From an uncultured cyanobacterium (lineage in GTDB: Bacteria > Cyanobacteriota > Cyanobacteriia > PCC-6307 > Cyanobiaceae), in NCBI GenBank assembly GCA_963765575.1, contig CAVXWZ010000002.1:160001-224000 (forward strand): a stretch of DNA of 64,000 bases, given 5' to 3'. The notes under the pieces were generated by a model. It had not been told where the DNA came from, did not search any database, and saw nothing but the letters and a program-made list of their open reading frames with translations. Position numbers and translations under genes: made by a program. Of the stretch, positions 1 through 64,000 are shown one piece after another; positions within the stretch are counted from its first letter, which is position 1, and every line of letters starts with the position of its first letter.

Positions 1-1143
1 ATGGCAGCCTCCCCCACACTCAACGCCCCGATGGCGACCATCGGCGTACCCACGGAAATCAAGCGTGACGAGCGGCGCGTGGCCCTCACTCCCGACGGGG
101 TGAGGGAGCTGGTGGGCCAGGGCATGGAAGTGCGGGTGCAGGCCGGCGCCGGCCTCGGCGCCGGCATCGACGACGAGGCCTTCGCTGCAGCCGGCGCCCG
201 CCTGGTGAGCTGCGAGGAGGCCTGGGCCGCCCACCTGGTGGTGAAGGTGAAGGAACCCCAGCCCGAAGAGTTCACGCACCTGCGTGCTGATCTGGTGCTG
301 TTCACCTACCTGCACCTGGCGGCCTACCCCGACGTGGGCCGTGCCCTGCTGGAGGCCGGCACCACCGCCGTGGCCTACGAGACCGTGCAGCTGGAGGACG
401 GCAGCCTGCCGCTGCTGGCGCCGATGAGTGAGATCGCCGGTCGCCTGGCGGCCCAGGTGGGGGCCCATCTGCTGGAGCGCCCCCATGGCGGGCGCGGGGT
501 GCTGATCGGTGGCTGCACCGGCGTGCGGCCGGCGCGGGTGGTGGTGCTCGGTGCCGGCACCGTGGGCTGGAATGCCGCCCGCATCGCCGCTGCCATGGAC
601 GCGGAGGTGTTGCTGCTCGACCGCTCCCCCCAGCGCCTGCGGGAGCGGGAGGCCGAGCGGCGTGGCCGGCTGGTGGGCCTGGTGAGCAGCCGCAGCCTGG
701 TGGAGCGCCTGGTGCCGGCGGCCGATCTGGTGATCGGCGCCGTGCTCACCCCCGGTGGCCGGGCGCCGACCCTGGTGGAGGAGGCGCTGGTGCAGCGCAT
801 GAAGCCCGGTTCGGTGATCGTGGATGTGGCCATCGACCAGGGGGGCTGCATCGCCACCAGCCGTGAAACCACCCACACCGATCCCGTGCACACCCTGCAC
901 GGTGTGCAGCACTACGCCGTGGGCAACATGCCCGGCGCCGTGCCGTTCACCTCCACCGAAGCGCTGGTGAGCGTCACCCTCCCCTACATCCTCGTGATGG
1001 CGGGCCGGGGGCTGGCGGAGGCGGTCACCGATCGGCCTGAACTGCTCTCCGGGCTCAACACCGCCGCCGGGGCGGTCTGCCACCCCGGCGTCGCCAGGGC
1101 CCTGGGTGTGGCCACCCGCCACCCGATGGCCTGCCTGCGCTGA
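1..1143 (+). CDS. ald: Alanine dehydrogenase
   Basis: [58 protein letters not shown] motifs; alternative start ATG at 31. Confidence 0.96.
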
Positions 1144-1165
1144 GGCTGACAGGAGCAGAACGGCC

Positions 1166-1603
1166 ATGCTGAATCCGGGCCGCCTGCGCATCCTGGCGGT
1201 GGGCAAGGTACGCAAAGGCTGGATCCGTGAGGGGGTGGAGCTCTACAGCCGCCGCCTGCCGGGCCTCTCGATCGTGGACATCCGCGACTCCACACCGGCC
1301 CGCGAAGCGGCGGCCATCGGCGCCGAGCTGCGCCCTGGTGAGCAGCTGGTGGTGCTGGCCGAGGAAGGGGGGCCTCTGGGGTCGGTGGCCTTCGCCGAAC
1401 GGCTGCGCGACTGCGGCTCAACCCGCCTGGCCTTCGCCATCGGTGGCGCCGACGGCCTGGCTGCCGAGCTGAAGGCCCGCGCCGCCTGGCGCCTCAGCCT
1501 CTCGGCGATGACGATTCCCCATGAGCTGGCGCGCCTGCTGCTGCTGGAGCAGCTCTACAGGGCCCAGGCGATCCTCCAGGGCAGTCCCTACCACCGCCCC
1601 TGA
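1166..1603 (+). CDS. rlmH: 23S rRNA (pseudouridine-1915-N3)-methyltransferase RlmH
   Basis: [48 protein letters not shown] at 1151-1155 supports ATG 1166. Confidence 0.95.
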
Positions 1604-1615
1604 GTCCGCCCCCTG

Positions 1616-2719
1616 TCAGCCCTGCAGCGGCGCCAGGGGGCGGCGCAGGGCAGCCGGGGCCAGGCCCTCGCGCAGGGCCAGCACCAGCCCGGCGGCCTCG
1701 GCATAACTGCTGGCGTTCAGCACCATGGCGCCGTCCTGCTCCAGAGCCAACGCTGCGGCAGTGACCTCCAGCAGGCAGGGGTTGTCGACCGCGATCAGGG
1801 GAACCCCACGCTCCACGCTGGCCAGCACCCCCTCGCCCCCCAGGGCACCGGCCGGGGCGACCACCGCACCAATCCGCTCGCTGTCGAGCAGCAGGCCAGC
1901 CGCCGCTGGGGGCTGGCCCGCAGGCGCCCCCCACAGCGGCAGCAGATCCGGCGCCCGGCTGAGGCCCACCAGCACACAGGGCAGGAAGGTGGTGCCCAGT
2001 TCCTCGCCGGCGGCGCGGGGATCAAGACCGGGCTGCAGCGGCAGGGGCCGCAGGGCGGGGGCGTGGGCGCAGGGAAGGCAGAGGTGCCGGCTGAGCAGAT
2101 GGCTGATCACCGCCTCGGCCCCCGCCAGCGCGTCCACACCCACACCCTGCCGGTAGGCCGCCAGCGCCTCGCTGTGGGGATCGTCGGGGAAGCGGGCCAC
2201 CACGGCGATGGCTGTGGCACCGGCATCCCGTAGTCGCTCCCCCGCCCGCAGCAGGGCATCAGGCCGCCCCAGAGTGCCCCAGCTGACGCCGCTCGGCCCC
2301 CGCTCCAGGCTCACGGCCAGGGGCTCCTCGGTGGTCACCACCGCTGCGATATCCAATCCCAGCGTGGCCCGGCAACCATCGGCCACCTGCAGGTGGCGCA
2401 GGCGCAGGTCCTCCTCGATGCCGGCATCCAGCAACAATCCCAGACGCTGGCGCCGCACCACCCGCAGGGCCAGGTCGCCGGCGGCGAAGCGATCCAGGGC
2501 CCAGCCCTCCACGTAGTGGATGCGCGGGTCGCTCCAGTAGAGCGCCGCGCCGTTGATCACGTTGGGATGGGTGATCAGGCAGCCGCTGGCCGCCGCCAGC
2601 AGACGGGCCGCTGGCAGGGCATCGCCGGCATAGCCACCGGTGGCACAGCCCACTCCCGTGGGCAGCACCAGCAGGGTGGGCAGGACGTCCGCTGTGGCCA
2701 GGGCCATGGCGACGGTCAT
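1616..2719 (-). CDS. DUF3326 domain protein
   Basis: PTGVGCATGGYAGDALP, LITHPNV.NGA.LYW, VDALAGAEAVISH, AHAP motifs; ATGA overlap with the upstream small ORF. Confidence 0.88.
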   Translation of the reverse strand: MTVAMALATADVLPTLLVLPTGVGCATGGYAGDALPAARLLAAASGCLITHPNVINGAALYWSDPRIHYVEGWALDRFAAGDLALRVVRRQRLGLLLDAGIEEDLRLRHLQVADGCRATLGLDIAAVVTTEEPLAVSLERGPSGVSWGTLGRPDALLRAGERLRDAGATAIAVVARFPDDPHSEALAAYRQGVGVDALAGAEAVISHLLSRHLCLPCAHAPALRPLPLQPGLDPRAAGEELGTTFLPCVLVGLSRAPDLLPLWGAPAGQPPAAAGLLLDSERIGAVVAPAGALGGEGVLASVERGVPLIAVDNPCLLEVTAAALALEQDGAMVLNASSYAEAAGLVLALREGLAPAALRRPLAPLQG

Positions 2720-2895
2720 CGCCCTGGTGAGGTGATGAGCACCACCGCCTCCAGGCAGAGATCGTCGCCGTCCACGGCGGTGATCGCCCAGCGCAGCGGC
2801 TCGCCATGGGGGGCCAGGGCAGCCTTGATCTGGGGCCGCAACGCCCCCGGCCGGCGGCGAAACCGCAGCACCAGGGGACGCAGGGTCACCGTCAC
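2716..2895 (-). CDS. Small conserved cyanobacterial hypothetical protein (59 aa; not in the ORF track)
   Basis: Hand translation from GTG 2895: MTVTLRPLVLRFRRRPGALRPQIKAALAPHGEPLRWAITAVDGDDLCLEAVVLITSPGR*; its stop overlaps the DUF3326 start (ATGA). Confidence 0.75.
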   Translation of the reverse strand: MTVTLRPLVLRFRRRPGALRPQIKAALAPHGEPLRWAITAVDGDDLCLEAVVLITSPGR

Positions 2896-2932
2896 AGGGC
2901 TGGGGGGGGCTGGCTGGCTGAACCCATCCCCA

Positions 2933-3256
2933 TCATTTCTGAAACTGACCGAACTGGATCTCGTAGAGGGCGTCCTCCATGCCTCCCTGGAGCTTCAGAT
3001 CGCTGCGGGGGCTGGCCACGCAGAGCAGGGCATAGCCCTGTTGCTGGAGTTCGGCTTTGACGCCCATGGCGTCGGGCTGGTGCACCGTGCCCTCCTTGAT
3101 CAAGGCGGCGCAGGTGGTGCAGACCCCCGAACAACAGGAACTGGGCAGCGGCACAGCGGCCGCCTCCGCGGCGGCCAGAACCGTCTGGTCATCGCGGCAG
3201 GGGAAGGTGTAGGTCTCGCCTGCATAGGTGGCGACAACGGTGAAGCTGGCACTCAT
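2933..3256 (-). CDS. Plant-type 2Fe-2S ferredoxin
   Basis: LPSSCCSGVCTTC and ALLCVA cysteine pattern; C-terminal LYEIQFG. Confidence 0.93.
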   Translation of the reverse strand: MSASFTVVATYAGETYTFPCRDDQTVLAAAEAAAVPLPSSCCSGVCTTCAALIKEGTVHQPDAMGVKAELQQQGYALLCVASPRSDLKLQGGMEDALYEIQFGQFQK

Positions 3257-3294
3257 GGGTGATTGCGCATGGATTCAGGACCGCCGCGAGCGCT

Positions 3295-4059
3295 TCAGCC
3301 CGGCTGGCCCCCATCTTCCGTGATCGCCTGCCACTGACAGGGGTGGGGCGCCAGGTATTCGGGCGGGGCCTGGCCTGCGGAGGTGGGTGGAGCGGTGAGG
3401 GCGAAATCGATACTCAGCGAACAGCGCAGATCATCGGGATCGTCGTTGGCCAGCACGGCATGGTCGATGCAGGAGGGGAACAACAGCAGCAGCCCAGCCC
3501 GCGGCGCCACATCCAGCCATGGGCGGGTCCAGGCCGTGGGCGTCAGGGGGCCACCGTGGCCCACGCCCAGACCCGGCACCAGCTCATTGAGCTGGCGGGG
3601 TGGCCAGAGGCGCAGGCAGCCGCTACGGCCGCTGCCATCGCCACTGAGGTAGTAAACCGCGCTCAGATGGGCATTGGGGTGGTGGTGGCGCCCCACCACC
3701 TGTCCCGGTTCACTGAGCACGGGCCAGCAACGCTGCAGATGCAGGGCCACCCGCTGGCGATCGAAACCGAGCTGCTGGAGGTATCGGCTGGCGTGGCCGC
3801 TGAGCTCGTCGATCAGGGGGGCGAATGCAGGGTGATGCTGCAGCTGCCAGACGCCATTGAGGTCACCGGTCCAGGCGCAGCCTGGATCGGGGTTGCTCTC
3901 GGCGGCACCTCGCAGGGCATGCAGGGCCTGCAACTGCCCGGCCAGATCCAGAGGATCTGGATGCAACTGCACCTGGCCCAGAGCCAACGGAAACAGGGAC
4001 TCGATGGCCAGCACGGGAGCCCCTGAGAGCGGAGCCCCTGAGAGCGGAGATGGAGGCAT
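3295..4059 (-). CDS. Putative 2OG-Fe(II) oxygenase, TIGR02466 family
   Basis: HHHPNAHLSAVYY, LLFPSCIDHAV, RCSLSIDF; start uncertain (4059 or 4062). Confidence 0.8.
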   Translation of the reverse strand: MPPSPLSGAPLSGAPVLAIESLFPLALGQVQLHPDPLDLAGQLQALHALRGAAESNPDPGCAWTGDLNGVWQLQHHPAFAPLIDELSGHASRYLQQLGFDRQRVALHLQRCWPVLSEPGQVVGRHHHPNAHLSAVYYLSGDGSGRSGCLRLWPPRQLNELVPGLGVGHGGPLTPTAWTRPWLDVAPRAGLLLLFPSCIDHAVLANDDPDDLRCSLSIDFALTAPPTSAGQAPPEYLAPHPCQWQAITEDGGQPG

Positions 4060-4104
4060 CAAGCGGCGTCCAGCTGGGGTCAGGGGCAGACCTCAGACGA
4101 GCCC

Positions 4105-5058
4105 TCAGACAGAGGCCGTCGAGCCGCCGACCACCTCCAGAATCTCCTGGGTGATGGCAGCCTGGCGAGCCTTGTTGTAGTCGAGGGTGAGGGTCTTGGC
4201 CAACGCCTTGGCGTTGTCGCTGGCGTTGTTCATGGCCGTCATGCGGCTGGCCAGCTCCGAGGCCGCCGCTTCCTGAAGGGAGCGCAGCAGCTGATTTTGG
4301 ACGTAGAGCGGCAACAGCGCATCGAGCAGCTGCTCGGGGCTCTGCTCGAAGATGATGTCCGCAGGCAGGGCCGGGGTCTCATTGGGCTCGTTGCCAGCCT
4401 CCACCACCAAGCGACCGGCACGGGTGGTGAGTCGGAAGATCTCATCCTCCGGCGTGGCGATGCCCTGGGGATCAAGGGGCAGGAGCGTCTGGATCACCGG
4501 CCGCGAACTCACCAGGTTGATGAACTTGGTAAAGATCATTTCCACACGGTCTGAGGAACCGGAAAGGAATCCAGCCAGGATTTCATTGGCAATTTCACCA
4601 GCCTCCTCGGCATTGGGGACCTGCTCCAGCCCGGTGAAGGTGGCTCGCACCGTGTAGGTGTCGCGGCGGTTCTGGAAGTAGGTGATGGCCTTGCGGCCGA
4701 TCAACACCAGATCAACCTTGTAGCCCTGGCCCACGAGTTCAGCGAACCGCTGCTCGGTGCGCTTGATGATGTTGGCGTTGTAGCCACCACAAAGGCCACG
4801 ATCACCCGTCACCGCCAGAAGCGTGATGCTTTCGAGGCTGCGACTGGTGAGCAGGGGGACATCGGCATCGGCGAAGCCGATGCGCGATTGCAGGTTCTCG
4901 AGCACCCGGGCGAGGCGATCGGCGAATGGGCGGCTGCGCAAGACCTGCTCCTGGGCACGCCGCACTTTGGCTGCCGCCACGAGGCGCATGGCCTCGGTGA
5001 TCTTGCGTGTGTTCTTGACCGAGCTGATGCGGTCGCGGATTTCCTTGAGATTGGCCAT
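4105..5058 (-). CDS. atpG: ATP synthase F1 gamma subunit (cyanobacterial name atpC)
   Basis: [36 protein letters not shown]; cyanobacterial insert EDEIFRLTT. Confidence 0.98.
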
Positions 5059-5070
5059 CGGCTGGGTTCC

Positions 5071-7242
<2,172 letters not shown>

Positions 7243-7243
<1 letters not shown>

Positions 7244-7773
7244 CAGGCGTTCCCCAGCTTCTGGATGGACTGATCAATCAGGCGCGCCTGGGCATCCCCA
7301 TCAAGCCTGCCGGGCAGGGTGGCAAGGGCCTGCTCAATGGCCTGGCGGGCGGCTTCACGGCGCAGCAGGGCCGTGACACGGGAGGCCTCGGCCTTGAGAT
7401 CGGCACTGGCGTCTTCTTTCAGCCGGGCCATCTCCTCAAGGGTGCGCTGCTGACTGTCAGAGCGCACCGCCTCGGCGCGGGCCTGGCCATCAAGGCGAAT
7501 CTTCTCGGCCTTCTGCTGGGCCGCCGCCAGGTCCTGCTGGGCCTGAGTGAGGGCGGTGGAGCCGGCCTGGAGGCGCTGCTCAGCATCGGCGAGTTCGGCA
7601 AGAATGCCCTGGCGACGGCGCTCCAGGATCCCGCCCAGAAAGCCACGCAGGAACCACACCAGAACCCCGATCACAATGATCAGGTTGATCAGGTTGGTCT
7701 CGAAAAGATTGAGATTGAGCCCGAACCCACCCTGATGAGCGAACAGGGCGGTGGTGGCGAAGGAGACACTCAT
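7243..7773 (-). CDS. atpF: ATP synthase F0 subunit b
   Basis: FGLNLNLFETNLINLII transmembrane segment followed by a coiled coil. Confidence 0.95.
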
Positions 7774-8264
7774 CAGGCTGCGAGCAGGCGATCGACGATG
7801 AGGAGGCCGAGTTGGTCGGCCTCAGAACGCAGCGAGGCCAAGGCCTCGGATTTTTCAGCTTCAATCTGGGTGCGAGCCTTTTCCCTTACGGCAATCGCTT
7901 CGGCCTGGGCGGTGGCGAGCGCAGCTCTGTAGAGCTGGTCGGCCTCCTGCTCGGCTTCAACGATCAGGGCCTGGGAGTCCTGGCGGGCCTCGCGCAACCG
8001 CTCGGCCAGATCGCCGGCCAGCCGCTCAGCCTGGGCCAGCTTCTGCTTGGCCTCGGCCCGGCTGGTGGTGATGTAGCCCTCACGCTCCTCGACCGCTCGT
8101 CCAACGGGACGGAAGAACAGGGCATTGAGGATGAAGGTGAGCAGCACCACCTGCACCGCCATCAGCGGCAGGGTGGCGTCGAGGTCAAAAAGACCCCCCT
8201 TCGAGGCATCGGTTGCTGCGCCGTTGACGGCATCAGCGGAGGCGAGCAGAAGCCAGCTGGTCAT
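7773..8264 (-). CDS. atpF2: ATP synthase F0 subunit b' (cyanobacterial name atpG)
   Basis: [25 protein letters not shown]. Confidence 0.95.
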
Positions 8265-8337
8265 GGGCAAGGGAGCGCCGAAATGGAAGGAGAAGCCGTC
8301 ACGAAGGGGCCGTTGTCAGCGGCCCCACGGGGCGTGA

Positions 8338-8690
<353 letters not shown>

Positions 8691-8758
8691 GCGTTGAGTT
8701 TGGCAGACGGCCTGCTCGCTGCTTCAGCAGGCGGCCGCCAGGGAGCCAGGCGAGAGGT

Positions 8759-9487
8759 TTAGTGATGTTCCTCGTGCACGGCCTCACCGATGTAGTTGGC
8801 CGCCAGGGTCGCAAAGATCAGGGCCTGAATGGCACTGGTGAACAGCCCGAGGAACATGGCAGGCAGCGGCACAATCAACGGCACCAGGAAAGCCAGAACC
8901 GCAACCACCAGTTCGTCGGCGAGGATGTTGCCGAACAGACGGAAGGAGAGCGAGAGCGGCTTGGTGAAATCCTCGATGATCTTGAAGGGGAGCATGATCG
9001 GGGTGGGATCCACGTAATACTCGAAGTACCGCAGCCCCTTTCGGCTCAAGCCGGCATAGAAATAGGAGAGAGACACCAGCAATGCCAACGCAACCGTGGT
9101 GTTGATGTCAGCGGTGGGTGCACCCAGCTCACCGTTGGGAAGTTCGATGATCCGCCACGGGATCAGGGCACCGCCCCAGTTGCACACGAAGATGAACAGG
9201 AACAGGGTGCCGATGAAGGGAAGCCAATCGCGGTAAGCCTTCTCACCGATCTGCTCGCGGGCCAGATCCCGCAGGTAGGTCCACAGATACTCCAAAAGGT
9301 TCTGCACACCGCGAGGATCGCGCTTCATGTTTCGACTTCCCAGAACCACAAGCGCGAGCAGGGCAGAGATCACCACCCACGAGCTCAGGAACACCTGGCC
9401 ATGAAGATGGAGATTGCCGAGTTGCCAGTAGAACTGCTGACCCACCTCCAGTTCGGCGAACGGAAGGGCGAGGGGCAAGGGAACCAT
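8759..9487 (-). CDS. atpB: ATP synthase F0 subunit a
   Basis: [35 protein letters not shown]. Confidence 0.97.
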
Positions 9488-9501
9488 GGGAAGCGGTTGG
9501 T

Positions 9502-9969
9502 TCAGGGGGTGATGAAGGCCTGCAGCAGCAGGGCCGGTTTGTAGAGCACAAAACCGGCCAGGGCCGGCAGAATCTCGATGGCAGGCACGCGGGTAGCGGC
9601 CACCACCAGCAGGGCTGGAACCAGGATCTGAAAGCGCCCCAGGGAGCGCGAATCAGGTCCGATCCGGCCCACGCTGCGGGCCAGCAGCCGAAGATAGAGC
9701 AGGCCGCAGGTGCCACCCAGAAACAGGCTGCGGGCAGCCTGCGCACCGAACAGGGGCCAGCAGATGCCGCTGACCACGATGGTCACCAGCAGGGTGGCCA
9801 AGAGCAGACGACGCTGAAGCCGGCCATACTCATCAGGAGCGCTGAGCGCGCCTGCGGTATCGGGTCCATCGCCATTGGCTTCCACCTTGACGCCACCTGG
9901 AACGCCAGTTGTGCTCTCTGTCGCGGCCAGTGGTGTGGCGTCGGTGTGGGCGGCGATGGAAGCCTGCAA
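9502..9969 (-). CDS. atpI: ATP synthase protein I (Atp1)
   Basis: [10 protein letters not shown].. four hydrophobic segments, [20 protein letters not shown]; start uncertain (TTG 9969 or GTG 10002). Confidence 0.85.
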
Positions 9970-10008
9970 GCGCCTGGCGCAGATGCTCGCGCAACTTATC
10001 ACGCAGCG

Positions 10009-11208
10009 TTAGGCCACCAACTGCAACACTCCCTGCGCCATCAGGCGCCGGGCCCGGTGGCAGCGCTCGCCAGGCGCGAGCTCCAGCGGCAGCTCCCCCA
10101 GCGGGCAATGCGGAGCCGCTTCGGCGGCCCGCACCAGCTCCAGATCTTGCTGATCGATGGACAGGGGCATCAGGTCGGGGCCCAGCAATCCGGTCGCAGG
10201 CCAGCCCCAGAGGCAACGATTGCGCTGTCCCCGGGCGGCCAGCAGGGCGGCATCCTCAGCCCAGTTGTGGCGCTGCAGCGGTCCCTTGACGAGGAAGAAC
10301 TCAAAGTGGCTGATATCGGGATCGAGGTCCTCCACCAGGGCCCAGCGCTCCAGCTCCGGCAGGGCCAGGGCCCGCTCCAGCAGCTCTCCGCTGAGCAGCC
10401 GGGCGGGATCCCAGACCTGGGGGTTGGAGAAGCCGGCGAACTGCAGATCCGCGCTGGCCACGAAGGCCATCAGCCGCCGCAGGTCATAACTGCTCTCCTG
10501 GGGATGCAGGTACATATCGGCGAAATTGGCATCCGCCCTGGTATCCAGGGCCCAGCGCTGCTCGTGGTGACGGCGCAGGCGATTGGTTTCCGGCAGATCG
10601 CTGAACAGCCCGCGGCCCAGGCGCAGCCCTTCCCCATCGCCAGCCACCCCCAGACGGCAGAGGCTGCGTTGAAGGCGATGGATCTCCCAACGCCCCCCAT
10701 CGGCATACAGGAAGAGATGCAGGAGGCCCCCGGGAGCCAGCAGATCAGCCAGGGCCCGCAACCCGGCTTCCGGTTCGCGTAGGTGGTGCAGCACCCCCAC
10801 GGAATTGATGTAGTCGAATGGCCCCTGCCCGGCCAGATCCAGCAGGCTGCGCTGCTCCAGGCGCAGCTCCACCACCTGGTCGGCAGCACCGGAGCGGCGG
10901 GTGCGTTCCCGCGCCACTTCCAGGGCACCGGCGCTGATGTCCACCGCCAGCACGGAGCTGGACGGATTCAGGTGACAGAGGTAGTCGGTGCTCACGCCTG
11001 TGCCGCAGCCGGCATCGAGGATCCGCCAGGGCCGCACACCGCCCGGCGGGGGCGGCGGCAAGGCACCGTTGCAGAAGGCCTTGACGCTGTCCACACACCA
11101 ACGCCAGTTGTAGCCGGGAGGGGGACCGTCCTGCAGGGGATCGGCCGGATAGGGGAAGCGGTCGTAAAAGGCGCTCACCACCGGGGTGGCGGCATCGCTG
11201 GCTGGCAC
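10009..11208 (-). CDS. Class I SAM-dependent methyltransferase
   Basis: ILDAGCGTG, VLAVDIS, FDYINSVGVLHH; FYDRFPYP..PPPGYNWRW N-terminus. Confidence 0.9.
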   Translation of the reverse strand: MPASDAATPVVSAFYDRFPYPADPLQDGPPPGYNWRWCVDSVKAFCNGALPPPPPGGVRPWRILDAGCGTGVSTDYLCHLNPSSSVLAVDISAGALEVARERTRRSGAADQVVELRLEQRSLLDLAGQGPFDYINSVGVLHHLREPEAGLRALADLLAPGGLLHLFLYADGGRWEIHRLQRSLCRLGVAGDGEGLRLGRGLFSDLPETNRLRRHHEQRWALDTRADANFADMYLHPQESSYDLRRLMAFVASADLQFAGFSNPQVWDPARLLSGELLERALALPELERWALVEDLDPDISHFEFFLVKGPLQRHNWAEDAALLAARGQRNRCLWGWPATGLLGPDLMPLSIDQQDLELVRAAEAAPHCPLGELPLELAPGERCHRARRLMAQGVLQLVA

Positions 11209-11256
11209 GGCTGGTGGATCGCTGCAGCGAGCATTTCACGCTGGCGGCGCCAAGGC

Positions 11257-11308
11257 TGCAAACATTTGTTCATCCCCTCCCGGGGCTTTCGGGGGGCAGC
11301 CGTAAGTT
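11257..11308 (+). promoter_or_regulatory. Putative apcE promoter: reverse HLR1-like (RpaB) repeat plus -10 box
   Basis: TGCAAACATTTGTTCA 11257-11272 (reverse complement TGAACA-N4-TTTGCA); TAAGTT at 11303-11308, 30 nt downstream. Confidence 0.5.
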
Positions 11309-11333
11309 GACCCAGCCCGGTTCGCTCTCGTCC

Positions 11334-14300
11334 ATGACCGTGACCGCCAGCAGCGGCAGCACCAGGGTTGCTCCCCAGCGCTACGACACTCTGCCGCTGG
11401 CCAGCGTCCGTCAGGCCGAACAGGAGGATCGCTTCCCGGACGGGGGAGAACTGGGCAGCCTGATCACCTTCTTCCAGAGCGGCCAGCGGCGCGTTGAAGC
11501 CGCCCGGCGCATCACCGCCAACGCCGAGTTCATCGTCGCCAAGGCCGCCAACCGGATCTTCTCCGGCGGCACTCCGCTCTCCTATCTCGATGCCCCGCTG
11601 ACCCCCGCCTCCACGGGCCAGGGCGAGCAGCTGGCGGCAGATCAGGCCGCCTTCCAGCGCTCAGTACAGACGTTCGTGGGGGCCGCGGCGGCCCCGAAGC
11701 GGGGCAACCTGATCGGCCGGCTGCTGGAGGGTGCCGGGGGCGATGCCGACGTGCGCGTCGTTCTGCCTTCCGGCTTCAGTCCGATCGCCGTGGGGCGCTA
11801 CGGAACGGCCCGGATGAAGAAGTCGATCCGCGATCTGGCCTGGTTCCTGCGCTATGTGGGCTATGCCCTGGTGGCTGGCGATCCGAGCATCCTGGCGGTG
11901 AACACCCGCGGCCTGCGCGATGTGCTGGAAAAGGCCTGCTCCCTGGCTGCCACCAACGTGGCCCTGCAGGAGATGCGCGCCGCAGCCGCCGGTCTCTTCA
12001 AGGATGAACCGCAGACACGGGCCCTGGTGATTCAGTACTTCAACGTGCTGATCGGTGAACTGGCCGTGCCCACTCCCTCGGCTCGCCAGCGGCTGGGCAG
12101 CCCGGTGAATCAGGGCCTGCAGTTGCCGGCCACCTATGCCCTCGCTGCCCGGGGCAAGGCCCAGCGCTTCGTGATGAAGCCCGGCATGAGCGGGGCCCAG
12201 AAGGCCGAAGTGGTGCGTGCCGCCTACCGCCAGGTGTTCGAGCGCGACATCGTCAAGGGATACAGCCTGGAGGTGTGTCCGGTGGAGGCCACCCAGGTGC
12301 GCCAGGGCCAGATCTCCATGCGTGAGTTCGTACGCGCCCTCGGCCGCAGCAAGGACTACCAGAAGCAGTTCTACGGACGCTTCTCCAACAGCCGCGCCGT
12401 CGAACTGGCCTTCCGCCACTTCCTCGGACGGGGCATCAGTTCCCGCGAGGAATTCACGCGCACCTTCGACATCGTCAGCGCCCAGGGGCTGCCGGGGTTG
12501 GTGGATTCCCTGCTCAACTCCATGGAATACGCCCGGATGTTCGGGGAGGAAACAGTTCCCTTCCTCCGCGACCTCGGCGAAGAAGCCCAGGAGAGCGCCG
12601 GCTGGGGCAGCAACCGCAAACTGTTCCGCTTCAGCGCCCCCTTCGAGGGAGCCCCCCAGTACGTGACGCTCTACGCGTCCTACCGCCAGCCCCTGGCTGA
12701 TCAGCACCCCTACGGCGGCGGCAACGATCCCCTCGCCCTCACCTACGGCGCCATCTTCCCCTCAGCTACAGCGAAGGTGACCACCCGGCCGGCACCATTC
12801 AGCTACGACACCCGGCGGATCCTGATCGGCAACGGTCTGGCCCAACCGGGCCAGATGGACAGCCCCCAGTTCCGCCGGGCCAGCCCCCGCAGGGTTGGGC
12901 CCCGGGTGGTGCGGTTGCAGCAGATCGCCACCGGTGGCAATTCCGTGCCCCGGCGCGGTGGTCAGCCCAGTGTGCGCAACACCGAAAGCAGCACTCAGGC
13001 GGTGATCAACGCGGTGTATGTGCAGGTGCTCGGCACCTCCGGCTATGCCGGTGAGCGCACCAAGGTGGAGGAGATCAAGCTTGAAAATGGCGACATCAGC
13101 CTGCGGGAATTTGTGCGCCAGGTGGCACGCAGCACCGCCTTCCGCCGCCGCTACTGGAGTGGTCTTTACATCACCAAAGCCATTGAAGTGATGCACCGGC
13201 GCCTGCTCGGCCGCCCCACCTTCGGGCGCTGGGAAATCGACAGCTACTTCGACACGGCTGCCCGCAAGGGTTTCTACGGAGTCGTCGATCGGATGCTGAA
13301 CAGCCAGGAGTACAACGAATGCTTCGGCGAGGACACGGTCCCCTACGAACGGTTCATCACCCCGGCCGACCGCAACGCCCGCCAGGTCCCCACCCTCAAT
13401 GCCGGCTTCGATGCCAGCCGCTTTGTCGATCCGGTGGCTCGCCAGCGTCCTGAGACCAAGGGCGATCAGAGCCTGCGCACCACTGCCGATCTGACTCCGC
13501 GCAATCTGCCCGATCGGCGCACGGTGGTGCGAGGGGTGTGGAGCGCCAGCATCGCCGGCGGCGAATCCGCTTTGCCGGCGAGCCCTGCCAGGAGCGCCGG
13601 GCCAGGCAGCATCCGCACCAGCCCCCCCCCGGCCCGGCGCTGGCGCCCCGATCAGGCCCCAGCCGCCTGGAGCACCCCAGGCGGTGGCGGTTTCCCAGCA
13701 CCCAGTGCCCCCACCACGGTGCCCGGCGGCTGGACCAAGTCCATGGGCTCCAATCTGGCCGCCACCCCAGCGCGCCAGCCCGGAGCAGCCATGGCCCAGG
13801 CCCTGCGACCGGCTCAGCCCCAGGGCTTCAAGCGACGCCAGAGCCTGGGCCGCCCGATCCAGGTGGGACGCACCACCAATGAGGCCGACATCCAGACAGC
13901 CATCGAGGCGGTGTACCGCCAACTGCTCAACCGCTTGCCCCTTGCGGCTGAGCGGCTGGGCGACAGCGAGTCGCAGTTCCGCAACAGCCAGCTCACCGTG
14001 GCCGAATTTGTCGCCGTGGTGGCCGGCAGCGACCTGTTCCAGCAACGCCTCAACCGCCTGCCCCCCCTGCGCGCCGCCGCCGCCGCCCATCTCGCGTTGC
14101 TGGGCAGGGCTGCCCAGCCAGCCGAGTCCAGTCGCTTTCTGGCCCTGCGGACCAGCCGCGGACTGGTGGCTGCGATCGAGGAGCTGCTCGACAGCCCCGA
14201 TTACGCAGCGGCCTTCGGTCAGGACACCGTTCCCTACCTGCGCGGCCTGGCCACGAGCGACGGCATTCCCCTGCTCACGGTGAATCGCACGGCTGCCCTC

Positions 14301-14348
14301 TATGGCGGCAATGCCGGCCTGACCCCCTCGCCGAAGGGAGCGATCTGA
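11334..14348 (+). CDS. apcE: Phycobilisome core-membrane linker ApcE (LCM), three REP domains
   Basis: MTVTASSGS start, [14 protein letters not shown], chromophore Cys in EKACS, three linker repeats ending [21 protein letters not shown]. Confidence 0.97.
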
Positions 14349-14461
14349 GCCGCTGCCACTGCGGTCCAGGAGACTGCGGCGGGAATGGCTGAGCAGACAT
14401 GGCTTTCAGAGAGGTGAGCGCGGGCTCTGGCCGCCAACGCTTGGGAGCAGCGCATCCCGTC

Positions 14462-14489
14462 AAGGCCCCGCTACCGCGGGGCCTTTTTT
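14462..14489 (+). terminator. Intrinsic terminator downstream of apcE
   Basis: AAGGCCCCGC-TACC-GCGGGGCCTT followed by a T tract. Confidence 0.85.
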
Positions 14490-14615
14490 GCGAAAACGAG
14501 ATAGATCTGCCGCGGAATCAATAGATTCCAGAGGTCAACAACTGTGTGGCGATGGAGCTATCATTAACCAAGCCGAGAAGCACTGCGCTGCAACGGATCT
14601 GAGGCAAGCCTTGGC

Positions 14616-14667
14616 CGTGAAGAACTGTTACCGCTGCCAGGGGCTGGCGGGGGCGTTGGCACAGAAT
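14616..14667 (+). promoter_or_regulatory. Putative apcA promoter: reverse HLR1-like (RpaB) repeat plus -10 box
   Basis: CGTGAAGAACTGTTAC 14616-14631 (reverse complement GTAACA-N4-TTCACG); CAGAAT at 14662-14667, 30 nt downstream, same spacing as at apcE. Confidence 0.55.
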
Positions 14668-14757
14668 GATTCGGCGGTCGACGCGAGTCGGCCTCTTCCC
14701 TTACTCACCGGATACCGGTCACCGTCAAGGCGGCCGCTTGTTTCGAGGCAGAACTGC

Positions 14758-15243
14758 ATGAGCATCGTCTCCAACTCGATCATCAACGCGGACGCCGAAG
14801 CCCGCTATCTCAGCCCTGGCGAACTCGACCAGATCAAATCGTTTGTGGCTGCGGGCCAGCGCCGTGTGCGCGTGGCCCAGGTCCTGAGCGAGAGCCGCGA
14901 ACGCATCGTCAAGACCGCTGGCGGCGCTCTGTTCCAGAGGCGTCCCGATGTCATCTCCCCCGGCGGCAACGCCTACGGCGAGGAGATGACGGCCTCCTGT
15001 CTGCGGGACATGGACTACTACCTCCGCTTGGTGACCTATGGCGTTGTTGCCGGCGATGTCACCCCGATCGAAGAGATCGGCATCATCGGCGCCAAGGAGA
15101 TGTACCGCTCTCTCGGCACACCATTGGATGCCATGGCCGAGGCCATCCGCGAAATGAAGAACGTGGCCACGGGCATGCTGACCGGTGCTGATGCCGAAGA
15201 AGCTGGCTTCTACTTCGACTACGTCATCGGCGCCCTCTCCTGA
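14758..15243 (+). CDS. apcA: Allophycocyanin alpha chain
   Basis: [40 protein letters not shown]; 161 aa. Confidence 0.98.
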
Positions 15244-15288
15244 GGCTGCTCCACCGCCCCATTTCTTCCTACGCCTTCAGCAGGATTC

Positions 15289-15777
15289 ATGCAAGACGCC
15301 ATCACCAACGTCATCAATCAGGCCGACGTTCAGGGTCTGTACCTTGACGGCTCTGCCATGGGCCGCCTGGAGCAGTACTTCGCCAGCGGTGAGCTGCGCG
15401 TCAGAGCTGCGGCCACCATCAGCGCCAACGGCTCCGCCATCATCAAAGAAGCCGTTGCCAAGTCGCTGCTGTACTCGGACATCACCCGTCCGGGCGGCAA
15501 CATGTACACCTGCCGTCGTTATGCGGCCTGCATCCGCGACCTCGACTACTACTTGCGCTACGCCACCTACGCCATGCTGGCGGGTGACACCTCCATCCTC
15601 GATGAGCGAGTCCTCAACGGCCTCAAGGAGACCTACAACTCCCTGGGTGTGCCGATTGGAGCCACCGTCCAGTCGATTCAGGCCATGAAGGAAGTCACCG
15701 CTTCCCTGGTTGGCCCTGACGCCGGCCGCGAGATGGCCGTCTACTTCGACTACATCTGCTCGGGTCTGGGCAACTGA
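15289..15777 (+). CDS. apcB: Allophycocyanin beta chain
   Basis: [33 protein letters not shown]. Confidence 0.98.
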
Positions 15778-15812
15778 TCCAGAGCCTGCGGCACCCCCTG
15801 CGGATCTCTTCC

Positions 15813-16013
15813 ATGCGCCTGTTCAAGATCACGGCCTGCATCCCCTGCCCGGAGAAATCCCGCACCCAGCGGGAGCTCCAGAACACCTTCTTCACCAAGT
15901 GGGTTCCTTTTGAGAGCTGGTTCGCCGAGCAGCAGCGGATCATGAAACAGGGAGGCAAGATCCTGAAGGTGGAACTGGTCACCGGCCGCCCTCAGGTCAA
16001 TGTCGGCAACTGA
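15813..16013 (+). CDS. apcC: Phycobilisome small core linker Lc
   Basis: MRLFKITACIP..QRELQNTFFTK..EQQRIMKQGGKILKVEL. Confidence 0.97.
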   Translation: MRLFKITACIPCPEKSRTQRELQNTFFTKWVPFESWFAEQQRIMKQGGKILKVELVTGRPQVNVGN

Positions 16014-16040
16014 AGCCCTTCCCTGCTGACCATGCGTCTT

Positions 16041-16070
16041 GAGCCCGGCCCATAGCCGGGCTTTCTGTTT
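16041..16070 (+). terminator. Intrinsic terminator downstream of apcC
   Basis: AGCCCGGC-CATA-GCCGGGCT followed by TTCTGTTTT. Confidence 0.8.
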
Positions 16071-16114
16071 TCCCACTCCCCGTTCGAGGCCTGCGCGCTT
16101 GTGCGGCCGTCAGA

Positions 16115-17428
16115 TTGAGGCAGCCGGGCCTCGACAAGCCCACCCCTGGCGCGTCTCAATGGGGGCACATCGGCCCCTGCGCCAACGGCACGTTGAGCAT
16201 CTCCGTTCTCCGCCCCACGACAAGGCCAGCTCCCTCAAAGAGCCCGGCCCAGAATCGCCTTGCCTCGCCGCTGAAACGCCTGCTGCCCTGGCCATGGGAG
16301 GACTGGCCGGCCGAAGCGCGGCTGCTGATCGGCCTGGTGGCGCTCTGGAGTGTCTTGGGTTTGCTGGTGCTGGCCTCCGCCAGCTGGTGGGTGGCCGAAC
16401 GGGAGATGGGTGACGGCGCCTACTACCTCAAGCGCCAGCTGATCTGGATGGTGGCCAGCTGGGGGCTGCTGCTGCTGGGGGTGCGCACCCAGCTGCGCCG
16501 CTGGCTGCACATCGCCCCCATGGCTCTGCTGGTGGGCTGCCTGCTGGTGGGGGCCACGCTGGTGGTGGGGAGCACCGTGAACGGAGCCAGCCGCTGGCTG
16601 GTGATCGGTCCCCTGCAGCTGCAACCGTCCGAACTCGTCAAGCCCTTCGTGCTGCTGCAGGGGGCCGCCCTGTTCGCCCACTGGCGGCGCATCGGCCTTG
16701 ACCAGAAGCTGCTCTGGCTGGGGGTCTTCGGGCTGCTGATCCTGATGATTCTGAAGCAGCCGAACCTCAGCACCGCTGCCCTGACCGGGCTGCTGCTCTG
16801 GTTGATGGCCCTGGCTGGTGGCTTGGGGCTGCCCCTGCTGTTGGGGGCGGCCACGGCTGGTGGCGTGCTGGGAGCCGCCAGCATCTCCCTCAACACCTAC
16901 CAGCGGCTTCGGGTGGTGTCGTTCCTCAATCCCTGGCGCGATGCCCAAGGCGATGGCTACCAGCTGGTGCAGAGCCTGCTGGCCATTGGTTCCGGCGGGC
17001 TGTTCGGAGAAGGCTTTGGCCTCTCGACCCAGAAACTTCAATACCTGCCCATCCAGAGCACGGATTTCATCTTCGCGGTATTTGCCGAAGAGTTCGGCTA
17101 CGTGGGATCGCTGGTGCTGCTGCTGTTCCTGCTGCTGTTCGGGTTCGTGGGACTCAGGGTGGCCCTGAGCTGCCGCAGCAACCAGCATCGGCTGGTGGCC
17201 ATGGGCTGCACCACGCTGCTGGTGGGGCAATCGATTCTCAACATTGCCGTGGCCAGCGGCGCCATGCCCACCACCGGACTGCCGCTGCCGCTGATCAGCT
17301 ACGGCGGCAATTCCCTGATGTCCAGCCTGTTCGTCTGCGGCCTGCTGATTCGCTGCGCCCTGGAATCCGGCGGGCTGGTGCCCGTTGCCCGCGTCAGCCG
17401 TCGTCGACGCCCTGGGGCAGCCGGATAG
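16115..17428 (+). CDS. ftsW: FtsW/RodA (SEDS) peptidoglycan glycosyltransferase
   Basis: NGASRW, LQPSELVK, LKQPNL, GYQLVQS, TDFIFAVFAEEFG, PLISYGG; start uncertain. Confidence 0.93.
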   Translation: MRQPGLDKPTPGASQWGHIGPCANGTLSISVLRPTTRPAPSKSPAQNRLASPLKRLLPWPWEDWPAEARLLIGLVALWSVLGLLVLASASWWVAEREMGDGAYYLKRQLIWMVASWGLLLLGVRTQLRRWLHIAPMALLVGCLLVGATLVVGSTVNGASRWLVIGPLQLQPSELVKPFVLLQGAALFAHWRRIGLDQKLLWLGVFGLLILMILKQPNLSTAALTGLLLWLMALAGGLGLPLLLGAATAGGVLGAASISLNTYQRLRVVSFLNPWRDAQGDGYQLVQSLLAIGSGGLFGEGFGLSTQKLQYLPIQSTDFIFAVFAEEFGYVGSLVLLLFLLLFGFVGLRVALSCRSNQHRLVAMGCTTLLVGQSILNIAVASGAMPTTGLPLPLISYGGNSLMSSLFVCGLLIRCALESGGLVPVARVSRRRRPGAAG

Positions 17429-17437
17429 GCTGGCCCC

Positions 17438-18217
17438 ATGAGCGTGATCGGGCTAGCACTCTCGACTTGGGCCCTCACGATCAGTGATCTGGCCCAGCAG
17501 AGCGAGACTCTCCTGCAGCGCTCGCTCAGCACACCCGGGCCGGCAACCCTCGCGCTGGTCTTCGGGGGCGGCCTGCTCACCAGCCTTGGCCCCTGTTCCC
17601 TCTCCCTGCTGCCCGTGACCCTCGCCTACCTGGCGGGCTTCGGCGGCACGGAAGAGCGCTCCAGCGAGGCAGTGTCCAGAGACCTGACCAGCACACCCTG
17701 GCAGCGCAGCCTCTGCTTTGCCGCTGGCATCGTCGCCGCCCTGGTGCTGCTGGGCCTGGCCAGTGGCCTGCTGGGCCGGCTCTATGGCCAGATCCCTGGA
17801 TTGATCCCCACCCTGGTGGCCCTACTGGCCCTGCTGATGGGCCTCAACCTGCTGGGGTTGCTGCCCCTGCCCCTGCCGGCGGGGCCTGATCCGGAGCTCT
17901 GGCGCCAGCGGGTGCCGGCCCCCCTCGCTCCCATGGCAGCTGGCCTGGCCTTTGGCCTGGCGGCCACCCCCTGCACCACACCGGTGCTGGCCGTGCTGCT
18001 GGGCTGGATGGCCCAGACCGGGCGTCCCCTCGAGGGCATGCTGCTGCTCACCTGCTTTGGCGCCGGCCAGGTCCTGCCCTTGCTGCTGGTCGGCACCGCC
18101 GCCGCCAGCCTGCCCGGCCTGCTGAGGCTGAGGCAGGTGGGGCAGTGGGTTCCGCCGATCAGCGGCGCCGTTCTGGTGAGCACCGGCTTGCTCACGTTGG
18201 TGGCCAACTGGACGTGA
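17438..18217 (+). CDS. ccdA: Cytochrome c biogenesis protein CcdA
   Basis: LTSLGPCSLSLLP and ATPCTTPVL cysteine motifs. Confidence 0.93.
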   Translation: MSVIGLALSTWALTISDLAQQSETLLQRSLSTPGPATLALVFGGGLLTSLGPCSLSLLPVTLAYLAGFGGTEERSSEAVSRDLTSTPWQRSLCFAAGIVAALVLLGLASGLLGRLYGQIPGLIPTLVALLALLMGLNLLGLLPLPLPAGPDPELWRQRVPAPLAPMAAGLAFGLAATPCTTPVLAVLLGWMAQTGRPLEGMLLLTCFGAGQVLPLLLVGTAAASLPGLLRLRQVGQWVPPISGAVLVSTGLLTLVANWT

Positions 18218-18242
18218 ACCGGCACCCTGAGCACGAACAGCG

Positions 18243-19556
18243 ATGAACGGATCCGCCCCAAGGTTCCTGAGCCGTCTGGCGGCCTGGATCGCCGACCTGC
18301 GCGTGGCCATCGGCCTGCTGGTGGTGATCGCCATCGCCAGCGGCATCGGCACCGCCATCCCCCAGAAGGAGCCGGAGAGCCTGTACCACCGGCTCTACGA
18401 CGACCAGCCCTGGCTCGGGCTCCTCAACGGTGATCGGCTCCTGGACCTGCAGCTCGATCACGTGTACTCCAGCAGCTGGTTTCTGGGCCTGCTGGCCTGG
18501 CTCGGGCTGGCGCTGCTGCTGTGCAGCTGGCGACGGCAGTGGCCGGCCCTGCAGGCGGCCTTGCGCTGGATCGACTACCGCTCGCCGCGCCAGCTCAGCA
18601 AGCTGAGCGTGGCCCAGACCCTGCCCGCTGAGGACGCCGGTGCCAGCCTCACCCGCCTGGAGCAGCTGCTGCGCAGACAGGGCTGGCAGGTGCTGCGCCA
18701 TCCCGACCGGCTGGCGGCTCGGCGGGGCGTGCCCGGGCGTGTGGGGCCCCTGTTGGTGCATGCCGGCCTGGTGGTGCTGCTGGTGGGTTCCGCCTGGGGG
18801 GCGCTCGGGGGGCAACGGGCGGAGCAGTTTCTGGCCCCCGGCCGCACCCTCGACCTGATCGACAGCCGTGGCCACAACCAGCTCACCCTCGCCCTGGACG
18901 CCTTCGGCGTGGATCGGGATCCGGCCGGCCGGCCGGAGCAGTTTCGCTCCCAGCTGCGCCTGCTGGAGAGCTCGGAAGCCGACGCTCCGGCCCTGCTCGA
19001 ACAGGCCGAGATCAGCGTCAACCACCCGCTGCGCTTCCGCGGCGTCACCTTCTATCAGGCGGACTGGAGCCTGGCCGCCATCAGCGTGCGCCTGGGCCGC
19101 AGCCCGGAGCTGCAGTTGCCACTGCAGACCTTTCCGCAGCTCGGTGACCAGCTCTGGGGCCTGGTGCTGCCCACCCGCCCCGACGGCAGCGATCCCGTCC
19201 TGCTCAGCCTCACCAGCGAACAGGGGCCCGTTGACATCTATGGCTCCGACGGCGGCCTGATCGGTTCCCTGGCAGTGGGCGGCGATGCCCTCGAGGTGAA
19301 CGGCCTGCCGCTGCGGGTCACGGCGGTGCTGCCGGCCAGCGGCATCCTGCTCAAGCGCGACCCGGGCGTGCCCCTGGTTTACGGGGGCTTTGCGATCGCT
19401 CTGGTCGGCGGAGCGCTCAGCCTGCTGGCCACCCGCCAGCTCTGGGCCATCGCCGAACAGACCCCGGCCACCAACAGCCTGCATGTGGCGGGACTGTGCA
19501 ACCGCAATCTCACGTCCTTCGCCGCCGAACTTCCCCAACTGCTCAGCCAGGTCTGA
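18243..19556 (+). CDS. ccs1: Cytochrome c biogenesis protein Ccs1/CcsB (ResB family)
   Basis: [40 protein letters not shown]. Confidence 0.93.
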
Positions 19557-19583
19557 GCACGACCGCACAGCACAGCGGCCCGT

Positions 19584-20018
19584 TCAGCAGGGCTGCCGCG
19601 TGCCGTGGCTCACCCGCACCACGGTGTGGACATTGCCCCGGGGGTTGAAGTCAGCCTCGAGCTGCATCCACTGGGGCGCACAGGCGGCCACGACGTCATC
19701 GAGGATGCGATTGGCGGCTTCTTCGTGGGAGATGGCGCGGTTGCGGTAGCTGTTTGCATAGAGCTTGATGGCCTTGAGCTCCATCACCCGCGGGCCTGGC
19801 TGATACAGCAGGCGCAGGGTGGCGAAATCGGGATAGCCCGAAAACGGGCACAGGCAGGTGAACTCCGGCAGGGTGATGGCGATCTCGTAAGGGCGGCCGG
19901 GTCGGGGATTGTCGAAGCAGATCAGTTCAGCCGCGGCGATCGCCCGCTCGCCGTAGCGGGGCGTGCGGGTCTGATCGGGGCTGGTCTGATCGGAGCTGGA
20001 CTGATCGGGGGTCGACAT
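19584..20018 (-). CDS. queF: NADPH-dependent 7-cyano-7-deazaguanine (preQ0) reductase
   Basis: PEFTCLCPFSGYPDFA, ELKAIKLY, ISHE, FNPRGN. Confidence 0.96.
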   Translation of the reverse strand: MSTPDQSSSDQTSPDQTRTPRYGERAIAAAELICFDNPRPGRPYEIAITLPEFTCLCPFSGYPDFATLRLLYQPGPRVMELKAIKLYANSYRNRAISHEEAANRILDDVVAACAPQWMQLEADFNPRGNVHTVVRVSHGTRQPC

Positions 20019-20066
20019 CGCGGCAGGCCGGCGCTGGCCGCGATCCTATGGAGCGCCAGGGCAGCC

Positions 20067-20108
20067 GTAGCAATCGCTACGACAACCCCCGATCAGCTCA
20101 GGTGTGAT
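20067..20108 (+). promoter_or_regulatory. NtcA box and putative -10 element upstream of glnB
   Basis: GTAGCAATCGCTAC (GTA-N8-TAC) at 20067-20080; TGTGAT 22 nt downstream at 20103-20108. Confidence 0.8.
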
Positions 20109-20144
20109 GGGCCTCGTCCTCGCCCAAGGGCAGGGACCCTCTGA

Positions 20145-20525
<381 letters not shown>

Positions 20526-20564
20526 GCCCTGAGCGCTCTGGCCCGCGGCTACCTCCGGCGACGC

Positions 20565-21416
20565 TCAGGGCGTCGCCAGGGTGGCCTCCACCAGGCGCCG
20601 GATCATGGCTGCGTCAAGGGGGCCAGCCCATGGCGTCCCTACTCCAGCCGGCGGGTCGCCGCCCCGTAGCCAGAGCAGATATTCGTGATTGCCCGCCGGT
20701 CCGGTGATTGGTGAGGCCACCAGGCCTGCGGGAGTCAGCTCCAGGGCGGCCGCGGCAGCGATCACTGCCGTGATTGCATCGCAATGGGCGGCGGGGTCCC
20801 GCACCACCCCACCCTTGCCCACCCGGGCCCGGCCCACCTCGAACTGGGGCTTGACCAGCACCACCAGGTCGACCCCCGCACCGGGATTCGTCGGCCGCAG
20901 CAGCGCCAGCAGCGCCGGCAGCACCAGCGCCAAAGAGATGAACGACAGATCGGCCACCGCCAGATCGGGCCGCGGGTCGGTCGGGCTGAAGAGGTCGTCC
21001 GGGGTGAGGTGACGCAGGTTGGTGCGCTCCCTGAGCACCACGCGCCCATCACTGCGCAGGCTCCAGGCCGTCTGGCCGTAGCCCACATCGATGCCATAAA
21101 CCCTGGCGGCACCACGCTGGAGCAGGCAGTCGCAGAAGCCGCCTGTGGAGATGCCGGCATCGACACACACCCGGCCCTCCAGCGGCAGGGCGAAGGCCTC
21201 CAGAGCCGGCTCCAGCTTCTCGCCACCACGGGAGACAAAGCGAGGCGGCTGGCGCACCTCCAGGGGCAGATCAACAGCCACCTCGGTGCCGGGCTTGTCC
21301 AGCACCCGATCGCCGCTGCGCACCCTGCCGGCCCGGATCAGCTGCTGACCCTGCTGACGGCTGGCGGCCAGACCCCGGGCGACCAGTTCCAGATCCAGGC
21401 GTTGCTTGCGGGCCAT
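20565..21416 (-). CDS. tlyA: TlyA family rRNA 2'-O-methyltransferase
   Basis: S4-like RLDLELV, FVSRGGEKL, DAGISTGGF, DLSFISL, LVKPQFE, GNHEYL. Confidence 0.94.
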   Translation of the reverse strand: MARKQRLDLELVARGLAASRQQGQQLIRAGRVRSGDRVLDKPGTEVAVDLPLEVRQPPRFVSRGGEKLEPALEAFALPLEGRVCVDAGISTGGFCDCLLQRGAARVYGIDVGYGQTAWSLRSDGRVVLRERTNLRHLTPDDLFSPTDPRPDLAVADLSFISLALVLPALLALLRPTNPGAGVDLVVLVKPQFEVGRARVGKGGVVRDPAAHCDAITAVIAAAAALELTPAGLVASPITGPAGNHEYLLWLRGGDPPAGVGTPWAGPLDAAMIRRLVEATLATP

Positions 21417-21540
21417 GGCGCCACGCGGTGGAGCTCTGAGGTCGTGTGATCAAACCACAACCGAAACGAAACAGATTGCCTGCAGGCTCCGGGTTGTCCG
21501 GTAGTCCACGGGAAGATTGCCCCAGATCAGCCTCGCCGTC

Positions 21541-21825
21541 ATGGCCCCGCGCCTTGCCAGCCCCTCGCCCCAGGCCACCAGCCAGGCCAACAGGTGGTCC
21601 AGCCATCGCGGAGCCCGGGGCGCGCGCAGGTCCATCCGCAGCTGCGCCGAGGTGGTGGACCTGCTCCGGCCCGGCAGCTTCGTGAGACTGCGCAACCAAC
21701 CGGCGGACCTGCCGCCCTTCGAGTTGATCCGCTGCCGGGGAGGGCGCTGCTGGGTGCGGCAGCAGGCCTGGGGGGGTGCGGTGCAGTGGGAGGTGGCCCA
21801 CCGCCAGCTGAAGGCCGCCGGTTGA
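21541..21825 (+). CDS. Conserved hypothetical protein
   Basis: LLRPGSFVRLRNQPADLPPFELIRCRGGRCWVRQQAWG; protein-like ORF filling the tlyA-purB gap; start 21517 or 21541. Confidence 0.65.
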   Translation: MAPRLASPSPQATSQANRWSSHRGARGARRSIRSCAEVVDLLRPGSFVRLRNQPADLPPFELIRCRGGRCWVRQQAWGGAVQWEVAHRQLKAAG

Positions 21826-21905
21826 AGGCTGGGCTCGCACCCATCCTCCCGGCGCAGCCATACATTGGATGGCTGTGATGGTGGGCGTCAGCGCTCCCGC
21901 AGGCA

Positions 21906-23201
21906 TTGATCGAGCGCTACACCCTGCCCGAGATGGGCGATCTCTGGAGCGAGCAGGCCAAGTTCCAGAGCTGGCTGGATGTGGAGATCGCCGCCACTGA
22001 GGCCAACGCCGAACTGGGGCGGGTGCCCCCTGAAGCGGTTGCCACGATCAAGGCCAAAGCCGGCTTTTCGGTGCAGCGGATCCTCGAGATCGAGGCGGAG
22101 GTGCGCCATGACGTGATCGCCTTCCTCACCGATGTCAATGAGCACGTGGGCGATGCGGGCCGTTACATCCACGTGGGCATGACCAGCTCCGACGTGCTCG
22201 ACACCGGCCTGGCCCTGCAGTTGAAGGCCTCGGTGCAGCTCCTGCGCGCCGAACTCGACCAGTTGGCCGTGGCAATCCGCGAGCTGGCCCGCGCCCACAA
22301 GGGCACGGTGATGATCGGCCGCAGCCACGCCATCCATGGCGAGCCCATCACCTTCGGCTTCAAGCTGGCGGGCTGGCTGGCGGAGACGGAGCGCAACCGT
22401 GAGCGCCTGGAGCGCCTGGAGCGGGTGGTGAGTGTGGGCCAGATCAGTGGCGCCATGGGCACCTACGCCAACACCGATCCCAAGGTCGAGGAGCTCACCT
22501 GCGCCAGCCTGGGCCTGGTGCCCGACACCGCCAGCACCCAGGTGATCTCCCGGGATCGCCATGCCGAGTACGTGCAGACCCTGGCCCTGGTGGGTGCGGC
22601 CCTGGAGCGCTTCAGCACTGAGATCCGCAACCTGCAGCGCACCGACGTGCTGGAGGTGGAGGAGAACTTCGCCAAGGGGCAGAAAGGCAGCTCGGCCATG
22701 CCCCACAAGCGCAACCCGATCCGCAGCGAACGCATCAGCGGCCTGGCCAGGGTGCTGCGCAGCTACGTGGTGGCGGCGCTGGAAAACTGCGCCCTCTGGC
22801 ATGAACGCGACATCAGCCACAGCTCAGTGGAGCGGATGATGCTGCCCGACTGCTCAGCCACCCTGCACTTCATGCTGCGCGACATGACCGAGGTGGTGCG
22901 CGGGCTGGGGGTGTATCCCGACAACATGGCCCGCAACATGAATGTGTACGGCGGGGTGGTGTTCAGCCAGCGGGTGTTGCTGGCCCTGGTGGAGGCCGGC
23001 ATCAGCCGTGAACAGGCCTACCGGATCGTGCAGCGCAACGCCCACAGCGCCTGGAACACCCCCGGTGGCGACTTCCACGCCAACCTGATCGACGACCCTG
23101 AGGTGAGCAGCCAGCTCAGCGACGACCAACTGGAGGCGTGCTTCACCACCGACCTGCACCAGGCCAATCTGGGGGTGATCTGGGAGCGGCTGGGCATCTG
23201 A
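21906..23201 (+). CDS. purB: Adenylosuccinate lyase
   Basis: MIERY, RHDVIAF, GMTSSD, GRSHAIHGEP, GSSAMPHKRNP. Confidence 0.97.
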   Translation: MIERYTLPEMGDLWSEQAKFQSWLDVEIAATEANAELGRVPPEAVATIKAKAGFSVQRILEIEAEVRHDVIAFLTDVNEHVGDAGRYIHVGMTSSDVLDTGLALQLKASVQLLRAELDQLAVAIRELARAHKGTVMIGRSHAIHGEPITFGFKLAGWLAETERNRERLERLERVVSVGQISGAMGTYANTDPKVEELTCASLGLVPDTASTQVISRDRHAEYVQTLALVGAALERFSTEIRNLQRTDVLEVEENFAKGQKGSSAMPHKRNPIRSERISGLARVLRSYVVAALENCALWHERDISHSSVERMMLPDCSATLHFMLRDMTEVVRGLGVYPDNMARNMNVYGGVVFSQRVLLALVEAGISREQAYRIVQRNAHSAWNTPGGDFHANLIDDPEVSSQLSDDQLEACFTTDLHQANLGVIWERLGI

Positions 23202-23237
23202 ACCAGGCCGCTCAGCCCCTGCCGTCCTTAACCGCCC

Positions 23238-24581
23238 TTAATTGGTGAAGATGCGATAGATGGAGGCGGCGTTGAGCACCGGACCCAGGGGGGTCACGGC
23301 CTGCAACAGGAAGTCGTTGAAGCGGGTCCAGCCGTTGCGGGGCACCACCACCATGTCGCCGTTGTGCAGGGAGGGATTGGCCGGCGAATCCAGCGGTGCC
23401 GAGGGGTCAAAGATCACGCTGCGCACACTCACCTCACCGCTGGGTTCCACCCGGATCAGGCGGATCTCCTTGGTATTGGCCCGCAGCGGATCCACATCCC
23501 CAGCGGCGATCACAGCGGAGGCCAGCGGGCTGTTGGAGCGCACCTGGGTCAGGCCCGGCTGCACCACCTCACCCACCACCATGACGCCGATGGTGTCCGG
23601 GGCGAAGTTGGAGGCGGCCGTGCGGATCAGCACATCACTGGGCTGGGGTGTCTCTGCGCGGGCCACCCGAACCATGTCGCCGTCGTAGAGCAGGGGATTG
23701 ACGGTGCTGCGGTTGTTCATCAGCACCTCCAAGTAGTCGAAGCGGTACTCCACAGGCTGTCCACCGGGCACGGCGCTGGGGCGGCTGAGCACAACCTCGG
23801 AGAGGTCGGCGATCGCGGTGATGCCACCGGCCCGCTGCACCGCATCCACCAGGGTGGGCCAGCCGGCCGTGGCGATCGTGGTTTCCGAGGCGGCCGGCCC
23901 AGCCGCCGCCAGACGGGCCGCCTCCCCACCCTGGGTGAGCGTGTAGAAACCGGGCCGCTGCACCTCGCCCAGCAGGGTCACGCGCACCGGACGCGGTGCC
24001 AACAGATCGAGGTACACGAGCGGGTTGCGCAGGAAACGGTCGTAGCCCTCGGTGATGCGTTGACGCGCCTCGTCCATGGTCAGCCCCCAGACGGGCACGG
24101 CGCCCAGCCGGGGCAGGTTGACCGTGCCGTCGGCCAGCACCTCAACCACCGCCTCGTAGCCCTTCACCATGAACACGGACATGGTCAGTCGATCCCCCGG
24201 GCCGAGGCGATAGCGAAAGCCCCTGCTGCCGGGATCAATGCTGACCACGTTTGGCTGGCGCAGGGCCTGGGGCGCCGCTGGGGCGCTGCCCAGGGGAGAG
24301 CGCTTGCGGGTTTCTGCCCCCCTGGCGGCCGGCTGGGTGTCGGTGGCGGCAGGAATGGATTCGGCGGCGGCGGGAATCGGATCGCCGGGAGCCTGATCGG
24401 GGATCGGGAAGGCCTCGGGCTGGTTGGCGCCCTGGGCCAGGGTGCGGGGCGGCGCCCCCAGGGCCGTCACCAGCGCTCCGACGGGCAGCAGGCTCAGGGG
24501 GGTGAGCAGCAGGGCGGCGGCCCGGCGTCGCAGCCCGCGGCGGGCGGCTCGGTCTGCTGCGGTGAGGGGGGTAGAAGACAC
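23238..24581 (-). CDS. Outer-membrane polysaccharide export protein (OPX; Wza/KpsD-like, SLBB domains)
   Basis: YRLGPGDRL, VLADGTVNLPRLG, GEVQRPG, GEVVQPG; signal-like N-terminus and amphipathic C-terminal helix. Confidence 0.88.
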   Translation of the reverse strand: MSSTPLTAADRAARRGLRRRAAALLLTPLSLLPVGALVTALGAPPRTLAQGANQPEAFPIPDQAPGDPIPAAAESIPAATDTQPAARGAETRKRSPLGSAPAAPQALRQPNVVSIDPGSRGFRYRLGPGDRLTMSVFMVKGYEAVVEVLADGTVNLPRLGAVPVWGLTMDEARQRITEGYDRFLRNPLVYLDLLAPRPVRVTLLGEVQRPGFYTLTQGGEAARLAAAGPAASETTIATAGWPTLVDAVQRAGGITAIADLSEVVLSRPSAVPGGQPVEYRFDYLEVLMNNRSTVNPLLYDGDMVRVARAETPQPSDVLIRTAASNFAPDTIGVMVVGEVVQPGLTQVRSNSPLASAVIAAGDVDPLRANTKEIRLIRVEPSGEVSVRSVIFDPSAPLDSPANPSLHNGDMVVVPRNGWTRFNDFLLQAVTPLGPVLNAASIYRIFTN

Positions 24582-24675
24582 GGACCTGGGGGCAGAGGGA
24601 ACCGGTAGCCGGCCAGGGTGACGCTGGGGAGCACCGGGACAGGCGGGCTAATCTTCACGCACCCCCAACCCAATC

Positions 24676-25644
24676 GTGAAGACGACCGACGGAAATCCGC
24701 TGAATCTCTCCGCCGCGATCGCTCTTCCCCAGGATCGGGTCCAAGCGGATCTGGCTCCCTTCCTGCTGCTGTCCTCCCAGGGCCTGGATCTCTACCTGCT
24801 GCCCGGCGAGCGCTTTGGTCCCTACGCCGAACCGGTGGGGGAGCTGCGCGAACTCACCTACCGACAGCAGCTCTCGGGCTCCGGCAAGAGCCGGGATCTG
24901 GACAGCCGCGATCCCCATTACGACCACTTCCTGCTGGTGGAGAGCAACAGTGGCGAATTGGCGGGATCGGCACGCCTGCAGTTCGTCCCCGCTCGCGCGA
25001 GCGGCGACCAATCCGCAGCGGGGTTGCCGCCCTTGCCGGGTGGGGCGCAGTCCTACCTGGAACATGTGTATCCGGGCATCAAGGCCCATCTGGCCAGCCA
25101 GGGCAACCACCTGGAGATCGGCCGTGTGGCCCTGGCGCCACGGTTTCAGCGTCAGCCCCACACCCTGATGCTGCTGTTTCGCGGCGGTCTTCAGGTGGCC
25201 GTGGGAGCCGGTTACAGCTCCATCCATGGTCTGGTCTCCTACAACCACTTCGCCTACGACGAAACGGTGAACCGGGAGTTTCTCAGCACCCTGCTGCGTC
25301 CCCCCTTCCTCGATCCCTCCAGCCCCCATCCACAGCCGCGCCATCCGGTGGCAGGTCTCGCCCCCGCGCCCAGCCCCGCTGCCGTGGCCAGCATCCAGGA
25401 ACTGGAACTGCACATCCGCCACGACCTGGACCCATCCTTCCGTCTGCCCGTGCTGCTGCGCCAGTACTTCAACCTGATGGAGGCCAGCGTGCGCAACCTC
25501 TCTCTGGCCCGGGACTTCAACCAGATCACCGAGATCCTGATGGCCGCCGATCTGCGGCGGATCCCGACCCGCCGGCTGGAACACTTCATCGACGTCGACC
25601 ATCGGCCGATCTACCGGAGTTTCAGCTGGTACCGGGGAGGATGA
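24676..25644 (+). CDS. GNAT-fold N-acyltransferase (OlsB/Acetyltransf_5-like, N-acyl amino acid synthase type)
   Basis: GELRELTYR..GSGKSRDLDSRDPHYDHFLLV, LEIGRVALAPRFQR, LPVLLRQY, DFN; resembles the N-acyltransferase domain of ornithine-lipid synthases. Confidence 0.78.
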   Translation: MKTTDGNPLNLSAAIALPQDRVQADLAPFLLLSSQGLDLYLLPGERFGPYAEPVGELRELTYRQQLSGSGKSRDLDSRDPHYDHFLLVESNSGELAGSARLQFVPARASGDQSAAGLPPLPGGAQSYLEHVYPGIKAHLASQGNHLEIGRVALAPRFQRQPHTLMLLFRGGLQVAVGAGYSSIHGLVSYNHFAYDETVNREFLSTLLRPPFLDPSSPHPQPRHPVAGLAPAPSPAAVASIQELELHIRHDLDPSFRLPVLLRQYFNLMEASVRNLSLARDFNQITEILMAADLRRIPTRRLEHFIDVDHRPIYRSFSWYRGG

Positions 25645-25701
25645 GGCCGTGCCATTGAACTGGTACGTTGCCATCCGATCAAGGCGTGGCCGAGGGACTT
25701 G

Positions 25702-26052
25702 ATGCACGCAGGCCCCGACAACGACAGCAGCGGAGCCGCGTCCCCCATTCCTGGCGCCAATCGCCAACCGAGGGCCCACGACACCGCCACTCCCGGCCGG
25801 CAGAGCCTGCAGGAGCGGCTGATCGAGATTCTGCAGCGCATCTCAGGGGCTGATCCGGAGCAGATCACCCCTGATGCCCGGCTGATCGAAGACATCGGCA
25901 TCGACTCCCTGGGCTTCTACGAAATCCTGATCGAGGCGGACGAGTGCCTGGGCATCAAGATCCGGGAAGAGGATCTGCTCGGCTTCCGCACCGTGGGGGA
26001 TGTGCAGCGGCACCTGGAGTCCCTGGAGCGGGACCATGGCCCGAACAACTGA
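25702..26052 (+). CDS. Acyl carrier protein (cluster-specific)
   Basis: ITPDARLIEDIGIDSLG phosphopantetheine-Ser motif, FRTVGDV; about 35-aa N-terminal extension, start uncertain. Confidence 0.88.
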   Translation: MHAGPDNDSSGAASPIPGANRQPRAHDTATPGRQSLQERLIEILQRISGADPEQITPDARLIEDIGIDSLGFYEILIEADECLGIKIREEDLLGFRTVGDVQRHLESLERDHGPNN

Positions 26053-27292
26053 GCGCATCGCGGTCACCGGCTGGGGGGCCATCACCCCGCTGGCCGCCGA
26101 TGCCGACGCCACCTGGGCGGCCATGGTCGCGGGCCACTCCGGCATTACGGCCCTAGACCAGGCCTGGGCCAGCGACCTGCCCGCCCGCATCGGCGGCTGC
26201 GTTGCCGAGGACATCGCCAGCGAGCTCGAACCGCTCCAGCGCCGCCGCCTGGATCGCTGCTCCCAGCTCGGCCTGCTGGCCGCGCGCCAGGCCTGGGCCC
26301 AGGCCCGACCGCAGCTGGCGGGGATCGATGCGGCCCGGGTGGCGGTGGTGATCGGCACGGGCATCGGCGGGCTGGCGACCCTGGAGCGGCAGCACCGCAA
26401 TCTGCTGGAGGCCGGCCCGAGCCGGGTCAATCCGCTCACCGTGCCGATGCTGATTCCCAATGCCGCAGCCGGCCAGATCGCCATTGACCTGGGCTTGCAT
26501 GGCGGCGCCCACACGCCGGTGTCGGCCTGCGCCTCCGGAGCGGAAGCGCTGCTGCTGGCCCAACTGCTGCTCAACGACGACCGCGCCGACGTGGTCATCG
26601 CCGGCGGCAGTGAGGCGCCCGTGAACCGGCTGGGCCTGGTGGGCTTTGCGGCCATGCGTGCCCTCTCCTGCCGCAATGGGGCCCCGGATCAGGCCTCCCG
26701 CCCCTACGGCCGCGACCGGGACGGCTTCGTGCTCTCGGAGGGGGCGGGGGCGCTGGTGTTGCAGCGGCAGAGCGACCTTGCCCCCGGCGCTCCCCAACCC
26801 CTGGGCTGGCTGCTCGCCTGCGGCAGCAGCAGCGACGGCCACCACATCGTGGCGCCGGAGCCGCAGGGGCTGCGGGCCAGCGCCGCCATGGCCGACGCCC
26901 TCAGACGGGCCGACATCGGCGTTGACGCCCTGAGCTTCGTGCAGGCCCATGCCACCGGCACGCCGCTGGGCGATCTGGCGGAGGCCCGGGCGCTGGCCCG
27001 AACCCTGGGTGCCCGCGTCGAGGACCTGCCGGTGACGGCCCCGAAGGGCCAGCTGGGCCACCTGCTCGGAGCCGCCGGAGCCGTGGAGACGATCCTGGTG
27101 CTGCAGGCCCTGCGCCAGGGCCTTGTGCCCCGCAGTGTCAACGCCGACCCCCTCGACCCGGCGATCGCGCTGGCGGTGGTACAGGACGGTCCACTCCGGC
27201 TGCCGGGCGGTGCCGACGGCGGCGAGCGCTACGCCCTCAAGAACGCCTTCGGTTTCGGCGGCCACAACATCAGCCTGGTGCTGGCGGCCTGA
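26036..27292 (+). CDS. fabF: Beta-ketoacyl-ACP synthase II (FabF-like, cluster-specific)
   Basis: Cys-His-His triad: SACASG, QAHATGT, KGQLGHLLGAAG; NAFGFGGHN; overlaps the ACP stop. Confidence 0.9.
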   Translation: MARTTERIAVTGWGAITPLAADADATWAAMVAGHSGITALDQAWASDLPARIGGCVAEDIASELEPLQRRRLDRCSQLGLLAARQAWAQARPQLAGIDAARVAVVIGTGIGGLATLERQHRNLLEAGPSRVNPLTVPMLIPNAAAGQIAIDLGLHGGAHTPVSACASGAEALLLAQLLLNDDRADVVIAGGSEAPVNRLGLVGFAAMRALSCRNGAPDQASRPYGRDRDGFVLSEGAGALVLQRQSDLAPGAPQPLGWLLACGSSSDGHHIVAPEPQGLRASAAMADALRRADIGVDALSFVQAHATGTPLGDLAEARALARTLGARVEDLPVTAPKGQLGHLLGAAGAVETILVLQALRQGLVPRSVNADPLDPAIALAVVQDGPLRLPGGADGGERYALKNAFGFGGHNISLVLAA

Positions 27293-29312
27293 GGGCGGGG
27301 CCGGCGTAGTGGGCCTGAACGGCCTGCACGAAGGCGCGGCGGTCGCCCGGCTGCTCCTGGATCTGCAGCTCCCGGGCGCGGCCCCGGCGGCAGTGGATCG
27401 TGGCCAGGGGGGCCGTGAGCCGGGAGAGCAGCAACCGCAGCGGCCGATAGAGGTCGCTGGCCGAAGTGGAAAGCCCGTAGTAGCTGAAGGTCCAGGGCAC
27501 GATCAGGGCTCCATGCTTGCGGGCCAGGATCAGGGCGCTGGCGGAAACCCGCTCGCTGATCGGCGTCACCAGGGAGCCATTGGGGGCCAGCATCACCTGG
27601 CCACGCTGGGCCAGCGTGCGCGACGCCCCGTACACGGCCGAGGTGCGCGAGCGGCCATCGCGATGGTCCATCAGGCCATGGCCGGCATTCGCCGCCGAGG
27701 CCGCGAACCAGGGCATGATCCGGCTCAGGTGCAGGCTGGCGGTGGTGATGCTGGGGAGCCGCAGCACCCCCTGAACCACCAGCACATCGGCGGGGTGCTC
27801 GTGGTTCCAGATGTGCACCAGGGGAAGGCCCTCGGGCTCGCTGGGATGGCTGTCATCCACCACCACGCTGATGCCCAGGGCCCGCAGTCCCACCAGGGCC
27901 GTGGCGACGAGCAAGCGGGCGGCCAGCCGGCGGCAGCCCAGAGCCAGCGCCAGCAGTTGCAGCCCGTAGACCAGGAAATAGGAGACCCCCCAGAAGGATC
28001 GGGCCAGCACCCGCAGCGGCAGCAGCAGGCGGTTGTCCCGGGCCGCTTGGCCGGGGGCGGGAAGCTGCGGGCGCGGTGACAGCCGGCGGGCCTCCGGTCC
28101 AATGGGGAAGGTGGTGCGGAAGGGGAAGTCGCCGTCGAAATTGCCGTTCACCTGCGTGGTGGTCACCAGGTGGTCGTAGAAGCGGTAAAAGAGCGGCCGG
28201 TCGCTGGTATGGGGTTCGCGCCAGAACTGATCCAGGGGCTGCTGATCGGTGAGACCGGGGAGGTTGTAGAAGGTCTGGCCCATCACCTTGGTGGGTACCG
28301 CGTGATAAAGGGCCTGCAGTCCCACGGAGCTGTTGACGGTCACCACGCCGCGACAGGTGCGCAGGAAGCGGCTGAGGGCACCGTCATGGAAGTAGTGCAC
28401 CCGGCCCGCCAGCCCATGGCGATGGGCCAACAACTGGATCAGCCGTCCGTAGTGGTTGTAGCCCCGGTCGCGGGGGTGGTGCTTGAAGGCGAGGTGGTCG
28501 GAGGCATGGGCATGGCGGGCAAAGGAGGTGATCACGTCTTCGATGAAGTCGTGCATTCCCCGGTAGGGCGAACCCAGCTGCACCTGGGAATCACTCGACA
28601 CCTGCAACACCACCAGAAAGAACGAGAGGTGCTCCAGCAGGCGCTGTTTCAGGGTGCGCTGCTGCCAGCGATAGAGCCAGTAGCGCCAGTTGCCGCGCAG
28701 CTGGCACCAGAGAAAACGCGGCGAGGGCTGCAGCTTGTGCTCACCCTCGATGATCGGGTACCGGGTGAAGGCGTGCTGGATGAAGGTGGGGGCCTTCCAG
28801 AGCTTGCGCCAGCGCCAGCCGGGATCCAGCTGGCCCTGGGGGAGCGCATCCACCGGCGGCAACTGGTGGTAGAAGTCGGCGGGCTGGTTGAGATTGGAGC
28901 GGGCATTGACCCGCTCGCGCTCAAGGGTCACGTAGTTGGGCCGGATGTAGCCGAGCTCGAACACCCAGGCCTCGATGCCGGCGCTGCGCGCCTCTTCGAT
29001 GGCCATGCGGTGGGGAATGATGAAGTCGCCATACATGAAGATGTGGCGAATTCCGCGCTCGACGATCAGCTGGCGCAGAAACGGCCGCCACTCCTCCATC
29101 GAGCCACTGAAGGGCACCCGCACCTCCCGGGGGAAGCCGAACTCATGCAGCGGGAAGCTCACCTTGGTGACGGGAATGCCGCAGCCGCGCAGGTAGCGGC
29201 AGAAGCGGGCGAAGAACAGTCCGATCGGCCCCATCAGCAGCAACACCGGCCCGTCGATCTGCACCTGAACCAACTGCACCGGAGCCGGAGCGGGGGCCCG
29301 TTCTGTGGTCAA
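27270..29312 (-). CDS. kpsS: KpsS-type (GT107) capsule protein fused to a C-terminal PlsC-like acyltransferase
   Basis: VLLLMGPIG.FF, FELGYIRPNYVTLE, LQVSSDSQ, KHHPRD, TVNSSVG, TQVNGNF; then a hydrophobic segment, WNHEHPAD (HX4D), LAPNGS, ALIVPW. Confidence 0.88.
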   Translation of the reverse strand: MTTERAPAPAPVQLVQVQIDGPVLLLMGPIGLFFARFCRYLRGCGIPVTKVSFPLHEFGFPREVRVPFSGSMEEWRPFLRQLIVERGIRHIFMYGDFIIPHRMAIEEARSAGIEAWVFELGYIRPNYVTLERERVNARSNLNQPADFYHQLPPVDALPQGQLDPGWRWRKLWKAPTFIQHAFTRYPIIEGEHKLQPSPRFLWCQLRGNWRYWLYRWQQRTLKQRLLEHLSFFLVVLQVSSDSQVQLGSPYRGMHDFIEDVITSFARHAHASDHLAFKHHPRDRGYNHYGRLIQLLAHRHGLAGRVHYFHDGALSRFLRTCRGVVTVNSSVGLQALYHAVPTKVMGQTFYNLPGLTDQQPLDQFWREPHTSDRPLFYRFYDHLVTTTQVNGNFDGDFPFRTTFPIGPEARRLSPRPQLPAPGQAARDNRLLLPLRVLARSFWGVSYFLVYGLQLLALALGCRRLAARLLVATALVGLRALGISVVVDDSHPSEPEGLPLVHIWNHEHPADVLVVQGVLRLPSITTASLHLSRIMPWFAASAANAGHGLMDHRDGRSRTSAVYGASRTLAQRGQVMLAPNGSLVTPISERVSASALILARKHGALIVPWTFSYYGLSTSASDLYRPLRLLLSRLTAPLATIHCRRGRARELQIQEQPGDRRAFVQAVQAHYAGPALRPPAPG

Positions 29313-29367
29313 CGCGGTGTCCTGCAGGGCAATGCCTGGCTCAACTCTGCCACCCCAGGCAAGGCGC

Positions 29368-31377
29368 TCAGCGCTGCCGCAGCCGCCCCCAGTGCCGGAA
29401 GATCCGCTGCCGCAGGCTCAGGGGACGGGGCGGTGCCGAGCGCCAGGCCAGCAACTCCTCGATCGCCTGCTCCGGCTCGATGAACAGGCCGCTATGGCGG
29501 CTCACGTACAGCGGATAGTCGATCAGGGCGGCATGGACCAGGGCATCCAGGGGCAGGGGCCGCCCCCGGCGCTCGCAGCTCAGGCGGTCGTGGCTGAGGC
29601 CCCAGCCGGCGTAGAAGGGCAAGCCCCAGGTGTGCACCTCCAGCTCCCGCAGCAGGGCCTCGAAACCGGCGATCGAGGTGAGCACGTGCAGGGCATCGAC
29701 CTGGGTGAACAATTGCTGGATCGAGGCGTCCACCAGCAGCTCGTCACACCAGTCCAGTGCCGCGTGTTCCCCCGAACCCGGCCGGCACAGCCCCGCCACC
29801 ACGTCGGGGTGGGGCTTGTAGACGAGATGGGCCGAGGGCTCGGCGGCCCGCACCGCCTGCAGCAGAGCCAGATTGGTGCGCAGCCCGGGGGCCCCCAGCC
29901 GGATTGAGGCATCGGCTTCCACCTGTCCCACCACCAGCACCACCCGGCGGGCAGCGTCCGGACGGCGCCAGGCCGGGGCCAGGAGGTTGTACTTCGTGAT
30001 CGCCTGCTCCACCAGCCGGCTGCGCAGACCCCGGGCCCGCAGCAGTTGCCTGTCGTCCCATGACCCGGTGGCCAGCAGCTGTTCGAGCTCACTGGGGGCG
30101 CTGGCGTCGTAATAGATGCCGCGCCGGTCGATCACCCAGGACATCGGATCGATCAGGTCGGCCCCAAGCCCCACCGAGCGCAGGAAGCCGTCCTCGGCGT
30201 GCAGCAGCGGCAGATCGCGGCGGCGGGCCGCCTGCAGCAGGGCGGGCTTGGCGCGCCGGCCCCACACCGCCAGCGCCTCGGCGCGGCGGCCCGGCCGCTG
30301 CCAGGGAAACCGGAACCGCAACCGGCTGCCGGCCAGGAAGCGGCGCAGCACCCGCTGTTTCCAGGGGGTGAAGCCGAAGGCCTCGATGCGCTCGGGATTG
30401 CGGCAACGGTGCCGGCGCTGCAGGCCGATCGCCGTGATCAGGTCCTCCACCGCGCAGGGCCGCTGCCGGTGGGGATCGATGTACACGGCGTAATCGACCA
30501 GGGCCGCATGGATCAGATCACCGAGCTGCCGCGGCCCCCGCCGCGCGGGCGCGGGGGCGTGGTCCCGGGTGAGTCCCCAGCCGCCATAGAAGGGCATGCC
30601 GAAGCAGTGCACCGGCCGGCCCCAGAGCAGGGCCTCAAAGCCCAGCTGGGAGGTGACCACATACACCGCCTCAGCCCGCTCGAGCAGGGCCGCGGGGTGG
30701 CCGCCGCTGGCCTCGAGCTTGATGCGCGGATGCCGCAACTGGCGGGCCTGGAAATGGCCGCGCTTGCGGCCGCGGACCACATCCGGATGGGTCTTGACGA
30801 CCACCGTGCGCTGCGGATGGTCGGCCAGGGCGGCGGCGAGCATGGCGGCGAAGCTGCCGCGATCGGCCCCACCCAGGCCGATCGAGAGGTCACCGGCCGT
30901 CTGATCGACCACCAGCACGAAGGGCTCGGCCGGCGCCGCCGCCTCGCGGCTGCCGTTGTACTTGCTCACCCGCTGCTGGCACCACAGGCGGCGGATGGCG
31001 GCGGCCCGCAGCAACTGGGCCGGGCTGTGGGCGGCAGCGATCAGGCGCTCCAGGCGGGAGGGGGCGGCGGCGGCGTAATAGATGCCGGCGTCATCGATCA
31101 CCAGGCCCAGGGGCACGCTGTCGGGCCCCAGGCCCAGGGAACGCAGAAAGGCGTCTTCACAGCGCCAGAGCGGCAGCTTGCGCCGCCGTGCCAGCCGCTC
31201 GGCCCGGCGGGCGCTGGGCTTGTGGCCCCAGGCCAGCAGGGCATCGAGCTCGGCGCCGGCGCAGCGGGCCGCCCCGCTCACCAGGTGGTGGTCGGCCAGC
31301 AGCGCCGCCAGGGTGCTGTGGCGCAGCATGCCGGCGGCCGGCAGCCCCAGACGGGCCGCGGGGAGAGGAGAGGCCAA
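29368..31377 (-). CDS. kpsC: Capsule biosynthesis protein KpsC (two GT107 domains)
   Basis: Duplicated EDAFLRS/EDGFLRS, GIYY, SKYN/TKYN, QTAGD/QVEAD, KTHPD/KPHPD, PFYGGWG/PFYAGWG. Confidence 0.93.
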
Positions 31378-31441
31378 GGGCGTGGAGGCGCCTGCAGGCG
31401 GGGCGCCTGGCTGGAGCGGGGCTCAGGTTACCGACCGCGCC

Positions 31442-31744
31442 ATGGCTGCTACGTTCAGCCCCACCGCTGCCGGGGACACGGCCAAGGTGCTGATCGACAG
31501 CTTCATGGACTCCTCCATCGACCGGCTCTGCGCGGCGGTCGCTGAAGAGGTGGGCATGCCCGTGGGGCGGGTCCGCCGGGTGGTGCTGGCCCTCCAGCGC
31601 CAGCGGCAGCGCTCCATGGCCGGCATCGCGGCGGCGAGCGCCGCGGCTCCCGGTCTGGAGGCCGCTGCGCCCGATGATCCCCTGCGCTGGTATCCGCTCG
31701 GGGCCAATGGCCGGCTGCGTCCCCCCGGGCCGGATCAGCCATGA
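31442..31744 (+). CDS. Hypothetical protein (100 aa), first gene of the neuA operon
   Basis: ATG 31442; ATGA overlap with neuA. Confidence 0.6.
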   Translation: MAATFSPTAAGDTAKVLIDSFMDSSIDRLCAAVAEEVGMPVGRVRRVVLALQRQRQRSMAGIAAASAAAPGLEAAAPDDPLRWYPLGANGRLRPPGPDQP

Positions 31745-32493
31745 GCAGCCCCGGCGCCGCGGCCGCCATCGATTCCGACCTGCCGGCCCTGGCCCTGATC
31801 CCGGCACGGGGCGGCTCCAAGGGCGTGCCGGGCAAGAACCTCCGCAGCGTGGGGGATGTCGCTCTGCTCGCCCGTACGGTGCGTGCCAGCAGAGCGGCCC
31901 ACAGCATCGGTCCCGTGTGGGTGAGCAGCGACGACACGGCCATCGGCGCCCTCGCCGAGCGTGAAGGGGCCGGCTGGTTGCGGCGACCAGCCGACCTGGC
32001 CGGGGACAGGGCCTCCTCGGAGCAGGCCCTGCTGCACGCCCTGCACGCCCTGGCCCAGCGGGGACCCCTGCCCGGGCTGTTCGTGTTTCTGCAGTGCACC
32101 TCGCCGTTCACCCGCCCGGAGCACATCGATGCGGTGGTGGAACAGTTGCAGGCCAGCGACGCCGCCATGGCGTTCAGCGTTGTGCCATGGCACGGTTTCC
32201 TCTGGGGTCGCGATGGCAGCGGCCACGGCGTGGGGGTGAACCACGATCCCAGCCTGCCGCGCCCGCGCCGCCAGGATCTCCCCCCGACCTACCTGGAGAC
32301 CGGGGCGATCTACGCCATCCGCATGGGGCCCTTTCTCGAGCAGGGCACACGCTTCGTGCTGCCCACCCTGCCGGTGCCGATCGACGCTCCCGCACCGGAG
32401 ATCGACAGCGCCGAGGATCTCGCCCTCTGCCGACAGCTGGCCCCCCTGCTGGATCGGCCCCTGGCCGGAACCAGCGTGGAGATCACCCCTTGA
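31741..32493 (+). CDS. neuA: CMP-nonulosonate synthetase (acylneuraminate cytidylyltransferase)
   Basis: IPARGGSKGVPGKN, VSSDD, LQCTSP, RRQD, ETGAIY, EIDSAED; no C-terminal HAD domain. Confidence 0.92.
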   Translation: MSSPGAAAAIDSDLPALALIPARGGSKGVPGKNLRSVGDVALLARTVRASRAAHSIGPVWVSSDDTAIGALAEREGAGWLRRPADLAGDRASSEQALLHALHALAQRGPLPGLFVFLQCTSPFTRPEHIDAVVEQLQASDAAMAFSVVPWHGFLWGRDGSGHGVGVNHDPSLPRPRRQDLPPTYLETGAIYAIRMGPFLEQGTRFVLPTLPVPIDAPAPEIDSAEDLALCRQLAPLLDRPLAGTSVEITP

Positions 32494-33779
32494 GCTGCCT
32501 GCAGGGAAAACACGTCGCCGCCCTGGCCTGCTTCGATTCGTTCGGCAAGACGGCCATGAACCTTCTGCATGTGGCGCGGCGGGAGGGTGCCGAGACCACC
32601 CTGCACCTGATGGAGCTGCCGGGTCGCAAGCTGTCCCGCCGCCAGGTGCTGGAGATCCGCCGCATCGCCCCGCGCACAGTGGTGCGTCAGCACCTGTGGG
32701 ATCAGCTGCGCAGTCTGCGCAGCGAGCTGGCCTCGCTCGACGCCCTGGTGCTCGGCCTTGATGGGCGACGCACCCGGGAGACCCTGCTGCTGCTGCAATC
32801 GGAGTGGGCCGGTGAGCCGCGGCGGCCCGTGCTGGTGAGTGCCTACCCCGGCATCCTCTTCCGCCATCAGCTCGAGGGGATGATGGACCGCTCCGGCGTG
32901 GATCTGCTCTGCCTCAACGCCGACGTGGACGGGCAGCTCTACCAGCGCGGCTGTGGGGCCCTGGGACTCGATGGCGGCAACGCCCTGGTGACCGGCCTGC
33001 CGATCCTGTGGTCGCTGAAGCCGCGGCAGACGGCCCCTGAGCAGGGCCCGATCGTGTTCTTCGAGCAACCCTCGGTGCCGGACAACCCGATCCAACGCAA
33101 ATACCTCTGCCGCCGCCTCGCGGATCTGGCCCGGGCCTGGCCGGAGCAGCCGGTGATCTTCAAGCCCCGCACCTCCAGCGTGGAGGCCACCCTGCACCGT
33201 CACCACGGCGAGATGACCCGCCGGGTGGCCAAGATCAGCCGCAAACTCACCAACCTGCGGATCAGCCACAAGCCCAGCCTGGCGCTTCTGCAGCGCTGCG
33301 CCTGTGCCATCACCGTGTCCTCCACCGCCGCCATGGAGGCCATGGCCCTGGGGGTGAGCACCCGCATCGTCACCGACCTGGGGGTCAACGAGTCCCTCGG
33401 CAACCACTACTTTCTCGGCTCCGGAGCCCTGGCCGACTTCGACGCCATCGTGCGCGACCCCTTCACCCCCCGCCACGACGGAGACTGGCTGCACGCTCAC
33501 GGCTACTGCCGCGAGGGCGCGGAGCGCTTCGTGGCGGCCCTGACCGCCAGGCTGGAGCAGCCGCCGGTCCCCGGCGGCCAGGCCCGGCCTGGCCCTCCCG
33601 GCTGGGGCAGTGAGGCCTGGCAGGCCTACGCCCTGGCCCGGGGCGGACGGCGCATGCTCAGTTCGGCCGGCGCCCGCTCCCGCCAGGGGGCCAGCCACCG
33701 CGGCCGCGATCTGCTGCGCCGCATCCGCGAGCAACTGGTGGGGATGTGGGGGATGGAACGGCTGCTCAAGGGGCGATGA
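32490..33779 (+). CDS. DUF6716-type putative glycosyltransferase (paralog 1)
   Basis: SAYPGI, DLLCLN, TGLP, FFEQPSVP, IFKPR, TVSSTAAMEA, DLGV..LGNHYFLGSG; TTG start overlaps the neuA stop. Confidence 0.8.
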   Translation: MSCLQGKHVAALACFDSFGKTAMNLLHVARREGAETTLHLMELPGRKLSRRQVLEIRRIAPRTVVRQHLWDQLRSLRSELASLDALVLGLDGRRTRETLLLLQSEWAGEPRRPVLVSAYPGILFRHQLEGMMDRSGVDLLCLNADVDGQLYQRGCGALGLDGGNALVTGLPILWSLKPRQTAPEQGPIVFFEQPSVPDNPIQRKYLCRRLADLARAWPEQPVIFKPRTSSVEATLHRHHGEMTRRVAKISRKLTNLRISHKPSLALLQRCACAITVSSTAAMEAMALGVSTRIVTDLGVNESLGNHYFLGSGALADFDAIVRDPFTPRHDGDWLHAHGYCREGAERFVAALTARLEQPPVPGGQARPGPPGWGSEAWQAYALARGGRRMLSSAGARSRQGASHRGRDLLRRIREQLVGMWGMERLLKGR

Positions 33780-34840
33780 GGCTGGCCCTGATCAGTGATT
33801 CCGTGGCCGCCCTGCAGGCCAGCTGCCGCCTGGCGCGGCTGTTGGAAGCGGCTGGGATCGGCGTGACCCGGATCGTCTCGCCGGCTCTGCAGGCGCAGCT
33901 GCAGGGCCCCTCACCCGCCAACGCCAATGCCAACGCCGAGGCTGTACTCGTGCTGGAGCCACTCGGCCTCGCCAGCAGCGAGCTGATGGACCACTTCGAT
34001 GGGGCGGGGGTGTTCCTGGCACCCGAGCTGCTGCAGCCCTTCCGGAACGCCTACCGGCGGGCGGCCCAGCTGCGTGGCCGCCCCCCCCGGCCCCTGTTCA
34101 CCGGGCCGTTGCTGCCGCTGGTGGGCGATGGGCTGAGCGAGGATCTGTTGCCCCGGCTGGGCTACGACCTGATCTGCCTGCACGGACAGACGCAGGTGGA
34201 GGAGCTGGGCTGGCTGATCCAGGGCACGGCGCACGCCGCCCAGGTCCACGCCGCCATCGGCCTCTGGAGTGTGGCCACCGCACCGATCGGTCTGGCTGTC
34301 AGTGAGCAGCCGCAGGTGCTCATCCTTGAGCAGCAGGAGATCCCTGCGGGGGCCCGGGAGACGGCCCTGCTCTATCGCCGGTTCAAGGGCCTGGCCCTGG
34401 CGTCTCCGGACTGGATCGTGCGCCTGCAGCCCGACCAGCCGCTGCCGAGCGATCCCGAGCTGTGGAGTGAGGCGACGTTCGCCTGGCAGTACCACCAGGA
34501 CGGCGCCCGGCCCGCCAACCTCCAGCTGGGGCGGCATGACGACCTGCCCCTCAGCCTGATGCAGGCCTGGGCCTGCCTGGGGATCAGCTCGAGCTGGCTG
34601 CTGAGCGCCATGGTGTGGGAGAAGCCCACAGCGGTGCTGGGGGATTACGGCATCCGCACCGAGTTCGGCGGTCCCCTGTTCTTCGGTTCCGGCACGATGC
34701 GCCGGCTGGCGGACTGTCAGCCGTTGGAGCAGCTGCTCAAGGTGCCAGCGGCCAATCCCGGCTGGCTGGCCGACCTGGGCTGGGCGATTGACGATGGACC
34801 GCAACGGCTGCGCCGAGAGCTGGAGGCGCTGGCCCGATGA
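33776..34840 (+). CDS. DUF6716-type putative glycosyltransferase (paralog 2, divergent)
   Basis: RLALISDS, RLGYDLICLHG, ILEQQEIP, GDYGIRTEFGGPLFFGSG; ATGA coupled on both sides. Confidence 0.75.
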   Translation: MRLALISDSVAALQASCRLARLLEAAGIGVTRIVSPALQAQLQGPSPANANANAEAVLVLEPLGLASSELMDHFDGAGVFLAPELLQPFRNAYRRAAQLRGRPPRPLFTGPLLPLVGDGLSEDLLPRLGYDLICLHGQTQVEELGWLIQGTAHAAQVHAAIGLWSVATAPIGLAVSEQPQVLILEQQEIPAGARETALLYRRFKGLALASPDWIVRLQPDQPLPSDPELWSEATFAWQYHQDGARPANLQLGRHDDLPLSLMQAWACLGISSSWLLSAMVWEKPTAVLGDYGIRTEFGGPLFFGSGTMRRLADCQPLEQLLKVPAANPGWLADLGWAIDDGPQRLRRELEALAR

Positions 34841-36148
34841 CCCTGTCGTTGCTGCTGGTGGCCGACAGCGACAGCCAGTTGCTGGCCTGCCAGGCGCTGG
34901 CGCGCTGCGCCGATGGGCACCGGGCCCGGGTGACCGTGAACGCGGTGCCACGGGAGGGCACCCCCGCCGCGGTGCTGGAGGCGCTGCAGAGCGATCGGGC
35001 ATGTGCGGCAGCAGCCTCTGCGGCAACTGCTGGCCGACAACCGTCTGGATGACTTCGATGCCATCGGGGTGTACCTCACCGGCAGCAAGCTGGCGGAGTT
35101 CCGCAGCGTGTACCTCACCAGCCGCCGACAGCAGCAGCGGCCGCCGCGGCCCCTCTTCTGCGGCTTCAACGGTGTGGTGCTGCAGCGCTTCGAGGAGGCG
35201 ATCGCCTGGCGGCTGGGCTACGACCTGATCTGTCTCAATGGCCCCCGCGACCAGGCCCGGCTGGAGCTGATGCTGCGGCACACGCCCTTTGCGGGCCAGC
35301 GCTCTGTGCTCACCGGCCTGGGCCGCCAACAGGGCGGCGGGAGCGGCCTTGAGCGCGCCAAACGGATGGTGTTCGCCGAGCAGGTGGTGATGCCGGCTGA
35401 CGGGGACGAGCGCCGCCGGCTGGTGCGGATCCTGGCGGCCCTGGCCCGCCGCTCTCCCGATTGGGAGCTGCTGATCAAACCCCGGGTTGCCCCCCATGAG
35501 AGCACCTTCCACGCGGTGGGCACCCACATCAGCGACACCTTGGTGGAGACCCTGGGCAGCCCTCCCGCCAACCTGCGGCTCAGCTACGCGCCGCTGGCGG
35601 ATCTGCTGCCCAGCAGCCGCCTGCTGGCCACGGTGTCGTCCACCGCCGTCTTTGACGCCCTCGACCTGGGCTGCAGGCCTGTGGTGATGGGCGATTTCGG
35701 GCTGCGTCAGGATCTCGGCAGCCCGTTCTTCGCCGGCTCCGGGCTGCTGCGCAGTTTTGAGCAGGCCGCCGACCTCGACAGCCTCGCCTCCGGCTTGTCG
35801 CCCAACCCCGACTGGCTGGAGTGGGTGGGCTACCACCCCCGCTTCACACCCGACAACCTGCTCGATGCCTTGCAGGAGCTGGCGGACCAGCCCCGGCGGC
35901 CGGCGCCTGAACTGCAGCATCCGGGCTACACGATCAACGCCGCCGAGCTGGCCACCAACCAGCTGCGTCGGGCGGCAGAAGCCGCCATGCGCCGCGCAGA
36001 TCCCAACGAGGCGATCCGCCTGCTGGAGATCGCCCAGCTGCAGCGGCCCGACAATCGCAACATCGCCCGGCGCCTGGCAGCCATGCGCCTCACCAACCCG
36101 ATCGCACGCCGGCTGGCCCTGCTGGTGACGCCAGGCTTTCGGCCGTAG
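34837..36148 (+). pseudogene. DUF6716-type glycosyltransferase (paralog 3) with a +1 frameshift near 35000, probably a sequence error
   Basis: LLVADSDSQ in frame 34837; GFNGVV, RLGYDLICLNG, FAEQVVMP, IKPR, TVSSTAVFDA, FFAGSG in frame 35003; short TPR-like helical C-terminus. Confidence 0.78.
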
Positions 36149-36183
36149 ATTCAGCCCACCAAGACAAGTCAGGCGGAGAGTCG

Positions 36184-38469
36184 GTGCAAGCGGTACAGAT
36201 CGAGCGCAACTTCACCCAGTTCGTCGTCTTCGCTGAAGACTCGATCCTCTCCGCCCTCAACAAGATCACGGCCAACAAGTCGCGGCTGATCTTCGTGGTC
36301 TCGGAAGGCGGCATCCTGCAGGGGGTGCTCAGCGACGGCGATTTCCGGCGCTGGATCGGCGGCAGCGATGTGATCGACCTGGGCCGGCCGGTGACCGCGG
36401 CCATGAACCCCACCTGCGTCTCCGCCTGCGATGGCACTCCCGGCGCCGAGCTGGCGGACCTCTTCTCGCAGAAGATCCAGGTGATCCCGCTGCTCGACGA
36501 CCACGGGCGGGTGGTGGCCGTGGCCCGCGCCGCCAAGCGCCAGCTGCAGCTGGCCGGCCGCCCGATCGGAGAGGGCGCGGCCGCCTTCGTGATCGCCGAG
36601 ATCGGCAACAACCACAACGGCCGTGTCGATCTCGCCCTGCGGCTGATCGATGCCGCCGCCGCCGCCGGCGCCGACTGCGCCAAGTTCCAGATGCGCGACA
36701 TGGGGCGCCTCTACGTGAACGCGGGCGACAGCAACGACATGGCCTCCGACCTGGGCACCCAGTACACGCTGGACCTGCTGGAGCGCTTCCAGCTCAGCGA
36801 CGACGAACTGTTCCGCTGCTTCGAGCACACCAGGGCGCGGGGCCTGATCCCGCTCTGCACCCCCTGGGACGAGACCAGCCTGGAGAAACTCGACCGCTGG
36901 GGCATGGCCGGCTTCAAGGTGGCGTCAGCGGACTTAACCAACCACGGCCTGCTCAGCGCCATCGCCGCCACCGGCAAGCCGCTGATCGCCTCCACCGGCA
37001 TGGCCACCGAACAGGAGATCGCCTCCGGCATCCGCCACCTGCGCCGACAGGGAGCCTCCTTCGTGCTGTTGCACTGCAACTCCACCTATCCCACGCCCTT
37101 CAAGGACGTGAACCTGCGCTATCTGCCGCGGCTGGCGGAACTGGCCGAGGGGCCGGTGGGCTACTCGGGCCATGAACGGGGCTTTGCCGTGCCGATCGCG
37201 GCCGTGGCCCTCGGCGCGGCCGTGGTGGAGAAGCACATCACCCTCGACCGCACCATGGAGGGCAACGACCACAAGGTGAGCCTGCTGCCCGAGGAGTTCC
37301 AGGCGATGGTGGCCGGCATCCGGGCGGTGGAGGAGTCGATGGGCTCGGAGGCCGCCCGCAGCATCAGCCAGGGGGAGCTGATGAACCGGGAGGTGCTGGC
37401 CAAGAGCCTGGTGGCGGCCTGCCCGATCGCGGCCGGCACCCCGGTGACCCGCGAGATGGTGCGCATCCAGAGCCCGGGCCAGGGCCTGCAGCCCTACCGG
37501 CTCAACGACCTGCTGGGCCGCTCCCTGAGTGGCAGCAAGGGCGAGGGCGAGTTCTTCTTCGAGTCTGATCTGCATCGGCCCGCAGCCTTGCCCCGGCCCT
37601 ACCGCTTCGCCAACCGCTTCGGCGTGCCGGTGCGTTACCACGACCTGGCCAGTTTCTCCGGCGCCAGCAACCTCGACCTGGTGGAGATCCACCTCAGCTA
37701 CAAGGATGTGGAGGTGGACATCGACGCGGTGCTGCCCCCGCAGGTGCCCATGGGCCTGGTGGTGCATGCGCCGGAGCTGTTCGCCGGCGACCACACCCTG
37801 GATCTCTGCAGCCTCGATGCCGACTACCGCTGCCATTCGGTGGCCGAACTGCAGCGGGTGATCGACCTCTCCGCCCGCCTGCGCCGTCGCTTCAACTGCC
37901 CCGAGCCGGTGCAGCTGGTGACCAACGTGGGCGGTTTCTCCAGCCAGCGCCACCTGGGCCCCGGGGAGCGGGGGGCACTGCTGGAGCAGCTGGTGCAGAG
38001 CCTGCGTCAGCTGCACGGCGACGAGGTGGAGATCATTCCCCAGACCATGCCGCCCTTCCCCTGGCACTTCGGGGGCCAGCGCTTCCACAACCTGTTCGTG
38101 GACGCCGAGACGATCGAGGCCTTCTGCCGCAGCCAGGCCATGCGGGTGTGCCTGGATGTGTCCCATTCCAAGCTCGCCTGCAACCACCTGCACGAACCCT
38201 TCTCCGTCTTCCTGGAGCGGATCCTGCCGTTCACCGCCCACCTGCACCTGGCCGATGCGGCCGGCGTGGACGGTGAAGGTCTGCAGATCGACGAGGGCGA
38301 AGTGGACTGGGCCAGCGTGTTCCGCCTGCTCGATCAGCTGGCTCCGCGGGCCTCCTTCATCCCCGAGATCTGGCAGGGCCACAAGAACAACGGAGAGGGG
38401 GCCTGGCTGGCGCTGGAGCGGCTGGAGCACCACCAGCTTGCGCAGCAGCGCACCCCGGTCGCTGCATGA
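36184..38469 (+). CDS. neuB: Nonulosonic acid synthase (NeuB family) with N-terminal CBS pair, SAF domain and C-terminal AP-endonuclease-2/sugar-isomerase TIM barrel
   Basis: GVLSDGDFRR (CBS); IAEIGNNHNG, AKFQ, KVASAD, STGM, LHCNSTYP, GYSGH, EKHITLD; KSLVAA..SPGQG; CLDVSH, HLHLADA, PEIW. Confidence 0.92.
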   Translation: MQAVQIERNFTQFVVFAEDSILSALNKITANKSRLIFVVSEGGILQGVLSDGDFRRWIGGSDVIDLGRPVTAAMNPTCVSACDGTPGAELADLFSQKIQVIPLLDDHGRVVAVARAAKRQLQLAGRPIGEGAAAFVIAEIGNNHNGRVDLALRLIDAAAAAGADCAKFQMRDMGRLYVNAGDSNDMASDLGTQYTLDLLERFQLSDDELFRCFEHTRARGLIPLCTPWDETSLEKLDRWGMAGFKVASADLTNHGLLSAIAATGKPLIASTGMATEQEIASGIRHLRRQGASFVLLHCNSTYPTPFKDVNLRYLPRLAELAEGPVGYSGHERGFAVPIAAVALGAAVVEKHITLDRTMEGNDHKVSLLPEEFQAMVAGIRAVEESMGSEAARSISQGELMNREVLAKSLVAACPIAAGTPVTREMVRIQSPGQGLQPYRLNDLLGRSLSGSKGEGEFFFESDLHRPAALPRPYRFANRFGVPVRYHDLASFSGASNLDLVEIHLSYKDVEVDIDAVLPPQVPMGLVVHAPELFAGDHTLDLCSLDADYRCHSVAELQRVIDLSARLRRRFNCPEPVQLVTNVGGFSSQRHLGPGERGALLEQLVQSLRQLHGDEVEIIPQTMPPFPWHFGGQRFHNLFVDAETIEAFCRSQAMRVCLDVSHSKLACNHLHEPFSVFLERILPFTAHLHLADAAGVDGEGLQIDEGEVDWASVFRLLDQLAPRASFIPEIWQGHKNNGEGAWLALERLEHHQLAQQRTPVAA

Positions 38470-39247
38470 TGGCCGCCGACAGCGAGCGATCGGCTTTGGG
38501 CCAGCACTTCATCCTGTTCGAGCGCCTTCCGTTGATCTACGGACGGGTGCCGAAGGTGGCCAACTCCTCGGTGAAGGCGGCGCTCACCCGCCTGCTGGAT
38601 GAGCCGCCGGAGGAGGGCTGGCGTACGACCGCCGATGCCTTCTGGCGGGAGGGAACCCACGGGGAAACCAACCTGATCGATGCCGAGGCCGCCAGCCGGC
38701 GCCGCGCCACCCATCTGATTTTCAGCTTTGTGCGCAACCCCTTCGACCGGCTGGTGTCGGCCTACAACAACAAACTGATCGAGATCGAGCACCATCCCTG
38801 GCGCCATGGAGCGGATGGGGCTGGAGCAGCCACATGCCCTTCGAGCGCTTTCTGGAGGTGGTGGCCCGCACCACCGATGCCGATCTGGACGTGCACCTGC
38901 TGCCCCAGAGCTCGATCCTCTGTCGCGAGGGCGTGCCCGTGCCCGGCTTCATCGGCAAGCTGGAGGCGATGACCGACCATTGGCGGGCCCTGCGCCGCCG
39001 GCTGCGCCAGTGGGGACTGCCCGCCCTGGGCCGGCTGCCCGCCAAGAACGTGCGCCGGGGCGGCGACACCGACCTGAGTGGCTATTTTCATAGCCCGCGC
39101 CTGATCGAGCTGGCCCTGGAGCGCTATCGCCAGGACGTGGAGCTCTTCTACCCGGACCAGCCCGTCGCCGATCTGGCGCAGGGCCGGCTCACCCAGGCGC
39201 CTGCCGTGTGGGAGCGCTGCAGCGAGCCGGTGGGATCCCTGGCGTAG
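38466..39247 (+). pseudogene. Sulfotransfer_2-family sulfotransferase with two +1 frameshifts (about 38800 and 38833), probably sequence errors
   Basis: RVPKVANSSVK, FSFVRNPFDRLVSAY / MERMGL / MPFERFL..DVHLLPQ..FIGKLE..RYRQDVELF in three successive frames. Confidence 0.8.
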
Positions 39248-39276
39248 CATCCGCAACAAAGTCGACACTGTTCGCT

Positions 39277-40107
39277 TTGGGCCTCAACCGCCGCCTGCGC
39301 AAGGAAATCGAGGCGGGACTGAAGGGCGAGCACCAGCAGGAGGTGGACCATCACCGGCGGGTCCTGCCCAACTTCATCATCATCGGCGCGGCCAAGTCGG
39401 CCACCACCACCCTCACCACAATCCTGCCCCGCCACCCGGAGTTCTTCATCAGCAAGCCCAAGGAGCCGAAGTTCTTCGGGCGTCGCTACGACAAGGGCTG
39501 GAGCTGGTACGCGCGCCTGTTCCGGCAAGGTCGGGCCTATCCCCTGCGGGGCGAGGGCAGCACGATGTACGCCAGTGCCCTGAACAGCTTCCAGCACGCC
39601 CCGGCACTGATGCATCGCTACCTGCCCAAGTTGAAGCTGGTGTATGTGGTGCGCCATCCCCTGGATCGCATCGAGTCCCAGTGGCGCCACCGCATGGGGC
39701 GCAAGCGGGGCACGCCCCGCTTCGAGGCCCTGCTGCGCTCCCGCCATCTGCGCAGGCTGGTGGTGGGCTGTTCGCTGTACCACGAGCGACTGGAGAGCTT
39801 CCGGGCGTTCTACCCCGATCACCAGATTCACTGCCTCACCTTCGAGGATCTGGTGAATCAGCCCCAGGCCACGCTCCAGGAGCTGCTGGAGTTCCTGGGA
39901 GCCTCCAGCAGCCCAGAGCACGTGGAGCTGTTGTTGGATGAGGGGGGACTGCCCCGGGTCAATGAGGCCGGGGACAAGGGCCGCAAACTGATCCAGCCTC
40001 CTGTGTGGCCGGCAAAGTTGCGCAGTCAGGTGGCGGAGCTGCTGCGACCCGACGCCGAGCGCATGCTGGCCTACATGAACAAGCCCCCGGGCACCTGGGT
40101 GCTCTGA
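39277..40107 (+). CDS. PAPS-dependent sulfotransferase
   Basis: FIIIGAAKSATTTL (5'-PSB), KEPKFF, VVRHPLDRIES (3'-PB); start uncertain (TTG 39277). Confidence 0.88.
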   Translation: MGLNRRLRKEIEAGLKGEHQQEVDHHRRVLPNFIIIGAAKSATTTLTTILPRHPEFFISKPKEPKFFGRRYDKGWSWYARLFRQGRAYPLRGEGSTMYASALNSFQHAPALMHRYLPKLKLVYVVRHPLDRIESQWRHRMGRKRGTPRFEALLRSRHLRRLVVGCSLYHERLESFRAFYPDHQIHCLTFEDLVNQPQATLQELLEFLGASSSPEHVELLLDEGGLPRVNEAGDKGRKLIQPPVWPAKLRSQVAELLRPDAERMLAYMNKPPGTWVL

Positions 40108-42163
40108 TGCCCATGCCTCCCCATACGGCCCATCTCGATCCCCTGCTGGATGCCCTCGTAGCCGGTTTGCCAGCGGCGCAGCCGCTGCAGGCGGACGCAG
40201 CGACGCCAGGCTGGGTGGCCCTGACGGGTGCGACCAGCGCCCACCAAAGCCCCTCCTGGCGCTTTGCCGAGCGCAGCGGCATCACCGGCGTCGTGGTGTG
40301 CCGCGATGCCGAACAGGCCCAGCAGCTGAGTGCGTTGCGGGGAGCCGATGCGGTGCTCCATTCCACGGCCCCCCTGGCCAGCCTGCTGGGAGAGGGCGAG
40401 TTGTCCGCGGCCCGGCTGCTGTTCATCGAAACCGCCAGCGCCGCGGGCAGCGACCTCAAGCTGAAGCTGGCCACCCCACCGGCGCTGGTGATCGCCGCCC
40501 TGCCCGCGGCGGGCCTGCGCCGGCAGTGGGGGATCCGGCGCCTGCAGCGGCGGCTGGGGCGCGCCGGCTACGACTGCATGGCCATGGGACGCGGCGAGGC
40601 CATCTACCGGCACCGCAGCCTGAACAAGGCCGCTGGCACCCCTGGACGCGCAGCCGCGGCCACGCTGGCGCCCACCCTGCGGGTCCACAGCTTCGATTTC
40701 TGGGACACCCTGATCACCCGTTGGCACCCCGACCCCAAGGTGGTGTTTGAGGTGGTGGGGGAGCGGGCCGGGATCGTCGATTTCCGCAGCCTGCGGGTTC
40801 AGGCCGAGCGCGACGGCCAGACAGCAGCACGGCAACTACACCCTGGATCACATCTACGACGTGCTGGTGGACCAGGGCAGCATCCCCGCCCAGCGACGCG
40901 GGGCCATCCAGCAGCTGGAGCTGGCGGTGGAGCAGGAATTCGCCCAGCCGGTGCGGGCCAATCTGGATCGCCTGCGGGCCGGAGATGTGCTGATCAGCGA
41001 CATGTATCTGTCGGCGGATCAGATGCGCAGCATCGCCCGCCCCTACGCCGATCTGGATCGTCACCCCTTCCTGGTGAGCTCGGGAGGCAAGAGCAGCGGC
41101 TCGCTCTGGCGGCAACTGAAGCAGGCCGGCATCGCCGCCCGGCACCTGGGTGACAACTACATGGGCGACTACGTGCGCGCCGCCAGGCGGGATCACCAGG
41201 TATCCCTGGTGCGGGAGTGCCGCTACTCCCCCCTGGAACTGCGCCTTGAGCGGGAGGGGCTGGTGGCCCTGGCCAACCTCATGCGCCTGCAACGGCTGGC
41301 CATCCCCCTGGCCCAGCAGCGCCAGGGTCAGCCGGCCACCGGCATCGACGGACTGCTGACGGTGCAGCGCCGCTTCAACCTGCCCCTGCTCTATCTGGTG
41401 GCCCTGGAGTTGCTGCAGCGCGGCCGCAAAGCCGACGGGACCAACTCATCTGCTCTTCTGCTCCCGTGACTGCGGCTATCTGCACGGGATCTACCGCGCC
41501 ATGGTGAAGGCCTGCGAGCAGGGCGAGGACGACTCGGAAGCCCGGCAGTCTGGAGCGTGCCAGCCGTTGGATCATTACTACCTCACCTCGCGCAAAGCCA
41601 AGCGCAAGGCCTCAAAGGGCTACGTGGCCTACAGCCGCTCGTTGCTGACTGCTGACAAGGATAAGCCCGATGTGCTGGTGGTGGACGTGCAGGGGAGTGG
41701 TCGCACCAGCCATGACTTCTTCGGCAAGCAGCTCAATCTGAAGATTCGCCAGCTGTTCATTTACACGAACCAATCCAGCCTGCCCATCTACAATGCCGAA
41801 GGGTTGCTGCCGCGCCATTTCGTGCGGCGCCTGCTGCCCCAGGCCTGCGACCTGCTGGAGGTACTGAATTACTCCTGCGACCATTCGCTGCTGGACATGC
41901 ATCAACTGGGAGCCGGGGGCTTCATTCCTGAATTCGAGCCCGAGAACCGCCCGGAGCGACTGCTGGAGATCTGCCGGAGCTTTGAGATATTTTTCCATCA
42001 GGTAAAGCGGCTGATGCATCAGGCGCCCTTTCAGCACCTGTTCCGACAGCATGACCTGCAGAATTTTCGCAGCGAGCATCTCGAGCTGCTTCAGGAGGTC
42101 GACGGTCTGGAGGATTTGCGCCTGCTGCGCGAACTCTACCTGCCCCACCATCGCCGCCACTGA
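40107..42163 (+). pseudogene. HAD-superfamily protein of polysaccharide loci, two +1 frameshifts (about 40815 and 41440)
   Basis: SFDFWDTLI / YTLDHIY..LISDMY..HLGDN / HLLFCSRD..TSRK..VVDVQGSG across three frames. Confidence 0.72.
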
Positions 42164-42171
42164 ACATCGCG

Positions 42172-43251
42172 ATGACGATCTATCTGCATATCGGCAGCCA
42201 CAAAACCGGCACCACGGCCATCCAGCGCTACCTCTCGCACCACCGGGAGGGCCTGCGGAACGAGGGCATCTGGTATCCCAAGGACTCGGAACTACTGGTG
42301 GGTGGACGCGACTCCTACAATCACCTCAACTTTGCCCGCTCCCTTGACTCCACAGGTACACCAAAGATCTATGCCAGGGACCAACTGGCGGCCATGGCGA
42401 CATCCCTGGTAGCGAAGGCCAGAGATTTCGACCACACGATCATCAGTGCCGAGGCGTTCTGGCGAATCGGCTTCGGCCGACCGACTCAGGATGGCAGCGA
42501 CGCGATTCTCTGGCGCCGCAAGCAAGAGAACGTGGCCACAATCCGTAGGCTGCTGGGCGATGCAGCCGACGTCACCGTGGTGGCCGTACTGAGGGAACGG
42601 GGGACATACATCCAAAAAAGCTATAGTGAATTCATCCTCGCCACCCTCTATCACAAGCGCATCCAGAAGTTCATTCGCTATTATCAACACACGGCAAATT
42701 ATCGGAAGCAGCTGGAGGCCTGGCGGCAGCATTTTCCAGTGCGAGCCTTCAGCTACGAGCAGCTCGATAAGGACAAGAAATTACCGCAATCGTTCAGCCT
42801 GGCCCTAGCGGGCGAAGTGAAAATTCTCCAAGATGACAGCGTGCGCAAGCAGCACTTCAACGTGGGACATCCCATCGCCTGTGTGTTGTACAAGCGCTAT
42901 CTCAATGGCATCGAGTTCATGCCCTATGACACGCGGGTGGAGCTCTACAACAAGGGCCGCAAACGGTTTACCAAAGCGTGTCGCAAGGGCAAACTGGCGG
43001 AGCTGAGTGAGATCAACAGCTGGCTCTCTGCTCAGGAGCTGCGCCGCCTACGGCGCAGCTACCGCGACGACGATGAGCTGATCCGCACTACCTTCTGCCC
43101 GGATTTTGTCTCCGGCCCCAGCACCAAGGAGGCCATGGACCGGGAGGACCCCCTGGTGCCACTCGGGCGCTCGGCTGTCCTCACGGCCCTCGGCTGGATG
43201 CTGAGCAAGCAGCCTCCAGCCCGCTCCTGGTTCACCCAGCCCACCCCATGA
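42172..43251 (+). CDS. Sulfotransferase-like P-loop protein
   Basis: IYLHIGSHKTGTTAIQ, IISAEAF, VLRER. Confidence 0.7.
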   Translation: MTIYLHIGSHKTGTTAIQRYLSHHREGLRNEGIWYPKDSELLVGGRDSYNHLNFARSLDSTGTPKIYARDQLAAMATSLVAKARDFDHTIISAEAFWRIGFGRPTQDGSDAILWRRKQENVATIRRLLGDAADVTVVAVLRERGTYIQKSYSEFILATLYHKRIQKFIRYYQHTANYRKQLEAWRQHFPVRAFSYEQLDKDKKLPQSFSLALAGEVKILQDDSVRKQHFNVGHPIACVLYKRYLNGIEFMPYDTRVELYNKGRKRFTKACRKGKLAELSEINSWLSAQELRRLRRSYRDDDELIRTTFCPDFVSGPSTKEAMDREDPLVPLGRSAVLTALGWMLSKQPPARSWFTQPTP

Positions 43252-44283
43252 CCAGCCTGCCCACGGTCGATCTGCTCACCCCCTGCCGCAACCGGGTGGA
43301 GCATCTGCGCGACAGCCTGCCCTCCTGGCTGGCCTGCGAGCAGATTCGCCGCGTGGTGGTGGTGGATTTCAACTCCACCACCCCCGTGATCGAGCATCTC
43401 GGCCCGCTTGCCGATGGGCGGGTCACGGTGGTTCGCGTCGACGAGGAACCCCTCTGGCGCCAGGGCCGGGCCCAGAACGTGGGCCTGGGGCTGGTGGATG
43501 CCGACCTGCTGCTCAAGATCGATGCCGACGTGTCGATCGTGGATCTGCGCCCCTATGTGGAGGCCATGGCTGGCGGCAAGCCAATGTTCTTCAAGGGCTT
43601 CAGCAAGCTGGGCACCTCCTCGGGGCTGTGCCTCGCTCCCACCGCGGTGATGCGGGCCGCCGGCGGCTACCACGACCACATGTCGGGCTGGGGCGGGGAC
43701 GACGTGGACTTCTATCAGCGCCTGGGCAAGCGGGGCCTGAAGCGGCAGTTCTTCCGCCCCGAGAGCTTCCGGGAGCAGACCCAGAGCATGGCCATCAAGA
43801 ACAAGGAAGTGCCACAGCTCGATTCACAGCTGATCCGGGGCTACGAGAGCCAGGCCCGCAATCCGTTCTTCACAGGCTTTCGCAACACGGTGCTGGCCAG
43901 GGTGCAGCGGCAGACCCGGCGGCGGGCCCTGCGCTGGCGCTACCACCGGCAGGCACCCACCCCCAACCAGGCATCGACCCTGAGCGGATCGGCCCAGCTT
44001 GTGCAAGCCCGCCTGCGCAAGCCCCGCAACTGGCGTCTGAAGCTCAGCCGTCACGCCACCGAACTGGCCAACATCCTGGCGCTGGCTCACTTCGATCAGG
44101 TCGCCTCCCCCTGGGAGTTGATCGACAGTGACGTGTTCCAGCAGGCCCTGAGCCGCCACAACCTGCCGCGCTGGCGGGGACGCAAGCAGCGGCAGCTGCT
44201 GCTGCGTGAGCTGCCGGAACGCCTGGACGCGCTGCGGGAGTCTGGCAGCCGAGCTGGGAGTGAGTTGCACGCCCCGGCCATAG
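43248..44283 (+). CDS. GT-A glycosyltransferase (GT2/GT7-like); a +1 slip near 44241 extends the called ORF to 44462
   Basis: TPCRNR, VVVDFNS, KIDAD, GGYHDHMSGWGGDDVDF; removing one base gives ..ELAAELGVSCTPRP* ending at 44283. Confidence 0.78.
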
Positions 44284-44328
44284 AGTTGCGGACCATCCAC
44301 CGCGATCACCGCGGAGCGACGGCACCCC

Positions 44329-45490
44329 TTGCCCTCCCTCCAGACCCTGGCCGAGCTGCCCGCCGACCATCCCTGCCTCTGGGGCGCCGTCCACACGGCC
44401 CCCGAGGCCAGTTGGGTGATCGAACCGCAGGCCGTCCTGCTCCCCAGTCGGCGCACCGGTGATCTGTCCCACTGGTGGAACTCCCGCCGGCAGGGGGGCC
44501 TCGACCGGCATGGCCAGCCGATCGAGGCCCTCACGGATCAGCGGGGCAGCCGCACCATCTATGGACTCAACAGCGGCCGTGACCAACCCAGCGGAGAGCG
44601 GTCCGCTCCGAGTCCCCAGGCCCACGCTGCTGTACGGCGGCACGTTGTTTGATCACTTCGGGCACCTGGTGCTTGATCTCACCCGCACGTACCAGTTGCT
44701 GCGCCTGTTCCGCCGCAGCAAGGAGCCGATCTGGTTCCACTACCCCATGCAGGCCAGAACCAACCCCGCTCCCGACGGCTCCGGCGACGAGGCGGGCTCC
44801 CGAGCCGGCCGGAGGGGCAGCATCAGCAACCCGCTGGTACTGGAATGGCTGGAGTGCCTGGGGATCCGCAAGCGCGCCAGGGTGATCATCAAGAAGCTGC
44901 CGGCTTCGATGTTGGTGTCGTCCAACGTGCTCTACCGGGACCGGCAGTTCGTCACCAGCGATTTTCCCCAGGCCGCCCAGGCCGCCCTGGCGCCACAGCT
45001 GCGCCGGCGCCTGCTGAAGCTGGAGCGGCAACCCGGGCGGATCGCCTACCTGTCCCGTCACCGGCTGCAGAGCGGCACCACCCGCTTTGTGGGTGAGCAG
45101 GAGGTGGTGCGAGCGATCAGCAACCACCCCAGGATCGATGTGATCTGCCCGGAGGAACTCTCCATCGCCGACAAGCTGGGCCTGTTCCGCCGCTACGAGC
45201 TGATCGCCGGCTTCCCCCAGGCCTGCATGAACCTCAAGTGCTTCGCTCCCTATGGGCGAGTGGACGAGCTGGCCCGCCAGGTGATGTTCATCGCCGGGCC
45301 CCAGAGCCTGAGCAGCAACTGGGTGAATCTCGATCGAGCCTGCGGCTTCGGCGATCGGGTGCTCGAGACCCCAGCCGACACCAGCTCCGCCCACGACGAT
45401 CCAGCTGCAGCGGACGCCATGGGCTTCCAGCGCAGCAATGGCTTCGATGCCGGCCTGGTGCTGGACGCGCTGCATGAACTGGCCCGCTGA
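44329..45490 (+). pseudogene. GT61-like glycosyltransferase (paralog 1), +1 frameshift near 44600
   Basis: Frame 44329 (HPCLWG..ALTDQRG) aligns with the N-terminus of the next gene; frame 44459 has LYGGTLFDHFGH, AYLSRH, ICPEELS. Confidence 0.72.
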
Positions 45491-46580
45491 CTTCCAGCCC
45501 CTGAACGGCATCGGCCCGGAGCATCCGGCCCTCTGGGGACGGCTGCAGGTCACCGAACCGGAGCCGCCCCTGCTGCTCACCGATGCGGTGGTGCTTCCCC
45601 CCTGGCAGCACCGCGACGTGGAGGCCTGGCGGTTGCGCCACTCCCTGGGCGTCTTCGACGGGCAGGGCAACCATGTGACGGCCCTGAGCGATCAGCGCGG
45701 TGAGCGCAGCCTCTGCTTCCCACCAGCGCACCTGGAGCAGGCCCGCTTCAATCGCAACCGCGCCCTCAGCAAGGAGGTGGTGCTCTACGGCGGCACCCTG
45801 TACGACCACTTCGGCCATCTGCTGATGGACATGGGCCGGGCCTACCAGCTGCTGCGCCTGTTCCGGCACACCAAGCTGCCGATCTGGTTTCACGACTGCA
45901 CACCCCACCGGGGATCCGTGCTGCGGCTGGCGATGGTGCGGGAGTGGCTGGCCTGCCTGGGGATCGCCGAGCGGGTGCGGATCGTGCGGCGCCCCCTGCT
46001 GGCACGGCAGCTGATCTCCGCACCAGCCCTCTATCGCGACCGGCAGTTCGTGAGCGCCGATCTACGACCGGCTTGCCAGACCGCCCTGAAACCGAAACTG
46101 CGCCGCCAACTGGAGCAGGCAGGCCCGCCACGGCGGCGGCTGGCCTACCTGTCCCGCCATCGGCTCAGCAGTGGCAGCACCCACTTCGCCGGTGAGGGGG
46201 AGCTGGTGGAACGCCTGGCCGACCTGCCCCATGTGGACGTGATCTGCCCGGAGCAGCTGGACTTCGCCGACAAGATCACCCTCTATCGCCGCTACGAGGT
46301 GGTGGCCGGCTTTCCCCAGTCGTGCATGAACCTCAAACTGTTCACCCCGGGGGATGACCTGGCCCTGCAGGTGATGTTCAGCGCCGGCCCGCGCAGCCTC
46401 AGCAGCAGCTGGGTGAACATCGAGCACGCCACCGGATTCGGCGATCAGCTGGTGGACTGCAGCGCCCTGGAGCAGGGAGACGCCAGCGACCCTGAGGATC
46501 CGCAGGTGGGCACGTTCCTGCGCAGCAACCGCTTCAACGGCGACGCGGTGCTGGACGCCATCACCGCCCTGGCCGGCTGA
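45474..46580 (+). CDS. GT61-like glycosyltransferase (paralog 2)
   Basis: LYGGTLYDHFGHLL, AYLSRH, GEGEL, ICPEQLDFADKI. Confidence 0.75.
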   Translation: MNWPADFQPLNGIGPEHPALWGRLQVTEPEPPLLLTDAVVLPPWQHRDVEAWRLRHSLGVFDGQGNHVTALSDQRGERSLCFPPAHLEQARFNRNRALSKEVVLYGGTLYDHFGHLLMDMGRAYQLLRLFRHTKLPIWFHDCTPHRGSVLRLAMVREWLACLGIAERVRIVRRPLLARQLISAPALYRDRQFVSADLRPACQTALKPKLRRQLEQAGPPRRRLAYLSRHRLSSGSTHFAGEGELVERLADLPHVDVICPEQLDFADKITLYRRYEVVAGFPQSCMNLKLFTPGDDLALQVMFSAGPRSLSSSWVNIEHATGFGDQLVDCSALEQGDASDPEDPQVGTFLRSNRFNGDAVLDAITALAG

Positions 46581-46587
46581 GGGGCCT

Positions 46588-47833
46588 TCAGATCGCTTCG
46601 AGGCTGGGGATCGCCCGCCAGAAACGCAGTGGTGGGTTGTCTCCGTCGCTCCACTGCTGCTTGATCTCGGCGGCGATGTTCCAGGGCAACACCAGCAGGC
46701 CGGTGGGCTGCCGGGCTGCCAGCTCCTCGGCCGAAATCACCGGGATGTGGCTGCCGGGCAGGAAGCGACCGATCTTGCTCGCCGCCCGATCGGCCACCGC
46801 CGGCAGCAGGTCGGCCCGTACACCGGCGTAATTGAGCAGGGTGTTGCCCTTGGCGGCGGCTCCATACCCCAGGATGCAGTCGTTGCCGGCCTGGGCGTCG
46901 AGCAGAAAGCGCAACAGGGCGTGCTTGGCGGCCAGGGCCCGCTGCTGGAAGCCGGCATAGGCCGAGCTGGCCTCCAGTCCGGCAGCCGCCTCGGCCGCCA
47001 ACACCGCTTCCAGCCGCTCGCGCGCCGCCAGCGGCGCCTGCACGGCGCCATCGTCCCGGGCCAGCCACACCCGCAGGCTGCCGCCGTGGGTGGCCAGGCA
47101 CTCCACATCGACCACCGCCAGGCCCACACTGACGGCGATGCGGCGCAGCACGGCCAGGCTCAGGTAGCTGTAGTGCTCGTGGTAAATGGTGTCGAACTGG
47201 TTGCCCTGCAGCAGCCGCAGCAGGTGGGGGCATTCGATCGAGGCCTGGCCGCCGGGTTTGAGCAGCAGGGCGATACCGGCGAGAAAGTCGTTGATGTCCG
47301 GCACATGGGCCAGGACGTTGTTGGCCACCACCAGATCGGCCCGGCGCCCCTGCTCCAGCAACTCCCGGGCCAGGGCCACCCCGAAGAAGCGCTCGATCGT
47401 GTCGATGCCGCGGGCCCGGGCCGCGGCCGCGGTGGCCGTGGTGGGCTCGATGCCCAGGCAGGGGATCTGCCGCTGGCGCACGTACTGCAGCAGGTAGCCA
47501 TCGTTGCTGGCCAGCTCCACCACCAGCGAGCCGGCATCGAGGTGCAAGCGCTCCACCGCAGCGGCCACGTAGCGCTGGGCGTGGGCGCACCAACTGCTGG
47601 AGGTGCTGGAGAAGTAGGCGTAGTTGGCCGTGAACAGCTCGGCGGCCGGCGCATGCTCAGGCAGCTGCACCAGCCAGCAGGACGTGCAGAGGTACACCTT
47701 CAGGGGGTAGGTGAGCTCCGGCAGCAGCAACTGCTCAGCGCTGAGGTAGGCATTGCTGGGGGGCTGGTGGCCCAGATCGATCACCTCCTCGCTCCAGGGG
47801 CGAGGCGCAGTGGCGGCAGCGGTGCAGGGTCAC
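46588..47833 (-). CDS. NDP-hexose C-methyltransferase family protein; +1 frameshift near 47793 detaches the CRHC zinc motif
   Basis: GTG 47833 MTLHRCRHC, then IDLGHQPPSN, CTSC, ELASNDG, ANNVLAH, FDTIYHEH, HGGS, GYGAAAKG, VLPWN. Confidence 0.87.
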
Positions 47834-48387
47834 GGGGTGGGGGCCTTAAGAGTGGCCAGCAGCGGCAGCTGGCGGTCGCGGGGGCTGAGGTCGATGGCCG
47901 CCAGGGGCCAGGGAATCGCCAGCCCTGGATCATTCCAGACCACCCCACGCTGCTCCTCGGGACGGTATGGGGCGGAGTGCACATAGAGCAGTTCACTGCC
48001 CGGCTCCAGCACCTGGAAGCCGTGCAGGCAGCCCTCGGGAATCAGCCAGGCGTTGGCGGCGGCCGCCGACAGCTCCAGCGCCTGCCACTGCCCCCAGGTG
48101 GGGGAGTCAGAGCGCACATCCACGGCCACATCAAACACACGCCCGCGGATGCAGCGCACCAGCTTGGCCTCCGCCGCCTCTCCACCCTGGCCATGCAGAC
48201 CGCGCAAGGCGCCAACGCGGTCGCTGCGGCTGAGGTTGATCTGGTGCACCGGCCGCTCCCCCCACCAGGGGGCGAACTGCTCGCGCCGAAAGGCGTTCAG
48301 AAAGGAACCGCGGGGGTCGTCAAAGGGGATCGAGCGGATCTCCAGCAGACCGTGGATTGCGGTGGTGCGGGCGGTGGGCGGGGCCAT
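47830..48387 (-). CDS. rfbC: NDP-4-keto-6-deoxyhexose 3,5-epimerase (RmlC family)
   Basis: DPRGSF, GALRGLH, KLVRCIRG.VFDVAVD, IPEGCLHGFQ, WNDP. Confidence 0.9.
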   Translation of the reverse strand: MAPPTARTTAIHGLLEIRSIPFDDPRGSFLNAFRREQFAPWWGERPVHQINLSRSDRVGALRGLHGQGGEAAEAKLVRCIRGRVFDVAVDVRSDSPTWGQWQALELSAAAANAWLIPEGCLHGFQVLEPGSELLYVHSAPYRPEEQRGVVWNDPGLAIPWPLAAIDLSPRDRQLPLLATLKAPTP

Positions 48388-48398
48388 GGGCGGGGGGC

Positions 48399-49505
48399 TC
48401 AGGCGGCGCCGTAGCGCTCGAGGTCGTCGAGACAGCAGGCCAGGGGTGAGGCCCCCTCGTGCACCCGCCGGTACCAGCAGGCGGTGCGCTCCACGGTGGT
48501 GGCGAAGTCCCAGCGGGGCCGCCAACCCAGCTGATGGCGGGCCTTGTCGATGACCAGATGGAGCAGACCCGCCTCGTGGGGCGCCTGCGGATCGGCTTGC
48601 TCGCGCCAGTCCCCGCCGGGCCAGTGGGCCTGCAGGGCTGCCACCAGGTTGGCCACGGGCCGGTTGGCCTCCAGGGCTGGACCGAAGTTCCAGGGGCCGG
48701 CGAGGGCCCCGGCAGGATCGGCCGCCAGCCTCTGGGCCAGCAGCAGGTAGGCGCCCAGGGGTTCGAGCACGTGCTGCCAGGGCCGGGTGGCGCCGGGATG
48801 GCGGAGGCTGAGGGGCTCAGCGCGGGCCCAGGCCCGCATGGCATCCGGCACGATCCGGTCGGTGGCCCAGTCGCCGCCGCCGATCACGTTGCCGGCCCGG
48901 GCGCTGGCGATGGCGAGGTGGGGGGTCTGGTGCGGGGCGCGGCCGCAGAAGCTCGAGCGCCAGGAGGCGATCGCCAGCTCGGCGGCGGCCTTGCTGGCGC
49001 TGTAGGGATCGCGGCCGCCGAGGCGGTCGGTTTCGCGGTAGCCGTAGCACCACTCGCGGTTGTCGTAGACCTTGTCCGTGGTGACCATCACCACGGCACA
49101 GGGATGGGCGAGCGGGCGCAGGGCTTCGAGCAGATGCAGGCTGCCCATCACATTCACCGCCCAGGTGGTGAGGGGTTCGGCGTAGCCCCGCCGCACCAGC
49201 GACTGGGCCGCCAGGTGCAGCACCAGCTCAGGTCGGGCGGCGGCCACGGTGGCGGCCACGGCCGCCGCATCGCGCAGATCGACGTGATGGTGCAGCAGGC
49301 GGCCGGGCAGTCCAGACACCGAGCCCGAGGCCAGGTTGAGGGCGTCGAAGAGGTTGGGGCTCGACTCCGGATCGAGGGCCAGGCCATGCACCTCGGCCCC
49401 GAGTTGAAGCAGCCACAGGGTCAGCCAGGCCCCCTTGAAGCCGGTATGCCCCGTGAGCAGCACCCGTTTGCCCCGCCAGAACGCCGGATCAGGGCTTGGG
49501 GCCAT
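48399..49505 (-). CDS. rfbG: CDP-glucose 4,6-dehydratase
   Basis: TGHTGFKGAWL, HLAAQSLV, TTDKVY, DPYSASK, RAGNVIGGGD, RPWQHVLEP; alternative start 49556. Confidence 0.94.
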   Translation of the reverse strand: MAPSPDPAFWRGKRVLLTGHTGFKGAWLTLWLLQLGAEVHGLALDPESSPNLFDALNLASGSVSGLPGRLLHHHVDLRDAAAVAATVAAARPELVLHLAAQSLVRRGYAEPLTTWAVNVMGSLHLLEALRPLAHPCAVVMVTTDKVYDNREWCYGYRETDRLGGRDPYSASKAAAELAIASWRSSFCGRAPHQTPHLAIASARAGNVIGGGDWATDRIVPDAMRAWARAEPLSLRHPGATRPWQHVLEPLGAYLLLAQRLAADPAGALAGPWNFGPALEANRPVANLVAALQAHWPGGDWREQADPQAPHEAGLLHLVIDKARHQLGWRPRWDFATTVERTACWYRRVHEGASPLACCLDDLERYGAA

Positions 49506-49537
49506 CGCAGCCTGGCGGGAGGGCGGCACTGAACTGC

Positions 49538-50311
49538 TCAGCTCCAGAGCTTCCATGGCGCCGCTCCGCTCTGCCAGAGCTCCTCCAGCCGGTTGCGTTC
49601 GCGCAGGGTGTCCATCGGCTGCCAGAAGCCGCGGTGACAGTAGGCCGCCAGTTCGCCGCGACGGGCCAGCTCGGGCAGCACATCGGCCTCGAAGACACTG
49701 TCATCGCCAGCGATGAGATCACACACCGAAGGCTCCAGCACAAAGAAGCCACCGTTGATCCAGGCGTTGTCGCCATCGGGCTTCTCCTGGAAATTCCGCA
49801 CCCGGCCCTCCTCCAGATGCAGGGCCCCATAGCGACCGGGGGGCTGCACGGCCGTGAGCGTGGCCACCCGGCCGGACCGGCGATGGTGCTCCAGCAGCGC
49901 CTGGACATTCACATCGGCCACGCCATCGCCGTAGGTGAAACAGAAGGCCCCGTCACCGAGGTAGGGACGCACCCGCGCCAGGCGGCCAGCGGTCTGGGTG
50001 AGATCGCCGGTGTCCACCAGGGTGACCTTCCAGGGCTCGGACTTGCGCTGGTGCACCTCCATGCGGTTGTCACCATCGAGATGGAAGGTGACATCACTCA
50101 TGTGCAGAAAATAATTGGCGAAGTATTCCTTGATCATGTAGCCCTTGTAGCCGCAGCAGACCACGAACTCCTGGATGCCAAAGGCGCTGTAGAGCTTCAG
50201 GATGTGCCAGAGAATGGGGCGACCGCCGATTTCCACCATCGGCTTGGGTCGCAGGGCCGTTTCCTCCGCCAGGCGCGTGCCCAGGCCACCGGCAAGGATG
50301 ACGGCTTTCAA
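49538..50311 (-). CDS. rfbF: Glucose-1-phosphate cytidylyltransferase
   Basis: [45 protein letters not shown]. Confidence 0.95.
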
Positions 50312-50446
50312 TCACACTCGCCACTGCTTGGCCCATCCTAAGGGGCAAGCCTCAGGAGACCCCGGCAGCAGCAGCTGTCGACGTCATCGGCTACAGCCCC
50401 ATCATTCCGGCCATCATCCCCGCCCAGCCATGAGGTTTCCGACGCC

Positions 50447-52267
50447 ATGAGTTCCCCCACTGATGCGTCGCTGACAATTGTTGCCATTTTCAAGAACGAG
50501 GGCGACATCATCTGCGAGTGGGTGCGGCATTACTTCACTCAGGGTGCCACCCAGATCCTGCTGGTTGACAACAACAGCACGGACGATTGGCAGGGAGCCC
50601 TGGCTGAGTTTGGCCACGATTCCAGGCTCACCTGCCTGCAGGATTCCAGGTCGCAGGCGCAGCTCAAGATTTATCAGGAGATTCTTTATAGCGGCATCAT
50701 CGAGGGGGAATGGACATTGCCGTGCGATCTCGATGAGTTTGCCTATGCACGCAAGCCGTTCAGCCGCATCAGCCAGTATCTCGGCACCCTGGCTGAGGAT
50801 GTCAGCGGAGTGGCTTTACCCTGGAAAATGTTCGGATCGTCAGGCCACATCCAACACCCAAGCGGGCGAACCATCGACAATTTCCTGATGCGGGAAGAAG
50901 CCGAAGGGCCGGTTCTGGGGAAAACGATCAGCCGGACAAACCGAATCCAAGAAATTGAGGTTCACCGTCATCATTACAGTGAAGGATCACTGATTCGCTC
51001 CTGCGGCACGACGGTCAACCTGAACCCCTACTTGCACCATCGATAGGCCCACACTGAACGCGAAAAAATCCACCTCAACCATTATTCAATTCGCTCCAGA
51101 GAATTCTTTGAAAAGGTGAAGATGAAGCGGGGTAAGGTGTTCTCTGCCAACAACTATTTTGAACGCTACTTCCAGGTCCGAGATCAGAACACCGTCCGAG
51201 ATGGCGAACTCAGTGAGCTCACGGCCGGCGACCGACCAGCCAGTGTCGAGCCGTGCTGGTTCGACCCACGCCGTCATCCCCTGCCCCCCGGGCCTCGCCC
51301 CCCGGTGTTCAGGCTGCTGGAGGCGACCGAAGGCCTGGAATTACCGGCCGATCGGCGCCCCCTGCGACTGGCCTTCCAGGCTGAGCCATCAGGCCCGTCG
51401 AGCAGAACGGCGAGCCGCTGGCTTGATGGCGGCTCAGTACCGCTCGACCGGGAGGAGGCGATCAACTCCCTGGTGGGGATGGCCTGCCTGGCACTGGCAC
51501 CTCTGGATCCCAAGCTGCCGCTGAGGATCGACGCCAGCCAGGCCAGCAAGGCCAGCCGGCGGCGGGCTCAACGCTGGTGTGAGCTGCTCCAGGTCAACCA
51601 CCCCGTTCACTGGATCACAGCCGGCGACAGCGCCCTGGACAAGGCGGCCCATGGCCACCGGCCCGAGTGCTGGCGACCGGAGCCTTCCATTCGCCAGGAG
51701 GCTGAATCGTGGCGCTGCGCCAGCGCAGCCATCGCCCGGAATCGCTCCCTGCAGGCCACCCTGCAAGACCACCCGGGCCGGCACGCCGTGGCGATCGCCC
51801 TGCCCTCCCGCAAGGCCGGCCGGGGCCGTGCCGGCCGCTTCGAGAAGCAGCTCAGGCCCCTGCTCAAAACACTGGCTCTGGAGCAACAGATCCCCCTGCT
51901 GCGGCTGCGCTCACTGTCGCTGCAGCAGCAGATCCGCCAACTGCGGCGCTACCGCTGGATCGTCGGTCCCTTCCAGCCGGCGATGCTGTTGGTTCATCTC
52001 CTGGGCGAGGCACCACAGCCCGCCCCCACCCTGATCCTGCTCAGTCGCGGCAGCCGCCGCAGCCGCCAGGTGATGCGACGAATTCAGCGGGTGCAGCGGC
52101 AGCCCCACCGGCTGCTGATCTTGCCCCCGGCCACGCCAGCGACCGCCGGCAAAGCCGGCGTGGCCGGAGACGACGACCGCCGGGTGCTTGCTGACCTGAT
52201 CCGCTGGCTGCAGGCCAGCCCTGACCCCCACAGTGGCCATCAGAGCGGCGCGCTGCAGCGGGGCTGA
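50447..52267 (+). pseudogene. GT-A glycosyltransferase (GT2/GT92-like) with a C-terminal domain, interrupted by an in-frame TAG at 51044-51046
   Basis: AIFKNE..EWVRHY..DNNSTD..DLDEF..WKMFGS, stop, then the same frame continues IHLNHYSIRSREFFEKVK..RG. Confidence 0.72.
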
Positions 52268-55200
52268 CGGGCCAGGTGGTCGGCGATCTGCTCGGCCAGC
52301 ACCGGACTGGCGGCAGCCACAACCGCGCGCCAGTCCGCCAGGTCCTGGCCCAGGGGGTTGTGGAGCAGCAGTTCTTTTTTGATGAATGGGAAGCGGCGGC
52401 TTTCGATGAGCTCGCGCCAGTGGGTGTGGCTGAGGTTGCCGTAGTGGCTCATGTAGAGCGCCTCAAGGCTGTAACCCAGCCGCTGCAACAGCGTGCTCCA
52501 GCCGATCTCCTGGGCACGCACCAGGTCACGCTTGTCGTCCCACACACCCACGCTCTCCCAGAAGGCACGAAAGATCGGCGCGCGCACCACGTGTTGCCGG
52601 TAAGCCATGAAATAGCTCTGCAGGTGCCGGCTCACCAGCGTGCTCTGCGTGAGCCCCACCACATCGGCCCGGCTGCGTTCCAGTCGCTCGAAGAGGTCAT
52701 CCAGCGGCTGGATCGGGCCGTAGCAACTGTCGTTGGTGAGGATCAGGCGGGGAGCCTGAGCGATCAGCGGCCAGCAGTAATTGATCGCCGCCTTCCAGCT
52801 GCCGAAGTCATGGCCCTCGTTCTCGCGGATCAGCACCACAGCGCAGAGCGCCTGGAGGCTGGCCAGCGCTTCGGCATCCGCCGCCAGCTCCGGGCAGGCG
52901 GACACGAACACCAGCTGGCAGTGGCGTCGGTACTGGCGCAGCTGCTCCAGCAGATCCGGCCGCAGCTGCCCATGGGCATCCCAGTGCACGCAGATGAGCA
53001 GGGGGCGGCCGGGCTGGGGAGCCACGTCGGGGCGACTCCAGCTCCAGATCAGCCGATCCGATGACGGCTGGGGCGGTGGGGGGGCCGCAGCGGCGGGCTC
53101 GAAGCGCCTGGACTCCCGACTCAGCAGGGGGTGAACCAGGGGATCGCCGGCACTGAAATGCAGCGGGTAGCGGGCCTGCAGACACGCGGCTTCGACGTAC
53201 AAGCGCTTGCGGTTCTCGCCCGACACATCCGTTCCCCGGCTCACGGATTCGGGATGGAGGATGTCGGGCTCGGGGGTGACCACCACCAGCTGGCCCTGCT
53301 CCGCCAGGCGCCAGCAGAGATCCACGTCGTTGTAGGCCACCGCGAAGTCCTCGTCGAAGCCGCCGAGGCGATCGAAGTCGGGGGCACGCATCAGCAGGCA
53401 GGCACCGGTGGCCGCCGACCACTGCTCCTGCACCTCCAGGGCCAGCACCATGGCGCTGGCCGGACCGGGACGCATCCTCTTGCCAGGGGAGTGCATCTCA
53501 TGCACGCGGCCATCAGCGGCCATCAGACCCTGGTGCTGGATGCGGCCATCGCCGTAGAGCAGACGGGCGCTGACCGCACCCACCCCCTGGAAGCCGAAGG
53601 GATCGAGAAGCTGTTCGATCGCCCGGGGGGAGCGCAGCACGATGTCGTTGTTGAGAAACAACAGAAAATTGCCGCTGCAGAGCGGGCGGGCGGCGTTGTT
53701 GAGGGCAGCGAAATTGAACGGCCGCTCGTCGCGCATGCCGATCAGGGGCACGGCCGTCAGAGCCTGCAGTTCGCTGGCCAGCCCGATGGCCTCGGGCTCG
53801 GTGCTGCCGTTGTCGATCAGCACGATCTCCAGCGGCACGCCTTCGGCCTGATCCAGAAGAGACTGCACACAGCGCCGGGTGAGGGCGGCCTGGTCGCGGA
53901 AGGGGATCAGCACCGACACCCGATCCTGTGGTTGCCGTGAACGCCGCACCATGAACGTGCCCGGGCGCGGGCCGGGGGTGAGGGTGCCTCTGGGGGTGAG
54001 CCAGTGGGCGGCGTGGCGCCGGGTGAGGGCGGCGATCTGCCGCTGCTGTTCGGCCCCCAGAGCCCGCTGCAGCAGCGGGGGGGCATGGGCCAGCACGGCG
54101 GGGTTGGTGATCGGATCGCGGCGCAGCAGCACCTGGGGCAGCTGCAGGATGCGGCCGCCCCGCCGCAGCACCTCCAGGGCCAGGTCGCGCAGCAGGGCGT
54201 GCAGGCAACCATGGACGGCGGGCCGCAGCTCGGCGATCAGCGCCGCCGGCACGGCCACCAGCCCGGGGACCGCCCCCCTGGTGAGCACCCGGAACGGGGT
54301 GGGCGCCCCTTCGAGCTGGCGCAGCCCCACCTGATCGGGTTGGCGTCCCCAGATCAGCTCCTCATCCGAGCAGAGCAGCTCGGCGCTCTCCCAGGCGAGC
54401 CGGCGCCGCAGCGTCTGCCAGGCCCCGGCCAGCGGGCGGTCGTCGAGCCCTTGAAACACCAGCAGCAGATCCCCTGCCGCCGGCACCATCCAGCGGTGGA
54501 CCTGCTCCAGCAGCGGCCGCTCCAGCAGCAGCAGCTCGGCCTGCTCGAAGCCGCCCTCCAGGGCGCAGTGCTCTGCCCGGCGCCGCAGGCAGGCCTCACC
54601 CAGCTGATCGAGCTGGGCCGCGGTGACCGCCAGCAGCAGCAGCGCGCGCCAGGGCCGGGCGGGGCTGTCCAGGCTTGCGGGCCGGGCTGGCGGGCCGTCC
54701 CCGGGACGGGCCGCAACCAGTGCTCCAGCAGACGGGCCACCCGCTCGGGGCTGCGGCGGGCCAGCCAGTGGGCATCGACGGCCAGCAGCGGACGGCTCCG
54801 GGCGGGGACGGGGCGGGTGCAGGGGCCGCACGCCATCGGCAGCGGCGAAGCACTGCACCAGTGGCGCCCCAGACCGCTCCACCAGCCCCCGGATCCAGTC
54901 GCCCCAGCAGGCGGGCAATGCACCGGCACCAGTCCAGAGCACATAGCGGGCGCCGTTGCCGAGGGCATATCGGCAGGCCTCGCGCACCAACGCGGCCCCG
55001 TCGGCGGGTCCGGCGATCACCCTGCTGGCCCCGAAACCCAGGCCCATGGCCCGCAGCCGGGCCTGGGCCGATGTCCGCTCCGGAGCGTCTGTCGCCGCCG
55101 CCAGCTCCAGCCACACCCAGGTGGGCTGAAGCTCGCGATCGAGCTCGCTGGGGCGCCAGCGCCGCAGGGCCGAGGGAATGGCTGCGGCCGCCGGCACGGC

Positions 55201-55707
55201 TTCGAGCGCCAAGCACTCCAGCACGCTGAGCTGGTGCAGCCAGGCGCGGCGCTCGGGCGTGCACCAGAGACTCTCGCGAACCACCTCGATCGGCACCGGT
55301 GGCAGCTCGCTGTAGAGCGGTAGCTCCCCCCGCAGCACTCGGTTGAGACCACGGCGCACGAAGGCCTGCAGGTCGTCGCCGTGGCAGTAGGCCAGACGGC
55401 GCGCATCCAGGGGCGAATGGGCCAGCGCCGCCGGCAGCACGGGCGCCAGCAACAACGGGGCGGGCACCAGGGCCGGATCGAGAAAGGCCGCATCGAGGCC
55501 GGGATGGCAGCGACCCAGAACCAGCCGCATCAGCTCCGGTGGATAACCCAGGCAGACCATGGCCGCCACGGCGGCGAGGGCGGCGGTGACATCGCCGTCG
55601 TCCACGGCCCGACGTAGCCGCCGGCTGCAGGGCTCAGCCGTTGCGGCCGCCTGCAGACGCGACAGGCCCGCGCTCGGCGGTGGCTCTGGGCTCGTGCGGG
55701 AGGTCAC
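52240..55707 (-). CDS. Multidomain GT2 glycosyltransferase with a C-terminal rhamnan-synthesis F (RgpF)-like domain
   Basis: VLIPFRDQ, IDNGS, FNFAALNN, FLNND, YNDVDLC; then RENEGHDFGSWK, LTNDSCYGP, HLQSYF, FPFIKKELL. Confidence 0.85.
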   Translation of the reverse strand: MTSRTSPEPPPSAGLSRLQAAATAEPCSRRLRRAVDDGDVTAALAAVAAMVCLGYPPELMRLVLGRCHPGLDAAFLDPALVPAPLLLAPVLPAALAHSPLDARRLAYCHGDDLQAFVRRGLNRVLRGELPLYSELPPVPIEVVRESLWCTPERRAWLHQLSVLECLALEAVPAAAAIPSALRRWRPSELDRELQPTWVWLELAAATDAPERTSAQARLRAMGLGFGASRVIAGPADGAALVREACRYALGNGARYVLWTGAGALPACWGDWIRGLVERSGAPLVQCFAAADGVRPLHPPRPRPEPSAAGRRCPLAGPPQPRAGGPSAGALVAARPGDGPPARPASLDSPARPWRALLLLAVTAAQLDQLGEACLRRRAEHCALEGGFEQAELLLLERPLLEQVHRWMVPAAGDLLLVFQGLDDRPLAGAWQTLRRRLAWESAELLCSDEELIWGRQPDQVGLRQLEGAPTPFRVLTRGAVPGLVAVPAALIAELRPAVHGCLHALLRDLALEVLRRGGRILQLPQVLLRRDPITNPAVLAHAPPLLQRALGAEQQRQIAALTRRHAAHWLTPRGTLTPGPRPGTFMVRRSRQPQDRVSVLIPFRDQAALTRRCVQSLLDQAEGVPLEIVLIDNGSTEPEAIGLASELQALTAVPLIGMRDERPFNFAALNNAARPLCSGNFLLFLNNDIVLRSPRAIEQLLDPFGFQGVGAVSARLLYGDGRIQHQGLMAADGRVHEMHSPGKRMRPGPASAMVLALEVQEQWSAATGACLLMRAPDFDRLGGFDEDFAVAYNDVDLCWRLAEQGQLVVVTPEPDILHPESVSRGTDVSGENRKRLYVEAACLQARYPLHFSAGDPLVHPLLSRESRRFEPAAAAPPPPQPSSDRLIWSWSRPDVAPQPGRPLLICVHWDAHGQLRPDLLEQLRQYRRHCQLVFVSACPELAADAEALASLQALCAVVLIRENEGHDFGSWKAAINYCWPLIAQAPRLILTNDSCYGPIQPLDDLFERLERSRADVVGLTQSTLVSRHLQSYFMAYRQHVVRAPIFRAFWESVGVWDDKRDLVRAQEIGWSTLLQRLGYSLEALYMSHYGNLSHTHWRELIESRRFPFIKKELLLHNPLGQDLADWRAVVAAASPVLAEQIADHLARQPRCSAPL

Positions 55708-55732
55708 AATGCCTGCCAGCAGGTGGTGATCA

Positions 55733-57160
55733 ATGTTGACTGGCTGCCGGCCCAGTGCCTTCCAGGGCCAGCTCAGCGCCGTCGACCTGCCCGGTCAGCT
55801 GGCCCTCGCCCGCGATCCGGCCCTGCTGCCCCGGCACTGGAGCCGTCGGCCCTTCGGCGAACTCTGGCTCGCCCATCACGAGCGCCTGCCGTTGCTGCGG
55901 CTCAGCAGCTCCGCTGCCGACCTGGAGGTGGTGTTTCTGGGTCCGGTGATCGACCCCCTGGGACGACGGCTGAACGGCCTGGACTGGAACCCGCCGAACC
56001 AGGGGCTGTTCCCGGCCCTGGAGCGGCTGCTGCACGGCCTCGGCGGCAGCTTCGTGTGCATCGCCCGCTCGGCCGGCCGGCAACGCCTCTACCTCGATGC
56101 CGCCGGATCGCTGTCGCTGCTCTATTCCCCACGCCTCAGCATGGCCGCCTCCAGCGTGGGGCTGTTCCCCGATGGCGGCGCCGAGGACGACGCGAGCGAG
56201 CTGATCGAGGCGCTCGATGTGGGCCATCGCGACGGCTACTTCGCCTTCGGCCTCAGCCCGCGGCGCTCGATCCGGCGGTTGCTGCCCAACCACCTGCTGA
56301 ATCTGGACAGCTGGAAGGCCAAACGCCATTGGCCACTGGAGCCGATCCTGCCGGCCCAGGACCAGCAACGCGCCCTTGGGGAGATCACCGAGCTGCTGCA
56401 GGCCACGCTGGAGACAGTGATCGAGGCCGGCCATCGCCCCTACCTCTCGCTCACCGCCGGCTACGACTCGCGGCTGTTTCTGGCCCTGCTGCGCCACCAG
56501 GCCGGGGCGGTGGACTGGTTCACCTGGGATCTGCCCGATGCCGTGGCGGAGCGGGACGTCAGCGTGGCTCGCCAGCTGGCCGCGGCCCTGGGACTGAACC
56601 ACAGCGTGATCCCCTTCCAGGCCGCGGCGCCCGAAGAGCAGGCCCTCTGGCTGCAACGCTCCGGCCTGGCCGTGGGCGAGCTGCGCGGCATGAGCCTGGC
56701 CAGCACCGTTGCCGCCATGGGAGCTGGCCGCTACTACCTGCCGGCCATCGGCAACGAGGCCGGTCGGGGGGCCTACTGGCGGGACGATGACCAGGAGGCC
56801 AGCCGCCTGTACGCCGCGACCCTGCTGCGGCGGCTGCGGCTGCCGCTCCATCCGCAGTTGCTGGCGGCGGCCCGCCGTTGGCTGCGGGGGGTGGGACTCG
56901 ACAACAGTCTGTTGAAGCTCGATCTGCTCTACATCGAGCAGCGCCTGGGATGCTGGGCCGGCGTGACGGCCTACGGCGACGCCAACGGCCCGATTCGGAT
57001 TCTGCCCTGCTCCAACCGCCGGATCTTCGAACTGATGCTCTCCCTGCCTGCTGAGATGCGCCGCCAGGACACCATTCCTGAGGTCCTGATCAGGCGCTGC
57101 TGGCCTGAGCTGCTCGCCTACCCGGTCAATGGCCGCGCCATTCCAACTGCCGCGTGCTGA
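55733..57160 (+). CDS. Asparagine-synthetase-like adenylating (PP-loop) protein
   Basis: LYLDAAGSLSL, LLPNH.LNL, LSLTAGYDSR, GNEAGR, YIEQRLGCW. Confidence 0.68.
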   Translation: MLTGCRPSAFQGQLSAVDLPGQLALARDPALLPRHWSRRPFGELWLAHHERLPLLRLSSSAADLEVVFLGPVIDPLGRRLNGLDWNPPNQGLFPALERLLHGLGGSFVCIARSAGRQRLYLDAAGSLSLLYSPRLSMAASSVGLFPDGGAEDDASELIEALDVGHRDGYFAFGLSPRRSIRRLLPNHLLNLDSWKAKRHWPLEPILPAQDQQRALGEITELLQATLETVIEAGHRPYLSLTAGYDSRLFLALLRHQAGAVDWFTWDLPDAVAERDVSVARQLAAALGLNHSVIPFQAAAPEEQALWLQRSGLAVGELRGMSLASTVAAMGAGRYYLPAIGNEAGRGAYWRDDDQEASRLYAATLLRRLRLPLHPQLLAAARRWLRGVGLDNSLLKLDLLYIEQRLGCWAGVTAYGDANGPIRILPCSNRRIFELMLSLPAEMRRQDTIPEVLIRRCWPELLAYPVNGRAIPTAAC

Positions 57161-57888
57161 CCTCCCCTGCCGCCGCCGCCATGTTTCGCTGGGCCTCGCC
57201 ACAGCCGCTTCCATCGGCCCTGGTTGCGCTGCTGGAGCGTGCCGGTGTCAGCCGCTGCGACCCCCACCAGAGCCCGGATCTGAGGGTGTTTCTGCCTCCC
57301 CATCTGCTGGTGGCGGCCGGAGCCACCAGCGAGGGTGTGCTCAGCCAGGCCTACGACGGCCTCGATCACGGGATCAGCGGCGACGGGGCCTGGGGCGGCG
57401 ATCGGCTCGTCAACGCGGAGCGGCTGCTGGGCCTGCGGCCGGCGGAGATTTCCCACTGGCTGCTCACCAACTCCCCCCCCCAGCGGCCCCTGGGACTGGC
57501 CCCGGTGGATCCCCTGCTGGCTGTGGTGACGCTGGCCCTACTGGAGCAGTGGCCCCAGCTGGTGAGCCAGTACCAGCGGCTCGACAACCGTTCGGCGCGG
57601 GCTGGCGCCGCCCCGGAACTGGATTACCGCCTGCGCCTGCGGCCCTCGGCGACTGGCCTGCTGACGGCCTGGGGGGAGCTGAGCGCGCACCGGCAGGAGC
57701 GGCAGGGCGACGACCTGCTGCAGGCACGCCAGCACCTGCAGGCGCTGGCCGGCGCGCTGGAGCAGCAGGTGATCGAGACCCAGCACTGGCGGGAGAAGGC
57801 ATCCGAGCGCCTGCGCACGAACCGGCGCCTGCTCAGCCTGCTGCAGAGACTGCAGGTGCTGATGCAGCGTCTGATGGGACTGTCCTGA
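57154..57888 (+). CDS. Hypothetical protein with C-terminal coiled coil
   Basis: RLVN, PVDPLLAVVTL..YQRLD, heptad-rich tail. Confidence 0.7.
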   Translation: MLTSPAAAAMFRWASPQPLPSALVALLERAGVSRCDPHQSPDLRVFLPPHLLVAAGATSEGVLSQAYDGLDHGISGDGAWGGDRLVNAERLLGLRPAEISHWLLTNSPPQRPLGLAPVDPLLAVVTLALLEQWPQLVSQYQRLDNRSARAGAAPELDYRLRLRPSATGLLTAWGELSAHRQERQGDDLLQARQHLQALAGALEQQVIETQHWREKASERLRTNRRLLSLLQRLQVLMQRLMGLS

Positions 57889-57893
57889 TCAGA

Positions 57894-58778
57894 TCAGATC
57901 AGAAGCCCCCGGGCCAGGGCCGCCTGAATCCTGCGGCTGGCCTCGGCAGCCTCGCTCACCAGGCCTTCGAGCAGGGCAAGACGCCGCGCCATCTGCTCCA
58001 GGTCCTGCTGCTGGGCCTGGAGACTGAGCTGCAGATCGCTGCAGCGCGCCTGCAGGGCTGCCGCCTCCTGCAGCCGTGCCTGGAGCAGATCCACCTGGTC
58101 CCGCAGGGCGAGGCTCTCCAGCTCCTGGTGGCGCAGTGGCTCCAGTTGGCTGGCCAGGTCCTGAAGGTCGGCCTCGAGGGTCCGTCGATCCCGCCGGGCC
58201 TGGAGCAGGCCGGGCAGGCTCGCCGCCCGCTGGTAACGCTCCAGGCACTGGCCATCGGGGGGACGGTGATCCAGGCCGGCCGCCAGCGGATGCTCTTCCA
58301 GGGCCCGGTAGGCAAGCAGGGGCTCGTCGTGGGCGCTGAAGCACTGCAGGGCCAGGAGGGCATCGAGGGGATCGGGCTCTGGCAAGGCACACCGCCACGC
58401 GGCTTGGACATCCCCACCCGGGTCGATGGCCCACGCCACCAGCGCTGGAATCACAGCGCAACTGAGATTCACCAGACGGCAGGGGATGCCAGCCGCGAGC
58501 AGAGCAGGCAGGGCAGAGAACAACTGCCGATCGTCGCGGCCGTCCGCTTGCCGCTCCGAGGTCAGCAGACGAACCAGGGGATCGGCATACAGCAGCAAGG
58601 CGGGGCTGTCCCCATGCAGGCTGTCGGCACTGGGTCGGCGGAGCACCTGCAGGTGGGCCCGCTCCAGGCCAGCCACCAGCTCAGTGCAAAGAGCCGACGA
58701 CTCCAGACCCGGAGCCCAGACCTGGACCTGCGCAACTCCGGCAGCCACCACGGAAGGCACTCTCGCAGCGTCCTTCAT
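57894..58778 (-). CDS. Hypothetical protein with C-terminal coiled coil (probable paralog of 57154-57888)
   Basis: ATG 58778 overlaps the upstream stop (ATGA); RLVN, PDPLDALLAL..YRALE, long heptad tail. Confidence 0.72.
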   Translation of the reverse strand: MKDAARVPSVVAAGVAQVQVWAPGLESSALCTELVAGLERAHLQVLRRPSADSLHGDSPALLLYADPLVRLLTSERQADGRDDRQLFSALPALLAAGIPCRLVNLSCAVIPALVAWAIDPGGDVQAAWRCALPEPDPLDALLALQCFSAHDEPLLAYRALEEHPLAAGLDHRPPDGQCLERYQRAASLPGLLQARRDRRTLEADLQDLASQLEPLRHQELESLALRDQVDLLQARLQEAAALQARCSDLQLSLQAQQQDLEQMARRLALLEGLVSEAAEASRRIQAALARGLLI

Positions 58779-59674
58779 ACCGGAGCGGAACGCCCCCCCG
58801 GCGAGGCGGTCTCCCAGGTCAGAACCAGGTCTGCCAACTGCTGCTGCACATAGCGCAGACAGGCCGCCAGCACGGCATCGTTGCCCCCCCGCTTGTTGAT
58901 CGAGAGGAACAGCGTCTCGCCAATCGGTTGGCCGGGCACACCGCGCTTGAGGGCCAGACCGGCACTGCTGAGTTCGGTGAACTGCTGCTCCATGGTGTGG
59001 TGCAGCAGCACCGAGGGCGTGCCGGTGAGCAGGGTGTGGCACTTGAACCAGAGGTCGTCGGCGTGGCCGGCGATCTCCAGGGCCCGGTCCACATTGCGGA
59101 GGCGCCAGTCGAGCTGGCTGAGCCGGTAGCAGATGCCGTCCTTGCCGGTGGGCACGGTGCGCAGGCTGGGCTCCAGCAGGCAGGGGTCGTTCACCCGCCA
59201 GTCGCGGTAGGGCACCACCGCGCCCTCCTCGAACACCATCTGGCGGCCGCGGAAGGCCACCACGCAACCAAAGCGCTCCTGCGCGCTCACCAGCCGTTGC
59301 AGCCAGTCGGGGGGGTAGAGGGTGTCGTCATCAGCGGTGATCAACAGGGGATCCGCGGCCTGCTGCCCAGGGCTGAGCCGCTCCAGCAGGGGCAGCAGCT
59401 TGCGGTAGGGACCGCAGTTGGCCGTCCAGTGCACCTGCAGGCGCAGGCCAGGGCCCAGCCGCGACCTCCAGATCCGCTGCTGCAGAACGTCGGGCAGCTC
59501 GGCAAAGCCCCGATCCAGCAGGTAGGGCTGGCGGGAGAGAAACAGGTGCAGCTCCACGGCACGGCCGTCGGCTGGCAGCTGCTGGGCGAGCAGGGAATCC
59601 AGGGTGCGCTCGAGGGCGGCCTCGCGGCCGCGAATCGAGGTGAGGCCGATGAACACAGGTGCCGGCAGGGTCAT
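58775..59674 (-). CDS. GT-A fold glycosyltransferase
   Basis: GLTSI, GPYRKLLP, ITADDD.LYP, PTGKDGICY, ADDLWF. Confidence 0.8.
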   Translation of the reverse strand: MTLPAPVFIGLTSIRGREAALERTLDSLLAQQLPADGRAVELHLFLSRQPYLLDRGFAELPDVLQQRIWRSRLGPGLRLQVHWTANCGPYRKLLPLLERLSPGQQAADPLLITADDDTLYPPDWLQRLVSAQERFGCVVAFRGRQMVFEEGAVVPYRDWRVNDPCLLEPSLRTVPTGKDGICYRLSQLDWRLRNVDRALEIAGHADDLWFKCHTLLTGTPSVLLHHTMEQQFTELSSAGLALKRGVPGQPIGETLFLSINKRGGNDAVLAACLRYVQQQLADLVLTWETASPGGRSAPV

Positions 59675-59687
59675 GGCCACAGCCCCG

Positions 59688-62141
59688 TCATGGCAACAGC
59701 CCCAGCTGCATCAGGCGGCGCCAGGTGGGCAGCCCCAGGCTGCAGCCGTATTCATAGGCCGATGAGACGGTCGTGGTCGAGCCCCGCATCAGATACAGCG
59801 GGGCCTCCAGCCGCTGCACCCGGGCCAGGCCGTAGCCCAGCTCCAGGCGGCGCCGGAAATCGACATCGCCGCGGGAGCGCACCGGATAGAAGCCGCCCAG
59901 ATCCAGAGCCGTGCGGCGGCGCAGCATCAGGGTTGTGATGCCGTCGCCGAAGAACGCCCCACCGTCACCATCGGCCTGGGGATCCCCGCTGGCCTCATCC
60001 AGGCGCACATGGCCGCCATACACCGCCACGGCCCCCTGCTGCAGCGCCTGCCACTGCAGCTCCAGCCGCCAGGGATGGGAGATGTCGTCGTCGTCGTGGA
60101 TGGCCACCACATTGCCGGCCATCTGCTCGATCGCCAGATTGCGGCAGGCGTACTGGCCACGGTTGGCGGGAAGGCGCAGCAGCCGCAGCGGCAACGCCAA
60201 CTCAGCGCTGAGCTGCTCCACCAGCGCCGCCAGCCCGGCGGCGGCCTGGGGTGGGGAGCCGTCATCCAGCAGCAGCACCTCCTGCACCGCCACGCTCTGC
60301 AGGGCGATCGACTCCAGCGCCAGACGCAGCAGCCCCAGCTCCGGCCGGTGGCTGGTGATCAGCACGCTGATCGGCAGGCTGGGCCGATCAGCCGGGGGGG
60401 GGAGCTGCTGCCGCCAGCAGGCCAGGCAGGCCGCGAAGACAGCTCCCACGCCGCCACGGGTGGGCAGCAGGGTGGGCAGCAGGTGCGGCACCCCGGCCCG
60501 CTCCGCCGCCAATCGCGCCAGGCCCGCCGTGCGGCTGGGCAGGCCGGCCGCCACCGCCAACACCAGGGCCTCTTCATCCTCGCCATCCAGCAGGCGCAGC
60601 AGCGGCGGGGAGCCGGCAGCACTCGCCAGTCGCAGCAGGGCCCCACGCTCCTCTTCCCCCCGCACCAGACGCAGCAGGAGCGTGAGTTGCAACCGCAGCA
60701 GATGGCGCGGATCCTCCGGCTCGCCCGCAAGCTCCTCGGGGGCCAGGGGACGCAGGCGCAGCGGTTCAGGTCCGGTGTCGGGGGGCGGTGGCGCCACGCC
60801 TCGGCTGTGCAGCAGCACCAGCGCCGGCAGCAGCTCGGCCTCCTCCCCCCGCAGCCAGGCGCAGTGCAAGGGAAAACGGCGCAGCTCATGCAGCAGCCTG
60901 GAGAGCAGCACGGGCTGCCACCACAGCCGTGGCAGACCCCGCTCCACTAGCGCCAGCAGGCCCCGCCGCCGCGGCCGGTTGAGCGCCCCCACGGCATCGT
61001 CGCCAAGCAGCAGCACCCCCTTGACCAGCACCAGACAGGCCGAGGGCGGCAGCAGGGTTGGCAGCCGGTAGCCGCTCTCCGGTTCCAGCTCGGGCAGCAG
61101 GGCCTGCAGCAGCGGCAGGTTGGTGCTGCCACTGCGCACAATCGCCTCCAGCTGGCGCTGCAGAGCCCGCTTCTGCTCCCGCGCCCCTGCCGCTGCCGCC
61201 CTGCCGATCGCGCCCACCAGCCCATCGATGGCCTCCGCCAAGGCCCGCAGCCAGGCCGGCCGCTCCGCCACCAGAGGCGCCTGCAGCAGCCGCATCAGCA
61301 CCAGCCCCCGTTCACCGGGATCGCTGAGCTCAACGCCCCGCTCCAGCCCCAGACGGCGCAGGGCAGCGGCAGCGGCGGCCAGCTGCGGATCGCGGCTGTT
61401 GAGGCCACCCACGAGGACCTCCAGCAGGCGCAGTGCGGGGCCCGACTCCGCCCCCTCCAGGATCGCGGGCCCCAGGGCCGCCGACAGCAGGGCCAGCAGG
61501 GCTTCGCTGAAGCCGGGCTGCTCAGCGGCCGGTGACAGATGCACCAGGGCCACCAGTTGGTGGGCCAGCTGCTGCAGGGCCACCGGGCCGGCGGGCAGGT
61601 CCGCCAGCCAGGCAGCGAGAGGGAAGGGGCGGCCCAGGGCCGTGGGGGCGGGCCAGCAGGGCGGCGCCAGCCGGCAGCGCAGGTGTCGCTCCAGCTGCAG
61701 CAGCTCCAGCGCCGTGGCCGGATCCGGGCGCTCCGCCGAGGCCAGCAGGGTGCGGTAGGGGGCCAGCAGGGCGCCCAGGGCGGAGGGACGCTGGCGGGGC
61801 TCCGGACCAGGCTCAGAAGGCCAGGCATCGAGCGGCACCGCTGCGGCCACGGCCGGCAACAGCTCGGCCAGATCGGGCGCCTCGTCGGCCCCCACCAGCC
61901 CCCGGCTCCAGGGCAGTGGCAGGGCCAGCAGCAGGGCCGGATCAGCAGCGCCCGGCTCCAGCTCAATCAGGCTGGCCCCCAGCAGCCGGGGCCAATGGCC
62001 CGATTCAGCCCGCAGCAACAGGGCCCGATCCGCGTCGCGCACAAAGCCGTAGCGAGCCACCCCGGGAACGGCAAACAGCTGACGCACCAGCTGACGGCGG
62101 TTCAGGTCCAGGTGAATCGAATGGCGTTCGATCCCGTTCAA
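59688..62141 (-). CDS. GT2 glycosyltransferase with a long uncharacterised N-terminal region
   Basis: C-terminal ISVLIT, LLDDGS, NRGQYACRN, HDDDDISHP, RGDVDF. Confidence 0.8.
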   Translation of the reverse strand: MNGIERHSIHLDLNRRQLVRQLFAVPGVARYGFVRDADRALLLRAESGHWPRLLGASLIELEPGAADPALLLALPLPWSRGLVGADEAPDLAELLPAVAAAVPLDAWPSEPGPEPRQRPSALGALLAPYRTLLASAERPDPATALELLQLERHLRCRLAPPCWPAPTALGRPFPLAAWLADLPAGPVALQQLAHQLVALVHLSPAAEQPGFSEALLALLSAALGPAILEGAESGPALRLLEVLVGGLNSRDPQLAAAAAALRRLGLERGVELSDPGERGLVLMRLLQAPLVAERPAWLRALAEAIDGLVGAIGRAAAAGAREQKRALQRQLEAIVRSGSTNLPLLQALLPELEPESGYRLPTLLPPSACLVLVKGVLLLGDDAVGALNRPRRRGLLALVERGLPRLWWQPVLLSRLLHELRRFPLHCAWLRGEEAELLPALVLLHSRGVAPPPPDTGPEPLRLRPLAPEELAGEPEDPRHLLRLQLTLLLRLVRGEEERGALLRLASAAGSPPLLRLLDGEDEEALVLAVAAGLPSRTAGLARLAAERAGVPHLLPTLLPTRGGVGAVFAACLACWRQQLPPPADRPSLPISVLITSHRPELGLLRLALESIALQSVAVQEVLLLDDGSPPQAAAGLAALVEQLSAELALPLRLLRLPANRGQYACRNLAIEQMAGNVVAIHDDDDISHPWRLELQWQALQQGAVAVYGGHVRLDEASGDPQADGDGGAFFGDGITTLMLRRRTALDLGGFYPVRSRGDVDFRRRLELGYGLARVQRLEAPLYLMRGSTTTVSSAYEYGCSLGLPTWRRLMQLGLLP

Positions 62142-62539
62142 TCCCGTTCCAACAGAGGCAGTGGCGTGGCAGGGGAGCGGTGATCACCAGCTTCGGCCGG
62201 GCCGCCCGGAGCGTAAGCCCGGCCCAGCCCAGGAGGCGATCGCAGCCAGCCCATCAGGGTCCGGCGATTCGTGGTCCCACCGCCCGATGTCCCGGGCAGA
62301 GGCATCCCGCCACGGATGCCGGACGATTGTGAGAGCCTGGCCCTGGCGCGATGACGACGCGCTGGCCGGCAGGCCCCGGGCGACCAGATCCATCACCTGA
62401 GCTCGTTGATGCTGCGTCACTGCCATCCGTGCACCGCTCTCGCTCCGGCCCAGGCAACCACCGTGCCCAGCCTGGAGTTGCGTCGCCTTGCCCCGTTCGC
62501 GGTGGACTGGCCGTTCCTGAGGCGCTGAGGATCTCCCCC

Positions 62540-63442
62540 ATGGGGCATCTCGACCTGCTGATCGCCGCTCCCGCCGATCCCAGCGGCCTCACGGGCTGGG
62601 GGGATGGCCACTTCGCCCGGGGCCTGCAGCTGGGCTTGCGGGCCCTGGGGGTGCGCTCGCGCCTGCTCTACCGCGACACCCACCTGAACAGCCCGCCCCC
62701 GCCCCCTGACAGCGGCCTGCTGGTGCTGCGTGGCAAATACGCGGTGCCGACGGCGTGGCTGGCGCGGCAACCCCACACCAGGAAGGCCCTGTGGCTGATC
62801 AGCTGGCCCCTCGATCCCACCCCCGGCGAACTGGGCGCCTACGACCAGATCTTCGTGGCCAGCGCCCAGGACAGGCCGCGGATCGCCCGACTCGGGGGCC
62901 GGCCCACCACCACGCTGCTGCAGGCCAGCGGCTTCCGCCTCTACGGGCCCCCCGAGGCGGCCACGGGAGGGCTGCTGTTCGTGGGCAACAGCCGCGGCGA
63001 GGGCCGGCCGATCGAGGCGGCCTTCCACCGGGCAGGTCTTGCCGTGGAGCTGATCGGTTCCGGCTGGCGGAGCCTGGGACGCGACGTCGAAGCCAGCAGC
63101 ATCGACAACGGCCAGCTGGCCGGCCGCTACCGCCGCTCCCTGGCGGTGCTGAATGACCACCACCAGGCCATGGCCGACTACGGCTACCTCAACAACCGCG
63201 TCTTCGACGTCCTCGCCTGTGGGGTGCCGGTGATCACCGATGCGGCCCCGGGCTGTCCCCCGGAGCTGGAGCCCGCCGTGGTGCTCCACGCGGCCGGCAG
63301 CGATCCACGGGCAAGCCTGGAGCGGGCCGCAGCGCTGCGGGCCCAACCCCAACGGCTGGCCCGGGTCGCCCGGACCGTGCGCCTGGAGCACAGCTTCGAG
63401 GCCCGCGCCCGCCAGCTGCTGGCCCAGATGGCTGGGGCCTGA
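62540..63442 (+). CDS. GT-B glycosyltransferase (CgeB/YkvP, Glyco_trans_1_2-like)
   Basis: WGDGHFA, LFVGNSR, LNDHHQAM..GYLNNRVFDVLACG.PVITD, HSFEARA; start 62540 preferred to 62351. Confidence 0.82.
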   Translation: MGHLDLLIAAPADPSGLTGWGDGHFARGLQLGLRALGVRSRLLYRDTHLNSPPPPPDSGLLVLRGKYAVPTAWLARQPHTRKALWLISWPLDPTPGELGAYDQIFVASAQDRPRIARLGGRPTTTLLQASGFRLYGPPEAATGGLLFVGNSRGEGRPIEAAFHRAGLAVELIGSGWRSLGRDVEASSIDNGQLAGRYRRSLAVLNDHHQAMADYGYLNNRVFDVLACGVPVITDAAPGCPPELEPAVVLHAAGSDPRASLERAAALRAQPQRLARVARTVRLEHSFEARARQLLAQMAGA

Positions 63443-63452
63443 GCCAGGCTGA

Positions 63453-64000
63453 TCAGGCGCCGGGCTGCTGACGCTTGCCCTTGGCCACCACCTTCGTCTG
63501 GCGCTGGTCCGGCGGCGGTGGGGCACTCAAGGGGGGAATGCCCGCTTTCTCAAACAGCTGCTCGAGTTCGTCGAGGTAGGCGGAGAACGCCTCCAGCTGC
63601 AGGGCTTCCTGCTTGAGGTCCTTGGGCAGCTCAGCCCAGGGATCCTGGCGACCGGCCTTGATCCGGCGCCGGCGGCGCTGCTCCACGGCCTTCTTGAGCA
63701 GCTCCTGGTAGGCCATGTGCTGGGGATCCTCCAGCAGGGCCCTGGTGAGCTTCTTGATCGCCGGCACCGGCTGCTCCTCAGCCAGATGGGCCTTGACCTC
63801 GGCGGTCGTGCGCCGGCGCAGCTCCTTCCACTGGGCCAGGCTGCGCTTCTCGCCGGCACCGGGCAGCAGCAAGGAGCGGGGCGAGGGGCGCCTGGTCTTC
63901 GCCTTGGGGCCGCTGGGGGATGGACGGCGACCGCTCAGGCGCTGAACCAGCGATCGCAACCGGGCCCAGAAGCTGGGCCGCTGGCGACCGGACTGCCGGG
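63453..64000 (-). CDS. Hypothetical protein, 5' end beyond the window
   Basis: Frame is open to the window edge; helical/TPR-like AIKKLTRALLEDPQH. Confidence 0.65.
   Translation of the reverse strand, partial: RQSGRQRPSFWARLRSLVQRLSGRRPSPSGPKAKTRRPSPRSLLLPGAGEKRSLAQWKELRRRTTAEVKAHLAEEQPVPAIKKLTRALLEDPQHMAYQELLKKAVEQRRRRRIKAGRQDPWAELPKDLKQEALQLEAFSAYLDELEQLFEKAGIPPLSAPPPPDQRQTKVVAKGKRQQPGA

Follow-up and report, generated by a model that had tools for sequence, protein, structure and literature searches.

The analysed stretch of DNA (64,000 bp, hereafter the window; positions are counted from its first letter) belongs to a Cyanobium-like picocyanobacterium and carries one end of an ABC-type (Kps) capsule locus (Table 1). 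The initial annotation had called genes for a GNAT N-acyltransferase, an acyl carrier protein (ACP), a FabF, a KpsS with an acyltransferase domain and a KpsC, all of which were found where it had located them, as was a 23-bp overlap, in which fabF and kpsS meet at their 3' ends. The OPX gene that it described as upstream of the GNAT gene does adjoin the latter but lies on the minus strand, divergent from it, so that the locus has three directions of transcription and is not one operon. The likely start of FabF2 is the ATG at 26036, kpsE, kpsM and kpsT lie 2–6 kb past the window end, and a promoter scan returned nothing exceeding chance.

Table 1. Features of the capsule locus within the window
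Feature	Position	Strand	Evidence or content
kpsD/OPX outer-membrane polysaccharide export protein	23238..24581	-	PF02563, SLBB; divergent from GNAT
OlsB/OlsF-type GNAT, putative acyl-ACP-dependent N-acyltransferase	24676..25644	+	PF13444, OlsF C-half
Locus-specific acyl carrier protein (accessory)	25699..26052	+	PF00550; DSL motif
Locus-specific FabF2 ketoacyl synthase (accessory)	26036..27292	+	PF00109/PF02801
KpsS+PlsC fusion, whole gene	27270..29312	-	PF05159 at aa 91-392, PF01553 at aa 493-609
KpsS C-terminal PlsC-family acyltransferase domain	27270..28040	-	PF01553; NHEHPAD
KpsS N-terminal priming beta-Kdo transferase domain	28041..29312	-	PF05159, NF050054
KpsC two-domain beta-Kdo polymerase	29368..31377	-	phmmer to 6mgc/6mgd
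Variable repeat-unit region	31741..38469	+	NeuA-like cytidylyltransferase, three DUF6716 glycosyltransferases, CBS-NeuB synthase (nonulosonic acid)

As in the group 2/3 Kps systems of E. coli, KpsS, KpsC, KpsMT, KpsE and KpsD are all present, here in one locus of ~47 kb; unlike in those systems, KpsS forms one protein with a PlsC-family domain, and its gene is linked to those of an N-acyltransferase, an ACP and a FabF. KpsS of the E. coli prototype primes on phosphatidylglycerol (PG; PMC8760489, PMC13721041), and the reviews consulted place the KpsS/KpsC linker on PG only, with the Vi antigen as the sole known exception. The latter ends in a diacyl-HexNAc, its reducing-end HexNAc being acylated by VexE (PMC8760489), and so offers a known case of a capsule that leaves through an ABC exporter, is anchored on something other than PG and has its own acyltransferase; Vi loci are devoid of kpsSC, whereas the window locus retains them. 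The locus is a member of Syn-eCAG_008, or 'Kps cluster', of marine Synechococcus (PMC10119275, supplement file 5; PMC7522525), with which it shares the order kpsD, acyl-CoA N-acyltransferase, ACP, fabF2, kpsS, kpsC, neuA ... neuB (PMC10119275). The accessible portions of these two papers give annotations and ecology, including enrichment of the capsule locus in N- and P-depleted waters (PMC10119275), and mention neither a PlsC fusion nor a role in anchoring. The gene cluster was already in print; the anchor chemistry, of which the initial annotation knew no description, did not appear in those portions.

KpsC aligned to solved KpsC structures (phmmer, 6mgc, E = 4e-67; 6mgd, E = 1.5e-64), and each of its two domains shows QxxxD and HP motifs. 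The KpsS domain scored above the cut-off of PF05159 and reached 275 bits (E = 8e-82) against NF050054, below the cut-off of 600; its ELGY, QxxxD and HP motifs were invariant in 117/117 homologues, and its modelled fold matched KpsC/WbbB among GT-B folds. An assembly artefact as the source of the fusion is ruled out, because 117 of the 120 homologues among the matches listed were at least 600 aa long.

The PlsC domain contains two membrane helices and an NHxxPxD (HX4D) motif, with His conserved in 106/117 and Asp in 115/117 homologues, and matched TmPlsC (5kym) in a profile search (E = 2.9e-5); its ESM Atlas value was 0.98, whereas the Foldseek matches listed for the whole KpsS–PlsC model were GT-B folds only, which did not cover this part. 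Residues corresponding to FxxR and xxEGxR are missing, DH and P[NS]GSL standing in their place: His replaces the motif II Arg in 105/117 domains and P[NS]GSL replaces xEGxR in 106/117. The Lys, Arg, acid and Arg are kept in TmPlsC and in the housekeeping PlsC of the same genome, and we take the basic residues (motif II Arg, motif III EGxR) to be functionally important. The Glu was likewise present in 0/59 OlsF-sized proteins, the acceptor of which carries no phosphate. The HX4D acyltransferase domain ascribed to KpsS therefore stands for this locus and most homologues and fails for four loci, which have no intact PlsC domain and in which a search for a replacement found none. In three genomes of one genus GNAT, ACP, FabF and KpsS were kept next to a decayed PlsC domain that retains the hydrophobic helices and has lost HX4D, and one genome (G232) has no PlsC domain. 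Seven loci carry a stand-alone PlsC duplicate with intact NHxxPLD; in three of these the fused copy has lost its His and the intact duplicate adjoins it.

The GNAT domain was assigned by PF13444 (E = 1.9e-11, 45 bits versus a cut-off of 22.4). Alignment to positions 278–569 of the NCBIfam OlsF model gave E = 6.6e-12 and 44.8 bits, far below the equivalog cut-off of 620, and the protein is a stand-alone GNAT rather than a PlsC–GNAT fusion; its nearest relatives outside picocyanobacteria are mostly the C-terminal halves of ~580–620-aa proteins. A sequence search against PDB returned no matches. The structure model (pLDDT 91) had TofI, LasI and FeeM as top folds (Z = 12.8–13.4), tied with generic GNATs, so that the fold match cannot tell acyl-ACP amide synthases from the latter. 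The combination of a PF13444 N-acyltransferase with a PF01553 O-acyltransferase is shared with OlsB+OlsA, OlsF and GlsB/GluB. The locus differs from these in having the O-acyltransferase and a Kdo transferase on one polypeptide and, usually, an ACP of its own, OlsBA using AcpP (PMC12971839). The same paper describes OlsB+OlsA products as free membrane lipids and OL-type lipids as not identified in cyanobacteria. The fused O-acyltransferase shows weak similarity to the N-halves of OlsF-type proteins (21 bits at best). A split OlsF, with the fused PlsC domain as its N-half, was not supported (the profile scored no higher than 21 bits on 81 long GNAT matches, and NH-x4-D occurred in 0/68).

Besides the locus copies, the genome encodes a housekeeping acpP-fabF pair (C2:581773-583265), to which the locus ACP and FabF are 25% and 37% identical, respectively; the two FabF proteins are also widely separated in the tree. 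Cys/His/His motifs were intact in all 22 aligned FabF copies (21 of locus type plus the housekeeping one). ACP was present in 42/46 loci, ACP/FabF were missing from 4/46, and no second FabF occurred in those four genomes. ACP and FabF, proposed as members of the pathway, are accessory by this count.

Co-occurrence was surveyed in 201 genomes of the family, and 46 loci were fetched for their neighbourhood. Locus-type kpsS and GNAT occurred in the same 42/201 genomes, always within 2.8 kb, a figure to be read with the caveat that island genes co-travel whatever their function and that related genomes are not independent. These genomes span 10 of 36 genera with a patchy distribution inside genera, and the linkage holds down to ~35% GNAT identity. 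Co-occurrence and synteny had been set beforehand as a refutation test, and the two genes were adjacent in 42/42 genomes, which rules out a chance neighbourhood; the adjacency withstands inversion of kpsC, loss of ACP/FabF and exchange of repeat-unit genes. Three genomes (G000, G134 and G241) hold a single PF13444 gene each, adjoining kpsS, and GNAT without kpsS was found in none of the 201 apart from one weak match (G090, E = 4.4e-4). OPX adjoined GNAT directly, or with one GT4 gene between, in 44/46 loci. A search of 286 cyanobacterial genomes outside the family did not find kpsS. There were also three weak PF05159 matches (G180, G216 and G217); follow-up of these and of the G090 match by tblastn of L140 gave nothing.

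A cluster of kdsA, kdsB and kpsF, for putative CMP-Kdo supply, lies outside the capsule locus (C2:542-546 kb). In the window's own assembly kdsA is frameshifted. It was found in 41/42 GNAT+kpsS genomes; leaving aside the window's own, 40 of 41 gave one match of full length, and a search of G004 gave none. Of the same 41 genomes, 29 yielded DUF6716; the remaining 12 did not and still kept GNAT, which suggests that GNAT follows the conserved core and not the repeat unit.

A second arrangement was seen in two genomes of one genus (G227 and G596; 2/401 genomes, plus one metagenome contig 79% identical) and is absent from the window's own genome. Here kpsC, ACP, FabF, OPX and kpsMTE are retained, with FabF nested within the locus-specific clade, and genes for Spt-like, ceramide-synthase-like (bCerS-like) and reductase (SDR) proteins replace GNAT and kpsS. 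The ceramide-synthase-like protein (373 aa) aligned end to end with YghO of E. coli (23%, E = 1e-29), named in PMC9386255 as an orthologue of ceramide N-acyltransferase; its assignment draws on full-length YghO/aca homology and Spt linkage, identity being only 23–27%. An Spt-like neighbour was present in 45/80 metagenome loci of this protein's family. The Spt-like protein had Spt as its best PDB match and BioF as its best-scoring NCBIfam model, with all scores under cut-off, and its gene is a second copy besides a putative bioF. Spt-like, YghO/bCerS-family, SDR and ACP genes together recall the bacterial ceramide pathway (Spt, bCerS, CerR, AcpR), from which the set differs in lying inside a cyanobacterial capsule locus and in having FabF2 rather than an acyl-ACP synthetase. 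A comparable run of PKS, alpha-oxoamine synthase, SDR, sulfatase-family gene and kpsS occurs in a Rhizobium locus (L125), which is set apart from G227 by its PKS, of type I, and its sulfatase-family protein; the G227 query gave no bCerS-like gene in the Rhizobium genome, and no OlsB-type GNAT was found in the fetched stretch. Lipid genes are also part of the rhizobial rkp-1 and Burkholderia wcb loci. Since G227 and G596 have no kpsS, their priming step must differ. The swap of modules strengthens the case for a slot dedicated to the anchor: exchange for ceramide genes in two related genomes suggests a capsule on a purpose-made amide lipid instead of the usual phospholipid.

Taken as a whole, we put at roughly 55% the probability that this Kps locus of group 2/3 type, of which the window shows the conserved end, makes its own amide-linked, non-PG lipid anchor. 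Of the anchor pathway first proposed, the GNAT/kpsS linkage, the retention of GNAT on change of repeat unit and the ceramide-type swap speak for it; ACP/FabF proved not to belong to the core, and four loci lack an intact PlsC domain. ACP2/FabF2, where present, would supply a special acyl-ACP, and housekeeping acyl-ACP would serve elsewhere; GNAT would N-acylate a small hydroxylated amine (candidates are serine, serinol or an amino sugar); the membrane-bound PlsC domain would attach a second chain as an O-ester, before or after the KpsS step; the fused KpsS domain would prime a free hydroxyl with beta-Kdo; and KpsC would lengthen the linker, the glycan coming from the variable region genes and export being by KpsMT/E/D. 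Ornithine is an unlikely head group, as ornithine lipid offers no hydroxyl for Kdo transfer. In G227/G596 the Spt-like, bCerS-like and SDR set would provide ceramide for the same role. In the literature searched, largely outside subscription journals, we found no proposal that a KpsS/KpsC capsule is anchored by an aminolipid or a ceramide.

The anchor could still be PG, as in E. coli, with the PlsC domain re-acylating lyso-PG, perhaps with a special ACP2/FabF2 chain, and mainly holding KpsS at the membrane through its two helices. Cyanobacteria make PG, the KpsS/KpsC motifs are conventional, and the three decayed copies that keep helices without HX4D indicate that the catalytic part can be lost. 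We nevertheless consider this unlikely, as it leaves unexplained both a GNAT accompanying kpsS in 42/42 genomes and the Spt/bCerS swap, and the PlsC domain is without the basic residues of housekeeping PlsC; domain and linkage evidence points away from a PG acceptor. Rather improbable is a free outer-membrane aminolipid (free ceramide in G227/G596), made by GNAT and PlsC and co-selected with the capsule without covalent attachment: the enzyme pair mirrors OlsB+OlsA and the locus is enriched in nutrient-depleted waters, but fusion to a priming Kdo transferase is given no reason, and GNAT without kpsS is confined to the weak G090 match. That the acyltransferases decorate the polysaccharide or Kdo linker (by N-acylating an amino or nonulosonic sugar and by O-acylation in the manner of VexE on Vi) after priming on another acceptor, as the adjoining NeuA/NeuB and DUF6716 genes and the VexE precedent might suggest, is very unlikely, given that GNAT persists in the 12 genomes without a DUF6716 match.

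Returning to the amide-lipid anchor, a purpose-built lipid of this kind would be a third capsule anchor chemistry after PG and the Vi type, and Kdo-linked capsules could do without PG. Tentatively, and at somewhat less than even odds, picocyanobacterial Kps loci may carry an exchangeable anchor module, mostly for an N,O-diacyl phosphorus-free aminolipid (OlsB-type GNAT plus KpsS-fused acyltransferase) and in a few cases for ceramide. Some cyanobacteria would then make sphingolipids, as the Spt/bCerS variant indicates; this variant also suggests a possible role for the lipid genes of rhizobial K-antigen loci, and rkp/wcb-type lipid genes would be anchor synthases as well. OlsB-like genes of cyanobacteria, where no aminolipid has been identified, would gain a testable role. 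Both locus variants are represented in cultured Cyanobium and Synechococcus isolates, which makes the idea open to direct lipidomics, and the hosts are phototrophs of high abundance, with capsule genes enriched in waters where N and P are scarce.

In a picocyanobacterial genome (2.7 Mb, 69% GC; names of homologues indicate Cyanobium), the window (C2:160001–224000) holds one end of a capsule locus that is ABC-transporter-dependent and complete: core genes are followed 3′ by genes for NeuA, three DUF6716 glycosyltransferases, CBS-NeuB (a xylose-isomerase-like fusion) and sulfotransferases (31741–40107), and kpsE, kpsM and kpsT close the locus 2–6 kb beyond the window. Every gene named in the initial annotation was recovered by Pfam and NCBIfam scans, and the convergent fabF and kpsS indeed share 23 bp. 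The locus ACP and FabF (ACP2/FabF2), with intact active-site motifs, were 25% and 37% identical to the housekeeping pair elsewhere in the genome, representing extra copies.

Core genes of the capsule locus and ceramide-type modules in two related genomes
Feature	Location	Strand	Source
OPX	23238–24581	minus	Pfam/NCBIfam scans
GNAT, PF13444	24676–25644		Pfam/NCBIfam scans
ACP	25699–26052		Pfam/NCBIfam scans
FabF	26036–27292		Pfam/NCBIfam scans
KpsS, 680 aa, C-terminal PF01553 domain	27270–29312	minus	Pfam/NCBIfam scans
KpsC, two-domain	29368–31377	minus	Pfam/NCBIfam scans
Spt-like, YghO/bCerS-like and SDR genes with ACP + FabF, in Kps locus	L137:10992–15788 (G227)		
Spt-like, YghO/bCerS-like and SDR genes with ACP + FabF, in Kps locus	L144:9883–14671 (G596)		

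The capsule is probably of a sulfated nonulosonic-acid type, possibly Kdn. CDP-glucose pathway genes (rfbF/rfbG/rfbC-like by motif) and a C-methyltransferase-like gene lie in the variable region (46588–50311). Upstream of kpsC, a 94-aa ORF (31423–31707) gave no Pfam match and has homologues in several close relatives (46–58% identity). Apparent frameshifts at 34837–35052/35003 (third DUF6716), 38466/38834 and 40005/40747 (affecting a sulfotransferase and a further ORF), and in kdsA (C2:543610–544399, same contig), are probably assembly indel errors; the five core genes are free of them. Elsewhere (contig C11:127249–133003), a waaA-like Kdo transferase gene with acyltransferase, lpxB-like and ABC-transporter genes suggests Kdo-containing lipid A.

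We favour, at a probability of 0.55, a dedicated aminolipid capsule anchor. The GNAT would N-acylate a hydroxylated amine, with ACP2/FabF2 tuning the acyl chain; at the membrane, the PlsC domain would supply an O-acyl chain, KpsS fused to it would attach the first β-Kdo and KpsC would lengthen the linker. Kdo transfer requires a hydroxyl, which makes ornithine an improbable head group. The GNAT weakly matched the C-terminal half of OlsF (NCBIfam), and its closest relatives outside picocyanobacteria were mostly C-terminal halves of 580–620-aa proteins. Its structure model (pLDDT 91) aligned best with TofI, LasI and FeeM, which make amides from acyl-ACP, with generic GNATs scoring within 1 Z unit of these.

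The KpsS-PlsC fusion is real, as 117 of 120 homologues among those listed were at least 600 aa long. Two helices are predicted in the fused domain, which carries an HX4D motif and can be aligned with T. maritima PlsC. At the positions where that enzyme and the housekeeping PlsC of this genome show Lys, Arg, an acid and Arg, the fused domain has TTAxLHL, LDH and P[NS]GSL. These basic residues of PlsC bind the phosphate of lysophosphatidic acid. This pattern fits a phosphate-free acceptor, short of proof; the Glu is also missing in OlsF-sized proteins (0/59). Stand-alone PlsC-domain duplicates with intact motifs were found in seven marine loci (in tandem, marine Synechococcus: L067:8759–9568, L068:11148–11966, L069:9076–9846, L096, L098, L099, L103), three of which have lost the fused copy's His, suggesting selection on acyltransferase activity. 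An intact copy was present in 42 of 46 loci. Against such selection, the domain is decayed in G095, G118 and G061 (one genus) and absent from G232, and no replacement was found in these four. In G232, the short KpsS (L063:9066–12779) adjoins an alpha/beta-hydrolase-like gene and a cytochrome P450, with no kpsC found there.

According to PMC8760489 and PMC13721041, KpsS and KpsC build oligo-Kdo on phosphatidylglycerol (PG), with the diacyl-HexNAc of Vi antigen described as the single known variation; that remodelled PG is the anchor here appears unlikely.

Of 201 family genomes taken in a single draw, 42 matched the KpsS fusion (10 of 36 genera, patchy inside several), and the same 42 carried the GNAT on the same contig, 86–2750 bp away; G090 had a weak GNAT match, and 158 genomes had neither. 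Less probable again than remodelled PG is an aminolipid that stays free and is under joint selection with the capsule. No match was returned by a KpsS profile search of 286 cyanobacterial genomes outside the family, and PMC4594306 describes a confined cyanobacterial distribution of KpsS/C. The predicted five-gene co-occurrence held for GNAT with kpsS (42/42) and failed for ACP/FabF in four of 46 fetched loci (36 of the 41 other GNAT+KpsS genomes plus 10 more; two short contigs excluded), the pair being present in 42. GNAT and kpsS are immediate, facing neighbours in G241, G134, G121 and G137, where a search found no second FabF. kdsA was detected in 41 of the 42 genomes. Acyl decoration of the glycan is the least likely alternative: of the 41 other genomes retaining the GNAT, 12 yielded no match to the DUF6716 repeat-unit gene, so the GNAT goes with the conserved core.

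A PF05159 profile search marked 46 of the 201 genomes, namely the 42, three weak matches and G227; with G596, found later, the G227 variant amounts to 2 of 401 genomes. Both share a genus with G134 and G241 and retain kpsC, ACP, FabF, a GT4, OPX and kpsM/T/E; neither PF13444 GNAT nor kpsS was found in them. Their kpsC-to-ACP interval holds three other genes (alpha-oxoamine synthase, SDR, 373-aa GNAT), an arrangement repeated in one further metagenome contig (L166, 79% identity). The alpha-oxoamine synthase, additional to a putative bioF, has serine palmitoyltransferase (Spt) as best PDB match, and the 373-aa GNAT aligns end-to-end with E. coli YghO (23%, E 1e-29). PMC9386255 gives yghO as orthologue of the Caulobacter ceramide N-acyltransferase (pathway sources: PMC11334938, PMC11087976, PMC9393093). 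Among 80 metagenome loci with a member of the 373-aa GNAT's family, 45 have an Spt-like neighbour, and both annotated homologue regions examined resemble sphingolipid clusters. The locus flanks are picocyanobacterial, the FabF nests among locus-specific copies in the tree, and KpsC lacks the QxxxD/HP motifs in its N-terminal domain. Judged by homology, the three loci possibly encode cyanobacterial ceramide synthesis. A further KpsC-like gene in G227, with one domain, follows a GT4 (L138:5027–10656) and is divergent from a fatty-acid/sphingolipid-type desaturase (weak sphingolipid-desaturase match), another GT4 and kpsF; G596 has a counterpart, also behind a GT4 (L157). This protein may stand in for KpsS in priming. 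The strongest new argument, from very few genomes, is that homologous capsule loci have, at one and the same position, either of two unrelated modules predicted to make an N-acyl lipid, which suggests that this position encodes the anchor.

PMC12971839 has OlsBA relying on housekeeping AcpP and ornithine lipids not identified in cyanobacteria. A Rhizobium locus (L125, fetched with a KpsS query) resembles the Spt/SDR variant of G227 in combining PKS, oxoamine synthase, SDR and sulfatase-family genes with kpsS. The feature is real and conserved, and the cluster is already catalogued: eCAG 8 of PMC10119275 lists kpsD, an acyl-CoA N-acyltransferase, ACP, fabF2, kpsS and kpsC (14 of 20 Syn_GI125 rows, supplement file 5) and is enriched in N- and P-depleted waters; a Kps cluster mentioned in PMC7522525 may bear on the locus. 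A literature search, with most subscription papers outside its reach, found no proposal of an aminolipid or ceramide anchor for a KpsS/KpsC capsule. Within that literature, the anchor chemistry of the catalogued cluster is unstudied, and it is directly testable. The capsule system is a variant form of the known Kps type.

Follow-up and report, generated by a model that had tools for sequence, protein, structure and literature searches.

A KpsS-acyltransferase fusion beside an aminolipid-type N-acyltransferase gene points to a likely own, possibly phosphorus-free, capsule anchor in Cyanobium/Synechococcus

The capsule locus in the 64,000-nucleotide stretch of cyanobacterial DNA analysed here (the window) carries on its minus strand, at 27270-29312, a single stop-free frame of 680 amino acids in which the beta-Kdo transferase KpsS is fused to an acyltransferase of the PlsC family (LPLAT). 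The fusion, together with an adjacent gene for an aminolipid-type N-acyltransferase, makes it likely, judged from sequence, that Cyanobium/Synechococcus cells build their own, possibly phosphorus-free, capsule anchor rather than borrowing the usual phospholipid. For a more specific reading, that the module builds an amide-linked lipid which is Kdo-primed by KpsS and would serve as capsule anchor in place of phosphatidylglycerol, the chances seem about even. The fusion itself, which was the core of the original prediction, is borne out, as both domains lie in one frame and the same in-frame fusion recurs in 78 of 80 relative loci.

The motif TQVNGNF occupies residues 386-392 (28137-28157), and 288 residues follow it to the C-terminus. 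Pfam places Capsule_synth at residues 91-392 (E 1e-57) and Acyltransferase at residues 493-609 (23.5 bits, cut-off 23), and the AlphaFold model of the protein has a mean pLDDT of 81. A proline-rich variable linker (residues about 401-427; 28032-28112, minus strand) is recognised by low pLDDT at residues 415-425, a higher dN/dS and the alignment. When the architecture was sought among relatives, 54 of the 56 clusters of full-length homologs (601-700 amino acids) carried both Pfam domains. That the fusion is an assembly artefact, or its C-terminal part a dead remnant, is very improbable: several apparent single-base frameshifts do occur in the assembly outside the fusion gene, and AT-rich relatives have separate genes, but of the 80 relative loci (the best 80 of 130, ranked against the fused query) only two are not fused in frame, and these end at contig edges, while the spacing between QVNG and NHxxxxD stays at 101-120 residues across 81 fused proteins, the catalytic dyad does not vary and dN/dS stays well under 1. 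The gene shows no net frameshift relative to two close relatives. An indel that joined two genes, named in the original prediction as the error to fear, is ruled out by the in-frame loci, the constant spacing and this lack of a net frameshift, and the artefact reading is thus already refuted by the relatives. Contigs of related strains only, a weak substitute for read mapping, include one that is gap-free over 28009-28159 and leave 27866-27939 uncovered.

The assignment of the N-terminal part (residues about 16-400; 28113-29267, minus strand) to KpsS is upheld by PF05159 (196 bits), by its catalytic motifs and by its fold. E119 (in FELG), Q237xxxD241 and H279-P280 are invariant in 57 of 57 sequences. 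Roles for a QxxxD nucleophile, an HP motif and a Glu base are described for KpsC in the accessible part of PMC10148158, and E119 would, from its motif, be the counterpart of the KpsC Glu base. Model residues 22-405 align with WbbB (Z 14.5) and KpsC (Z 13.5), both of them beta-Kdo transferases (overall Z 13.4-14.5), and Foldseek with the whole model gave solely GT-B proteins among the matches listed. Identity to enterobacterial KpsS is 34-39%, the score against the NCBIfam KpsS equivalog NF050054 is 275.6 bits (cut-off 600), and the length of 680 amino acids departs from the single-domain form of about 400. Across the phylum a PF05159 match is found in 22 of 381 genomes, those outside this family being mostly partial.

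The C-terminal part is an LPLAT, as predicted. Its catalytic core (residues about 481-670; 27303-27872, minus strand), placed by Pfam, profile and structure alignment, has the PlsC fold: model residues 426-677 align with T. maritima PlsC 5kym (VIA-align; Z 14.5, rmsd 4.3, 221 residues aligned), and PlsC is the only match of the domain profile in the PDB (E 1.5e-4). The hydrophobic segment described earlier is present but is not a separate linker; it forms two hydrophobic/amphipathic helices (residues 428-478; 27879-28031, minus strand), a predicted membrane anchor and the counterpart of PlsC's own N-terminal helices. A transmembrane reading was set aside, the hydropathy being borderline and the helices matching those of PlsC, and we infer that the KpsS and LPLAT domains should both face the cytoplasm. 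Block I, NHxxxxD (N503, H504, D509; 27786-27806, minus strand), contains the catalytic dyad and is invariant in 57 of 57 sequences; the span first given for WNHEHPAD is correct for NHEHPAD, while the longer motif (residues 502-509) covers 27786-27809. The other blocks, placed by alignment on the minus strand, are GHGLMDHR (block II; 27660-27683), with an invariant H550 in place of the canonical Arg, LAPNGSL (block III; 27570-27590), with N578 replacing Glu and L581 at the position of PlsC Arg159, and ALIVPW (block IV; 27492-27509).

These replacements extend throughout the subfamily, in which the block II Arg has become His or Tyr and the Arg after PEGT (PlsC Arg159) Leu or Ile. Among its 61 top representatives the variable block III residue is Ser or Asn in 41 of 43, and none of 42 has Arg at the Arg159 position; in 87 generic LPLATs, by comparison, Glu occupies the block III position in 72 of 76, and Arg the Arg159 position in 58 of 70. 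In place of the block II Arg, block III PEG and Arg after PEGT that define PlsC/LPAAT enzymes, the window protein has His, PNG and Leu, and its domain scores 19.9 bits against TIGR00530 (cut-off 102.95). The generic PlsC model matches 43 of 44 subfamily members and the OlsA models 5 of 44, with every score far under the cut-off (best OlsA match E 7e-4, the window protein itself having none), and the motif is HX4D rather than the HX5D of the OlsF N-domain, SalA and SqdA. R556 and R588 are invariant, and dN/dS of 0.16-0.37 in nine pairs indicates purifying selection. PlsC Arg159 is thought to hold the phosphate of LPA and its place is taken by Val in SalA, an aminolipid acyltransferase (PMC8319176, whose accessible text gives residue roles at second hand). 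The block III change from Glu to Asn is by itself weak evidence, because characterised bacterial enzymes, in the excerpts available, have FPXGXX or FP[E/S]G[T/V]. The loss of both arginines assigned to binding the acceptor phosphate, together with the block III Glu, across the whole subfamily favours a putatively phosphate-free acceptor, and the earlier suggestion of an acceptor other than a glycerol-phosphate lipid thereby gains support.

It is unlikely that the anchor is ordinary phosphatidylglycerol, with the fused LPLAT re-acylating lyso-PG or Kdo-lyso-PG, or setting the acyl chain together with the ACP and FabF2. Every characterised KpsS uses (lyso)PG, as far as the accessible parts of PMC10148158 and PMC11666461 go, the HX4D-type domain has PlsC as nearest relative in structure and model, and the invariant R556 and R588 could stand in for the lost arginines. 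However, the domain has retained neither the block II Arg nor the block III Glu nor Arg159, and in human AGPAT1 either E178Q or R181A/K abolishes activity (PMC4280512); moreover, 0 of 6 proteobacterial kpsS loci match either acyltransferase profile, and a phosphatidylglycerol anchor leaves an N-acyltransferase as the tightest partner of kpsS unexplained.

This partner is an OlsB/OlsF-type GNAT N-acyltransferase of 322 amino acids (24676-25644, plus strand), recognised by PF13444 (45 bits, cut-off 22.4), by the OlsF C-terminal half and by co-occurrence. It is convergent with the fusion gene and was overlooked by the earlier note, as were a dedicated acyl carrier protein (25699-26052, plus strand; PF00550 and NCBIfam), whose true start may be further downstream, and a second FabF-like ketoacyl-ACP synthase, FabF2 (26000-27292, plus strand), with Cys-His-His motifs present and a 37% identical paralog elsewhere in the genome. 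The 3' ends of the fabF2 and fusion genes overlap by 23 nt; promoter-like sites were sought and none found, and the one terminator-like site is at chance level. The GNAT has whole-length homology to the OlsF C-terminal half (23% identity over 277 amino acids, E 1e-16), which matches 58 of 58 GNATs compared with 35 for GlsB and 19 for OlsB, all weakly; equivalog level is not reached (OlsF 44.8 against 620 bits, OlsB and GlsB weaker), and the GNAT profile has no significant match among solved structures. Among 301 genomes KpsS and the GNAT occur together in 45 and neither in 254, with one genome holding KpsS without the GNAT and one the reverse, both fragmented assemblies. The GNAT is the most constant partner of kpsS (45 of 46 KpsS genomes); of the 80 loci offering 4.5 kb of room or more, 79 include it. 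The order kpsC-kpsS-LPLAT facing the GNAT is conserved from about 70% GC to about 25% GC. FabF2 is missing in 40 of 78 fused loci and in 11 of 11 split loci carrying the GNAT, some of these loci being short.

Of the 301 genomes, 40 carry a member of the LPLAT subfamily, and all of these are KpsS-positive. Fusion, however, is no requirement: the original prediction had a single protein coupling acylation to transfer of the first sugar, which does not hold in 41 AT-rich, Prochlorococcus-like loci, where kpsS and LPLAT are separate neighbour genes, nor where the domain has been lost or degraded. The catalytic motif of the fused domain is lost in four genomes and the domain missing in one; the LPLAT active site has been lost in at least two lineages retaining KpsS and the GNAT, and in three loci a degenerate fused domain stands beside an intact stand-alone copy. 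In the tree the split forms group together in a single clade whose sister is the fused sequence L127 (support 100/99). AU tests, with groups chosen after the first tree was seen and with long branches and composition bias applying, reject all fused forms as a single clade (p 0.018, 0.015) but not the group without L127 (p 0.18). Distant stand-alone LPLAT relatives are of FPS type (P0126, P0128, P0135, P0138, P0141, P0147, P0150); P0126 has no plasmid match, and a phage search gave no match.

The split and degenerate variants bear on a further improbable account, in which the product of GNAT and LPLAT is a free membrane aminolipid that simply shares its inheritance with the capsule, and the fusion mainly tethers a KpsS that still uses PG. 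Degenerate fused copies in seven loci have kept the two helices and lost the active site, split forms exist, and free aminolipids are common as phosphorus-saving lipids (PMC12971839). A stand-alone lipid pathway would, however, be expected to be gained and lost independently, the only one of the 301 genomes in which the GNAT was found without kpsS is a fragmented assembly, and marine Synechococcus with a decayed fused domain retain an intact duplicate directly behind kpsS.

The remainder of the locus is of capsule type. Directly upstream of kpsS lies kpsC (29368-31377, minus strand), with two beta-Kdo transferase modules marked by two sets of QxxxD, HP and ED(A/G)FLR motifs, and domain and family matches identify a Wza/KpsD-type outer-membrane polysaccharide export protein (23238-24581, minus strand). 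Genes similar to kpsM, kpsE and kpsT are found just outside the window (G000:C2:225600-229800), with kpsE apparently frameshifted, and the genome contains kdsA, kdsB and kdsC/kdsD-like frames, with kdsA split by an apparent frameshift, as well as other PlsC-type genes. Given the kdsA and kpsE frameshifts, the capsule pathway may be broken in the window's strain, or mis-assembled. On the plus strand at 31741-38469 follow genes for a NeuA-like cytidylyltransferase, three DUF6716 putative glycosyltransferases and a NeuB-like synthase, which adjoin the module in the window's clade only. Their proximity lends something to the idea that the acyl enzymes decorate the glycan, the GNAT N-acylating an amino sugar or nonulosonic acid and the LPLAT O-acylating, for example, Kdo or the polymer; VexE acylates the sugar terminus of the Vi antigen (available portion of PMC8760489), and SqdA acylates a glycosylated lyso-lipid (bioRxiv 2022.08.18.504050). 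This idea is nevertheless improbable, as the GNAT belongs with the long OlsF type that makes lipids, and loci L074-L107 keep GNAT and LPLAT with no neuA, neuB or DUF6716 match in the locus DNA compared. The two enzymes therefore track KpsS and not the variable glycan.

In the amide-linked anchor pathway preferred here, FabF2 and the local ACP would supply the acyl chain, a housekeeping ACP serving where these are missing. The GNAT would acylate the amino group of a small head group that carries a hydroxyl, to yield a lyso-aminolipid, to which the LPLAT domain, its two helices keeping it on the cytoplasmic face, would add a second chain by O-acylation (cf. OlsA and the OlsF N-domain). Acyloxyacyl aminolipids are made from acyl-ACP in this order, by OlsB and then OlsA (PMC12971839). 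KpsS would then add the first beta-Kdo and KpsC extend it, as their families suggest, and KpsMTE and the Wza/KpsD protein would export the polymer as an ABC-exported (group 2-like) capsule. The main role of the fusion may be to bring KpsS to the site of lipid synthesis at the membrane, which would be helpful, not essential; lineages without an active LPLAT may use a mono-acyl form or another acyltransferase. The head group must be assumed, because the substrates of OlsB-type enzymes (amino acids) mostly lack a free hydroxyl for Kdo, and co-occurrence with congruent trees is no proof of one pathway, since linked genes co-travel and related genomes are non-independent. The LPLAT domain being nearer the generic PlsC model than the OlsA models, the frequent absence of FabF2, and the loss of the LPLAT active site in lineages keeping KpsS and the GNAT are observations that run against this pathway. 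The complete picture, a picocyanobacterial poly-Kdo-primed capsule on a phosphorus-free amide-linked lipid from an OlsB-like enzyme and a KpsS-fused O-acyltransferase, is offered tentatively. No report of such an aminolipid in cyanobacteria was found in the literature, and the accessible text of a lipidomics paper on two Prochlorococcus strains, which may or may not carry the locus, does not mention aminolipids or ornithine (PMC9298688).

According to reviews and primary papers, in their accessible portions, the phosphatidylglycerol-poly-Kdo terminus is conserved wherever kpsS and kpsC occur, with the Vi antigen as the sole known variation (PMC8760489, PMC13721041, PMC11666461). If the proposed anchor is real, capsules would have a third type of terminus alongside phosphatidylglycerol-Kdo and the Vi diacyl-HexNAc, and very abundant phototrophs would carry a capsule without phosphorus cost. 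This would fit the reported enrichment of the Synechococcus cluster in waters depleted in N and P, relative to those low in iron (PMC10119275, text available in part). Should the module's lipid differ, the presence of kpsSC would cease to predict which anchor is made, and the ABC exporter would prove to accept another lipid beneath the Kdo linker. The natural split, degenerate and duplicated variants offer ready comparisons, and the module may help to answer the long-standing question of the function of the lipid genes in rhizobial rkp-1.

The gene set has been listed before. Syn-eCAG_008 of Dore et al. 2023 comprises kpsD, an acyl-CoA N-acyltransferase, ACP, fabF2, kpsS, kpsC and neuA (PMC10119275, supplementary file 5, as available); there kpsS is labelled merely 'capsular polysaccharide export protein' and the fusion is uncommented, while the main text, as far as accessible, lacks the word 'acyltransferase' and proposes no anchor role. 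With E. coli group 2 KpsS/KpsC the window shares PF05159, the QxxxD, HP and Glu motifs and an adjacent kpsC, and the genome has kpsM/E/T-like genes and Kdo genes (kdsA apparently frameshifted), but the window's KpsS carries 280 additional residues of acyltransferase fold and falls far below the NCBIfam KpsS cut-off. The OlsB-like GNAT, ACP and FabF beside it are missing, by profile, in 6 of 6 proteobacterial kpsS loci, those of S. meliloti and Microbulbifer having a PKS-type gene instead. Sinorhizobium rkp-1 (RkpA PKS, RkpGHIJ) similarly places lipid-building genes beside a kpsS homologue, their apparent product being a lipid carrier or anchor (PMC3557214), although the enzymes are unrelated (PKS, PLP enzyme, SDR) and there is no fusion. 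As in OlsB with OlsA, fused OlsF, and GlsB with GlsA, a PF13444 GNAT is paired with a PlsC-fold O-acyltransferase; here, however, the latter is joined to KpsS and not to the GNAT, is HX4D rather than the HX5D of OlsF, SalA and SqdA, and belongs to a pair that lies below all family cut-offs and is tied to a capsule locus. PlsC (T. maritima 5kym) shares the fold across 221 residues, its N-terminal helices among them, and the NHxxxxD dyad, but differs from the window protein and its subfamily in block II (Arg to His), block III (Glu to Asn/Ser) and Arg159 (to Leu). In the Vi antigen a dedicated acyltransferase, VexE, likewise makes a non-PG anchor, the diacyl-HexNAc terminus (PMC8760489, PMC13721041, accessible parts); Vi systems are without kpsS and kpsC, whereas the window keeps both, so that the Kdo linker would sit on a different lipid.

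The kpsS-LPLAT fusion gene (window 27270-29312, minus strand) is a single open frame of 680 codons whose GC pattern is of the coding type throughout, and every motif named in the original prediction was located in this frame. Pfam places Capsule_synth at residues 91-392 of the protein and Acyltransferase at 493-609, a two-domain architecture already seen in database annotations. In an AlphaFold model (57 sequences, pLDDT 81, pTM 0.54), residues 22-405 align to the retaining beta-Kdo transferases WbbB (Z 14.5) and KpsC (Z 13.5). The part from 426 to 677 aligns over 221 residues to PlsC of T. maritima (Z 14.5, rmsd 4.3), and it also matches GPAT and PatA at Z about 10. The hydrophobic segment predicted between the domains is present but is not a separate element; because residues 426-677 align to PlsC, it represents the N-terminal helix pair of that fold.

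The doubt that an indel had joined two genes is answered by the relatives: among the genome loci compared, which are the best 80 of 130 and hence biased toward fusions, the domains are fused in frame in 78, the other two stopping at a contig end. A search with the C-terminal part (8000 candidates) likewise bears out the predicted architecture, both Pfam domains being present in 54 of 56 full-length clusters (601-700 aa). The taxon labels of the 80 loci are mostly Cyanobium, Synechococcus or unclassified cyanobacteria, with five non-cyanobacterial. Loci labelled Bradyrhizobium, Mesorhizobium, Sphingobacterium, Pseudanabaena and Bifidobacterium (L039, L068, L088, L093 and L105) group with picocyanobacterial loci by gene order or tree and are probably mislabelled bins rather than transfers. 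In nine pairwise comparisons dN/dS was 0.05-0.10 for the KpsS domain and 0.16-0.37 for the LPLAT domain. Read mapping contributed little on the integrity of the gene; no net frameshift was found in it, although the same assembly has apparent frameshifts elsewhere. An assembly artefact or a dead remnant is highly improbable, and the fusion is real, conserved, lineage-restricted and part of a larger lipid-building module.

Apparent single-base frameshifts relative to two relatives lie at about 34990, 38789 and 38828 of the window, in the third DUF6716 gene and a sulfotransferase gene, and are due to either assembly error or decay. On the contig carrying the window, kdsA (G000:C2:543610-544399, regions L116/L117) and kpsE (G000:C2:225619-226666, L202/L203) are each spread over two frames; if these splits are real, capsule and Kdo synthesis would be impaired in the source strain.

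In the KpsS domain E119, Q237xxxD241 and H279-P280 are kept in all 57 sequences; their KpsC counterparts have been assigned the roles of base, nucleophile and leaving-group His (PMC10148158). The LPLAT domain retains N503-H504-x4-D509. The block II Arg, block III Glu and residue 159 of PlsC correspond in it to H550, N578 and L581, respectively. These altered acceptor-site residues are subfamily-wide. Counting only sequences that cover each site, among 61 best representatives and 87 weaker generic LPLATs, block III is S or N in 41/43 of the subfamily versus Glu in 72/76 generic LPLATs, position 159 is Arg in 0/42 versus 58/70, and block II is His or Tyr in 31/42 versus Arg in 72/77. FPS occupies block III in a set of distant LPLATs that stand alone (P0126, P0128, P0135, P0138, P0141, P0147, P0150). 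The glycerol-phosphate acceptor is reportedly bound through LPLAT motifs II and III (PMC4280512). Arg159 of PlsC, the presumed contact for the LPA phosphate, is replaced by Val in the aminolipid enzyme SalA (PMC8319176), and one protein labelled OlsF-like in this analysis has FPAGEV. However, the general form given for block III of characterised enzymes is FPXGXX (bioRxiv 2022.08.18.504050), which cautions against over-reading a phosphate-free acceptor. Also against that reading, the fused domain is HX4D and is scored better by PlsC models than by OlsA models. PG remodelling is an unlikely alternative.

Among 301 family genomes, which are related and not independent, KpsS occurs in 46, the adjacent GNAT (window 24676-25644, plus strand) in 46 and both in 45, the two exceptions being fragmented assemblies. 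GNAT is also found in 79 of the 80 loci with enough flank, and all 58 aligned GNATs match the C-terminal half of OlsF, at scores below the cut-off. Trees compared over 28 loci gave one strong conflict per pair and a distance correlation of 0.89-0.92, a congruence which linked genes yield regardless of function.

Judged from a shared open frame, the fused LPLAT is intact in 38 of the 46 KpsS genomes, and two have a decayed fused domain together with an intact stand-alone copy. Four, from one genus, keep a fused remnant with the helices and without the dyad, one has plain KpsS and one a fragment; no intact LPLAT subfamily member was found in these six. Such remnants would fit the rival idea that the aminolipid is free and the fusion acts as a membrane tether, which does not appear likely. 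Some marine Synechococcus carry a tandem duplicate of the LPLAT, as a gene of its own, behind the fusion (L058, L060, L061, L073, L125, L126, L130), the fused copy being decayed in three of these loci. Of 65 metagenome loci, 13 are fused (GC 55-69%) and 41, AT-rich, have split kpsS and LPLAT in the same order (27 with GNAT on the contig), the rest being short or weak. One stand-alone relative of the domain is annotated Prochlorococcus, and a second fused clade keeps GNAT without ACP, FabF2 and the neuA/neuB block. Since GNAT is kept across fused, split and degenerate variants, the conserved unit is KpsC, KpsS and GNAT, usually with LPLAT, whose fusion to KpsS is common, not required. The fusion may have had a single origin followed by splitting, or two origins.

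The fusion gene comes after kpsC and faces a three-gene unit of the PF13444 GNAT, an ACP and a second FabF, beyond which lies wza/kpsD. Loci of the clade lacking ACP and FabF2 have a GT4-type glycosyltransferase between GNAT and wza (L074:12915-13961, L083:12941-13966, L106:12965-14017), which may join the polymer to the Kdo linker or provide a sugar head group. On the other side of the module are neuA, three DUF6716 genes, neuB, sulfotransferases and many glycosyltransferases. A 94-aa frame between kpsC and neuA (31423-31707, minus strand) lacks a Pfam match and occurs in nine close relatives. The NeuB-like synthase (36184-38469, plus strand), with N-terminal CBS and C-terminal xylose-isomerase-like TIM domains, adjoins the DUF6716 genes and the NeuA-like gene. 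Further along, at 38834-63959, the capsule region contains sulfotransferase, GT2, GT61 and CDP-sugar/C-methyltransferase genes as well as several frames lacking annotation, a content which suggests a sulfated polymer; that the acyl enzymes act on this glycan is quite improbable. Genes resembling kpsE, kpsM and kpsT follow 1.6-5.8 kb beyond the window end, and Kdo genes and other PlsC-type genes are present in the genome. On another contig (G000:C11:127249-133270; L115, L120) a second odd LPLAT (block III PDG), waaA and lpxK-, lpxB- and msbA-like frames, the last three labels assigned by reading the sequences, form one run; waaA had no match in the control Synechococcus elongatus.

In the proposed pathway GNAT would make a mono-acyl amide lipid, the LPLAT domain would put a second chain on it, and KpsS would add the Kdo primer to the resulting lipid. 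The chances of these steps forming one pathway appear about even, its weak point being that the putative head group must offer a hydroxyl for Kdo. That the capsule anchor is a phosphorus-free aminolipid is put forward tentatively, as somewhat less likely than not.

Full-text searches over mainly open-access papers, whose hits were mostly judged from listings, turned up no description of the fusion or of a cyanobacterial capsule anchor. A phylum-wide survey counts cyanobacterial KpsS/KpsC, and a term search of it gave no mention of acyltransferases (PMC4594306). Syn-eCAG_008 of Dore et al. 2023 is the same gene set, the fusion not being remarked on in passages of the text and part of supplementary file 5 (PMC10119275). 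In published accounts KpsS and KpsC assemble poly-Kdo on (lyso)PG, and Vi/VexE is the known variation (PMC8760489, PMC11666461, PMC13721041). Lipid genes next to kpsS have a precedent in the rhizobial rkp-1 region (PMC3557214). An OlsB-type N-acyltransferase with a PlsC-fold O-acyltransferase is the established recipe for acyloxyacyl aminolipids (PMC12971839). In this locus such a pair is tied to KpsS, the enzyme needing a lipid acceptor, and its O-acyltransferase has lost the phosphate-binding residues.
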